The notes beneath the pieces are model-generated. The model was given only the letters and a program-made list of their open reading frames with translations. It had not been told where the DNA came from and searched no databases. A stretch of DNA of 63,012 nucleotides, counting the filler, from Reclinomonas americana ATCC 50394 (Eukaryota), in the NCBI GenBank assembly GCA_048213135.1. It is 4 parts of one record of this genome, joined end to end, with 100 filler letters (N's around TTAATTAATTAA, not from the genome) between each part and the next. Parts side by side here need not be neighbours in the genome. Positions count along the whole stretch, not along the records: positions 12,744 to 44,313 come from PS015302.1; 3 more parts are not named here. One strand, given 5' to 3'. Each line of letters starts with the position of its first letter. The first letter of the stretch is position 1. The position numbers and the translations under genes were made by a program. Positions 1-63,012 of this stretch are shown here, one piece after another.

Positions 1-91
1 AGAGAGAGAGAGAGAGAGAAGTGAAAGAGAGAGAGTGTGTGTGCATGCGTGCATTTCAAATTTGTGACATGCATTGTGTGAATCTGCGCAG

Positions 92-3000
92 GTGAATTCG
101 AACCCCGATCCCAGTTGCGCCTTTTGCTGACTGCCCTGTCTGTGCACTCGTGTGAGTGAGAGAGTGACGCTTGTATGTACGTGTGTGTGCAGGCAAGACG
201 CCGCCGTTCATGATGCCGCCGGGAGTCATTGGTGAGTTGTTTTGTGATTTTCGTCAATGTTTTGTTTGTTGATTTGCGCTGACATGCGTGTGTTTTTTGT
301 GGTGGTAGGCGTGGTCCGCATTCATGGCGATGTGCGTGTGTCTGTTACTGCTGCTGTTGTGGCGTGTGTGTCTTTGCCTGACTTTGTGCGCGCTTTTCGC
401 AGGCTGTCGATTCGATGCTGCAGGTGTGAGGCGCGCAAGGCCAGTCTGCCGTGGTGCTTGTCTCTCATTCTCCCTTTTTTTTTGTAGCCGATTCCGCTCT
501 CCGAGGCCTACTTGGTGAGTCGCCCTGCGTGTTTCTTGTGTGGCAGAGACTGTGGCTGATGTGAGCGCGCAGCATCACTGGGTGGCCGGCAGTCCGTTCA
601 TCAAGAGCTGGCCTTGCAGTGACATGTTCACCTTTGGCGGAGTGCGTACTGGCGCATGTGTGTGCGCACACAGACGCCGTCACTCACTCTTTCGCTTCCG
701 TGTGCAGGGTGCAGAGACACGCCACACTTCGTGGGCTTCCCCAGATCCCGCCTACGCGGTGATCACCGACACGGCCAAGGACTATTGTTGCGCTCCCCTG
801 TGCTACGGAGATTATCGGCAGGGTCCTTTTGTTGTGACGCTCTGTGTGGTGTGTTGTAGGGCTGGTCAATTACCACATTTTGGATGTGCGCGGTGTGCCA
901 GAGGACAAGATGAAGGCTTGTTGCGTACAATCACGGTCGTTTGCTTGTGCTTCCACCGTCTGTGGTATAACGTTGACCATGGTGTGGTGACATTGTGCGC
1001 AGGCCTGGAGTGCTGGTGCCCCGACGGCTCGACTGGCGGAGTGGGTTGCTGCCGTAATGGTGAGGAGGGGAGAGTGATTTGAAACGTAGCATTCCACTCA
1101 TGTGTTCGTTTCGTACGCAGGCCGCATGTGCCCGCAGACTGCCGGTGCCAACTTGCCGACCAAGAGTTGCGTGCGATTGAACACGTTGTCGAGGTCGAGG
1201 AGGAGCAACGCATTCTCATCGATGTCGTGCAGCTCGTTACATCAAGTACGAAGTCGAGTACTTTGCCGACATTACCGACATCAAGCCGCTGGACGTGATT
1301 GTGTTCGATGGTGTGTCCACGTGCGCAGTGGAGGTTGCTGGTGAAACACACTCACTGACACGCGTCCAATGTACAGCTGCCGAATGCAATGTCGAGTTCG
1401 ACATTTCGTCGGCTGACGGAGTGCGTTTTTCTTGATTTATCGCAGAGTTTGGCGGCGACCGCACGTGCTCATGTTTTCCTCGTCGCAGTGCACTCGAGAC
1501 TCAAAGGACGCCAAGTGCATCCAGGTGCAGCGCGGCGAGCAAGTCGTGACCAAGGATATCAATGTGCTCGGCGCTGTCGGCCACCTGCATACGGGCGGTA
1601 TCAGCTTGACTGCCACTGTGCGCCTCGGCGGCGCCACCGGCCAAGAGGTGCTGATTTGCACCTCGCTGCCCACGTACGGCACTGGTGAGTCAGCAACCTG
1701 TTGTTGTGTAGCCTGTTTTCTCCCTAGTTCCTCATGTGGCGCGTGTCTTTCAGGCTCGCCCACCGACGTCGGCAACGAGGGTGGCTTCCTCGTGGGTATG
1801 AGCTCCTGTGCTCTGGACGAGCCACTCTTGGTGCCCGCCGGTAGCATCATGACCATCACCGCCCAGTACTACCGCGACAACAAGTACCTCGGGGTGTGTG
1901 TGTGTAAGTGCGCAGCGGTAGCACACGAGCGGGAGACTAAATTCCAATTCTCCGACTGGCAGGTCATGGGGCTGATGAATGTGTTTGCAAACCCGGCGCC
2001 TGAACCCGCGTGCATGCTGCCCGAGGACGCCTCGCAGGTGCACCCGTCCATTCGCAATCGTGACTGCACGCAGCCGATGCGTCTGGAGACCGTGAAGAAC
2101 GCCGACGGCACGTACACGGACACGTTTGTCTCGCAGGCTCTCTTCATGCGCCCCGGCACTGTCGTTGCGTGATAGCTGTGTGGAGACGAGATGAAGAAAT
2201 AATAATCAGCAGAGCTCATGCGTACCTCGTGCACACAGATCAACACGGATCCCCGTGCGTGACGTCGTTGTATTGTGTCGTGCCGTTCGCTTGCAACTCA
2301 CCGCATGCTGCACGCAGGCTACACTCCCGGCTTCATGATGCCCGAAGGCACTGTTGGTGAGTGCGTGTGCGGCACCATTTTGAAAAAGGGCTATATAACG
2401 TTGTACTCACTGCGATGGTGCGTGCGTACAGCTGTCAAGAGCATCAACGGCGAGGTAAGTCCGCCTTGCCCTTGCCTCTAACGCAGTGTCAAAGATGCCA
2501 ACGATTTTGTGTTTTTTTGTGCAGGTTGTGGACTCGATGCTGCAGGTATGTTTGTGTGTTTTTCTATTATTTGTGTGGTCTCCACGCTCACAGCGTGCTG
2601 TGATGCCGAAGTCGATTCCGCTTTCGGAAGTCTACATGGTTTGTTTGGTGGTGATGCGTGGATCTATTGTGGTGCCACCGTGAGCCTCACTTTTTTCTGT
2701 GCGCACGCAGCACCATTGGGTCGCCGGTACATGCGAGGAGAAAGTCCTTCTTCGCACGCGTTCGATCTCAACTCACACCCTTGATTTTGTGCGAGTGCAG
2801 GAAGCCCGTTCCACCGAAGCTGGCCGTGCCGCAATCAGTTTGTGTTTGGCGGAGTTGCGTGTCGCCTTTTCATCACTGTGCGGGAGCTTGTGCTCATCTC
2901 CACCGGTCACGCAGGGCGCGGAGAGCCGTCGCACAGACTGGAGCACGAAGAATTCGGCATTCGGACTGGTGACCAACACCATCGCTGATCGCTGTTGCGT

Positions 3001-4361
3001 TGTGGTGTGTTGTTGAAGCGACCATGTTTTGTCTCACGTGCTGCGGCCAATGTTAGGGCTGGTAAATCTGCATCTGATTGATGTGCGCGGTGTGGCCGAC
3101 ATGAAGCACTGTTGCGTGAAGACTGCACCCACGGATGGCATCTTTCTGGCTCGTACAAACCTCGTCGTGCTCAACATGTAGGCATTGAGTGCACATGCCC
3201 TCCGGAGCGAGGTGGTGGAAGCGTAGAGTGCTGCCCCGATGGCTACCAGTGCACGTTGCGCGCCGGTGCCAACACTGACCTGCGCAGTGCGTCCTCAGTA
3301 TATGTGTGCATGTCTGGTGTCTAGCAGAGGCGCGTCCTCACCGTGATTCGTGACCGCAGCTCGTTTCCTGAAGTACAAGGTCGTCTATCGCCCAGCGTCG
3401 AATGCCGAAATCCCCGCCGACGTGTTTGTGCTCGACGGTGCGTGCTTGTTGCGTATACTGCGTCGCTGGCGGCTTCACTCATGCAGTGTGCCCTGCTGCA
3501 GTGGCCAACTGCGAAATTGAGTTTAACGTGTCCGCTGTGCCGGGGGTAAGTGCTTGCCCTCTGCACAGTGCGGATGTTGACGACGACGTGCTCATGTTTG
3601 TTTCGCGGTTGATTGTACCACGCAGTGCACGCGTGGATCAACCGACTCCAAATGCATTCATGTGCTGGAACGCCGCTACACGACGACCGTTGACATGCAA
3701 GTGACGGGCGCGATTGGTCACCTGCACATTGGTGGCCGCAAGCTGACCACCACCGTCCTCGTTGGTGGCGCGAACGGTGTGTTGACGTTGTGATCGCTGC
3801 ACTCCACAATACTCCTCTTTGACATCATCACCATTGTGTGCAGGTGAGGCGCAGCAAGTGTGCAACTCGATTCCGCTGTACGGCACGGTGAGAGCGCGAG
3901 CTTGTCGTAATTGTTTTGCTGTCACTCTTCCTCACTCACGTGTGTGAGCAGGGCCCGGTGACCGAAGCCGGCAACGAGGGTGGCTACGTCGTCGGTCTCG
4001 GCACGTGCACCATTTCGCCGCCCATGTTCGTGCCGGCCGGCAGTGTGTTTGTCACGCGCAGCGAGTACGACCGTGATCAGGATTACAACGGAGTGCGTAC
4101 GCGACTTGTCTTCTCTGTCAACCGATCACATAGTTGCCTGAATCTTGTCCTCGTCAGGTCATGGGTCTCATGAATGTGGTCGGCGCTCCCTTGGCGGCCC
4201 GTGCGCCGCCGCAACGATCGTGGGCGTGGGTGGCCGTTGCTGCCATCAGTGCCGCTGGACTCATCGTGCTCCTCGTGCTGCTCATCCGGTCGGCGTTCGG
4301 CCGCGCGGCGCACGGCATGATCCCGGAGAGTGTTGCCACTCGTCCGCAGCAGCTGCCGTGA
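92..4361 (+). CDS. Multi-exon, 5'-truncated gene: two tandem SURNod19-like (copper monooxygenase-like) domains plus a C-terminal TM helix
   Basis: Spliced exons give, twice, IPLSExY-HHW..GAE(T/S)R..WLVNxHxxDVRG..CxECxC..CC..C..VEF..GHLHxGG..(I/V)CxSxPxYG..GNEGG(F/Y)xVG..GVMG, the motif order of the stress up-regulated Nod19 family. Ends with hydrophobic WAWVAVAAISAAGLIVLLVLLI and TGA at 4359-4361. Confidence 0.8.
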
Positions 4362-4550
4362 GCATCGCCACTGTTTTTTTCCTCTGTTGACCACCCTCCC
4401 TACACACTAAGCGCCCCCCTCGTTGATTTGATTAAAAGAAAGGCGTGTTTTTTCCACCTCACTCTTTTATGAGGGGCATACTAAGACAACTGCGACAGCA
4501 TCGTGTGCGCGATAAACAAAAATAGTGCTAGCGACTTGCAAACTAGTCCG

Positions 4551-7394
4551 TTACGGTGATAGACCGGTAGCAGCGTCGTCGTTGGCACCGTGCGACGACG
4601 GCGACGAATCACGCACCGGCGGCTGCTGGGTCATAAAGAAACTGTTGGGCTGACTTATCGGTGCGGCTCGAGAGGGAGTCACCGCATCGGACGAGCGCGC
4701 CGACGACGGTATCGTTTTCAGCAAGTCCAAAATGGAGGTGCCAGCCGGTGGCGTCTCGAATTGAGGCACTGAGAGTAGGGAGAAGTGAGAATGCATTCTT
4801 CCTCTCCTTTTGTCAGCCCCTCCGTGAACAAACACACCTCGTATTCCCGAGCTGACAATTCGACGCGCCGCCTGACCCACTGGTGACGCCGCCACACTGC
4901 TGGAGGCCGATCCGGAACGCTTGCCGCGCTTGCCTCCGGCGCTGGCGGGCACTGGTGATGAGGGCGCGGTGGACGAGGCGCCTGGTGGGTGGTACAGATG
5001 CGTGAAACGGAGCTGCTTCAGGGCGTCCACCGTCGTCATCAGCTGCTTGATGTCACGCTGCTGCTGCGCCACTTTTTGCTGCTCCATTCGCACGTTGCCT
5101 TCCAACTCACGGGCGCGGTCCTTCAACGACTCGACCTCGTTCAACTTGGCGACATATTGCGCCGCCAGATGCTCGAAAATCGCACGATGCCGTCCCTTCA
5201 GATCCTCCTTTTCGTGGAAGTGCTCCATCCACAGACGATTGGCGAGGCCACCGAGGTCACGGAACGCCTTGCCGGCTCGATTCGGCACAAACTCGATAAA
5301 CATGTTCTCGATGCCCTTGACCACGTCAAACGGATCCTGCATCTCCGGCTGCTCCACCGGTTTTGACGCTTGCTGTGCAGTCACCACATTACCGATGAGC
5401 AAGTGGATGTGCGGGTGGGGTGAAGTAGCAGAGCGGGTGTGGTACGCAACCGACGACCACCGATGCCACAAGTTGTTGACCGACTTGCACAAGTCAATGT
5501 AGTTCTCGCTGGTCTCGGTGTACTTGACAATGGTGGCCTGCATGACATCCACGTTGCGCTTCATGTCGGCCAGCTTTTTCTCCATCTGCCACACAGCGCA
5601 TGAGTACCACGAAAGAAAGTGGTGTTGGCGCATTGCTCTGTCTCGCTCGCACCTTTTCGCGTTCCTTTTGGTGCTCCACGTACATCTGATGCGACAGCGA
5701 CGCCTTCTCCTGTCGCAGCTGTGCCACCTTCTTCTCGAGCTCGTTGCGTTCCAGCTGCACTTCTTGCAGCTCAACAAATTGCTCGCGCTGCGCAACAACA
5801 ATGAGCGGGGAGATGGATGGATGAAGATAGAAGAGAGGGAGGAAACCACACGCAACATTGGCGGTCTCCAGGTTGGCCAACTTGGCGAGAATGTCTTGCG
5901 CGCTGTCAAATGCAAAGCTCTGCGTCAGCTCCTCAAAGATGGGCTCCATGTTTCGGAAAATCTGCATCCCCCCCACAGCAAGTCAACAAACAGCCAAGAT
6001 AAGCATGCAGGCACATGCATGCAAGCAAAAGACGCGACCTTGAGTTTGCGCTCATTCTCGATCTGGCGCTCGCCGACCTTGGTGATCTTCTGCTTGTACA
6101 TGCTGATCATGTGCTTCAACGAGTCGCGTTCGTCTTCCAGCGACTTGACGCGCTCTTTCAGTTCCTGCAACGCACCACATGTCAGCCACCACGACAGAGC
6201 GACTGCTAACAATGGAAGTGACGAACTCTGACTTGCAGCGAAAAGTCGGCCCGGTCCTCCATCACTTGCGTCAAGCGCTTCTCGTACTCGGACACCGTGC
6301 GCTCGTGCTCCTTTTGTGCCTCGATCTTGACGTCCTCCACATGCAACGCCTTCATGTACTCCTTCATGTTCTCACGTGCTCGCACCTGCGCCGCGTCCTT
6401 CCACTTGGCTTTTTCAAAGCGCTCCACGCGACCTGCAACCACCCACACACTCTCTCGGTCAATCCTCCGTCACGCAAGGAGCATCACGGCGATTCACGCA
6501 ACGAGACGCCTGCGCCTTTTCTGCGTCGGACAAGTTCTCTCGCACTCGTCGCAGCAGCTTGCGCGACTGGTTCTTCATCACCGATCGTGCAGACTTGCGC
6601 TCCACGGCGGCGACTGCCGAGAACAAATCACCGCCAACCTCCGCAGTGCCACGGCCCGACGCACCCCTTCCACCACCACCACCGCCCTCCGAGTCGGAAC
6701 TAAACGGCAACGACGCCGGCGAATCGCGCCCGCCTCCGACGGGCGAGCTCGAGAAGCGCTCCCGATCACGGTGCGCCGCTGCACGCGCCGAGATCCTCAT
6801 CTCCAGCTCCCGATCTTCATTCTCATTGCGCGACAAGACGTCCTCGAGGAATTGCTGTAGAATGGGGAAATGTGTGAGACGAATCATCCTCATCACAGCC
6901 ACTGCAAGCACAGCGAGCGCACCTCATCGTCTTGGTGATCAAACTGGCTCGGCGTCGACATTTTCGCCTGTCGCTTGATCTCGCCCTCCATCTCCATCCA
7001 CCGACGTTCCTGCCAGTCACATGATCGCACTCAACACAAGACAGAGAAGGGGATAGAGAGACGGGAATGAGAGCGCACGCACCACAATCTTCTTGCGGGC
7101 ACTGAGCGAGCGCGCCGCACTCAACGGCGGAGGCGGGGTGTTTCCGCCCGCCGCACTCGTCATCGACGACGGCGACGCCGCTCCCGCTCCCGTGATCGAC
7201 GAACCAGACGGTGAATGCAGAAAGGCGCCGGCCGCCGTCGACATGCGCACACCGGGCGCGAGCGGAGGCGGTGCATGCGTCGAACGCAGCTTGCTCAGCG
7301 TCGGAATCGAGTTTCCCGAGCCCTGTTGCCCCGCACTCGCGGCCGCCGCCATGGCTCCGCCCACAAGTCGCGCTCGATGCGTGGCAGTCGACAT
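4551..7394 (-). CDS. Multi-exon coiled-coil protein with Ser/Pro-rich termini (possibly CCDC42/CFAP73-like)
   Basis: ATG at 7394 (MSTATHRARL). E/K/Q-rich heptad exons (ERTVSEYEKRLTQV..LQELKERVKSLEDE..FEELTQSFAFDSAQDILAKLANLE) are joined by GT-AG introns. Stop at 4551. Family call is tentative. Confidence 0.65.
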
Positions 7395-7966
7395 GGGTCG
7401 CTTGCGGCTCTTAAGTCGGGAAGATCGGCCAAATAAAAAAGCGATGAATGTTGGCCGTTTGCTCGCGGCCGGACAGTGATTACAACTGTCCAAGTCATCA
7501 ATCAACAACGAAACGAAAAGAATGTTGGCAAGACGCGGCGTTGCGCTGCTTCGCACACGTGTGATGGTGAGTTACTTTGCCTCCAGTCTGCTTGCGTTTG
7601 TGAACGTGCAACAAGGGTTTTGCTTTGGTTTGCGTTGTTTTGTGCGATCTTTGGCGCCATTGCGCGCCCTTTGTTTGTGTTTCGCCCTCTCCTTCTTCTC
7701 CTTCTTCTCTCTTCACGCGTTGCTGCTGCTCTCCGTCTCTGTGTTCTTGTGTGTGCGTGCGTCTGCGTGTGCGTGTGCGTGTGTGCAGAGAAGGCGAAGA
7801 GAGTGCACTCGTTTGCGGTGACTTCTGCAGTTTTCACTTTGAAACCCAACCGACCGCATTGCATACACGCTGCACACACACATACACACACGCACGCACC
7901 ACACACGTGTGTGTTTCCATCTGCACGCACGAGTGAGCGCGTGTCGCAAGAGATCTCATTCACATC

Positions 7967-8825
7967 ATGCGCGCGTTTCCTCACACTCTCATCTCCGTCA
8001 CACAGGCTGCTCCTCTCTCGACGCTGATTCTCCCGTCGACGGCCACCACCTCCAGCAGCAGTGGAGCTCATCAGCAATGCGCGCCGACCTTCCACTCGCG
8101 TCCGTGGGATTCCTTTTTCACCACGCATGTGGGAGCGTACCAGGAGGGCACCTCGTCGATGATGATCAGTGAGCGAGAGGCGCGTGAGATTTCCCGCTCA
8201 CTCACCGCACACGCCTACTCCACTCGTGCCACGGCCGCCTCCCACCGCTTGGTGGTGGAGGATCCGCTGCGCATGAGCTACGAGCAGGAGAAGGGCGGCC
8301 TGCCGCCGCACATTTACGAGGTGAGTGCAGCAGTCGGCATTTAGGCGGATCACGAGGGAATTACTTATCATTTACCCCGGCAATGTAGGATGCGCGTGGC
8401 AAGTCGGTGCATCATCACACCCTCCCGCCGCCGTCGGAGACCATGAAGCCGGCCAGCAGCGGCCCGCTGACCTCGGATCCGCAGCTGCTGTCGGGTCTGT
8501 CGGCTTCGCATGCGTACTCGTCGGCTGCACCGCGCGCGTGGGCCAACGCGGCCACGGCGCCCTCCAGCGGTGTGGAGGTCACCATTGCTGCTCGTCGGTT
8601 AGAGGATACGATTGGTGAGTCGTGGAGGGCGACGAGTCGAAACCAGGGCGAAATAACTAAATAGCACCTTTCACAGCGTCGCTGTCGTCGGCCGTCGGAG
8701 AACTGGAGTCGCTGGTGGGCTCGCTTAAGGACGAGGTGGCACACGAGCGATTGCACAGGAAGAAGGTCGAGGCCGACTTGGCCGCGATGCGCGCGTCATT
8801 CGAGACGCTCTCGGGTTCACGTTGA
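7967..8825 (+). CDS. Three-exon hypothetical protein with a C-terminal coiled coil
   Basis: Exons of about 7967-8319, 8389-8614 and 8676-8825 splice in frame at GT-AG sites. Ends ELESLVGSLKDEVAHERLHRKKVEADLAAMRASFETLSGSR*. Start codon uncertain. Confidence 0.55.
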
Positions 8826-9146
8826 TCGTAGAAGAGAGAGTATGAGTTTGTGTGTGTGGCCGCCGGCGTGTGGTAGCTGATTGATGGGCACTTCAAGCGA
8901 AAGTACTGTTGGGTTGTGGTGGCTCTCTGCTGCCCCCCTTTGCTTGCATGGTCGTCCACCAGCGCCAGTCCCACGCCGGTTGTTTATCTCCTTATCTGTT
9001 TGTTAACCTCTACTTTTTTTGTTGCCATTGTTCCTATTGTTGTTGTGTTGTTGTTGTTGTTGTTGTAACCCTACCTACATATCTCGTAAGTGAATCCCCG
9101 TATCCCCTCACCTGCCTTTGTCGTCCTGTTCGTTTGTTTGCATTCA

Positions 9147-9934
9147 ATGGCCTCGCGAGTGGCGAAAAACTTGTTTGTGACTGGCGACCCGGGTGTCGGC
9201 AAGTCAACGCTGGTCTGACTGCAAAGCAGAGAGAAGCGACGTGTCATCCGTCCATCATCCATCGCCACTGACGATGCATGCATGCAGATCGCTCGCGTGG
9301 TTGCCGCTCTGCGCAGTCGCCCTGCGCTTTCTTCGATGCCCATCTGCGGCTTTTACACCGAGGAGGTGCGCTCGGCGTCATCCAGGGAACGCATCGGTTT
9401 CGACGTGGTCTCTCTCGTCGAGTCGTCGTCGTCGTTGTCGTCGTCTGCTGCACCGTCGTCATCGCTGCAATCGGCGGTCTCTCGCGCCCCTCTGGCGCGC
9501 GTTGGCGGCTCTGATCGAGCACCGCGAGTGGGGTGCGTGCAGTGAGTGCTGTGTGTGTCCGCGTGGGCTCTCATTGTGCCAGTTGTCGCAGCAAGTACGC
9601 TGTCGACCTGAATAGCTTCGAATCGATCGCCTTGGCCAGCATGGAAGGCACGGAGGCGCGGCTGGTGGTCATTGACGAAGTCGGGCGCATGGAGCTCTTC
9701 TCGCGACGCTTCATTGCCGCCACACGCGCCGCTCTCAACGACCCCATTGCCGTCGTCCTCGGCTCCGTTCCCGTCAACGATCGAGGTCTGCAACTCGTGC
9801 ACGAGATCAAGGACGAGCGAGACGATGTGCTGCTGCTGGATGTCACGCGCGACAATCGCGACGATCTGGTGGAGCAACTCGTGCAGCTCGTCGACGAGCA
9901 GTGGCCGAGAAGACCACACGAGAAAACGCAGTAA
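9147..9934 (+). CDS. NTPCR: Nucleoside triphosphatase, NTPCR/THEP1 family
   Basis: Walker A VTGDPGVGKSTL, GFYTEEVR..RIGFDVV, VGKYAVD..FE, Walker B LVVIDEVGRMELFS, and C-terminal VTRDNRD. Two introns. Confidence 0.93.
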
Positions 9935-10088
9935 AAACGTCTGCTGGCCATCGCGATTTCATTTCTTTAAAACCCCCACCCATGCAGCATGCTGCGTGAT
10001 AACAGCACCACTCCACGGGGTGCGCTATCATCATCATCTCATCACTACCACCAGTGAGGTCGCCAACAAAAATCTCGCGAGCGACACC

Positions 10089-11789
10089 TCAATTGGCGGT
10101 CTTCTCGCTGAGAACAGTGATAATCGCCTGCAACCGCCGCTCGAGTGGCGACGACGGCGCGAAACCCGGTGCAGCGGCTTGCAGGTGCAGCAAAATGTTC
10201 TCGCCCACCGGCTTGACGTGCGGCAGCACCGACTCGTCGGTCGGATCGAAAGCCTGTGCCGCCTGCAACAGCCACGATAGGCGCAGCTCGCAGTCCGCCG
10301 ACGTTGCACTGATGAACAGCGCCAACTGCCACGAGAGACATGAAATCAGCAACCACGGATCAAACACACTCTCCCTCCTGCCCTTCCTGCCCTCGCACCC
10401 ACCTGTTGCATCAGTGACAGAATGATGCCGGCGGAGAGGCGGGGCCGTGCCGAGGACAAAACGTTGCGCACATCCAACAACTCGCACGCCTGCACCAGCA
10501 AGCGGATATCCTGGAAGCGCAGCACATTGACAAAGGCCTCCTCGTAGTTGCCGGCATCCAGCAGCGGTCGGATCGACGCCAGCGGCGAGACGGCTTCGGG
10601 AGCAGCCGCCGCCGCAGCCGCAGTCGTCGCCGGAGAAGCGCCACCGCCGGCGGCGATCGGCACCGAAGCCAGAGTGGCCTGCAACTCGGCCACTTGTCCT
10701 TGCAGTGAGCGAATGAGGGCGGCTTGCTCCGCAAACTCGCTGCGCGACGGCAGCTGCGACAGCGACTGGCGGAACTCGGCCAACCACTCCTCCACTCGCG
10801 ACTGCATGACACCACCGAGTGCCACGGAAATCTGCTGGAACATGGCGTTGACGACACGCTCAAACTGCGGCAGCAGTGTGCTCTCGAGTGCGTTTCGGAA
10901 CGTATCGGCAAAGTCCATGGGCTCCGCCGAATGACGCGCCTCCAACTTGGCCATAGCGTGCGACAGGCTCTGCTCCAACGGCTCTGTGACTGTGCCACGC
11001 AGCTGCGCGCACACAGCCTCCACCACTCGCGGCACGACACGACCCTTGGTCTGCTGTGAGATTTGCTCCACAATCACAGCCTCAATGTGCTCCGGCAAAT
11101 CCTGATTGAGTGTCTCTGCCACCGAGCTGTGCAATCGCTGCAGGCTCTCGTTGATGTGCGCCATTCGTTGATCGTGCTGTCGTTGCATCTCCGACCCTAC
11201 AAGCAACACGGTATGTCAAACAACCACGTGACGCACAAGTATGCAAACTAGGAGAGAAAAGAAAACGCAACGGATTTCATCGCGGTGTCGAGTCATGACA
11301 CTCTCCACCGACGACAGCAGTCGCGATTCCAAGCGCGCGAATGCGTCCTCGTCCATTGGCGATGGGGCGGACTTTTATATTGCACACGGATGAGAAAATG
11401 GAGGGCCCCGCGCAGCACAATAGCACTTTCATCTCACCATGCGCTGCGATCCGGTAATCAGCGGCGATCCGCGGCCGTGCGCAGGAGCCATGAATTGCAT
11501 GTGTCCTACAGTGGGCGAGCGTTCAGGAGCACTGACTCCACACGAGCAACTGTGGAAGCACACTCACCGCCACCGACGCCACCGGCTGGTGTGTTGGCTG
11601 GAGTCGCAGAGGCGCGCAGATCGGAGGGCGTGGCGGGCGAGTTCACGGCGGACTGGAAACGAAGAACGCCCGGCGGGCTTTCCGCACCATTGTCGCTGCT
11701 GGCAATCGACGAAGCCGACGTGCTGTTCTTGGCCTTTTTCGACAGCAAGGCCTCCAGCTGCGCAGCATCGATGCCTGGCAGATGGGGGC
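10089..11789 (-). CDS. EDC4: Enhancer of mRNA decapping 4 (Ge-1/Varicose), C-terminal part; 5' end lost in gap
   Basis: Helical region (FRNALESTLLPQFERVVNAMFQQI) and C-terminal domain GNYEEAF..LSAGIILSLMQQLA..RLSWL..AFDPTD..PHV, typical of Ge-1. Confidence 0.85.
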
Positions 11790-12282
11790 CTGCTGCTGCA
11801 CACAAGCAAACAGAAAACCGTGCATTGTCATTCAGCAACACATTTTCTGGCAAGCAGCGNNNNNNNNNNNNNNNNNNNNNNNNNNNNNNNNNNNNNNNNN
11901 NNNNNNNNNNNNNNNNNNNNNNNNNNNNNNNNNNNNNNNNNNNNNNNNNNNNNNNNNNNNNNNNNNNNNNNNNNNNNNNNNNNNNNNNNNNNNNNNNNNN
12001 NNNNNNNNNNNNNNNNNNNNNNNNNNNNNNNNNNNNNNNNNNNNNNNNNNNNNNNNNNNNNNNNNNNNNNNNNNNNNNNNNNNNNNNNNNNNNNNNNNNN
12101 NNNNNNNNNNNNNNNNNNNNNNNNNNNNNNNNNNNNNNNNNNNNNNNNNNNNNNNNNNNNNNNNNNNNNNNNNNNNNNNNNNNNNNNNNNNNNNNNNNNN
12201 NNNNNNNNNNNNNNNNNNNNNNNNNNNNNNNNNNNNNNNNNNNNNNNNNNNNNNNNNNNNNNNNNNNNNNNNNNNNNNNNNN

Positions 12283-12600
12283 TCCTCGCCCAATCTGGTG
12301 TCCACCACGGCCAATGCGCAGCCGCCCACCTCTGTCCCCTCGTTCAGCTTGCAAGTGTTTAGTGGCGACGGTTCCACGGTGTTGCTGCAGCGCAACTTCC
12401 CCATTGGAGATACCCCACTGCGTTCGAGCTACTTCCGCGATCTCCTGCTCGACCCCGGCCACATGGACACGAGCGAGCGTGCCGCCTACAAGCTGTGCCG
12501 CGCTGGTGTGCCGCTACCCAAGGGCCAGCGCAAGGTGCAGCCGGGCGAGGTTCTGCAGCTGATTCCGCGTGTGGCTGTCGACCCGCGTGTTCCGCGCACG
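12283..12600 (+). CDS. Isolated coding exon fragment, unknown product
   Basis: Open frame with strong G/C-ending codon bias (..LLQRNFPIGDTPLRSSYFRDLLLDPG..YKLCRAGVPLPKGQRKVQPGEVLQLIPRVA), on a small contig flanked by gaps. Confidence 0.5.
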
Positions 12601-12643
12601 CGTCAAAACACGCTGGTACAATGTTGCGTCCGTGTATTCACCG

Positions 12644-12743
12644 NNNNNNNNNNNNNNNNNNNNNNNNNNNNNNNNNNNNNNNNNNNNTTAATTAATTAAN
12701 NNNNNNNNNNNNNNNNNNNNNNNNNNNNNNNNNNNNNNNNNNN
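12644..12743. other. Artificial scaffold-joining spacer (N44-TTAATTAATTAA-N44)
   Basis: Exact 100-nt construct with stops in all six frames; repeated identically at 44314-44413 and 51225-51324. Confidence 0.97.
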
Positions 12744-12835
12744 GACCGACGACCGTACCGACCGTACCGTACCGTACCGTACCGTACCGTACCGTCCGTC
12801 CGTCCGTACCGTCGTCGTACGTACGTACGTACGAC

Positions 12836-12882
<47 letters not shown>

Positions 12883-13136
12883 GAGAGCGAGGGGAGAGAG
12901 AGAGAGGGCACAGTGGACATGCGCTTCATTTCCGCGCCCACGCGCGCTCACACACACTCTCTCGCACACACAGGTGTGCATGTCGAGCACAGGTCAAGTA
13001 CATGCATAGAGAGTGTGCATGTGTGGTGGGGTGGAACGCAACGATGAAGCCATGCGGATGAAAGACGAACTTGCAAGGTGGGGGACAAGTCAGAGTCCTG
13101 CGTGAGTGTGCGAGCAAGCTTCATCATCAACTTTGC

Positions 13137-15899
13137 ATGTCAGGCGCTGGTGCAGTTGCTGCTGTTGCAGCTGGTGGTGGTGGTGCCAATGCGGCTGCCG
13201 CACCCGCAGTCAGCCCACTGAAGAAGATCCTTATCCAGGCAGTGGTGCGTCTCTCACACACTGTCGCTCTTTCTCCGCCTCCACACACACACACACTCAC
13301 CCTCGCACTTTGCACAACCACGCCAGGTGATGATTGTCATGTACTTTGTGTTCCGCAACCTCTCAAAGCACGTGATGCCGTCGGTGCCGACGGTGGCGCC
13401 TGTCGACGACAATGCATCGCCGCTGTCGGGATTGATTCCCGTGCGCGTCGTCTCCGCAGATCGGCCCCTCCTAGTCACCACGCAAGCTGTCGACACTGAT
13501 GATGATGATGGAGGTGGAGGGGGAGGAGGAGGAGGAGTAGTGGCGGAGAGTCACGTGCAGTTGCCGCCTGTGCCGCGACAGGGCATCAGTGCCAAGGCGC
13601 TGCGCAGTGTGCGGCCGCAGTGGGCGCCGTCGCAAAAGATGGTGTGCCACGCACAGTGTTTCCTGTGTGTATAGGGTGTGCGCTTACATTGCGTGCGGTA
13701 GACGGTGCGAGTGTTCTTGTCGGTGGAGGAGGAGTTGTCGGACTTTTCCGAGCCGGCATGGGAGGTGGCGGGCTTGCGCATGTCGGCTGAGGATACGACA
13801 GTGTATGCACACAACATGACGCTGCCGGCGCCGCTGGTGCAGCACCTGATCGCCAACGGGACGGTGTATGCGCATGCCTTTGCGACTGCGCCTGGCGCGG
13901 AGATCAACCCGCGATCAGTCAACTTCAAGCCGTCGCTGTCGTACGGAATCGTCGTTCGTTGAGTTTCTCGCTCACCTCCTCCTCCTCTTCATCATCTTCT
14001 TCTTCCTCTTCATGCATGTGTTGCGTGCTCACATGGCAGCCACTCGACAGCGCTGAACCACTTTGAGGTGGTCAAGGCGAAACCCAAGACCCGCAACTTG
14101 CTGTTCGACGAGGCAACGCCGTCGGACGACACGACGACGACGACGCAAGACGTCGCCACAGTGGACACGGACGCAGAGTTCGAGGTGGATGTGCATGGCG
14201 AGCCACTGCCACCACCGCAACAGTGGGTTTCGGTGTTCCATCCTATCATGGACCTGCAAATGATGGCCTCGCCGCTGACCATTGCACTGGCCGATCTCCC
14301 CCCGAACGCGCTGCGTCGTTGCGTCTCTTTTCACCTGTGTGATAATGCTACTTATTTACCCACACGTGGACGAACACAGAAATCACCTTCACCTCCAAGG
14401 GCAAGTACTACCCGCCGTTCTTCATCAACAACTTCTGGACCATGTCGGAGCAGAACATTCCGGTCAACGCCACCATGGAGGAGCTGCCGCTGAACATGTC
14501 CTTCTCATTCACCACGGTGACCAAGTGGATGTTTACGAATCAGATGGAGAACTCGCTGTCGATGCAGGAGAACCTCACCGCCATGTCCTCGAAAGACAAG
14601 GACGAGTACAAGGTGTGTGTGCATCGTGCGCTCTCCTCATTATTGTGCTGTGCGCCTCGCCAACCAGCACGGTGTGACAGCGCATTCTGTTGGAGACGAA
14701 TCCGTGGTTGCTCGGTGTGACCGTGGTGGTCTCGATTTTGCACATGGTCTTTGACTTTTTGGCGTTCAAGAACGGTGTGTGCGCTGTACATCCTTTGTCT
14801 CCCTTTGCTTCTTGACTCACTGGATAGGGTGGCAGACATCATGTTCTGGAAGGACCGCAAGAGTCTGGAGGGGCTGTCGATACGCACTGTGCTGCTCAAC
14901 GCCTTTTGCCAATTCGTCATCTTCCTGTACCTGCTCGACAACGAGACCTCACTGCTGATTCTGGCCTCGGCCGGCATCGGCGTTTTAATTGATGGGTGGA
15001 AGATCACCAAGGCCTGTAACGTGTCGGTACGGTGGGTGCTGGGTGGACGCATCCCAGTGCCGTCGTTCCGCGCCAAGGAGTCGTACGAAGACTCGGATAC
15101 CGATAGGTTCGACAAGGAGGCCATGCGCAAGCTCGGCTACGTGCTGGCCATTCTGCTGTTCGGCTACAGCATCTACTCGGTGTTCACGAACGAGTTCAAG
15201 GGCTGGTACTCGTTTGTGTTGTCGACGACGGTCGGCGCCATTTACGCGTTTGGTGAGTCCCTGTCTGTGAACAGCTGCGAAACCTGTGTTACCAACAATC
15301 GAATCCATGCTACAGGCTTCGTGATGATGACACCGCAGATCTGGATCAACTACCGCACCAAATCGGTGGCACACATGCCGTGGCGTACGCTGACGTACAA
15401 GGCACTCAACACGTTTGTCGACGACCTCTTCGCGTTCATCATCAAGATGCCGACGCTGCATCGACTCAGTTGCTTCCGTGACGGTGTGCTGCGGTTCCTT
15501 GTGTGTTTTTTTGCGCATACACGCTCACGAGTCTGCTCGTGACCACCAGACATTGTGTTCTTTATTCTCATGTGGCAGCGCTGGATCTACCGAGGTTTGT
15601 CGCAGTGTGTGTGTGTGTGTGGTGGTGAATTTGGAGCAGAGTGGTGATTGGTGATTGTGCGTGCAGTGGACCCGAAGCGTGCCAACGAATACGGACAGCG
15701 TCTCATTGACGAACAGGCGGTGGTACCAGCAGGTGGCGATGCAGCCTCTGCCGACCAACAACAACCGGTGCAACAGGAACCGGCCAGCCCGTCGTCTGCT
15801 GCAGGTGCGATTGCGGAGAAGGTCACATCCAGTCAGCAGCAGCAGAAGCCAAAGGACAAGGGTCAGCGCGGAGAGCAGTCAGTGAGACAACGCAAGTAA
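13137..15899 (+). CDS. CLPTM1: Cleft lip and palate transmembrane protein 1 family (lipid scramblase-like)
   Basis: KTRNLLF, YYPPFFINNFW, LETNPWLLGVTVVVSILHMVFDFLAFKNDIMFWK, LYLLDNETS, FGFVMMTPQIWINYRTKSVAHMPWRTLTYKALNTFVDDLFAFIIKMPTLHRLSCFRDD, QRWIYRVDPKRANEYG. Confidence 0.96.
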
Positions 15900-15999
15900 G
15901 CCGTAACGTAGTTTCGTTTAGAGAGTGTGCCGGAAAGGAAAAGAGAATCATCATCATTACAACACACATTCATTGCTAGTCCACAAGAAAAAACATTAG

Positions 16000-18900
16000 T
16001 TATTGCACACGTGCATTCGCGTGAGCGGCGAGCATTTGCTCCATCATTAACCGCGTCTCCTGGAGCAACCGCTGTTGCTCACGTAATGCCTCCTCCACCT
16101 GCCGCCTCTGCTGCACAAGTTCGGCCGCTTGTCGCGTCAGCTCCTCACGTTGTGCGCGCATCTCCTCACGCTGCACTCTCAACTCCTCCTCCTGTCGCTG
16201 CCGCTCCGCCCGAGCCTCGGCCACCTCGGTGCGCAGTTGCTTGATCTCCACGTCCTGCTCGCGCATCGCTTGCACAATGATGGTGGTCATGCGACTGTAG
16301 TCGACGAGCTTGTAGAACGAGCCGTCGCGCTTGTTGGCGCGCAATATGAGTTCCGGGAACTCCATTTCGACCTCCTGAGCAACAAAGCCGAGATCAAGGC
16401 CCTTGTAGCCGTCTTTCTCGGCCTCGCTGTTCCAGCGATAGCGCACGCTGCGTAGGCCGAGCAGGCGATCGCGCACCGGTTCCATCGGCACAATGTCCTC
16501 TTTCTGTGCGCGTAGCGAACACAGCACAAGAAAATGAGCGCATTATAGGAGCAATCGAGGTGAAACACAGACGGCGAACCAGTCTCATATCCGACGGCAC
16601 GCCGAGTTGGATCGGGAAATCAGTGCACGAGGATGTGATCCAACGCGGAGACGTGCCACTCTGTAGCAGTGCATGGGCATGAGCAAAGGTGATGGATTGA
16701 CGTGCGAGGGAAACGGCACGCAACTGCGTACAGAAGATTGTACGACGCATTGCATCCGGGATTCGCCGATAGCACATACAGACCGTTGCGGAAGAAGACC
16801 GTATTGACTGTGCACAACGCGGGGTGAGGCACGGATACGGCAGCTGGCGACAGTACGTTGCCAGTGCACTCAACTAGTTGCGGCGCCCGTGAATGTGCTG
16901 GTGGTCGTCACGCTCAGCGACGTGCCGACAGAGACCGAGGTGGCGACCGTCAGCGACGAGTTTAGCGTTGTCGCGTTGGTCACTGTCAGGGTGTCGCCAA
17001 CGGAGACAGCACCGCCGACAGTGAGACTGGAAGTACCGAGGATGCTGACATTGCCGCGCAGGTTGATGATTGGCGAAAAAACAGTGGTTGAACTGAGCGC
17101 GCCAATGTTGCCGATGCGCACATTGAAGGAGCTGGTGTTGGTACCGAGGTTCACGTTGGCGTTTCCACCTTCGCCCGCCAACAGTGACCTGTGCGACAGC
17201 ACAGAGCCAGTCAGTTGCCATACACACACTCTCACACTCGTCCCGCAAACAAGGTGAACGCACAGATCGCCGCCGTTTGCCGCGTTGCCGTCACCGGCTT
17301 TCAGTTCGACATTCATGCCACTGACACCGGTGCTGGAGGCAGCGTAGCCTCGAATGCTAAACACACCGGTGAAGTTTGGCACGCCCAGAATAATGTACTT
17401 GTTGGAGGGGTCTCCACGATCTGTACATGCAAGTGACCAAATAAATGTGTGAGAGGCCAGCAGAGGAACAATTCTGTGTGGACGGTCGCGCGGACGCAAC
17501 TGGCATCGATGTAGATGCGGAGCGCAATGTCAAACGTGAGTTCAATGTCGGAGCGCACGATATTCGTACGCACGCCACCGACAGCATACTGCGCGGACAT
17601 TGCGTCAGTCGGGCGCAGCACGGAACGTGGAGAAAGGACACAATCTCGAGCACGCAACTGTCTCGCCAGAGGTGGTGAGACCGCCATTGATCTGCGCCGA
17701 CTGCTCGCACAGCAGCTGTGCAGCAAACAAGGCATGTTCAGTCTCACTAGTAACCATGTGTGCGCATGAGAAAAAAACGCACAAGATTGCGAATGGCAGT
17801 CGACGTGCCGATACCGGGACTGCCGACAACGACGCCGGTGGAGGCACCACCGAGAAGCAGAGTCTGTCGATAACATGAGTATGACAGCGCGAAAGAAACA
17901 GGGCGGAGAGGACGATGAACGATAGACACCCCCAGACTCTCACCGTCGCCGTGTCGAGCGTAATGGTGGATGCGCTCTTCAGCAACACACTGGACGCCGT
18001 GCTTTGGATTTGCACGGCGTTCGCCACGGTGGCAGTCAACGACACCATGGTGAACACAGACAAGCCACTCTCGACGGTAATCTGCAATGCCGGTCAGAAA
18101 CTTTCGCGCGCGTGTGCCACAAATGAAACGAAAACACGCTCGTACCGAGCCGCGAGTGGACCCAGTGGGGCCGGTTGATAGCACTAGATCGCCACCGGTG
18201 ACGGCTCCCGCGCCAGCGTCGTGAATGGCGCTCTCAATACGAAGCAGCGGTGGGGATGTCGGCGCCGCCATACGATACACCGACGCGTGCCGGATGGTGG
18301 TCGTGGTGTCTGCAGCAGCAGCACACCATCGCATGTCATTTTCGTCGTCGAAACGAGTAGCACACACTGACTTTACACTCGCATACCTTGACGACCAACG
18401 CGGAAGACATTGTCGATACCGCGCACAGGACTCGTGGTGGACAGCTCCAGCGGCGAATTCCACTGCGTGAGAGAGAGTGTGTGTAAGTTACCAGTGAAAC
18501 GAGATGCAGTGGCACTGATCCCACACTTGCGCACCACCACATTCGAAGCCGTGACAGTCACAGGCGCAGCACTGTTGCCGATGCTGAGGCTGGCAGTCTG
18601 TGTGACACCCATGATGACGGCGCCATTACCGCTGCTGCCGGAGCCGCCACGCAAGACTCTGCATAAGCACGCCGTGAGTGATTCAAATCTATTGATGTAC
18701 ACCTCCGCGCCACTCACAAGTCGCCACCGGCGCCGCCCGTCGTCTGCTGGCCCTGCATCACAAACGGACTCGGCGATCCGGCAATATCCGACGGCGACAG
18801 CGTGAGGGTCGTTGTCGGTGTGCCGAGGTCGTAGCCAAAGAAGAAGCGCCCAGCCGTGGCAATGATGCTCACAGTCGTCGCACTAAAGATGGTGGTGGTC

Positions 18901-21900
18901 TTCAGCTGAGTCGTCAGGGTCATATCCTGCTGCACGGTCAACTGCACACGAGGAGCGAGAATCCTCTGACGTGAGAAGAGCAACCCAGTGAGGCGTGCGG
19001 GGACTGCAATAACGACAAACCGGTCCCTGGATGGTGGTGGACTTGCCGGTCGCAGCAATGGTGATGCCGGTGAGCGACGCGTCGAGTGTGCCGATTGTGA
19101 TTTGCGTGGCATCCAGTCTCAGAGTGTTACCAGTGATGCTTACTGTCTTGGCGTCCACCGAGATCTGTCCGCCACCACCAGGGCACCACGATGAGCTGAC
19201 CGGGACGGGGCACAAAAATGAATGGATTGCGTGCAGACGCACCAAATCGGTGGTTCGTGTGGACGAGCCGAGGTACAGATTACGGCTGGTGCCTTGACCA
19301 GGGGCGATGCGAAGCGCAACGGCGGGCGATCTACGAGGCCACGAATCACAATACAAGGCGCCAATCAGTGCGGAATCAGAAGAAATGAGAGCAACGCCCC
19401 GCAGACGCACGTTACAGCGTTGTCAATGGTAAACAGATTGACTAGCGAGGTGGAGCTCGGAGTCCCCTGCAGCCGCACAGTGTCGACGGGTGCCGCAATG
19501 CCACCAATGACGGTGGCGGCTCCACCGATGCTGAGACCGCCGGCCAGCTGAGCAGCAATGCAATGAGTCAACACAAACAGCAGCGTTCACCAGCTTGGCG
19601 ATCCACATCACATACGCACCGTGGTGGTGCCGGAAACAGAGAGAGTTTGCTGCATGGATATGGCGCCCTGTACCACCACCGGAGTACTGGCGGCACCCAG
19701 GTAGACGGACGCCGAGCCTGCACTGCCAATCCACACCGCGCCAGGTGCGCCGCCCGCACCGGCACTCCCACCATCAACAAGCCTACAAAAAAATGTGACC
19801 GATCAGCAACGGGCCACAAGCATTGCAATTGGTGGCAGTGTGAGGTGGACGCAACACGTCGCCGCCATTCTTCATGGCTTCCGCAGTGGTCTGGCCGATC
19901 AGCTGCAGACTAACACCATTGCCCAGAGCACGAGAGGCCAGTTGCATCACAAACGGAATGGTACCCGGTTGCACAAGCGACAGCAGTCCGCTGGCCGGTG
20001 CAACACTAATGGCGCCAGCCGCACTTGACAGTGTACTCATCTGCACTGTGGTGGCGCTAACAGAAGGCGCAGTCAACAAGCCGGTCGACACAGTCAGATT
20101 TTGTGTGACCACCATCTACATGAGGTGCAATATCAATGTATGAGAGAGCACGTCGATGGCGACGACGAGCATCGACGACGCAACATCGCCAAGCGCGCGC
20201 ACGAGATTCGTCGTGGTACCGAGTCGGACCTCCGAGCTCGCTGCCGGGCCGTTCGCCTGCACCACAAAGTGGCCGGTGCTGGTCGACAGCGTCACAGTGT
20301 TCTGCACCGTCGCAGTCAACGAGCGCGACGTCAGAGTGATCTGTTTTGCCAGGCAGCTGTCAGTGTCACGTCAACAACAAAGTACAAAGCAGAAACTCCC
20401 AACCCCATTGGTGCGGAATCCGGCAGCGCCAATCGTGATGCTTCCGTCGACCGTGTTGGCACTGCTTTGCCCGGCTGTGCAGTGCAGATTGAATAAATAA
20501 TGAGCACAGCAGCGACAGCACAGCCATCGGCAAGATAACTCACCCTCGATGAGCAGATCACCGCCAGTGCCGCCAGTCGCACCACGGCGAATGGTGAACG
20601 GCGTACCAATGGCGTTGTTGCCGAACTCCACGGCGTTGATGCTGGACTGCACTTGGCCTGTGGTGAGGGCCAGTGTACCAACAGTGGCCGTCGATGTCAC
20701 GCTTAGCACGCCGGTGGTCACCGTCGCACTGAAACTGGTGGTTCCGGCAATGGTCACGCTCGACGAAGCGTTGCCGATGGTCACATTGCCACGCGTTGTG
20801 CCTGTACACGAGACGGGCAGAAGAGGAGGAGGAGGAAGAGAGATGTTTGTACGCATGTCGAACGACTGACACGCACAGGAAGACGAATTCTTCCTTACCA
20901 ATCAGTGTCTGGCCGGCGCCACCCGGTCCCGTGCCCGGATCCACCACACTGTCCGGCGAGTGAGTTGGCGGCTCATCATTTTTGCAGTGCAGCAAAGAGT
21001 GTCAGGGAACGCAACATGTTGCCACCGGCACCACTGGCTGCAACCTGGCCAACGACAGAGAGAGAGAACGCTGCGCCAGTGGCGTCGGGACGCGTCAGAG
21101 TAAATGTTGCTGCAGTACCCCCCAGTCTGCGCAACGCAAACAGTGAGGGAGGGGACGAGTAGACTGGCTGGGTGTGCGACAATGGGCCAGAAGAGCACCT
21201 CATGATGCCCGACGCCGCAGAAATGGACAGATCGCCCGACGTGGTGGTAATGCTGCCGGTGCGCACGCCGCTGTTCAGTGTGGCCAGACCGGCAACAGTG
21301 AGTGTTCCAGTGGTCACAGTGACATTTCCCGCAATGGTGGCAGTGGTGCCGACGGATATCGATCGGGAGAACGTCGACTGTGGCGTGAGAGAGGACGTGT
21401 CAAAAAAGCACAATCACGGTCGCAGTCAAGCGCAACCACGCCTCACCGCCGAGTTCACAAGCAGATTGGTGGTGGCAGTGCCGACCTCCACATCAGCAGT
21501 CGATCCAGTACCAATGTTAATCTTGACGGCACCAAACACATTGACAGTCTGACCGCGCATTGTCACCTGCACAGAAGCAAGTGTCAGTGTGTATTTGTGC
21601 ACGAGAAAAGCATCATTTTCGCGCACCTGCTGAGCTGCATCATCGCCGACTATGAGGAGTCCATTGGCTACGCTCGCGCTGTTGCGGCCACCACGAATGG
21701 TGATGCTGCCGCCGATCGTGGAACCATCACCGCCAGCAACGACAACATCGCCGCCGGCGCCGCTGGCCACCGTCGCTCCCATCAACCACAACGGTCCAGG
21801 AGACCCCGACGATGCAGGGGCACGCTGCAATCGGAAAGTGCTCGAGTCCGGATCACCAAACAGGAGCGACTGAGTGGTGGCCGAGGGCGTGATGAGAACA

Positions 21901-24900
21901 GTCGAGCCGGCGGACAACACCACGTTGCCCGTCACTCGCAACACGGGCGACGACACAAGAACGCGAGTGGTCGTGGACTTGCCCAACTCCACTTCGGATG
22001 ACGTGAGCGTGCCGACACGCACTGCGCCCTCCAGCNNNNNNNNNNNNNNNNNNNNNNNNNNNNNNNNNNNNNNNNNNNNNNNNNNNNNNNNNNNNNNNNN
22101 NNNNNNNNNNNNNNNNNNNNNNNNNNNNNNNNNNNNNNNNNNNNNNNNNNNNNNNNNNNNNNNNNNNNNNNNNNNNNNNNNNNNNNNNNNNNNNNNNNNN
22201 NNNNNNNNNNNNNNNNNNNNNNNNNNNNNNNNNNNNNNNNNNNNNNNNNNNNNNNNNNNNNNNNNNNNNNNNNNNNNNNNNNNNNNNNNNNNNNNNNNNN
22301 NNNNNNNNNNNNNNNNNNNNNNNNNNNNNNNNNNNNNNNNNNNNNNNNNNNNNNNNNNNNNNNNNNNNNNNNNNNNNNNNNNNNNNNNNNNNNNNNNNNN
22401 NNNNNNNNNNNNNNNNNNNNNNNNNNNNNNNNNNNNNNNNNNNNNNNNNNNNNNNNNNNNNNNNNNNNNNNNNNNNNNNNNNNNNNNNNNNNNNNNNNNN
22501 NNNNNNNNNNNNNNNNNNNNNNNNNNNNNNNNNGCAGCAGTGTTCGCAGCACCAGCGTCCAGGAACCTGGATGCCATCAATCGCCGTGAGCATCACTACA
22601 AGTGGGGTAGCCAAGAAAAATAGACACGAAACAGCGTGCCACCAGCATTGGCGCCCTGACCGGCTTGGCCGACAAGCGACGTCGACTGGCCTGCGGACGA
22701 CGTATTCTGCGGTCTCCGCAACACAAAGGCACTGTCGCCGCCCAACGCCACCACTCCAGAACTCGGCTGCAGCAAAATGTCGGCCACCGCAGTCCAAGAG
22801 CGAATGGCGTCGGCGGAAATGGCACCCGTGGCCAACGACAGACCAGAGGTGACTTGCAACTGAGCCACGCAGTCACAACACACAGTCAGGGAATCGATAT
22901 CAACGCTGTGAACAAGAACCACATAGCGACGAAACGGTGCCCGGCAGAATCACAGTCGATGCTGCGCTAGTGCCGATGTTGATGGTAGGAGCATCGAGTG
23001 TAATGGCAGTGGCTGCACTGGCAGTCACTTGCAGGGCGGACAGTGAAATCTACGCGAAGAACACGTTGACAGGCGAGTGAGTACTCAAGGGTGATGGTCG
23101 TCCACATGAGGAATAANNNNNNNNNNNNNNNNNNNNCAAAGCGCACCGATTTGGAGGTGTTACCGGCGTTGCCAATGAGAATGGAGCCCGGAATGCCACC
23201 AGTCGACGGAGCGCCTCCCAGGATTCGCAGATCGCCACCATCGCCGGCAGTTGCACGAGTGGTACGCTGCAATTGGAACTCGGTGCCCACGGCGGTGCCA
23301 ACAAACAGCACGGAACCAGAGGACACGGAAACAGTCGGCGACGCTGACGTCATGACAAGAGTACCGCCGACCTGCAGCGTGGTCGACTGCACAGTGGTGG
23401 TCGCACCCGTGCGCCCCACAATCACTGAGACGGCGCGCTCGGCGCCCACAAACACACTGCCGCCGACGGCTGCCGGAGTGGCGCCACTGTCCACGTATCT
23501 GTGTTGACATGGTGGCAGTGAGGGGGGATGAAAAAATACACGAACACGCAACGACAACCCCTTGGCCGTGACGCAACATAGCTCCTGGCGTGGAGCCAGT
23601 GGGACTGTCCTGGCCGAGCAACTTGAGGTCGACGCCGTTGGAACCAGCCGAGGAGGGCCTCGTCACCACAAACACCGTGGAGGACGAGGACGTGCCCAGG
23701 AACAGTTGAGAGGACGCCGGTTCCAAACGCAGCGGTAGCGCACTGTCGGTAGTAATCGAGGCTCGAACGAGAAGACCGCCAATGAAGGTGGCCACCGGTG
23801 TCACTGCAAGGCTACCGGCAACGCTCACTGCACCTCCGCTGCGTCCAATGGCCACAGACGGTGTGGAGGCGCCGGTGCCGAGTCGAACCTCGGTGCTCCC
23901 GTTCAAGTCAATCACTTGCGCTGTCGCACTTACCTGTATCACGTGCGTGTCAGTGCACATGTTTTCTTCTGCTTCTTCTTATTAAAACCGCTGAACACAC
24001 GAAACAGTAGCAGTACTCGAAGACCCGAGGATCAACACTCCGGAGACCGCCGCTGTCCCAGTGCCAGGTGGCGGTGTGATACGCAAACTGCCGCCGGCGC
24101 GGTTGGCCGCCGTGGGTGTCGGTCGCGTTATGCTAAATGTTCCCTGGTCCTCAACGCCGAGAACCAGCGTCTGTGTCGTCGAGGCTGTGAGAGCGCTGCT
24201 GCTTGACATGTCAATCGAGCCGAGAAACTGCAGGTGTGTCGCGCCAGTGAGCACCGAGCACGCAACAAGATGAAGAAGAAGACATGGAAGGCAGTAGTAC
24301 CTGCACACTGCCCTGCGCAGTGACGGCCGATGCAAATGTCGTCGTGCCAACCACACTGATCGAGTCGGCCGCCGCAGCTCCAAGTTGCACGGCGCCAGCA
24401 GCAAATGTCGCAGAGCCACGTCCACCAGCCAGTATCCTGCCAGTGACGAGAGCGGATGAGAAACTGTGCGATCGGTGGACGTCGAGGGTCGCGGGCAGTA
24501 CGCAACAGTGGGCCACCATTGCCGGAGGAGTTGTCCTGGCCAGCAAGGGTGGTCGACGTGGCACTACCACCTCCGCCGGCAATGGTGGGTCGTGTCACAG
24601 TGAAGCTGGCGCCACTAGCCGATGTGCCGAGAAGAATTCTCTGATTGGAGGACTGGATCGACAGGTTGCCGCCGGCAACGTCGCTCAACACCGGTGTCTG
24701 CACACCGACTGTGACAGACACCTGGAGTGTATCGTGGAATTCAGTCACTTATCACACAAGAGAGAGAGAGGGCGGAATCAGCGGCGACGCACCGTGCCAG
24801 CGATGGTGGTGGCACTTGTGGCTGACCCAATGGTGATGAGGGGAGTGGAGATGGTGCCGAGGCGCAGTTGTCCAATGGAGTCGACCGAGGTGATGGTGGC

Positions 24901-27900
24901 CGAGGTCACCGTCACGTGCGGGGTGCTGGTGGACGCGCCGATTTCCACGTTACCGGCAGAGCCACCATACACTCGCAACACATTGGTGACGCCTGGTCGG
25001 CGAATGGTGAAAATCGACTGCGCCGAGGTGCCCAGAATCAGATCCGACGTGTTTGGCGACAACAGTGTGGCGTTGTCCAGGCTCAGAGCGCCGAGGACAA
25101 GTGGATTGACCGGAGCCAGGAAGGTCACCGGGCCGTTGAATGTGGTGTCGGAGAGCACTTGCAGCGGTTTGCCGGACTGACCGACACGTACCTGCATGCA
25201 CAAAGCAGGGACGTCGCCGTGTTAGTATCAACACGCCCACCAGGAGATGCAATCGGCCGAGAGACGCACAGAGCCACTTGATCCACCAACGACCACGTCG
25301 CCGGGAGTCATGCCGCCACCCGCATCGACGTAACTGCGGTACGACGGTGGTGAGTGAGAGAGAGTGAGAGACGAAAATCGACAGTAGGCATTTGACATGA
25401 CGCAACACATCGCCTCCACGTGCACCCGTGGCCGTCTGACCAAGCAACGACGTGCGAGAGCCTGCAGCTCCATCGCTGCGACTCGGACGCCCGAGGATGA
25501 ACGCGTCAGTGTCGCCAAAATTAACCTGATCGCCATAGGGCGCCACCGACAACGCCGACACGGACGACGATGTGGTGATGGTGGCGAGCGAAAGCGCGCT
25601 TTGCATCTACGCTCCACCCCCACAATCAATTGAGTGAACGTGCGATGATTGACGGAGGGAGAGAAATGGGGCGACGCAACCTGGACGGTGCTGCTGCCCG
25701 CAGACAACACCAACGGCAGATCAGGCGAACTGATGCTGAACTGTGATGCCGACATTTGCAGGGTTGCCGTGCTGCTGGTCACGGCAAGCGTGATGCGAGC
25801 GGAGCGCGCTGTTCGCCCACACTACGTATGAGACACAACGCACAACACATAGAGGAGGCGTGAAGTCAAGGCACGCACATGAAAGCTGCGTCTGGAGCGA
25901 CAACAGGCTGTCGTTGTCGGCGGAGAGCACAGACAGCTGATTGACGAAGGAACCGGTGGAGGGGAATGTGATACCACCAGCGGCCGGAATGGTGAGTGCC
26001 GTGATGCCGGCAGACGTGAGAATGCGCAATCCGACAGGATCGGCCACAATGGTGTAATACTCGGAGAGATCCGGTCGCNNNNNNNNNNNNNNNNNNNNNN
26101 NNNNNNNNNNNNNNNNNNNNNNNNNNNNNNNNNNNNNNNNNNNNNNNNNNNNNNNNNNNNNNNNNNNNNNNNNNNNNNNNNNNNNNNNNNNNNNNNNNNN
26201 NNNNNNNNNNNNNNNNNNNNNNNNNNNNNNNNNNNNNNNNNNNNNNNNNNNNNNNNNNNNNNNNNNNNNNNNNNNNNNNNNNNNNNNNNNNNNNNNNNNN
26301 NNNNNNNNNNNNNNNNNNNNNNNNNNNNNNNNNNNNNNNNNNNNNNNNNNNNNNNNNNNNNNNNNNNNNNNNNNNNNNNNNNNNNNNNNNNNNNNNNNNN
26401 NNNNNNNNNNNNNNNNNNNNNNNNNNNNNNNNNNNNNNNNNNNNNNNNNNNNNNNNNNNNNNNNNNNNNNNNNNNNNNNNNNNNNNNNNNNNNNNNNNNN
26501 NNNNNNNNNNNNNNNNNNNNNNNNNNNNNNNNNNNNNNNNNNNNNNNNNNNNNNNNNNNNNNNNNNNNNNNNNNNNNNNNNNNNNNNNNNNNNNNNNNNN
26601 NNNNNNNNNNNNNNNNNNNNNNNNNNNNNNNNNNNNNNNNNNNNNNNNNNNNNNNNNNNNNNNNNNNNNNNNNNNNNNNNNNNNNNNNNNNNNNNNNNNN
26701 NNNNNNNNNNNNGTGCCGAGCACGATTTGCGAGGCCTGTGGTGCAGCGCCTGTGCCCGCCGGCTGCACGATGAACTTGCGCGCAATCACCGTCACATCGC
26801 CGGCATTGGAGGACGACGAGCTCGATCCAGCCTCCAGTACCACCGAGCCGCCGGGATCACCGCCGGCGAGCCGAACCTCGCCGCCAGGTCGCTGCGTCCC
26901 GAGACCACCAGCAATCAGCACGGCGCCGCCCGGTCCCGAAGTCTGTCGTCGCAGTGAGTTGCTCCGCAGACAAAGAATGAAGAAGGAAGGAACAGGATTA
27001 TCCACGCACCGCTTGCTGCCCCACGATGCTCGTCTGTGCGCCAGCGCCGCTTGACCGCTGCGGTCGCAGAATCATAAACTGACCCTGTGTTGTTTCGTCG
27101 CTGCTGTCGCCAAGGACCAGAGCATTGGTGTGCAACTTGGTGACGGTGGCGTTGACGGCGGCCAGTGACGGCAGTGTGGCGCGGGTCGACTGATCGCCGG
27201 TCGCCACACCGATGAGTTCAAAGAGAGTCACCCCGTTCCGCGTGATGGACAGCGAGTCGCCACCGGCCTCGGTCTCGATAACATACTGCGTTGCGCCACT
27301 GCTGGTACTGAGTGATACATACGGCGCCTCCGNNNNNNNNNNNNNNNNNNNNNNNNACGCTGTTGTCGCTTGCACCGCAAGCGCGGGACCCGAGAAGCCC
27401 GCAGATGCCCGTATCGACTCCACATTGGCGACACCTGGCGGAGCGGGGGAAAAGTGAGCCAAAAAAATGACGGAGCCTCGATGATGGACACAACGAAACG
27501 CACCGGTCACACGTAGTGTGCTGGTGGCTCCGTGAAAAATGAGCGCGTAGCCGTTCAGCAGGACGGCGAGTACAAAGTAGAGGATGAGCAGGTGGAGAAC
27601 CACCAGCGTCCACAGCACCGGACGCATCAACAGCACGCGCTCGAGTCCCGAACATCTCCTCGACGTCGGCTTGTTGCCACGCAGCAGCGACGGTGTCGAC
27701 ACATCGCGCACCAACGTCGCCGGCGGCAACATGGTGACCGGCGGCAGTGGCGCCACCTTGTCAACGGGCGACGCCGGGAACGCAATGTTGGTGGACGGGT
27801 GCAACCGCCGCACCACAGTGGTGAAGGCCGGTGTCGGCGAGTGCGCGACCACCGCACCAGCGGCGCTGCCAGTGGCAGGAGCAGAAGGGGGTGATGCGGA

Positions 27901-28093
27901 CGATGATGTCGGACGCACGGGTTCCAGTGCCTGTGTGCCAGCGGCGGTCAACGCCAGCGGCGGTGGCGAGAACGACGCTGGCGGTGGTGGTGGCGGTGGC
28001 GGTGGTGGTGGTGAGCGAGCAGCGACGAGTCGTAATGACGACATGGTGTCGCGCTGACTCGCTTGGCCACGATTATTACCGCCATCACCATCC

Positions 28094-28135
<42 letters not shown>

Positions 28136-28855
28136 CCGTCATCCTCATCGTCAGCACCGCCACGCACGCTGCGGTTCTCTGCGTTNNNNNNNNNNNNNNN
28201 NNNNNNNNNNNNNNNNNNNNNNNNNNNNNNNNNNNNNNNNNNATCTGCTCGCGACGGTGGGCTGTACATGGAGAGCGGCGCCGGCAACTGCATCACAGAG
28301 TGCGGACGACCGTGCGGCTCCACATTGATTACTGTTGGCGCCTGCAAACCGCGACTCGACAGACGCGAGGTGGCTCGTGGCCACATGCCCATCCCGTCAG
28401 CCAGTGGCGACTGCCGTGCGAGAGACGAGGCCAGGTCGACGCCACCCAAAGGCGACACGGCGCTGCTCATGTATGCGTGTGTGGAGAATGTGTCGACGGT
28501 GGGTGGCCGGCGTGTCATCCGCACACGCTCACGCGCAGCCAGCAGATCCTCCAGGGGGAGAGGAGGTGGTGGTGCTGCGGAGGGTGGGAAGGCTGGCCCA
28601 GAGGCACCACCAGGGGTCGCCGACAGCGGCACCAACGACCAGCGGTGATTGACGTGCGGTGTGCTGCCGCTCGTGGGAACCGCCAGTGCACCAGAAAAGT
28701 CGCGCGGAGAGGCTGACCCCGCGGTGCCTACTGCGGGNNNNNNNNNNNNNNNNNNNNNNNNNNNNNNNNNNNNNNNNNNNNNNNNNNNNNNNNNNNNNNN
28801 NNNNNNNNNNNNNTCGCATACCACGCAGTGTCGAGTGAGACGAGGTGTCGCCCAT
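16000..28855 (-). CDS. Giant multi-exon predicted type II membrane protein: low-complexity N-terminus, TM helix, long G/S/T/V beta-repeat fibre, C-terminal Peptidase S74 (ICA) chaperone domain plus coiled coil
   Basis: Minus-strand exons continue across several gaps. Hydrophobic stretch VLWTLVVLHLLILYFVLAVLLNGYALIF at about 27534-27618. About 14 repeats of F-x-x-x-R..G..L-x-GQ..GG-D-(V/L)..AG. C-terminus VPSDMRL|KEDIVPM..LLGLRSVRYRW..LGFVAQEVEMEFPELI..VDYSRMTTIIVQAMRE. Start ATG (28855) and continuity through gaps are inferred. Confidence 0.8.
28092..28135. repeat. (CAT)n microsatellite encoding poly-Asp in the minus-strand giant gene
   Basis: catcatcat.. run, in frame as DDDDDDDDDD in the N-terminal low-complexity region. 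Confidence 0.85.
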
Positions 28856-29032
28856 AATCTCACACGCACGCACACGAAAAGATGACAAATGGCTGATTGG
28901 CAGATGAAATCAGACAGACGCCAAGGGTCTCGTGCATTGCCTGTGCCACTCGCGACGAGTGCACGCGTGCATACACTCAAGTGCGAGAGAGCGTGGGGGG
29001 ATGGAAAGAATAAAAGTCTTGATTGTCGTCGT

Positions 29033-30547
29033 TCATTTGCGCCGCAAGTCACGAAGCGCCGATTTCGAGCGTGCAAACAGCAGCTGCGACGAGGGCGCGT
29101 GAGCTGCAGTGCGTGAGGCCCATTGCGACAAAGAGTCGTGATGCTGCCGGCCGCCGTAGCAGTGCCAGATGGTGACAAACGGCGCCGTCTTCTTGTGCGT
29201 GTCACTCACTCGCTTCTCGCGTGAGCCGGGCGGCGGAATGTAGGTGTACCGCCGACCGGCGGCCGGCACCAGATAAAAGGGGAACTGGGTGCGCGCCACT
29301 GCATCCTCATAGTAGTCCTTCTTGTGCATAAAATTGGGCGCAAGGAGGAACCAAGGACGACTTGATTGGCTGCAGAATCGAGCGATGCGCTGCAAGTGAT
29401 CTCCGCTGTATGGCTGCAGCTCTCATCGTCAGCGCCGTCGACAGCAGCAGGATGCACCAGGACGAAAAACACCAGACGCAACTGGGTTCGTCAGCAGCAC
29501 GTCGTACTCCTCCACATCGCCATTCTCCCACTTGGCGTAGCAGTCCTCGTTTCGATTGTAGACGTTGGCGAAGCCGAGAGCGGCCATGCGCTGTACCACG
29601 CCACCGGCGCAGTAATACGGGTCTGTGGGCCACAGACGTGGTCAGCAATACGTAGCCAGACAGGTTGGACATCGCAACCACCTACCATAAATCCGCAGCT
29701 GACTCGGCGTCTTGCCCAGCATGGCGGCCAGCTGGCGCAACACCGGAGCAATGTCCTCGTACGCCTCTGGCGGTGTTTCGCAGTGGTCATCCTCGTCGAC
29801 CTCGAATGCATACGCCACAGCAGCTGCTGATGCTACAGCTGTTGTCGTTGTTGTTGTCGTGGTTGTTGTGGTGCTCTCCTCCGTNNNNNNNNNNNNNNNN
29901 NNNNNNNNNNNNNNNNNNNNNNNNNNNNNNNNNNNNNNNNNNNNNNNNNNNNNNNNNNNNNNNNNNNNNNNNNNNNNNNNNNNNNNNNNNNNNNNNNNNN
30001 NNNNNNNNNNNNNNNNNNNNNNNNNNNNNNNNNNNNNNNNNNNNNNNNNNNNNNNNNNNNNNNNNNNNNNNNNNNNNNNNNNNNNNNNNNNNNNNNNNNN
30101 NNNNNNNNNNNNNNNNNNNNNNNNNNNNNNNNNNNNNNNNNNNNNNNNNNNNNNNNNNNNNNNNNNNNNNNNNNNNNNNNNNNNNNNNNNNNNNNNNNNN
30201 NNNNNNNNNNNNGTTTCCCTTGTTCTTCTTCTTCTTCTTCTTCTTGCTCTTCTCCTGTGACGCCTCTTGCGCTGGGGCTGGTGGCTGCGGTTTCTGTTGC
30301 TCCTTCTTTTGCTTGCGCTTGAGTCGCTTCTTCTCCGCTCGATTCAGTCTCTGCGCAAAAGCATGCACGTGAGACGCATGCACACACACATGCACACACA
30401 CACATGCACACACACACACTCACTCACCTTCTTCAATGGAGGTGCTTCGTCATCGACGTCATCTTCTCGCTCACGTTTTCTGCTCTGCTTCTCGTCGGCA
30501 GGCTCTCCGTTTTTCGATTTCTTCGCCTTTCTCTCTGTCTCACTCAT
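29033..30547 (-). CDS. Putative N6-adenine (amino) methyltransferase with a Lys-rich N-terminus
   Basis: Spliced product: DDHCETPPEAYEDIAP..LRIY|DPYYCAG..GFANVYNRNED..DVLLTNP|PYSGDHL..RPWFLLAPNF..RYTYIPP..KTAPF..W. DPY-type motif I and NPPY motif IV are present. ATG at 30547; one internal gap. Confidence 0.8.
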
Positions 30548-30888
30548 CACGACGCGTAGCGACTTGGAGTAGAGTGGGACAGAGAGTGCATGAAACAGGA
30601 CGACGTGCATGCATTGGCCACAGATGAATCTGATGAGCAAGAGAAATCGGTTTTTTTGCTTAAGGGTTGTTGGAGAGCGGGACTGTGTGCGCGTGTGTCT
30701 GCGAGTGTTGTGCGTGTACGAGCTGCTCGAGTGTAGAGCACCGCATTTGATCGCCAGCCGCAGCGTGCTCGTCATCTTGCCGTGTCGTAGTGTGATCGAC
30801 AACAAGTTGTTCGCTTTTCCTCCTACACGAGAATCTCTGGATCGTGTGTCGACGCCCATCGTCGACGATGCGAACGTTACGAGGCGAG

Positions 30889-33800
30889 ATGCGAGTGCCG
30901 CTGTTCTGCGTTGTACTGCTACCGGTGCTGCTGTTGTTGCTGTGCGCAAGTGCAGTTGGTACGTGTCACACTTTTGCCTCGCGCGAAAGAGAGCAGTGAA
31001 TTGCCGTGCCCGTCATCTGACTTGCATGTGTGTGTCATAGTGCGGGCCGATGAGTTTGTGGTGCGCCACGCCCATTGCTCACGACAGCTGACGCTGTCGA
31101 CGACCACGATTTTCGCACCGGCGGCACTGTGTGCCGAATTGCATGACGCCGAGACGGTGGTGGACTACTCTGTTTCGTTTACCATGAAGAAGCCGACTGG
31201 TCCGCTCTACGTGCGCGTCCATCACCTGACGACGGAGACGAGTTTGAGCGCGTCGGCCCACCTCGACGGTCGTCCAGTGCCGGTGCAGATCTCGGGTGAG
31301 TTTTCGACATTCTTCGTGCCGGCCGGAACGTCGACAGTGGCGATTGAGGCCACTGCCTCGCTTGTGCGCATCGAGTACCAGAGCGCCAACGCACGGAACA
31401 CCAATGCGGAGTGGAGCAACGCTGCCGAACTGGTGGCGACGACGATTGTGACCACGGGCGCGATGGAGTGCGACCCGCTGACCACATGCTCCGGCGGTGG
31501 CACATGCAACACCGACGGCACATGTGCATGCTTCTCTGGCTTTGGTGGCGCCAACTGTGCGTGCAATCCGTCGGTGACGTGCCGCGGGCACGGTCGTTGC
31601 AACGCCGACGGAACGTGCCAGTGCTTCCCCAACTGGAAGGGAGGTGTGTAGTGTGTGCGCACCGTGCACCCGCAGCGCAGCGTTGAAGGAAGACACTGAG
31701 TCGCGCGCCTGCACAGATCAATGCGCTTCGTGCAACACGGACTGGTTCGGAGCCGAGTGTTCGCGCTACTGCAACGCGTCACAGACCTGGTACGTACGTC
31801 GTGCGCATCATGCATGCAGTGGGTGAGGTGTTGAGACAGACCACTGACCACTTGAGAACTTGCTTGTCGACGTCAGCCGTGGCAATGGATCCTGCAGTGC
31901 CGGCGACGGTGCATGCCTCTGCTTTGCTGGCTTTGGAGGATCGAACTGTGCGTGTGCCAAGTCCACCTGCGGCAACTATGCCATTTGTGATCCGACTGGT
32001 GTTCTCGGCGAGTGTGTGTGCCCGGCCGGCTTCGGCGGACCTGCGTGCACATGCTCCAACGCAATCAACTGCAACGGCAACGGCTCGTGTCGTGCCGACG
32101 GCACCTGCCAGTGTGATGCAGGTGCTGGCGGTCCGAACTGTGCGTGTCGCGATGTCGTCGACTGCAGTGGACACGGTGCGTGCCAAGCCAATGGTTCGTG
32201 CTTGTGTGCACAACCGTTTGGAGGCAAGAGCTGCGCCTGCGACGAGAGCAAGTGGTGAGTGATATTTGAAAACCCCCCATTTTTTCGTATATGTCGCTGA
32301 GCAACACTCGCCGCCTGTTGCAGCACACCGGGTCGCAGCACCTGCGACAAGAACTCCACCGACGGCTCATGCTCGTGTTTGCCTGGCTGGTTCGGTGCGG
32401 ACTGCCAGTGCGATCCCAACACGTGTGGCAAGTCGGCCGGTCGTGGAGACTGCGCAGCCAAGGGCACGAGTGGCGCATGCGCGTGCGCCGCTGGATTCGG
32501 TGGGCCTGGTTGCCAGTGCTCAGACGCGGTGAACTGCTCCGGCAATGGCACCTGCAATGCTGACGGCACCTGCACCTGCAAGGCTGGCTTTGGTGGCAAG
32601 GACTGCAGTTGTGTCGAGTCGTCGTGCTCGGCCGCCGGACACGGTCGCTGTGATCCGAACAGCACCACTGCGGCGTGCTTGTGTGACAACGGCTTTGCCG
32701 GTCTGCATTGCTCATGCTCACAAGCCAGCTGCGGCTACAACAGCAATCCTGCCGTCTCGCGTGGTTCCTGCGATCCGACCAGTGGCAGCGGTGCGTGCCA
32801 GTGTGCGGCTGGGTGGGGTGGGCGGAACTGTTCATGTTTGGAGTCCGGATGCGGTCATGGTAAGTGCAATCCATCCGCATCCGACGGCTCGTGCCTGTGC
32901 GATGCACCGTACACGGGTGCCGACTGCAGCTGCAATTCGACCACCGACTGGTGAGGGGAGAGAGAGTGAGAAGCCGCAGCGTGTGATGATTGTTTGTTGA
33001 ATTCTACTTTGCTCGCTGTACAGCTCGGTGACTCTCGGTCAGGGGCAGTGCGACAGCAGTGGGCTGCGCGGCGCTTGTGTGTGCGGCATTGGTTTTGATG
33101 GCCTCCATTGCTCATGTCGCAATGCCGACTGCAAGAACAGCACCTTCTGCGATCCGTCGGCAAGTGACGGTAGCTGCCTGTGCTCGGACTCATTTGTGGG
33201 CAAGGATTGCGGCTGCGACGGAGCTGTCGACTGGTGAGTGAGAGTTCTGCAGGCGACTTCGTGTGGACGTAGGCTCACCACAGCGCGCACACACACTTGC
33301 AGCAATGTGAGCAACAACGGCGTGAAGCAGGGTTCGTGCGACGCTCATGGAACCAACGGTCAGTGCGCATGCGAGAACGGCTGGGTCGGCAGCACGTGTC
33401 AGGTGGCCTGCAATGCTGCCACCGACTGTTCCGGTAACGGGACGTGCAACCCCGACGGCTCATGCACGTGCTTTGAGGGTTTCGGCGGCCTGAACTGCGC
33501 GTGCGACAGTCGTCACTGCAGTGCGATTTCGTCGCGCAGTCAGTGCAACGCGCTGGCCACCGATGGCTCGTGCATCTGCGAGGCTCCGTGGAGTGGTGCC
33601 GACTGTCAGTGCAACTCGCAGTCTGCCTGCTCGACTGCCCTCGGTCACGGCCAGTGCGACCCGCACGGTACGAATGGCGCGTGCGTGTGCGAGCCAATGT
33701 GGGGTGGTCGCGACTGTTCGTGCTCTGAGTTGCGAAGAAGAAGAAGAACAGCATCGCAGCGGTCAGCTGTAGTGCACTTGTGAATCTCACCACTGCCTGT

Positions 33801-36778
33801 GAGAACATACAGAACCTCGTGTGGCTTCCCGTCGCGTGGTTCGTGCGATCCGCTGGCCACCGCTTCAAGCTCTTCGCAGTGCATTTGTGCGGGAAACTAC
33901 ACCGGTCGTGACTGTGGCTGCGATGCGGCTGCTGACTGCGGTATTGCGAATGGTCGCGGAGAGTGCGATGCCAGTGGTGTGAACGGCAAGTGCGCGTGTC
34001 ACGGAGGATTTGGTGGCCAGAACTGTGCCTGCACCGAGTCTGTGTGCGGTGCCGACAGCGGGCAAGGCAAGTGCAACCCGACCGCCACAGACGGCTCGTG
34101 TGCCTGCATGGCACCGTGGACTGGCCTCGACTGTGCGTGCAACATGGCCTCGGACTGCGGCGTCGGCGATGGTGAGCGTGACTGCAAGGGACAGCACTGC
34201 GCGCTTGTGAGAAACTGACAGCTAGTGGTCTCTCGCAGATCGCGGGCGCTGCAACACTGCAAGCACCGAAGGCCGATGCATCTGCAACAGTGGTTTTGGA
34301 GGCCGTCAGTGCGACTGTCTGCATTCTTCGTGCAATCAGCCGAACGGCATGTGCGATCCGGAGTCGTTCACCGGTGCCTGCGTCTGCAATTCACCTTGGT
34401 GCGCTACACAACAACGATCCGTCGTGTACCATGCACTTGCAGTGCACTCACACGTGTTACAGGACTGGTGCCGACTGTTTGTGTGACTCTCAGTCATTCT
34501 GCAACGTCAGCAGTGGCCAGGTACGGCACCAAAGAATAGACGCGAGCAGCCTTTTGTGCAGAGGAGCTGTTGCTGATTGACGTGAGTGCTGCTACAACAG
34601 GGTTCGTGTGCAACGAACGGCACGCACGGAAGCTGCACATGTGCTGCCGGTTGGCTCGGCGCCACCTGCTCCGACGTGTGCTACTCGGACACGTACTGCT
34701 CGGGTCGCGGAACGTGTGGTGCGAACTCCACGTGCACGTGCAACGCGTCGTGGACCGGCAACGCCACATGTTCAGAGTGCACGCCCGGCAAGTACGGAGC
34801 CAGTTGTGATGAGTCATGCGCAGTGTGCGACACTGCTGGCACAGAGCGGTGTTCCGACGGCACTGCTGGAACCGGTTGCGTGTGTCGTGCCACATTTACA
34901 GCGGCGACGTGCGACACTTGCGTGGCGGGTAGCTTTGGTGTCTCGTGCACACCGTGCGCGTCGTGCGTGGCCAGCAATACCACCAGCTGCGATAGCGGGC
35001 GCACTGGGCGGGGCTGCCAGTGCAAGGCTGGTGCCGCCGGTCCGCTGTGCCAATACACCGACATTGCCACGTGCAACGGCCGTGGTGCGGCGCAGGCCGA
35101 CGGCTCGTGCATCTGCTCGGGTAACTTTGCTGGTGCCTCATGCACCGAGTGTGCCAAGGGCTACTTTGGCGCCAGCTGCAACAGCGCTTGTGTCACATGG
35201 TCTGTTGGCAGTGGCGACGCATGTATGTAGTTGACGTCGCACTCATATCCTCCTCCACCACCACCACCATCACCACCACTATAGCACGCTAAACAACACA
35301 CTCCAGTGCGAGGACGGCATCAGTGGCCGTGGATGTGTGTGCCAGGCAGGCACAGCCGGATCTCGGTGCCAGTACACGGATGCGCAGACATGCAGCGGTC
35401 ATGGCGTGGCACAAACTGATGGTTCGTGTCGGTGCGACTCACGCTGGCAGGGTGCCGCGTGCTCGGAGTGTGCCGTCGGCTACTTTGGCGCCGACTGCTC
35501 CAGTTCATGTGCCTTGTGGTGCGCTTCGCGTGTTCTTCCTCCTTTGCTTCTGTGTTCACACAATTTTTGCCAACGCCACGTCCCTGTTCTCCTCCTCCAG
35601 CACGGCTGAAAACACGGCATCATGCAGTTCGGGTCTTACCGGCACCGGCTGCATCTGCAACGCCGGCGCCGTCGGTTCGCTTTGCGAATTCTCCGACGCG
35701 GTGACGTGCTCTGGACACGGCACAGCGCAGACCAATGGCACTTGCCTGTGTGCGACGCCCTGGAGTGGTACTGCGGCCGACTGTTCCAAGTGCGCCGCTG
35801 GTCTCTTTGGCAAGACTTGCACCGATTCGTGCACCTCGTGCTTCGCCAACGGCACCACGTCCTGCCTCTCCGGCACCACTGGCTCGTGCGTGTGTCGCAC
35901 TGGATTCGCCGGCAAGTTCTGCGACGATTGCACCACTGGTCGCTTCGGCAGCGACTGCTCTGGCACTTGCAGCGCGTGGTGAGTGAGAGAGAGAGAGAGA
36001 CTGTCGACACCCACGTGGTGTGATGCTTACGCCCTTGCACACAAACGCACACATACACAGCAACACGGAAAACAGTACAACGTGCGACTCGGGTCGTGCT
36101 GGCGGCTGCCGCTGCCGCAGCGGCACTGCCGGTCCTCTGTGTCAGTATTCGAACGAAAGCACGTGCTCAGGGCACGGAGTGGCGCAATACGATGGCTCAT
36201 GCATCTGCGATGCGGCGTGGAACGGCAATGCGTCGTGCAGCGAGTGCACCGTCGGCTTCTTTGGCAGCACGTGCCAGAACAAGTGCTCACAGTGCGACAG
36301 CACCGGAACTGCATCCTGTGCGTCGGGCACATCAGCAACAGCCGGCTGCAAGTGCGCTACGGGCTTTGCTGGCCTCCTGTGCAGCGACTGCGCGGCTGGC
36401 CGATTCGGGGCACAGTGCCAGAGTCGTTGCGCCGATTGTGAAGCGCAGGGTACGCAGTCGTGTTCCGCGGGTCGCCAAGGCTCCGGGTGCGTGTGCAAGG
36501 CCAACGTGTTCGGCGCCAGCTGCGATCAGTGCGCCCCGACACAGCCGCTGTCGTGCACCTCGGCCAACAACGGCTCATGCAATCCAGCCACCAACAAGTG
36601 CGACTGCTACCCAGGAGTCGGCGGTGCATTCTGCCAGTGTCGTCCGGTCGAGACCTGCAACGGCAAGGGCGTGTGTGCTATTGACGGCTCATGCGTCTGC
36701 CACTTCCCGTACGCCGGCGCCAACTGCACGGATTGTCTGCCAGGGTACAGTGGTCCCAGTTGCACCAAGGTGCAATAG
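30889..36778 (+). CDS. Secreted protein: signal peptide, N-terminal beta-rich domain, then roughly 35-40 EGF-like (tenascin/laminin-type) repeats
   Basis: MRVPLFCVVLLPVLLLLLCASAVVRA, then repeated CSGxGxCxxDGxCxCxxG(F/W)xGxxC units. Stop TAG at 36776-36778 with no C-terminal TM or obvious GPI signal. Repeat count is approximate. Confidence 0.88.
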
Positions 36779-37013
36779 GAGGAGAGAGGGAGATACGATT
36801 TGTTAAGCGTTTATAGAGAGGGACTGACTGATAAGTGACGATGATGGAGAGACCGTCTGTGTATGTTATTACGCAATGGTGGACAGATAGAGGTAGTAGA
36901 AGTAGTAGATAGATAGATGAATGATATGTAGGGTTTTTGATCAAGTGTACCATTTTGTCAACAAACAAAGTCAATAATCATCTACGTGTTGTTTTTTCAT
37001 TGTTTTGTTTAGT

Positions 37014-39270
37014 TTAAGCGTTGGCGAGTTTCATGTGCACCGGTGGATCGCACTTGCGCTTGATAAACTGACCAATGTACACCGGCAAGCACGAGCAAAG
37101 GGTGATGAGGCACACCTTGAGCCAGAACGTGGCCGTCAACACAAAGGCCAGATCTGTGTCGAGAGAAGGAGAGAGAGAGAGAAAGAGAGAGAACGATTAG
37201 TTGGCGGTACGGCGCGCAACACACGCACGGCTACGCACTCACCAAACTCAGACGGCAGTGCCAAGAATGACGAGAGGTAGAGCACGAGCGAGAAGACCAC
37301 GGCATACACATTCCACATCTGGATCTTGTGCAACTCGAACGCCACCATCAGCATCTCGGTGAGGATGAGGGCGGTAAAGGTGATGGAAACAACGTTGAGG
37401 AATGAGTTCTCAAACAGCGCAATGGCCAGCAGCATAATCACACCGCCTTGGTAGACGCTGAGCAGGAACCAGATGAGGAAGGTCTTCATCGACAATGTGC
37501 GACCCTACAACGTCGACACGCCACACAGTCAGTGGCAGTGATGCCGCAACACTCACACGTGCGTGCGTGCACACCTTCAACAACTCGCGATACAACTCGG
37601 GGTACGTGAGCGCGACATCGGCAGTGACATCCTCATCCAGCACCAGTGAGAAGACAGGGAACATGGTGTACAGTGTGGCGTACCTATGTGTGACAAGAGG
37701 GGAGGAAGTGGTAAGCGTCACCGAGATGACGCAGTGGGGAGAGATGACTAACCCAACGGCCAGCCAGCCGGCGTAGATTGGCAGTGGTGAAAAGTAAAAC
37801 AGCGCGGAAAAGAGCGCTTGGATGATCGAGATGATGAGGCCGCGGTGAATCACAAACTGCGCCAGTCGAGCACTCCGATTGTATGAGTTGCGCCCGTGCC
37901 AGACTGCGCGCGATCGCATGAGCAAGACGCGTGTCGCACAATGCACATTAACTCGTGGCAGACGCAACACAGGAGACGAGTAATGTGTGAAAACTGTGTG
38001 ATTGAAAAATCGGCGGCCAGCGACGCCTGCTTGCCCTCCTTGCCCTCAATGCCAATGCCAACATCGGCTGCGTTTCGCGAACAAGCAACATATCAGTGGC
38101 CCGCACGAACACGTGGGCAGGCCGAGGAGGCGATTTGCACGCTTTGTTACCTGATTGAATCATGGCTACGTCGTTGCCACCGTCGCCGACTGAACACGCA
38201 CGAGCACCAGTGATGCGTCGAATCAAGTGGACCACCAAGGCCTGTGCGTGGAATGTCAGGCAAAGCCTGGCAGCTTGCTGCATGGCTGCAACGCGTTGCG
38301 TACCTTTTGTGTCGGAGAACAGCGACAGCATACGACTGCTGGCGCGCGACATGCCAATTCGGCAAAGCGTTGACGCACACTCTCCGACAAGCAGAATCCG
38401 AGTGTCAATCCATCAACCACAATCACAGTCTCCGTGGTGGCATCCTCGCCACGCCCTCGCACACCCGTGGAATCGACTGCGAGAGATAAGTCAGCGCGCA
38501 GTGAGCAGCACAAGTCACTGCGCGCAACACAACGCAACACTGCAAGTGGCCGCGACCACCCATCATGCCGGCCAGACGATCCAACTCCAGATTGGTGGTG
38601 GTGATATCCGAGGCCTGCCAGAAGCAATGTTTACACGTGCAGGTGTTATGGCGTGCATGCAACACACTTTACAAACCATGAGCTTGAAGATAATGTGTGT
38701 GCGAGAAAACAGACGGGCACTTCGCGCAATGCAAATCGCAGTTTCCACCTTGTCGCCCGTCAGCATCCACACCTTGATGCCCGCATTGCGGAAGTTCTCC
38801 AACGACGCCTGCACCTCATCCTGCACGGCACGCACCCAGCAGGTGAGCTGAAAGATGGAGATACGATTCTCCACCACCACATACACACACACCTGCAACT
38901 TGTCCTCCACACCAGTGACGCCAATCAACGTGAGACCGCGTTCCAGGTAGTGCTCCAGAACCTCTCGCACGCGACCAGCTCGATTCTGCAACCACGACGA
39001 CGACGACGACACGTTAGGGTGGGAAGTCGGTGGCGGAGCACGCAAAATGGTACAAACCTCGATCGCTGCCTTGGCGTCGTTGTGCTGCAGCGTAAACTCC
39101 TGGAACTCGTCCTCCGTCAAGTACCGGTACGCAAACACCAGTGTGCGCAGGCCTTCGCGTGCCATGTTGTCGCACTCCTCCACGAGCCAGTCGCTGGTCA
39201 GCATTTTGCTCATGACCGCATCCGCACTGATGCGCGACGCGTCAACAACATGCTGCTTTGCGGGCACACA

Positions 39271-39301
<31 letters not shown>

Positions 39302-40417
39302 CGCACCCTTTGATGTAAAACACAATCTGACCCGTCTCTCTCGATCGCACAATGATGCCCATGCGTTTCGTCTCAGACGTGAACGGGAACACATTCAACA
39401 CTTCGTATTCCTCCGCGACGCCGGTGGGCGTCCTAAGCGTGATGGTGCTCAGCGAGCGATCCTCCAGCACCAGTTGCACACTCTCCGTAAACTAAGTGCG
39501 CGCAAGTCGATGTTTCAGCGACGCTGACATGCAATCATGGAGCGGAAATACACACCTGCACGAGAGCAACTTCGTCGGGCGACGACGCTTGGTACGTGTG
39601 CTTCCCGTTCTCGACCACCGGCGTCACATTGTGACACAGTGCAATGGCGCGCACCGCCATGGTCACGCGCGCCACGTCCTCATCGCCGAGTGCCAGACCG
39701 TTGGCGGCAGACGCTCGCGGCACAGTAGAGCGGCTCATCAGCGACGAACCTGGCACACGCATCCGAATGAGCACGCTGCTGCGATCGAAAAGCACGACGC
39801 ACACGACGCAACTGGACTCGCTGTGTGGCAGGTGCACGCCAATAGAGTCGACGTCGAGCAGACCGCTGCCGGATGCGGAGCCTTGCGGCGATGCCGCATC
39901 GGCGACGGATGAGGTCGGCGACATGACATGCGCGCCGTACCAGCCGGCCACCGCTCGCGCCACATCACTCATGGTCTCCTTCGAGAATGAGAGCACGCCC
40001 AGATGCAACTTTTTGAACACCATCTCTGCACCGAGTGCGACACGCCAAGATGAGTACGAGGCGATGCGACTGCACAACACACATCACTGCCGATTCGCAC
40101 CGTTTCGCGTCAAGGTGCCGGTCTTGTCGGTGAAGATGTATTGCACGCGCCCCAGCTCCTCCGGGATGTTGCTGTTGCGTACAATGGTGCCGGGTATGGC
40201 CTTGTCGCGCACAATCTGCACCGAGTAGAGCGTCTTGCCCATGTCGAGGTTGACACGCAGTGAAATGGGAATAATGGAGGAGAACAGGAGGGTGAAGCGG
40301 AACATGTAGATGATCCACGGCCCGTGCAAGCCCTTGAGCAGGACCAGCACAATGGCCAGCACCACAAGAATGCAAAACAGCAGCTGCACTGGGGAGGTGA
40401 GTGGAGTTGCACGCACA

Positions 40418-40453
<36 letters not shown>

Positions 40454-42692
40454 CACACATGCACAAAAGTACGTACCTTGGACAGGAAATTAATCTCCAT
40501 GTCCAGCAGGCCGGTCTTGGACTTGGGCACCGATGCATTCATGGCGGCTCGCGTCTCGCGACCAGTATAAATCACCAGGCCGACCACAGTTCCGCTGGCG
40601 ACCACAGTGTCGGCCCACAGCGTGTTCTCCACACCCAGCGACTCGACAACTTTTTGTGCCGTCTGCGATCAGAAAAGAGAGAGAACGAAAGAGGGTGAGC
40701 ACTCAATGAGGGTGTGTGTATGTGTGTGACGCACGCGACGCGCGGGAGAGACCTCAAACGCCGACGGATCACCGCCGAGACCAGTGTAATGCGTACACCG
40801 CCCGATAAATTCGTAAATGTCCTTGCGCGGCGCCTCTGAGTACACTGTGGCATCCAGCGACAGCAGGTCGCCCGGGCTCGGTAACCTCTGCGTCAATCGC
40901 ACGGCATGCCTGCGAGGGACGGCCTCCGCATGAACGACACGATCGCAACGCAGAAAAATTGGTAGGCGGGAGAAAAAAGGAGGGGCCACACACCTGAGTT
41001 TCCAGTCGGTTTCACCATCGAGTTGGTCTGTGCGGATGAAGGAGGCGCCCGACTTTTCAGTCGTCTGCATGAGGATGCAGTCGGCGGGCACTCGCTGATT
41101 CGTGTGTATGCGGATAAAGTCGCCGACTCGTACTTCGCGCCGCTCAATGGTCTCGAAACCGCGCAACGTCAAGCGTTCCACACGCTCGCGATTGGCTTCG
41201 CGGTCGCGCCTCCACCGCTTGATGTCGTCCACCGCCTCCTTGATCAGCGTCACTGTCAACACAAACGCCAGCGGCGCAATGTAGGAGAACAGGAAACCTG
41301 CGTGAATGGAAGTAAGTCGATCTACGGCAACACCATCAACAAACACCACTCACGCACCGACTTTGAGTGGCGGAAAGAACTGAGTCAGGGCGACGATCAA
41401 AAAGTAGAGGTTGAAGAAGAAGCGGAACTGCTCGTAGAGCACGAGCGGAATGAAGGTGACGGGGTTGTACTTGTTGTTCTTGGTGACGTTGGGGCAGTAG
41501 ACTGGGATGCGCGTCGATTTCTGCGACGCACCGGCCGCCAACGACGACGCCGCCGACGAAGTTCGCATCACCAGTTCCAGCTGTGGATTGAAGTAGAGGG
41601 TGCGCGGCATGTAGCGCTTCACGGTCTTGCATCCGCAACTCTTCTTCACGTAGTGCCAGCAGCGACGGCACGAACGCTTCATGCGACGCCAGCACGACGG
41701 CATCGTGGTGGCCGCCGAGTGCCGCTGCTTGTGGCGGCTGGAGACCATGAGGCTGTCGCCGGCACGATCGTCGTCGCTGTCGCTGCCGCGCACCGACGCA
41801 TTGTAGTCGTCATCTTCATCGTCGTCATCGTCATCGTCAAAGCTCAGGCGACCGCCACTGCCGCCCCCGCCACCACCGCCACCGCCGCCACCGCCTCGCG
41901 CCACCAGTGGCTCGTTCACTGAGATGTCTGATCAGAGAAACCGCACAACACACACAAGAGTGGATGGATACACACTCGCGGGGGGAGGGTGGTGTTTGGC
42001 AGAAAAAACAAAAGAGCATTCGTTACCTGATGATGAATTGGCCGGCTCGGTGTCACGCGACGGCGTGTTGGGGTTGATGGACATCACCGGTGACACTGGC
42101 ACCTCCACGGTCGTCGAGTGCGTGCTCAAGCCTGCGCACGCAAACACACACACACGCACACATGTCACGCAAGAAGAACGAATTTGTAGATTCTTGCAAC
42201 AGCGCGCAGACCTTGCGCGGCCAGACGACGATCGGCGCCGCCGAGGCCCCTCGCCGCCAACTCAAACAACTGGCCTCGCAGGTGACTCGACGAGGGCGTC
42301 GGTGGTCCACTTGTGGCAAACACGCCGCGACGAAACACCTCGCTGCCAAATCGCGCCGCCGGTGCACCCGTCGTTGTCGTCGTTGTCGTTGTTGTTGTCG
42401 TCGTCGTTGTTTGCAGTGGCTGACTGGGGGGTGTGGTGGGCGAGATGCTCCCGTCGGTGGTGAGGAGTGGAGTCGCACGGCCTCCACCGCCAATGCGAAT
42501 GCGCGGCAGTGCGGTTGCTGCCCCAGCTGCTGCCCCAGCTGCCGTCGTCGCCGTCTGCGTTGTTGTGTTGGCGGCGCCAATCGCCCGCGCAAACTCGTCG
42601 TCTGAGTCGCTGGCGGCGGCGCCAGGCACGCCGGTGCGATTGCGCAGGATGAGCTGCCGGCGTGGGCCAGCCTCGTCTGCCGCACGGCGCAT
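37014..42692 (-). CDS. ATP9: P4-type phospholipid flippase, ATP9/NEO1 subclass
   Basis: [145 protein letters not shown]. Confidence 0.96.
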
Positions 42693-43634
42693 CGTACGCT
42701 GTGAGATGATGTCGACGAAGATTGATTGGATGGAAAGCCGAGTGAAAAAATGGCGGTCTTGCTCTCCTGTCCCCCTGGGCGTGCGATTCACCGTGAATGG
42801 TTTCGGTGAGGGAACAAGAATAGAGAGAGAAGNNNNNNNNNNNNNNNNNNNNNNNNNNNNNNNNNNNNNNNNNNNNNNNNNNNNNNNNNNNNNNNNNNNN
42901 NNNNNNNNNNNNNNNNNNNNNNNNNNNNNNNNNNNNNNNNNNNNNNNNNNNNNNNNNNNNNNNNNNNNNNNNNNNNNNNNNNNNNNNNNNNNNNNNNNNN
43001 NNNNNNNNNNNNNNNNNNNNNNNNNNNNNNNNNNNNNNNNNNNNNNNNNNNNNNNNNNNNNNNNNNNNNNNNNNNNNNNNNNNNNNNNNNNNNNNNNNNN
43101 NNNNNNNNNNNNNNNNNNNNNNNNNNNNNNNNNNNNNNNNNNNNNNNNNNNNNNNNNNNNNNNNNNNNNNNNNNNNNNNNNNNNNNNNNNNNNNNNNNNN
43201 NNNNNNNNNNNNNNNNNNNNNNNNNNNNNNNNNNNNNNNNNNNNNNNNNNNNNNNNNNNNNNNNNNNNNNNNNNNNNNNNNNNNNNNNNNNNNNNNNNNN
43301 NNNNNNNNNNNNNNNNNNNNNNNNNNNNNNNNNNNNNNNNNNNNNNNNNNNNNNNNNNNNNNNNNNNNNNNNNNNNNNNNNNNNNNNNNNNNNNNNNNNN
43401 NNNNNNNNNNNNNNNNNNNNNNNNNNNNNNNNNNNNNNNNNNNNNNNNNNNNNNNNNNNNNNNNNNNNNNNNNNNNNNNNNNNNNNNNNNNNNNNNNNNN
43501 NNNNNNNNNNNNNNNNNNNNNNNNNNNNNNNNNNNNNNNNNNNNNNNNNNNNNNNNNNNNNNNNNNNNNNNNNNNNNNNNNNNNNNNNNNAAAGGAAGAA
43601 GAAAAAAAAAAGGAAGAAAAACATCAAAAATAAG

Positions 43635-43706
43635 CTCTCCCGCCGGGAATTGAACCCGGATCACCTGCGTGACAGGCAGATATCCTAACCATTAGACTAC
43701 AGGAGA
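43635..43706 (-). tRNA. tRNA-Asp (GTC)
   Basis: Reverse complement TCTCCTGTAGTCTAATGGTTAGGATATCTGCCTGTCACGCAGGTGATCCGGGTTCAATTCCCGGCGGGAGAG folds as a cloverleaf with anticodon GTC; a T-run Pol III terminator follows. Confidence 0.95.
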
Positions 43707-43892
43707 CTTGGTTATTAGCTTGGCTGAGCAAAAGAAAACTGTCGCTGAAACGCTGCATTCCAAACAATAAAATGGAGCAAAAGCAACAACAACAACAACA
43801 ACACCTTGCCTTTCATTGCCTGCTCTCTCTCACAGCCCTCTCAGTGAGAAGCAGCCAGCACCTCCAACAACCAAAAAAAAACAAAAAGAGAA

Positions 43893-43965
43893 TGCCTCCA
43901 TTGAGATTTGAACTCAAGACCTCAACATTACTAGTGTTGCGCTCTACCAACTGAGCTATAGAGGC
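43893..43965 (-). tRNA. tRNA-Thr (AGT)
   Basis: Reverse complement GCCTCTATAGCTCAGTTGGTAGAGCGCAACACTAGTAATGTTGAGGTCTTGAGTTCAAATCTCAATGGAGGCA; stem CAACA/TGTTG around CTAGTAA; T-runs downstream. Confidence 0.95.
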
Positions 43966-44201
43966 GCTCATGTCTACACATGCGAGCTGAGAGACGGATC
44001 CTCTGCTCCTCCACTCCACCCAAATGAACAAGGAATGCGCCGCCACTCGCACGGCACAAAGGAGCACAAAAGAATGACAAGAACATCACGAGAGCCATCC
44101 ATTATATTCTGACAACTCATCTTCTGTCGATGCTTGCAAACTAAATACGACACGCAAGCAAGCTTGTCTGTGCACATGTGTGCACAGCACACTCGGAGGA
44201 A

Positions 44202-44313
44202 TCATCGACGGCCAAAGGCACGGCCGATAGCATCGGCAGCGCGCACCACCGCCGCCGGTCGCCGATACCCAATGGCGATGCCGGCGGCCAGCGCCAGAGC
44301 CATGCCAACCACC
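44202..44313 (-). CDS. 3' end of a truncated gene with a C-terminal hydrophobic helix and basic tail
   Basis: VVGMALALAAGIAIGYRRPAAVVRAADAIGRAFGRR*, cut by the scaffold end. Confidence 0.4.
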
Positions 44314-44413
44314 NNNNNNNNNNNNNNNNNNNNNNNNNNNNNNNNNNNNNNNNNNNNTTAATTAATTAANNNNNNNNNNNNNNNNNNNNNNNNNNNNNNN
44401 NNNNNNNNNNNNN
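44314..44413. other. Artificial scaffold-joining spacer
   Basis: N44-TTAATTAATTAA-N44. Confidence 0.97.
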
Positions 44414-45365
44414 TGACGGGCCACTGCTCGACTGCTGCTGCGGCGGCGGGTATCCGTAGCCGTAGGCACCTCCCGGGTACCCACCACTGTTGTAGGCATC
44501 GGCCGGCGGCGGCGGCGGCGGCGGTGGCGCATGCTGCTGCTGGTGCGAGCCACCGCCGCTCATTGCGTGACCAAGTGCTGTGCGAAACCGCTGCAAGTCA
44601 GCACGGAACCCTCTCCACGGAGAAGAAACAACACAACACACACGACGCAACAGCTGCCGATGAGCGAGCCCACAGCTGCGGCTCCGGCCGTTTTCATCTG
44701 GGGTGCAAGAGGTGAGCACCGCAGCACAGCATCTCTCTGCACTTGCAAAACTGCACGCAACAAGATCACTCGCGCCACTGCTGCTGCCGCCGCCGCTGCT
44801 GTGCGGCACGTATGTGCCGGCGGGCGCCGCAGGCGCATGAGTTGACGAGGCCACTGGCGGATGCGGCACCGACGGCGCCGAGCTGGCCACCGAAGCCGGT
44901 CGTGGTGGCGGGCCTGACGGTGCACTGGAAGCAGGTGCCGGCGCTCGTGCACCCGAATATGATGGACGCACCACGCTGCTGCCGGCCGCACTCCCACTGG
45001 GTGCCGCCAGCGGTCTGTTGTTTATGCTTTGTGTAAGTCGCATTTTTTTCCGCGTTGACACATCATACAATGCAACAGCACCTGCTGGCCGGCGCCGACG
45101 AATGGTGCGACGACGACGCGGATCCCATAGAGGAGGCGCCGTATGCCGGGCGTGGCCTGCGTGTGTGTGTGTGCATGCGACGAGGTCAAACAACCACGCA
45201 ATCACGCGTGCCGCTGGCGAACACAACCAACAGTGACGCAACACTCCCGATCCCGAGCTGCTCTTGTTACTGTGCGTGTGTATGTGTGTACACGAAGCAG
45301 AGCAGGAGAGGTGAGTGTGAGAGACGAGGCAGGGAGAGAGTGTGTGGCAACGGCACGCACGTCAT
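44414..45365 (-). CDS. CHCHD2/CHCHD10/Mix17-like protein, 3'-truncated
   Basis: Spliced exons give an S/P/A-rich N-terminus, then MKTAGAAAVGSLIGSSLGHAMSGGG (compare the CHCHD2 central helix TAAGVAVGSAVGHTLGHA), then a P/Q/Y-rich linker. The expected CX9C domain would lie beyond the scaffold end. Confidence 0.6.
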
Positions 45366-45685
45366 TCTGCGTGCTCTCAAATTGATATGATATGATGAGT
45401 AAAAATAGCTGGGTGGATTTTCCGAGTCAAACTTGCATGCATGGCCGCCGACTTCGCGCCCACGCCCGTCTGCGCATGGTGTGCTCACACCTGACGGCGA
45501 ATGCACCGTTGCAAGCGAGCGGTGTCAACGGCCGTGACGACAGCGAGCCGGCTGCCGACGACGACGACGACGATCGTCTCTTGCAAGAACTTGCATGCCA
45601 CTGGCGCGCTCGTCACTAGTGCGTCTGCCTGTGCCCACAAAGCAACTCTCTCTGTCTCTCTAACTGCAAGCACAGTGCGGGCGTG

Positions 45686-48353
45686 ATGGATCTGGTCAGC
45701 GAGGCCCGCTGGCATGCGTGGGGTGCATCCGCACGTCCGGCTCACCACTTGGCGCTGGCGATCTTTGTGCTGGTACGCGCACGCTTGTATGTATGTGTGT
45801 ATGTGTGCCTGCAGGCAGTTAACCTGCGAGACTCGCGTTCCCGCAGAGTGTGCTACGAGTGCGCGGGATCGGCGCCGCACTGCAAATGGTGAACGCCTGT
45901 GGTCGCACGGATGCAGAGGACGTGGCGCCGCCACACATGGTGCTGGAGGAGTCGATGCGGTTGCGGCTGCTGATATGCATCTGCGCGGCCAGTGGTCACG
46001 TCGTGCAATGCGGTCGTCTCCTCGAGCCACTGCTGCTGAGGGATGATGACGCCGGCGATCCGCTGCTGTACTGGGCGGCGGCCAAGATGCACGCCACCAT
46101 GGGCTGTGTGAATGAGGCAGCGCGCTTTGCGGAGCTGTGCATCCGCCAGTGCCGAGAACGGTCGTACGCAACGTCGGTGACGGTACCGCTCTTGTGCGAT
46201 GCGGCCCGTGTGTTCGAGGTGGCTCCGGAGGGCGACATGTCGTGGCAGTGCGTCGAAGCAGTGGATGTGATCACCACGCATGAGCGTGTGCACGCCGTCG
46301 CCAGCACGTGCCGTCCACCGCCTCTGTTTCGACCCGCGGAGGCTGACGCGCGCGTTGCCGACGATGGCATGCTGATGCAGCTGGTCATCGACGCGCTGAT
46401 CTTGCTGGTGCGTGTGGTCCATCGCCTCGATGACGATGACACGGTCGACGACGTCAATGGGGATCTCGTGACTGCCGCTCTGCGGCAGCTTCACGTGTGG
46501 CAGCAGCAGTTAAGTAATCGTAGCGCTGTGTCTCGCGAGCCTTTTTGAGTCTGTGCTTACGTCTGTATCGTGACTGCAGGTGCAGCGGAGATGCAGAGCT
46601 GGCGACGATGGCGTCGCAGGCGGCACAACGCACCGCATTCAAGTTGCAGCTCTTCGGATCACGACAAGCGTTGCCGGCGACGAGTGTCGGTGACCACGGT
46701 CGCTTATCGTCGTCGCGTCGGCTGGCCATCTTTGCTCGAAAACTACGGCAACGACTCGTGCGTGACAGGGTGTCGACCGCAGCCGGCGTTGCAAGGTGGT
46801 GCACTCATGTCTTTCTATTTTCAATGGCAGCAAACGCACAGCGAGACCACGGTGGCGGGGTGGGGGGAGTGGATGCGGAGTGAGTGTGTGCTTCCGTCGC
46901 CGGCGAGCTCCTCCTTGTCGCGACAGCCACACTGGCTGTTTTCCGTGTGCCGACGAATGGGCGCAGCCACTTCATTAGTCTCGTCTGCTGTCGTTCCGGC
47001 GCTGCTAGTGGCGCAGCAGTGGGATGACGCCGCGGATATGTGCAAGCGCGTGCTCAGTGTGTCACCAACGGACGCAGAGGTATGCATCCCACGTGGCACC
47101 GATCATGACCTTTGCATTCTGACGCACCGGGGCAGGCCTTGCTTTGCCTTCTCGTAGCATGCACACAGCCGACGGCAGTAGCTGCGAAAACGATCAGTCG
47201 ATTGGACAAGCTAATCTCGCTGAGGTGTGTGCGTGCAGCGTCACAACCTTGGATATCCTCCCTGCTCAGTGTTGTGTGAGAGCAGCGAGCAACTCTACGA
47301 ATTGGCGCCCCACCTCTTTCGCGGATGGGAGCGTCGGTGGGCGCTATGCAGGGGCCATCTGGCTGTGGGCGCCACTGCGCAGTTTTTGCGTCATGCTGTA
47401 CCTCTCCGGCGGCAGTACTCGTCTGCAGAAGATGGCCGTCTGCGCATCAGAGATATACAACGGGAGCCACAGACATTCGCAATGCGACTGGCGGACGAGG
47501 TACGCACTCCTTTTCTCTTCTTCTAGTACGTACGTATGCGCGCGACAAACTGACCATGGTCATCAACGCAGCCGACGACTGCGGAAGTGTCAGTAGAGCT
47601 TCATCAGTGCATGTGCAGTGCGTTGCTGGGCACTGGTCTGATTACCGATGGCCTCGTGTCAATTCGCTGGGCTCTGCTGGCGGCCTGTGACACCCTTCCC
47701 GACCTCACTACCACTCTGCTCCGCCGTCTGTGCGACTTGCTGACCGGCGGTAGTGTGGCGTCGCTGGCGTTGACCGAACGTGCATTGTATGCGCTGGCTG
47801 TGCAGTACACGGGAGAGGGCGTGCGTCGTGCCGACAGTTTCGTGCGTGCCTGTCGTGAAGCCACTGCGATATGTATTCATCAAGACGTTCTCTGTGTAGA
47901 CGACAAGCTGCATTGTTGGCGGCAACTGGCCGACGTTGCGCATGACCTGCGTGATGATGCAATGGAGACGGCTGCGCTGGAAGAGTGGCAGCGAGTTGCG
48001 CCGGACCGTCGTCGCGTCCGTTTCATCCACAACACGTTCGCGCTGACCCAAGCTCTGTGCCGCAGCTGTCGCTCTCACCGTCACCTGCGATACACGAACG
48101 ACTCTCGCGCTTGTATGCCACGCTCGGCAACTTTTCCGAGGCTCGTCGCCACGCTGCGCAGGCTGGCGTCGGACCTGCACGACTACTGGCCCTGGCACTG
48201 TGGGAGGCACGTGTATCAATGCAACCCCCTCGCACCAACATCGCGTCTGCGATCCCGCATTCGTCGGCCATGACTGCCCTCCTCGAGTCCGCGGAGTGGC
48301 CGGCCGCGAGTACCGATACCGAAGTGCTACTCGCCGCCGGAGTCTTACAATAA
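45686..48353 (+). CDS. Multi-exon alpha-helical (TPR-like) protein of unknown function
   Basis: A/L-rich exons with TPR-like segments (QQWDDAADMCKRVLSVSPTDAE; IHERLSRLYATLGNFSEARRHAAQ). Exon structure only partly resolved. Confidence 0.5.
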
Positions 48354-48386
48354 ACCAAAGAAAATTGTTTACTCTCTTCTTGCCTC

Positions 48387-51205
48387 TCAGTTTATGGCCG
48401 AGATGTCGGAAGCTGTGCTCGACCGCCGTTCGTCGGTGACCTTGCGCTTATTCATTCTCTCTAATATTCGTGGATTGATCGGAACCTGCGCGCAAGGCAA
48501 ACACAGTGTCGGCAAGTCAACCGCACAGGCACAAACACAGGCCGTAGGCGTGCGACTCTCACCATGCCGAACGTGTTTGACTGCGGTCTTGATCGCGCAC
48601 TTGGCGATCTTGCGTGTATAATGGTCACCTCGTCACCATCGTCGTCTGCGGGTACCGCGCAAAGTGAGCAACCGAGGAGGAGAGCGCGAGAATGGGGGAC
48701 ACGCACCGTCGCCCACATGTCGCAGTGCCATGTCACTCTCAAAGCCCATTCGAGCACCGTTTGCTCGCAACAACTGCACAAGTCTCGAAGCGTGAGAAGA
48801 GAGCGGGTACGACATCCGCAGAGAAATCGATGCATGACGCACATCAGCGACCTCGCTGTGATCCTGCCTGACGGCGTCGCTCAGCGGTGTGTGACCCCAT
48901 CGATCGCGCGGATTCGGGTCGGCGTACTTGAGCAAGTAGCGAACCACTACCATGTGCAAACCAAAAGCGTGAACCTCACACACGCACAAACACACTCTTG
49001 CGCACACAAGCACACAAGTCACCTTCCAACTCTCCAGTGCTGCGGTGCCCCGAGTGGTAAAAGAGTGAGAGAGACACACAGACACACAACGTAAGCAGCA
49101 ATCGAGAACGCGCCAAGTGCATGCAGAGTGCCTCACCTGGCGGCCACATGCAGAGCTGTTCGACCATCCTCGTCGGGCATGTTCCTACACCGCACATGAG
49201 GTGAGCGCTTGTGCGCACAACAGATACACCATCCCACGAAAACAACGAACACATCGGCACCGCTGTTGACCAGTTGCTCCAATTCCTCCAGATCACCTGT
49301 GCATGCGATTGCATGAGCTTGACACAGCGAACGTGAATCACAAATTCAGCAGCGCACCTGTCGACGCCAACTGACACAACAAATCGACCATGCGTTGTGT
49401 CGCCTGGTTCAGAATGCGGACAATGTTGTCGTGATGCCGTCGTCTTGCATCATCCACGGCCATGCCTCCCCACCGATCCTTGACGTTGGGCGGCACACCA
49501 GCTGCATGCATGTGAACAAGAGTCACATAGAGTAGTGCAATACAAGCAAACAAGTGCACTTGCCTTCAAGGAGGAATTCGACGACCTCGACGTGTCCCTG
49601 CGCAGGTGTGTGGCACAGTGTCAACAAACCCAAACAAACGAAAAAAACGACACACGTGCAGGCACGAAACGTTGGCAGCTGCCAGATGCAACGCCGTACT
49701 GCACATATCGAAAACAACAATCGAGTGGTCAGACACAAATGCACAATCAATAGGTCACGTGAGTGCGCGAGTGTGTGTGTGCCACACCGTCCGTCACAAT
49801 CCGGAACTGCAAGTCATGCACAGTGGTAGCAGTGAGTGGTGAGCAAGCAACGGGGAGGCACTTCTCAACCAATAGAAGACGCACTGAAGAGAGCGCAAGT
49901 GCGCGACAGTGCCTGCAGCGTGTCCAGATCGCCGGAAGCACCGGCCTCGCACAGTTGTTCACCCTGCACCACGGTGTCAGTGGCAGGTTCAGTGTTTCAC
50001 CGAGCAAGCCACAGGTGCGCACCAAATTCTGTGTTTCTGTCGACGCGCCCTTGCTGATCATCCACTCGGCCACATCGTGATGTCCGGCACGCGTGGCAAG
50101 TGCCAGCGGTGTCATGCCTGCTCGGTCGACCACATTAATGTTCGAAGTTGGCAGACTGACCAGGTACTCGAGGACATTCTGGTGTCCATTCGCTGCCGCC
50201 AAGTGGTACGCCTGGCGGTCGAGTTGTGGAATGAGACCAACACCCGTGCATATCGTCACCAACTGAAGGNNNNNNNNNNNNNNNNNNNNNNNNNNNNNNN
50301 NNNNNNNNNNNNNNNNNNNNNNNNNNNNNNNNNNNNNNNNNNNNNNNNNNNNNNNNNNNNNNNNNNNNNNNNNNNNNNNNNNNNNNNNNNNNNNNNNNNN
50401 NNNNNNNNNNNNNNNNNNNNNNNNNNNNNNNNNNNNNNNNNNNNNNNNNNNNNNNNNNNNNNNNNNNNNNNNNNNNNNNNNNNNNNNNNNNNNNNNNNNN
50501 NNNNNNNNNNNNNNNNNNNNNNNNNNNNNNNNNNNNNNNNNNNNNNNNNNNNNNNNNNNNNNNNNNNNNNNNNNNNNNNNNNNNNNNNNNNNNNNNNNNN
50601 NNNNNNNNNNNNNNNNNNNNNNNNNNNNNNNNNNNNNNNNNNNNNNNNNNNNNNNNNNNNNNNNNNNAAACTCACCGTCTGTCCGTCATAGTCACCGACA
50701 AGTGGACTGGCGCCTCGACGCACAAGGGACATGACTTTTTCGAGATCACCGCTGGTGGCCGCCTCGCACAAATCCTGGCGGAGGGTGACCATGTCCGCTT
50801 GAGGCTGGCAAGAAGGAAAGGAGTACGCAACGGCATGTCAGCAGTTGGTGAGAGAGAGAGGGACAGAAGGGGGGAGAGAGTATGAGCACCTCTTCGTCAT
50901 ATGCCGAGAGACCGTGCGTCTTCTTGTCGAGTCCCTCAATCATTTCCTCCAGAGTCGGTTGCGGTACAATCCAGTTAATGAATTTCATGATTGCATACGT
51001 CCACCCCATGGTCCACGTGATGACAATGATGCCGCCGACAGTTTGCTTCCCGAGCAGGCTGAAATTTCCCGAGTACACAGCACCTGCTGGCACAGCTGGA
51101 TTCACATCGGGCGAGGCCAGCAGTCCAATGCCCAAGATGGCGCCCAACACGGCAGGTGTGCCTTGCAGCGATGTGACATCGAGTGCGTCATCGATTTGCA
51201 CACTG
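48387..51205 (-). CDS. Ammonium transporter (Amt/Mep) C-terminal helices fused to ankyrin repeats; 5'-truncated
   Basis: IDDALDVTSLQG..LGKQ..W..T..EE..GLDKKTHGLSAY (Amt C-terminus) spliced on the same contig to LCEAATSGDLEKV..GDYDGQT, followed by HLAAANGH..DRAGMTPL, KDRWGG and RDRWGHTPLSDA ankyrin repeats. Confidence 0.88.
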
Positions 51206-51224
51206 GAATGCACTCTCGTGAGCA

Positions 51225-51324
51225 NNNNNNNNNNNNNNNNNNNNNNNNNNNNNNNNNNNNNNNNNNNNTTAATTAATTAANNNNNNNNNNNNNNNNNNNN
51301 NNNNNNNNNNNNNNNNNNNNNNNN
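51225..51324. other. Artificial scaffold-joining spacer
   Basis: N44-TTAATTAATTAA-N44. Confidence 0.97.
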
Positions 51325-51335
51325 GTCTATATATG

Positions 51336-51391
<56 letters not shown>

Positions 51392-51395
51392 TTAG

Positions 51396-51632
51396 ACTGT
51401 CGTTGCCACCGGAGAGGGCACTCTTCCTGTTTGTGAAGAACGTGTTGCCGCCAACGGCAGCCGTGCTCGGTGCTGTGTACGAGGAGCACAAGGGTGAGGA
51501 GCAGTCTGCCTCTTTGTGTGTCGCTCTTTGTATCTGTCTCTGACAACGAGTGCAGATCCCGACGGCTTCCTGTACGTGACGTACTCTGGCGAGGACACAT
51601 TCGGCGCAGCAGCAGAGGAGGAGGAGCAGTAA
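51396..51632 (+). CDS. ATG8: Autophagy protein ATG8/GABARAP family, last two exons
   Basis: LSLPPERALFLFVKNVLPPTAAVLGAVYEEHK|DPDGFLYVTYSGEDTFG-AAAEEEEQ*. Confidence 0.95.
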
Positions 51633-51900
51633 TTGTGGCCTGTGTGTGTGATTGTGTGTGTGTGTGTGGTATGCGCGTGTGTGTGTTGGAAGAAAGAGGA
51701 AAGAGGATTCGGCACAACAGCCAAGACCTCCGCGAAGTGAGCGTCTCTCTGTGCTGTTGACTGGGCCTGCCTCTCTTCCCTCTCTACTCTTTGCGCTGCG
51801 CGCTCTCTGCTTTTGTGTTGTATAAACGAAACAATCGTCTGATCGCCGTCGTCCCACAAACAACAAGTTCTTCTTGTGTGTCGGTGTTTGAAGAGAAGGA

Positions 51901-53447
51901 ATGGCCGTGTCGCCTGCGGACCTCGTCGATCTTGTCGGCTTTCTCCAGCGCAATCAGAAGCAGGAAGTGCGACGCGCAGCAGCCAAGGGTTCACACGTCA
52001 TCCCACGCGCACAAGCATACACACTCTTCTCCATCTCACACACACACACACACAGGCCTTGCGCAGTACTCTGGCACGCCCGATGGCGAGCAGGCGCTGC
52101 TCGAAGGCGGCGACTCTCTGATCGGCGCCCTCATTGAGGCACTGCGTGATGACGATCCAGTTGCGCAAATGCATGCATATGCACACATTTTCCGATCACT
52201 CTCATGGCACTCCTCACACGAGCACATACACACACACACGCAGTACGTGTCAGTGTGCGCGGCGAATGCGCTGGTCAACTTGTGCAGTCATGCCGAGGTG
52301 GCCAACCGGCTCAGCTCCAGCATGGGCCGCCTGGTGCTGTCGATTACGAACTCCACCACCAACGAGGGCGTGCGCAGTGTGTACGGCCCGCTGCTCTCCA
52401 ATGCCACCGCGGTGTCCGATGACTGCGCACAGCAGGCGGCCTCGCATGCGCGTCGCTTGTGCATCTGTGCTTGCGCCGGTCTCGGGCAGGCCTCGCAGTG
52501 GGTCTGCTTCTTCGATCGCAAGTCATTGCTGTCTACCTAATCCATGAGCTCATCATTCGTGTAGGCGTCGTCCACGCTGCACAACCTGTCGCGTCTGGCC
52601 AGCTTCCGAGCGCAGGTGGTGGAGCTGCGCCTGCTGGACGACATTCTCGAGTTCGCGGCGGCCACTGAATCAGCCAGCAGCGGGAGCACGAGCACGACGA
52701 CGACAACCACCACTGCTGCTGCTGCGTCGGCGGCCACGGCGGCGGCGGCCGTGGACCAAGCGCTGGCTGGCCTCGTCAGCAATGTGTTTGGCGACGCTGC
52801 GCTGCACGAGACCATTCCGGAGGCGTCGGTGCGTGCTGTTCCTGAGTGCGCACGGCAGGTGGCAGCACGGTGGCGAGCCAAGTCTCGCAGCGACGATCGC
52901 GCCACCCAGACTCTTCTGGCTCGCGCTGCTCGGCTATGGGTGATTAGTTTGACGGCGCTGGCCGGTACTGCACAGGGTCGGGAGCTGCTGCTGAGTTCGG
53001 GAGCGGTGCGTTGGGAGTCGAGCGCACACTTCATTTTTTCTCTGTGCCTCATCCTCACCACAGTTCACTCTGCTGCATGACGAGGATCGCTCGTTGCCAC
53101 TTGACAGCGACACGCAGGCGGCCGCCCGTGCGGCACTGGCTGCACTGAAGACGCACGAGGCTCGCAGCGGCGCTGTCCCGCAGTACGGCATGGAGGTGTC
53201 GGCCGACCAGTTGCGCGACGGCGGCATGGTGGTGCAGGACGAAGACGATTTTGAGGAGAGTGCTGGCGCCGGCGCCAGCGGCAGCGGGAGTGCAAGCATT
53301 GGCGAGGCCTCGGGCTCGGGCTCTGCATCAGGGTCAGCGCCAGTGTCAGCAGCAGTTGCTGAGTATGACGAGGAGGCCGAGGCGGATGCCATGGCCGCAC
53401 TCGCGGCGGCATCGGTGTGGGACGAAGGTGACCCGCCAGTCGACTAA
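51901..53447 (+). CDS. ARM-repeat protein, HGH1/FAM203-like
   Basis: DLVDLVGFL..QEVRRAA..LAQYSGT..LRDD..AANALVNL..LLSNAT..LHNLSR resembles the HGH1 N-terminal ARM region; acidic C-terminal tail. Confidence 0.55.
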
Positions 53448-53544
53448 CCTTGGCGTATTAATGTCTATCTGTTTATCCCTCTCTCTCTGTCATGCGAATA
53501 CACGCCACTGCTAGAACACTTCATTTTCTGGTCGGTAGTTTCTT

Positions 53545-56500
53545 TCATGGGATGATTTGGAGATCCCGCAGCAGCACGGCAGCCAGTTCGGCGCCTGTCG
53601 GTGGCTCGTCCGCGAGGGAGCTGAGGAAAGACTCGCGCTTCTGCTCCAGCAGCTCGAGCTCGCCCTCTGCGCTCGTCTTTTGTGTCCAGGCCAGCTCCAG
53701 TTGTTCCACTGCGAGAGGTGGGTGAGTGTGCGGAGGAGAAAGACTGTGATCAGACAGGGATTCACCGTCGTTGTTGAACTTGTCGATGTCAAATGATGAG
53801 CCGGAGCTCATCGCCTGCTGCACCTGCGTGATGAAGAGTTGCCTGCGACACGCATTAAGAACAAAAACACACACACTCTCTCTCTCTCTCTCATCGTGCA
53901 CCGGGAATACGCACCACCGCGCTCGGTAGAATTCCTACGGCAGCAAGTAAATGAGCGCATTGTTGTGACAGAAGAGAGAGTGCGATGTATATGTACCGAC
54001 ACCATGCGGTCCCACAGTTTGTAGGCGTAGTCGTGCAGTGTAGAGTCCGCAGCACCCCACAGTGTCAGCTGCGTGCGCGCGTTCAGCTCGTACTGCTGCT
54101 GCTCGGCCGCGTTGATGGCCCACGAGCGAGCGTTGGAGAGCCTTACACATGCAAAGTTAGTCTAGAGAGAGCGAGGGAGAGGCACACGGTAATGGCTGAT
54201 TTCGAGCGTACCACGTGTTGAGCGAGAAGAATGGATTGCCGGCAAACAACGCGGCCATGCTGTCCACAGTGGACAGGAAGCTGCTGGCGGCCGTGTTGAA
54301 GTCGCTGGCCGATGCCTTGAAGTATGCATTCATCATGTCGAGTTGCAGCTGCTGTGCTTTGTTGCTGCACAAGAAAGATGTGTGTCAGCACGCAAAACCA
54401 CGTCCACACACAATCGTCAATAGAGCGATACACACCTGAGCACTTGTGTCGCCACGGCAACCTGCGAGCGTGCGTGTCAGCTGCACAAGAGGAGAGCAGG
54501 GGACGCATAGCACGAAAGCAGTACTCAACCACGTCGTACTCGTACGTGGGCAAGCCGCCCAGCTTCTTGATGTTGTCGGGACTGAGCAGGAGGTTGATGG
54601 CCGCCACCACATCGGCGGGGTCGTAGTACAGGTTGGTGTTGGGGTTCATCAGCAGATTCGGACGTGAGGCCACTGCGTGTGCGTGCAAAGTGGGTGCGTG
54701 CACTACCCAGAAAACCTCATGCACGTGCACATGCATGTACGTACTCACCGACAGACCACGTGGTACCGTGCTGCTGCGTGCGACAGTTGTACACTGAGCG
54801 AGCCAGCAGTGCCCAGGCTTGCTGCAGCTGACTGTCGGCAACGCCGTAGCGGCGAAGCGGATAGGCCGCAATCCAGGCATCCAGGTCGAATGCGGTGCGT
54901 CGCCACGTCATGTCGGTCAGAAGCGAGTAGACGATGGGGTTCGTATCAATGGCCTGCGCCACCACACTGAAATGAGTACTCAAAAAACCGGAAGATGTTG
55001 CATGAGGTGGCGGCGCTAACCTCCATGGTGATGCCGAGACCGGCCACACCCTGCGGAGCTGCCTTAAGTGCCGCCGGTGGACCCTCATTCACGCTGGACA
55101 GAAGACCATACAGGCCTGACCGACCGCCAAAGCTGCACGAGAATGACGGGAGCATGAACTGAGAAAGAAAAAAAGAGCAGATAAAGGGCCTGACAGTATT
55201 CACGCAACTTGTGCAGCATGCACCAGATGAACGGCTTGCCGTAGAAGGCACTGGTGACATTGTAGACGGGGTGCAGCTCGGCAAACAGGTCCAGCATCAG
55301 CAACGAGTCGCCAGGCACGCTGGTCAGCAGCGCTTGCGTCTGCGCTGGCTGCCAGAATCCGCTGCTGTAGTACAGGAACCAGCCTTGCATGACCCACACC
55401 GCCTGCGGATCCACGGCTGTCATGCTGCGATAGATCTCTTGGCCCACGTTGCGCAAGTAGTCGGGTGCATTGCTTGACGGCGTCTCCTCATTGAATGGGT
55501 CGGTGGAGTCTGCGAGGAGGGCGTGCGAGCATGAGGCACCTGGCATGTGAGCACTACGTTGCATGTCTCCACGTCTCCGCAACAGTAGTGAGTGGTGCCA
55601 TAGATCTCGGTCTGCTTCTGCAGGAACGCGCTGCCGATGGTGCGGAAGAGCGGATCGGTTGGATCCAAAAAGTACGTGCCGTCGAAGCCGTTCCACTTGT
55701 TGAGCTGTGTGATCATGGCCTTCGGGTACACCTTGGTGAGACTCGGCGGCACGTGGCCAGCAAAGGCACCGAGGATCGGTGTCATGCCGAACGACTGCAT
55801 GCGCTTGATGATGGTGAGCTGAAGATCGCGTCGCGCGGTCAGCCAGTTCGACGTCAGCGGAGACATCCATGCGTTGACGTTGCCCATGCGGTGCCACGGG
55901 AGGAAGGCCGGCCCGGTGTAAAAGTCGTTGACAATGTCGGTCTCGTTCAGCCCCAGTGATTTCCACACCTGTTGTCGACATGCACGGTGCTTTAGCTCCA
56001 CTACACATCCCACGCAGCCGGTGCGCATCACACCAACCTCCAGCCACACATACTCCTGCCCGACGAGCGCGAGCGGGAAGTTGAATCCATGCAGCGCCAT
56101 CCAGTCGATCTCCCGCTCCCAGCGCGACCACGGCCAGAACACCGACGAGTAGCCAAACGTGCATGTGTTCCACGCGTACCGCCACTGTGTCACACGATGT
56201 TTCGGAACGTGAGGCACGCGCGCGCGCGCGCGAGAACAACTCCACGATCATGAGTACCTTGTACGGCGTCGACACCTCGATCATCGGCTGCACCGTCGGC
56301 AGCGTGCTCGGCAGTCGCAGGTTGTCACCACCCCATGCCACTGACACACAATGAGCGACGGGAAAGAGTGAGACGAGTGAGGGACGAGCGGCAGTGGCAA
56401 ACCATCGCAATTGCCTGTTCACAGAGCGAATGAGCCACGCAACATCATGACAACGCACCAATGATGACCAGACGCAACAGTAGTGATTCAAGTAGTAGTT

Positions 56501-56842
56501 GAGCGCCGAGGCCAGCGCCACACCCGATGTTCCACTGCCACCACATGAGCACATCACTCAATCACATGCTCACAGCACACATGACACTCACCGCAGCATG
56601 ACTTGCACACTCTGACCGGCACCACTCGTCTCCACCTGGAACCGATCATACGAGCCGGCCTCCAGCGTCGACGATGGCAACAGCGACAGTGAGAAGTGTG
56701 ACTGCACAGCAGCAGGCAAGAGGCGCGACAAGAGGCCCTGCACAGCCACCACTTGCGGGTCCACAGACACCTCCGCACTGGTGGCCGTGACTGCAACCAC
56801 AAGAAGGAGGAGGAGCAGAGCAGCGAGGAGTGCTCTCGCCAT
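53545..56842 (-). CDS. NAGLU: Alpha-N-acetylglucosaminidase (GH89)
   Basis: Signal peptide; WRYAWNTCTFGYS..WEREIDWMALHGFNFPLA, GPAFLPWHRMGN, PILGAFAGHVP, DPFNE, WVMQGWFL, MLDLFAE, PFIWCMLHNFGG, GLGITME. Confidence 0.97.
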
Positions 56843-56996
56843 TGTGTTATGTCGGAAAATTGTGATTCTGTTGACTGGCGGTGTGTTTTCGCGCGCGTGT
56901 GTGAGTGTGTGAGAAGAGAGCATGCGGCACTCGTTGCTCCGTGAGGGCGACAGTGCAGCAGCACAGTCACCGTATGCCTACGCCGCAACTCCGTCC

Positions 56997-57145
56997 ATGG
57001 CACCGACTCCTGCTCGCGATCCTCCTCCTCCTCCGCCTGCGAACAGCAACATGTTTGACAGCAGTGGAGTCAGTCTGGATCGCATGACTGGTACAGTGGG
57101 CTCGGTGGCCACGGCCTTGCCACGCGGCAAGTCACCAGTCAAGTT
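56997..57145 (+). CDS. Probable first exon of a hypothetical gene, divergent from NAGLU
   Basis: MAPTPARDPPPPPPANSNMFDSSG..RGKSPV followed by intron-like sequence running into a gap; may continue on the inverted contigs downstream. Confidence 0.35.
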
Positions 57146-57749
57146 ACGCACACACACACGCGCGCGAACATGATGTGATGATGCATCTTCTCGCATCCCT
57201 CATTTCATTCATTNNNNNNNNNNNNNNNNNNNNNNNNNNNNNNNNNNNNNNNNNNNNNNNNNNNNNNNNNNNNNNNNNNNNNNNNNNNNNNNNNNNNNNN
57301 NNNNNNNNNNNNNNNNNNNNNNNNNNNNNNNNNNNNNNNNNNNNNNNNNNNNNNNNNNNNNNNNNNNNNNNNNNNNNNNNNNNNNNNNNNNNNNNNNNNN
57401 NNNNNNNNNNNNNNNNNNNNNNNNNNNNNNNNNNNNNNNNNNNNNNNNNNNNNNNNNNNNNNNNNNNNNNNNNNNNNNNNNNNNNNNNNNNNNNNNNNNN
57501 NNNNNNNNNNNNNNNNNNNNNNNNNNNNNNNNNNNNNNNNNNNNNNNNNNNNNNNNNNNNNNNNNNNNNNNNNNNNNNNNNNNNNNNNNNNNNNNNNNNN
57601 NNTCCACATCATTCGGCTGATGCTTGCTCAGCTGCGACGCGAGGGAGTGAGCGAGATAACACACGCGTCATCGTTGACGACAGCACACACGGACCGAACA
57701 AGCTTGACACCGATCCAGGCACACAAAGAACGCAAAGCACGGGCACAGG

Positions 57750-58170
57750 CACAACGCCCACTCAAAGATCGTGACTCCGCAGCCGACCTGCGACGCAGGC
57801 TCGCCCAACTCCACCTGCAACAGTCCATCGTAGTGGCCAACAATCTGCACTCGCTTCATCAGACTCGAACACACATTTCTCCAACAGTGGCTAGCGCGCA
57901 CACACCTTGTACGGCAACCGCCTCCGCGCCACAGCACAGTGCGACATGAACCCGCCACACGACGCCGCACAGCACACTCCCGCTCGACTGTGCGACTCGG
58001 AGATCGGGATCTGTGGCAGGTACTCCACCGTGCTCGACAGCACCGTGCGCGACGACACCGTCGACAGGTTCTGGATCGATGTGTCATCGAGAATGGCAGA
58101 TATCCGCCGATCAAGACCACCATTACCACCACCACCTCCCACAGGATGATCACCATCATAACGACGAAAC
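57750..58170 (-). CDS. Internal exons of a hypothetical protein
   Basis: GLDRRISAILDDTSIQNLSTVSSRTVLSSTVEYLPQIPISES and IVGHYDGLLQVELGEPASQVGCGVTIF, with coding-type codon usage. Confidence 0.4.
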
Positions 58171-58196
58171 CTGNNNNNNNNNNNNNNNNNNNNGTG

Positions 58197-58230
<34 letters not shown>

Positions 58231-58244
58231 GCATGTGCGCGTAC

Positions 58245-58427
58245 CTCAGGTTGATAACAGGGCCCATGGCCGTAAACATGCTGAGCAGCTCATCGCGACT
58301 CAGCTCGTAAGGGATGTTACCGACTGCAGTCATGAGTCGTGTTCAGCATGCACGCACATCCACGGACACGCGCGCACACACATAGAGGATCGCAACTGTA
58401 CACCGAGCGTGGCCCTGTTCTCGACAT
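58245..58427 (-). CDS. CSTF2: CSTF2/RNA15 exons 1-2 (start of RRM)
   Basis: MSRTGPRSVY|IGNIPYELSRDELLSMFTAMGPVINLR (RNP2); the following intron runs into the gap at 58174-58193. Confidence 0.85.
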
Positions 58428-58527
58428 GCTCTCTCCTTCTCTCGTCGTGATCCGTCGTCGTGGGGCCTCGTGGGACGGACACTTTGGTACTTAACATGCA
58501 TTGTTTTTCATTACAGAGACGAGGACG

Positions 58528-59220
58528 TCACCACCGCATGGGCTGCTGCTGCACGCCGGGCGAGCCGAGAAGCTTCTCGGAGTGTCGCCGTGCTGGCGGT
58601 TGTGGAGGATGTGCATCGGCACGCATGATGGCTTCGGTGTCGACTGCACCCGGTTCGTCGGGACCACCCGGCGTGTACGACGCGCCTTGCAGCACGGTGC
58701 GGAACACGTTGCGTAGGCGAAGCACCTCGGTGCGGGAGGCGAACTGTGCAATACCACCATGTCAGTGAGGCGAGGAGAGGGGGAATGGGTGGTGAGAAGT
58801 CGTGGGGACAGACCAGCTTGGTCAGCGCAAAGAGTCGGTTCTGCCGATTGCGCACCACCAGCCGATATCGAGTGCCACCCGAGATGCTCTCATCCGAGTA
58901 GGGGCCGAACAGCGCTGCAAAACAGAGGGTCATGTGGGACCACCACCACCGCGAGAGCAGTTGTCGTGCGCACCTGCTTCATCGCCAACACCCTCCACGA
59001 AAAACACCGCCGCACCCTCCACAGTGTGCAACTGGGAGCACGAGCAGCAGCCGCAACAGCCATATGCACACGGGTACCTGCAGTTTGGGCGGAGTGTCAG
59101 AGGCACGAGAGAGAGAGAGAGCGCACACGCTGCGAGTTCCAGCTGCGCAACGTTCTCACGTGCAGATCGCGCTTCTTGGCATCCAGCGTCACAAACGAAT
59201 AGCCACCGGCCGTTGACGTA
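58528..59220 (-). CDS. 3' exons of a hypothetical protein with a Cys-rich motif
   Basis: YPCAYGCCGCCSCSQ..FFVEGVGDEA|ALFGPYSDESISGGTRYRLVVRNRQNRLFALTKL|FASRTEVLRLRNVFRTVLQG..QQPMRW*; these splice phases are compatible. Confidence 0.5.
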
Positions 59221-59644
59221 NNNNNNNNNNNNNNNNNNNNNNNNNNNNNNNNNNNNNNNNNNNNNNNNNNNNNNNNNNNNNNNNNNNNNNNNNNNNNNNN
59301 NNNNNNNNNNNNNNNNNNNNNNNNNNNNNNNNNNNNNNNNNNNNNNNNNNNNNNNNNNNNNNNNNNNNNNNNNNNNNNNNNNNNNNNNNNNNNNNNNNNN
59401 NNNNNNNNNNNNNNNNNNNNNNNNNNNNNNNNNNNNNNNNNNNNNNNNNNNNNNNNNNNNNNNNNNNNNNNNNNNNNNNNNNNNNNNNNNNNNNNNNNNN
59501 NNNNNNNNNNNNNNCTTGCGTGAGTAACACATATCATTTCTCTTCCTCATGCGTGTGTGTGTGTGCGTGGAGAAGAGGAGAAGCGAGAGAGGCGCGTCTG
59601 TGTGTGCATGTGTGTGTGAGAGAGAGGAGAGGAGAGGGGCGCAC

Positions 59645-59919
59645 CCTTCGGGGAGCTTGTAGTGTTCGCCGATGTACTTGGCAATGGCCTGTCGCGAGGA
59701 GCCCGTGCGACTCTTGAGGGCGCGAATGGCAGCGCTGATCATGATGTCGTACTTGGGGTGAGAGTCGGCGGAGGAGGCGGCCGATGAGCTCTTGGCCTTC
59801 TTGGGCGCCGCGGCCTTCTTGGCCTTCTTGGGCGCTGGCGAGGCAGCAGCAGCAGCGGGGGCGGCGTCAGCAGCAGCTGCGTCGGCCATTGGTGCGTCAG
59901 TGTCCTTCTTCGGCGGCAT
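59645..59919 (-). CDS. H1: Linker histone H1, exon 1 (N-tail and first half of globular domain)
   Basis: [43 protein letters not shown](G). Confidence 0.92.
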
Positions 59920-60052
59920 TGGGTGGTGTTTGTTTGTTAGTTGTGTTGAGGGAGAGAGAGAGAGAGTGTTGTCTCGAGAGTGACGAAAGGGTTTGCGGTG
60001 AATTGGGCGGCAACGCGCGGCTGACACAGGACTTGGTTTTTTATTTGTCGAC

Positions 60053-61668
60053 TTAGAGGCCTCCCGGCTTGGTGGCGGCCATTAGTGACTGAATAATGAG
60101 CGGCTGCAGCAGGAGGGGAAAGCGAGAAAAATGAGAGCTTGTGAAGTTGCATTTGTGGCATGAAACTCACCGCCTGCGCTTGCAGCTGGAGGACTTGTGA
60201 GCGCATCGGCTCGGGTACCAGCGCCAGTTGCTCGCTGCTTAGCTGGAATAGGTTCTGCAGCTGCTCCACCGTCAGTCCGTGGCTCAACAGCTGTGCAGAA
60301 GGAGACGTCATCAGTCTGGAAAAGGCAGGCATGGCGCACCACCGGCAGCTGTACCTGTGCCAACAACTCTGTCGAGTCCTGGGTGGCCACTGGTGCCGCC
60401 GCCATCGCGGCGGCAGCTGGCGGACCGTGCGGCGGCATCTGTTGAAAACACGAGTGTGAGGAGCAGCGAGATCGTCGACTCGACAAGGGCGACGCACCGC
60501 ATGCATCGGAACTGCACCACCATACGCCGGTGGAGGTGGAGGTGGAGGAGCATAGGCGGCCGCCTGCTGCACCAATGTTCTGGCGTTAATGGGAGAAGGG
60601 CTGCACACTAAACAAGACGATAGCGACGCACATGCATGTGGGGTGGTAATGGTGCCGCCACTGGCGGTGGTGGTGGGACGGCCTGTGGCGGTGGCGCCCC
60701 TGCGCATATCACAGAAGAGTGAGCCACATGCTTCATTCAGCATGGAGCATGCACCAACGATACCATGTGCGGGATTGTAGCCGACTGGCGGTGCCGGTGG
60801 CATGACACCTATGCATGTGCATGTGCAGTGAGTGACGACGAGAGATTGTTACCCTTCACCCTGCCATGCACACTCACCAACAGGGCCCATGTGTGGCGGT
60901 GCACCAAGACGATGCACCGGTGGCTGCGCTGCAGCGGCGGCGGCGGCGGCAGCAGCAGCAGCAGCGCCCGAATTCATGGATGGTGGCCCGACACCAGCCA
61001 GCGGTTTCGCCACGGGTCCCGAGGTCAGCGCGCCGAGCTGGTCCGGGCTGACCATGTTCATCATCACCAGAATCTGCACAAGTGCGATCGACAGCTGCGG
61101 ATTCTCTATCAGCAGACGCTCCGTCTCCTCCGGATGATCGAGAGCCATGCCCTGCAATCGCCACGACTGGTGAGCCATCGTTGAGGAACAAGCAGTCGCC
61201 TGTGGTGTTTCAGAAAAAAACCTTCATCTGGCCCAGAATGAGGCCAAACTCGCCCTGCGGCACTGACCGCAGCACAGCGGTGATGCTGTCGAGAGTAGCC
61301 ACCTGCCCTCCCGGCGGTGGTGGCGGCGCCTGCGGTGGCATGTGCGGTGCGGCGGCCGGCGGGGGCGGTGGTGGCGGTGGTGCCGCTGCAGAACCACCAT
61401 AGTCGCCACCATAAGGCATGTCTGTCGAGATGCAGCTGCAGTGAGCCACTCACTCGCGTCTCTCCCTCTCACACGCACGAAACGCACGACATTACCTCCT
61501 CCGCCACTCCCTCGACTGCGATCGTTTTGTGGGAAATCGACCGTCAGACGACGCCGATACACTTCGACTCCATTCAGCTCTCGCACAGCCATGGCCGCAC
61601 TCTCCGCGTCGGCAAACTCGCAAAACGCAAAGCCACGTGGCTTGCCCGTCTGCTGATCCAACACCGGT
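60053..61668 (-). CDS. CSTF2: CSTF2/RNA15 remaining exons (RRM RNP1, hinge, C-terminal domain)
   Basis: [33 protein letters not shown]; hinge [41 protein letters not shown]-terminal [23 protein letters not shown]. Confidence 0.92.
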
Positions 61669-61744
61669 CTGCTCACATCGATGAATGTGAGTGANNNNNN
61701 NNNNNNNNNNNNNNTGTGCATATTTTTGCGTGTGTGCGTGTCAG

Positions 61745-62416
61745 ATGGGAGAAGCGCCTCACGCAGCAACTGCGTCGCCTGGTCGACAACGGCTCTCTGC
61801 TGCAAGTGAAGGCCTCATACCGCCTGAGCACTGAGCAGCGCTCCAAGCTGGAGAAGACCGAGAAGAAGGCCAAGGCCGCGGCCAAGGTGAGGAGAATGTG
61901 ATTTCGCGGCAATTTTTTGTGGTTTGTTGCTGACTTGTGTAAAATGTGCATCAAAAGGCCGCTGCGGCGGGCGACGCTGCGCCGAAGAAGAAGAAGGCGC
62001 CGGCGAAGCCGAAGGCGGAGGGCGAGGCTGCGCCGAAGAAGAAGAAGGCAGCGGCGAAGCCGAAGGCCAAGGCGGAGGGCGAGAAGAAGAAGGCGCCGGC
62101 CAAGCCCAAGGCCGCCGAGGGTGCCAAGAAGAAGGCCCCGGCCAAGCCCAAGGCCGCCGAGGGCGCCAAGAAGAAGGCCCCGGCCAAGCCCAAGGCCGCT
62201 GAGGGTGCCAAGAAGAAGGCTCCGGCCAAGCCCAAGGCGGCGGCGGCGGCGGCCAAGCCCGAGGCGGCGCCGAAGAAGAGCACTGGCAAGGCCAAGGAGC
62301 CGGTCAAGGCCAAGAAGCCAGCGGCGGCGGCTGGAACCACCAAGCGTGCCACCAAGGCGGCTGACAAGGCCAAGGAGGGACGCAAGAAGGCCGTCGACAG
62401 CAAGCGCTCCAAGTAA
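61745..62416 (+). CDS. H1: Linker histone H1, exons 2-3 (second half of globular domain and K/A/P tail)
   Basis: WEKRLTQQLRRLVDNGSLLQVKASYRLS, then a Lys/Ala/Pro-rich tail to TAA at 62414-62416. Confidence 0.92.
62084..62238 (+). repeat. 42-bp coding tandem repeat (about 3.7 copies; KKKAPAKPKAAEGA) in the H1 tail
   Basis: Near-identical units start at 62084, 62126, 62168 and 62210. Confidence 0.9.
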
Positions 62417-62631
62417 TGTGTGTATGGCGTGCCGACGAGCGCGCTGCTTGCTTGGGAAGCCGAAGAATCTGTGTTTGTGTGTTTTCTCTCCATTCGTTGT
62501 GGCCTCTGTGGATCTTTTTGTGTTTTCACCACACTGCAACAGGCCTGCACCACCCCCTCCTGCTTCGTAACCTCTACCATCTCCACTTCGAGAAGGAAAA
62601 ACAATGAAGTGAGACGGAATCCGAAAAATAA

Positions 62632-62985
62632 TTATCTATATCGCAAGTAATGTGGCGAGTGTGTGTGCTGCGGCTGCGCATGCATCGAGCTGTGTGCGAC
62701 GTGCAGCGAGTGCATCAGGTGCGAGTTGTGCTCTCGCAACCTCTCCACCATGGCCTCCCTCTCGACCGGGTCTGGATCCTCGGCGAGTGCCATGGCCAAC
62801 AGTTGGTTCGCACTCAACTCCATCTCATCGACAAACTGCTGCATCGGCGGCTCGCTACCCGACTGCTCCAGCCCGGCCAGCGGCAGTGGTCTGAGTGGCG
62901 GTCGATCGAGTGTCTCCGGTCCGGGAACCCACGCGGTGTTGCGACCGCGGGCAGGAGGTGGGGCGGGACTGTCGGATGCTGCCAT
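62632..62985 (-). CDS. Hypothetical 117-aa ORF
   Basis: ATG-initiated ORF with a plausible helical segment (MQQFVDEMELSANQLLAMALAEDPDPVEREAMVERLRE); no recognised family. Confidence 0.4.
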   Translation of the reverse strand: MAASDSPAPPPARGRNTAWVPGPETLDRPPLRPLPLAGLEQSGSEPPMQQFVDEMELSANQLLAMALAEDPDPVEREAMVERLREHNSHLMHSLHVAHSSMHAQPQHTHSPHYLRYR

Positions 62986-63012
62986 GAAGAAATCAACTTT
63001 TAAGTCGTTTGT

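Follow-up and report, generated by a model that had tools for sequence, protein, structure and literature searches.

Outside eukaryotic cells, the Peptidase_S74 domain, an intramolecular chaperone (ICA), is part of the fibres of phages, giant viruses, polinton-like viruses (PLVs) and bacteria. Within eukaryotic cells, to our knowledge, S74 chaperones have so far been characterized solely in MYRF-type transcription factors. PLVs integrated in protist genomes possess modular fibres that reach 3.9k aa and end in a Peptidase_S74 domain (PMC12220804), and an enrichment in S74 domains is reported for giant-virus islands (PMC13620141). Then, could such a fibre be encoded by a eukaryotic host and anchored in its own membrane? 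Our literature search found no host-encoded membrane-anchored S74-terminated fibre. The first-pass annotation of the locus considered here knew of no described eukaryotic system of this kind, which agrees with our search as far as the host-encoded, membrane-anchored case is concerned, but not for S74-terminated giant fibres in general, which are known in PLVs and giant-virus islands. Consequently, the idea is less isolated than had been held.

Here, we analyse a locus of the protist Reclinomonas americana ATCC 50394, located in a stretch of 63,012 nucleotides, filler included, which is called the window below. We consider it probable, though well short of certain, that one intron-rich nuclear gene of ~2900-3000 codons on the minus strand encodes a type II membrane protein of the host, a trimeric fibre that sheds its C-terminal chaperone.

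The S74 domain lies at the end of the gene (16345..16594, minus strand). The ORF at 16000-16542 (-) matches Peptidase_S74 (PF13884) with an E-value of 1.7e-9 and 38.3 bits against a cut-off of 22, and ORF residues 13-66 are aligned with positions 5-57 of the 58 in the profile; the Pfam match spans 16506-16345. The strings KEDIV..YRW..GFVAQEV..FPELI..VDY are all present in the last exon. The dyad codons, Ser at 16594-16592 and Lys at 16503-16501 (minus strand), belong to S-D-M-R-L-K, which is split by the intron 16579-16504. That is, SDMRL is in the exon 16660-16580, and the spacing S-x4-K (PSDMRL/KEDIV) is formed across an inferred 76-nt GT..CAG intron. The relatives have S-D-N-R-L-K, with the same dyad spacing, which also equals that of the MYRF dyad S578/K583 (PMC3742443).

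Profile searches place this domain among tail fibres. The S74 exon matches 21 PHROG families at E <= 0.1, 17 of which are in the tail category, and the best one, phrog_5668 (1.3e-14), is matched at positions 1471-1564 of 1567, its extreme C-terminus. When the S74 exon together with five environmental relatives was used as the query of a PDB profile search, a long tail fibre (6f45, 8.6e-12), the MYRF ICA (7dc3, 4.9e-7) and another tail fibre (8jov, 7.1e-7) were matched, while the search with the exon as a single sequence gave 6f45 alone, at E 0.17. In the ESM Atlas, 28 of the 30 nearest clusters of the exon carry Peptidase_S74. Thus, the C-terminal S74 domain with its Ser/Lys spacing, proposed in the first-pass annotation, is borne out by the Pfam match above cut-off and by the tail-fibre C-termini in PHROG. 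Close relatives were absent among the IMG/VR and metagenome loci: two related loci were found in IMG/VR, at 30% identity, and five among metagenomes, with 38% identity at best, two of the five matching the coiled coil alone. The homologous-protein search returned none at E <= 0.001 among 6148 candidates for the S74 exon and none among 237 for S74 residues 1-100; proteins of up to 2000-2350 aa were covered by these searches, so full-length relatives of ~3000 aa could not be found in this way.

The domain is followed by a long C-terminal alpha-helix (16006..16299, minus strand; last-exon residues 69-166, 98 residues), predicted with pLDDT 86-97, which presumably extends the S74 domain as a trimeric coiled coil. 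For the whole S74 exon, the monomer model has pLDDT 76.8, and a Foldseek search of the PDB with it gave no match at E <= 0.001, S74 entries being absent from the matches altogether.

How far does the gene extend upstream of this domain? A splice-aware model obtained by dynamic programming gives a continuous open path on the minus strand, from 28530 to 16003, in which 42 exons are separated by 41 introns and 2870 codons, 175 of them X, are read. The path score is 618.7, against -21.9 from the same program for the plus strand of the region; it should be noted that this score is partly circular because the codon scores were trained on exons of the same gene, and that the antisense control is biased likewise. 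The 38 N-free introns of the model all fall within 59-97 nt (median 72), their acceptors being CAG in 34 and TAG in 4, and no N-free space between exons is longer than 97 nt across the model. GTGCGT or GTTGCGT donors were observed in 20 N-free minus-strand introns versus 1 of 25 introns in the plus-strand control run. Reading the sequence directly, a candidate start codon ATG was located at 28853..28855 (minus strand), followed by 14 codons and then by a 76-N gap, with the second in-frame ATG at 28518, and the stop codon TAA at 16000..16002 (minus strand).

The draft scaffold has 20 N gaps in the window, and six of them are inside the gene, at 28738-28813 (76 N), 28186-28242 (57 N), 27333-27356, 26079-26712, 23117-23136 and 22036-22533. 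The two large ones, of 634 nt (26079-26712) and 498 nt (22036-22533), might in principle conceal a stop codon followed by a new start, and genes are closely packed at this locus. More than one gene might then be present, or the assembly might be misjoined, the N-terminal TM part with the first modules and the S74-terminated part being separate neighbouring paralogues or mis-scaffolded pieces whose boundary falls in an N gap. We regard this as unlikely, though it carries appreciable weight, for module-coding sequence abuts both large gaps on each side, every N-free junction is bridged by a canonical intron of 59-97 nt, and exactly one S74 domain and one TM are present in the gene region. In addition, of 819 ORFs of 50 aa or more, the 15 that are matched by the HMM of the stalk module are all on the minus strand, from 16873 to 25606. 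A single ORF, 26998-29205, also covers both the TM helix and the first module. Judged from the sequence, one transcript is likely to bridge both large gaps.

For a giant S74-terminated protein in a protist, an endogenous viral origin should be considered as well, in which the gene would be the fibre of an integrated PLV, virophage or giant virus, either serving the virus or decaying. The S74-terminated fibres of up to 3.9k aa of PLVs in protist genomes and the enrichment of giant-virus islands in Peptidase_S74 (PMC12220804; PMC13620141) speak for it. The locus itself, however, has the features of the host. The 41 spliceosomal introns bear the host signature, whose strict form occurs 63 times in the window versus 0-8 times across 20 shuffles, and is also found within the SURNod19 and flippase genes. 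The GC3 of the gene is 0.65-0.76 and that of the neighbours 0.69-0.80, and its GC is the same as that of the flanks. Among 150 scanned ORFs of 158 selected, the flanking families are CLPTM1, an EGF-repeat gene, a P4 flippase (P4-ATPase), NAGLU, histone H1, SURNod19 and NTPase_1, and no capsid, packaging ATPase, polymerase or integrase was detected; the end of the CLPTM1 gene is ~100 nt from the stop of the fibre gene. With an N-terminal TM anchor in place of a virion-attachment domain, and the nearest IMG/VR matches of the S74 exon at only 30% identity, a viral gene is very improbable. A spliced eukaryotic gene, as the first-pass annotation had described it, is what the host-type introns, the GC3 and the flanking host genes all indicate, and the sequence features named there are all present, at or near the positions then given.

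The N-terminal low-complexity part (27637..28737, minus strand), whose frame is open into the TM and which includes the 57-N gap, would be cytoplasmic. The 348 non-X residues preceding the TM consist of 16.4% P, 12.4% S, 12.4% A and 8.0% D, in agreement with the Pro/Ser/Asp-rich N-terminus noted before, and include a 15-residue acidic run (28134-28090) and a run of 11 Pro (28011-27979). The transmembrane helix, or signal anchor, is located at 27535..27636 (minus strand). Its core (27621-27556) is PVLWTLVVLHLLILYFVLAVLL. In hydrophobicity, this helix exceeds every other 19-mer of the model (KD 2.66), and its flanks differ, the N-side RGNKPTSRRCSGLER being K/R-rich and positive and the C-side HGATSTLRVT almost uncharged, which fits a type II topology as far as sequence can indicate. 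The single TM helix of the first-pass annotation, put there at about 27534-27618, was therefore recovered at 27636-27535, with a positive N-side flank.

The coexistence of a TM and an S74 domain in one protein, with an acidic and Pro-rich N-terminus that superficially resembles an activation region, calls to mind a membrane-tethered regulator of the MYRF kind, from which S74 cleavage would free a signalling fragment. However, the N-terminal pieces (27358-28185 and 28243-28737) matched no Pfam family at E <= 1, NDT80/PhoG included. In residues of the model, the TM is at ~155-190 and the S74 domain at ~2699-2870, so that the ICA comes after the TM, ~2500 residues C-terminal of it and, in a type II topology, on the opposite side of the membrane. 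Cleavage across the membrane from the cytoplasmic part cannot release that part, and we reject this possibility as having next to no probability. The layout is thus indeed other than that of MYRF, as had been proposed.

Between the anchor and the chaperone is the ectodomain stalk (16875..27432, minus strand; four N gaps inside), which is composed of ~35 exons and at least 14 copies of a module of ~120 residues with the core motif L.LG..(x)F.I.RP..G..L.L.GQ..G.GGD /.L.GG..G.I.IG. The residues T, G, S, A and V make up 61% of the ectodomain, and there are 2 Cys in its 2323 non-X residues, so the Cys-poor G/S/T/V repeats described earlier are confirmed. Eight of ten phase-2 introns are located at one shared position of the module, directly after GG[DPTN] or PGA, which fits a duplication of the module later than the gain of the intron. 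The longest N-free module exon (21447..22034, minus strand; 196 codons), with a probable in-frame 57-nt intron inside it (21626-21570, GTGCGC..CTGAC..CAG), was used as the query for searches and for folding. Next to the S74 domain, two small exons (16807-16725 and 16660-16580, minus strand) encode an aromatic-rich segment of ~50 residues (16595..16807), which carries both Cys of the ectodomain and no others, and which would be the distal tip of the fibre once cleaved.

The stalk exons matched no Pfam family, and five of the six searched against PHROG had no match at E <= 0.01, while the remaining one matched phrog_36281 (function unknown) at E 1.7e-4. Against 1.84 billion representative proteins, the module exon gave four matches at E <= 0.001, of which two are credible, both on short contigs; the other two were set aside as unrelated tandem-repeat proteins. 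The homologous-protein search with the module alignment gave none among 8000 candidates scored, with proteins of up to 2000-2350 aa covered. The nearest ESM Atlas clusters of the module are labelled Eukaryota/Chlorophyta (0.94 and 0.93), which may reflect composition. By sequence, the stalk appears to be almost an orphan, and a phage origin is not demonstrable for it. Consequently, the description of the protein as phage-tail-fibre-like applies to the S74 end and to the overall architecture, but not to the stalk modules, and the proposal that a whole virus- or bacterium-type fibre has been domesticated is not supported, given that no homology between the nearly orphan stalk and fibre families of phages or viruses could be detected.

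The predicted fold of the stalk gives limited guidance. The AlphaFold monomer model of the module exon has pLDDT 67.5 overall and 75-84 over residues 1-100, with an empty DSSP assignment; Foldseek returned no match in the PDB, and none was found in BFVD at E <= 0.001. The VIA comparisons with Z >= 2 are 3vto (2.4), 9c3c_g (2.3) and 6sjl (2.2), all at chance level. A trimeric fibre fold of the stalk is suggested by analogy, the monomer fold being of middling confidence and without clear matches. It might be argued that the single gene encodes something other than a surface filament, namely a scaffold of the secretory system (extrusome, scale or wall assembly) or a monomeric beta-solenoid for which S74 is a cleavable cap. 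In favour of this, the monomer model is of moderate confidence over residues 1-100, and Gly-rich GGD..GG repeats are known in monomeric beta-rolls too. However, S74 domains are trimeric in every characterized member (PMC8326128; PMC3742443), and two trimeric beta-helical spikes, Mu gp45 and VgrG, are among the VIA comparisons with Z >= 2, although their Z of 2.2-2.4 is not significant. We therefore judge such a product to be distinctly unlikely.

For the membrane-anchored fibre that we favour, a mechanism can be proposed from what is known of the S74 family. The chain would comprise, in order, a disordered Pro/Ser/Asp-rich cytoplasmic tail, the signal-anchor TM, a stalk of ~2400 residues, the Cys/aromatic tip, and the S74 domain with a helix of ~100 residues, the at least 14 divergent G/S/T/V-rich modules of the stalk having presumably arisen by exon-pair duplication in the host lineage. 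In the ER lumen, three chains would meet via their S74 and coiled-coil ends, and from this nucleus the stalk would fold as a trimeric fibre. After folding of the trimer, the Ser-Lys dyad (S of PSDMRL and K of KEDIV) would cut at the conserved Ser, and a chaperone piece of ~172 residues would be set free. The mature fibre would then form a long filament, anchored by three N-terminal TM helices and carrying the small tip at its far end. It would be exposed at the cell surface or towards the lumen of a secretory compartment, and may serve in surface adhesion or as a hair-like coat; prey capture, also named in the first-pass annotation, would be a further conjectural role. More tentatively, and as a picture that we find plausible but somewhat less than probable, a cellular eukaryote would have its own membrane-rooted trimeric filament, of the order of 100 nm, matured by a phage-type S74 domain, with a lineage-specific stalk whose exon pair was duplicated at least 14 times and which is almost absent from public protein space.

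If true, this would be the first time that S74 is put to a host-encoded structural (non-MYRF) use at the surface of a eukaryotic cell, and the protein would be a candidate member of a class of protist hairs or adhesins not described so far. A host gene with S74 in its original role, in which it folds a giant fibre and then departs from it, and with the fibre rooted in the cell's own membrane, would mean that the mechanism has been co-opted for eukaryotic surface architecture. It would also open a molecular route to the surface filaments of protists, most of whose proteins are unknown. The growth of a giant gene is recorded in the intron position conserved within the repeats, and the fold of the stalk module is worth solving, as this module is nearly missing from the 1.84 billion representative proteins.

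Compared with the known systems, the protein resembles phage tail fibres and tailspikes, such as 6f45, in being a very long, Cys-poor fibre whose extreme C-terminus is an S74 domain, together with the S-x4-K dyad and the trailing helix, and the PHROG families are matched at their last ~100 positions. The K1F endosialidase and T5 pb1 are further phage examples of a C-terminal S74 chaperone. Unlike phage fibre genes, however, the present one belongs to a eukaryotic nuclear genome and is interrupted by 41 introns, and its product has a TM anchor and no virion-attachment domain, a stalk without a phage family match, and a trailing helix that is unusually long (~98 residues).

MYRF/MrfA (7dc3) are likewise eukaryotic, with a TM helix, an S74/ICA domain and a Ser-Lys dyad (PMC3742443; PMC8326128). 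Their order is DBD - ICA - TM - luminal domain and their cleavage frees the cytosolic part, whereas the order here is tail - TM - 2400-residue stalk - S74 and cleavage would free the chaperone alone. The fibres of PLVs and giant viruses are also giant modular proteins with a single C-terminal Peptidase_S74, found in eukaryotic assemblies; they are in viral elements and have laminin_G_3, collagen, PTR and adenovirus fibre modules (PMC12220804; PMC13620141). The present gene, in contrast, is intron-rich and located among host genes, and encodes a TM anchor and an orphan module. Finally, the sarcoglycans provide a functional analogy only, being type II proteins with an N-in single-pass anchor and an extracellular, extended beta-rich stalk (a beta-helical tower). 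The pointers to them are at chance level (ESM feature score 0.82 to a DUF2345/Sarcoglycan cluster; VIA Z 2.3 for 9c3c_g), and they have no sequence homology shown, no S74 domain and a very different size.

The last open reading frame of the fibre gene (16000-16542, minus strand) contains a Peptidase_S74 domain, the signature of which had been recognized in the first-pass annotation. The Pfam profile PF13884 matches it with an E-value of 1.7e-9 and a score of 38.3 bits (cut-off 22), over profile positions 5-57 of 58. The exon immediately upstream encodes the start of the domain with its catalytic Ser. The DNA around the Ser-Lys dyad reads CCG TCG GAT ATG AGA CTG, then GTTCGCC...CGCACAG, then AAA GAG GAC ATT GTG, where P-S-D-M-R-L and K-E-D-I-V are joined over an inferred 76-nt GT..CAG intron. 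The resulting dyad spacing is identical to that of S578/K583, given as the catalytic pair of MYRF in PMC3742443. Of the 21 PHROG families that the S74 exon hits at E <= 0.1, 17 belong to the tail category, and the top family (phrog_5668, 1.3e-14) is matched at positions 1471-1564 of 1567, that is, at its extreme C-terminus. Among the 30 nearest neighbours of this exon in the ESM Atlas, 28 are Peptidase_S74 clusters. A profile of the exon and five environmental relatives, which show S-D-N-R-L-K where the dyad aligns, matches the solved structures of a phage long tail fibre (6f45, 8.6e-12), the intramolecular chaperone (ICA) domain of MYRF (7dc3, 4.9e-7) and a tail fibre (8jov, 7.1e-7). In the AlphaFold monomer model, residues 69-166 of the exon form an unbroken helix (pLDDT 86-97), which agrees with the core helix of ICA domain trimers (PMC8326128) but is far longer.

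Then, is the domain part of a host gene? The three minus-strand frames were read and a gene model was built by splice-aware dynamic programming, with codon log-odds from 11 eye-picked exons of the gene, GT..AG introns, and a bonus for the donor, branch and acceptor signals that a preliminary run had shown. The optimal path starts at 28530 and ends at 16003; it comprises 42 exons separated by 41 introns, and N gaps turn 175 of its 2870 codons into X. The 38 N-free introns are all 59-97 nt long (median 72) and end in CAG (34) or TAG (4), while ten start with GTGCGT and ten with GTTGCG. Applied to the plus strand there, the same program scores -21.9 versus 618.7, with 3490 coding nt versus 8610, and only one of its 25 'introns' has such a donor. 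The path score is partly circular because the codon table was trained on the fibre gene itself, and the intron regularity is free of that circularity. For a strict intron-signature pattern, 63 matches were counted in the window versus 0-8 in 20 shuffles. The pattern occurs nine times in the SURNod19 gene (plus strand, 1-3000) and seven times in the flippase gene (minus strand, 39-42 kb), and therefore the fibre-gene introns belong to the host type. The fibre exons have a GC3 (0.65-0.76) similar to that of the adjoining genes (0.69-0.80). As annotated at first, the fibre gene is almost certainly a spliced host gene, and a single gene probably runs from the TM segment to the S74 domain.

An integrated virus would be another source of such a gene, and the surroundings bear on it. 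As a draft eukaryotic scaffold, the window contains 20 N gaps; its N-free bins have a GC content of about 0.55-0.61, and the composition of the fibre region is the same as that of its flanks. Capsid, packaging ATPase, polymerase and integrase families were all missing from the 150 flanking ORFs scanned (of 158 selected), which matters because viruses in protist genomes also encode S74 fibres. Ordinary host genes with the short-intron signature encode SURNod19 (1417-4170, plus), a P4-type phospholipid flippase (37139-41931, minus), alpha-N-acetylglucosaminidase (NAGLU; 53811-56247, minus) and linker histone H1 (59515-60081, minus); the flank scan also gave an NTPase_1 gene, an EDC4-like piece and ankyrin repeats. 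A CLPTM1 homologue (PF05602, up to 9.6e-46; 13702-15899, plus) is convergent with the fibre gene. About 100 nt separate the end of its last open frame from the stop codon of the fibre gene, and the genes in this place are thus packed very closely. A long EGF, teneurin-type EGF and laminin-EGF repeat gene (30791-36775, plus) is divergent from the fibre 5' end; the two 5' ends are opposed across about 28.9-30.7 kb, with an N gap (29885-30212) between them. Three pairs of 44-N gaps with exactly 12 bases between the members of each pair, which look like an assembly or masking artefact, lie at the filler stretches between the joined parts (12644-12743, 44314-44413 and 51225-51324).

At the other end of the host gene, the N-terminal tail, a hydrophobic segment and the first module share one frame in the ORF 26998-29205. 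The tail, annotated as Pro/Ser/Asp-rich, is indeed rich in Pro, Ser, Ala and Asp; its 348 non-X residues include an acidic run of 15 residues and a run of 11 Pro. No Pfam family was found in the N-terminal pieces. The single TM helix proposed earlier is predicted at 27636-27535 (core PVLWTLVVLHLLILYFVLAVLL, KD 2.66), the sole strongly hydrophobic segment of the entire model; beyond it come a short predicted intron, a 24-N gap and then the first stalk module. The N-side flank of the helix, RGNKPTSRRCSGLER, is positive and its C-side flank is nearly neutral, which by the well-established positive-inside rule fits an N-in/C-out, type II signal anchor.

The ectodomain has 2323 non-X residues with two Cys and 20 N-x-S/T sequons, and T, G, S, A and V make up 61% of it, in line with the Cys-poor, G/S/T/V-rich composition first described. 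The unit of the ectodomain is a module that is divergent and about 120 residues long; its core reads L.LG...F.I.RP...G..L.L.GQ..G.GGD followed by.L.GG..G.I.IG (module alignment A1). For an HMM built from 14 segments, 14 of the 21 envelopes in the model reach i-E <= 1e-4, and 15 of the 819 window ORFs of at least 50 aa are matched, all on the minus strand (16873-25606). These matches show that the module is confined to the fibre gene and give no independent count, because the HMM was trained on the same segments. One module position, right behind GG[D/P/T/N] or PGA, is shared by eight of the ten phase-2 introns; therefore, the array probably grew by duplication of an intron-bearing exon pair within a eukaryotic lineage. 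Two small minus-strand exons (16807-16725 and 16660-16580) lie between the last module and the catalytic Ser of S74; they encode an aromatic-rich segment with both Cys of the ectodomain. By analogy, this segment would be the distal fibre end after cleavage, the place occupied in phage fibres by the receptor-binding tip.

The protein had also been called phage-tail-fibre-like, which holds for the S74 end and the overall architecture; judged by sequence, the stalk is not detectably phage-like. The stalk exons have no Pfam family, and one of the six tested against PHROGs matches weakly, to a family of unknown function (1.7e-4). The longest N-free module exon (21447-22034, minus) was searched exhaustively with HMMER against 1.84 billion representatives; four proteins reached E <= 0.001, and two of these were set aside as unrelated tandem-repeat proteins. 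The others, P0001 and P0004, have no Pfam family; each is a singleton that comes from an assembly of a public run, on a contig of about 1.5 kb. P0001 (112 aa, 49% identity over residues 2-85) stops at V-R-E-S, the translation expected of a GTGCGT donor, and is probably a genomic fragment from a related organism. P0004 (470 aa, E 2e-5) is intronless and carries four modules like those of the stalk (F.VERP..GQ..GGDI.I.GG); a short helical tail stands at its end in place of S74, so this type of module also occurs without the S74 chaperone. The AlphaFold monomer of the module exon has a pLDDT of 67.5 (75-84 over residues 1-100) and matched nothing by Foldseek in PDB and nothing in BFVD at E <= 0.001. 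Its stretch 132-152 (pLDDT<50) overlaps a 57-nt segment (21570-21626, minus; GTGCGC..CTGAC..CAG) that is probably an in-frame intron and may be retained or alternatively spliced. VIA gave a maximum Z of 2.4, at chance level, with three rows, for the Mu central spike, a dystrophin-glycoprotein complex chain and VgrG. A DUF2345/Sarcoglycan cluster was linked to the module by ESM with a feature score of 0.82, also at chance level. As leads of chance level, these point to trimeric beta-helical towers.

The S74 domain, dyad spacing, predicted helix, TM segment with its charge asymmetry, repeat array and host-type introns are established here, and from the S74 family (PMC3742443 and PMC8326128) and phage work we infer how the fibre may mature. 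The protein would be inserted into the membrane as a type II protein, and in the ER lumen three C-terminal S74/coiled-coil ends would join and template the folding of the stalk. The dyad would then cleave at the conserved Ser, freeing a chaperone piece of about 172 residues, while three TM helices would keep the fibre anchored with the small Cys/aromatic tip distal. Its length would be of the order of 100 nm, if the rise per residue resembles that of phage fibres. By this analogy, a trimeric, self-cleaving, membrane-rooted fibre is somewhat favoured. Adhesion or a hair-like surface coat is our guess at the most economical role, and any specific surface role is doubtful.

The S74 uses found in the full-text literature are those of phage, eCIS, giant viruses, polinton-like viruses and MYRF. 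An S74 fibre that a eukaryotic host encodes and anchors in its membrane was not found in that literature, and no such eukaryotic system was known to the first-pass annotation either; uncharacterised eukaryotic database entries carrying PF13884, which lie outside this literature search, may well exist. The seven NDT80+TM proteins with an S74 domain in a preprint on membrane-bound regulators (10.64898/2025.12.20.695554) are MYRF-like rather than fibres. In polinton-like viruses that are integrated in the genomes of protists, modular fibres can be as long as 3.9k aa and carry Peptidase_S74 at the C-terminus (PMC12220804), and Peptidase_S74 is enriched in giant-virus genomic islands (PMC13620141). 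The fibre gene differs from these viral S74 proteins in its introns, host setting, membrane anchor and module. Consequently, the category itself is not new, and the novelty is that the principle of a fibre matured by S74 would be used in a new host and with a new anchoring.
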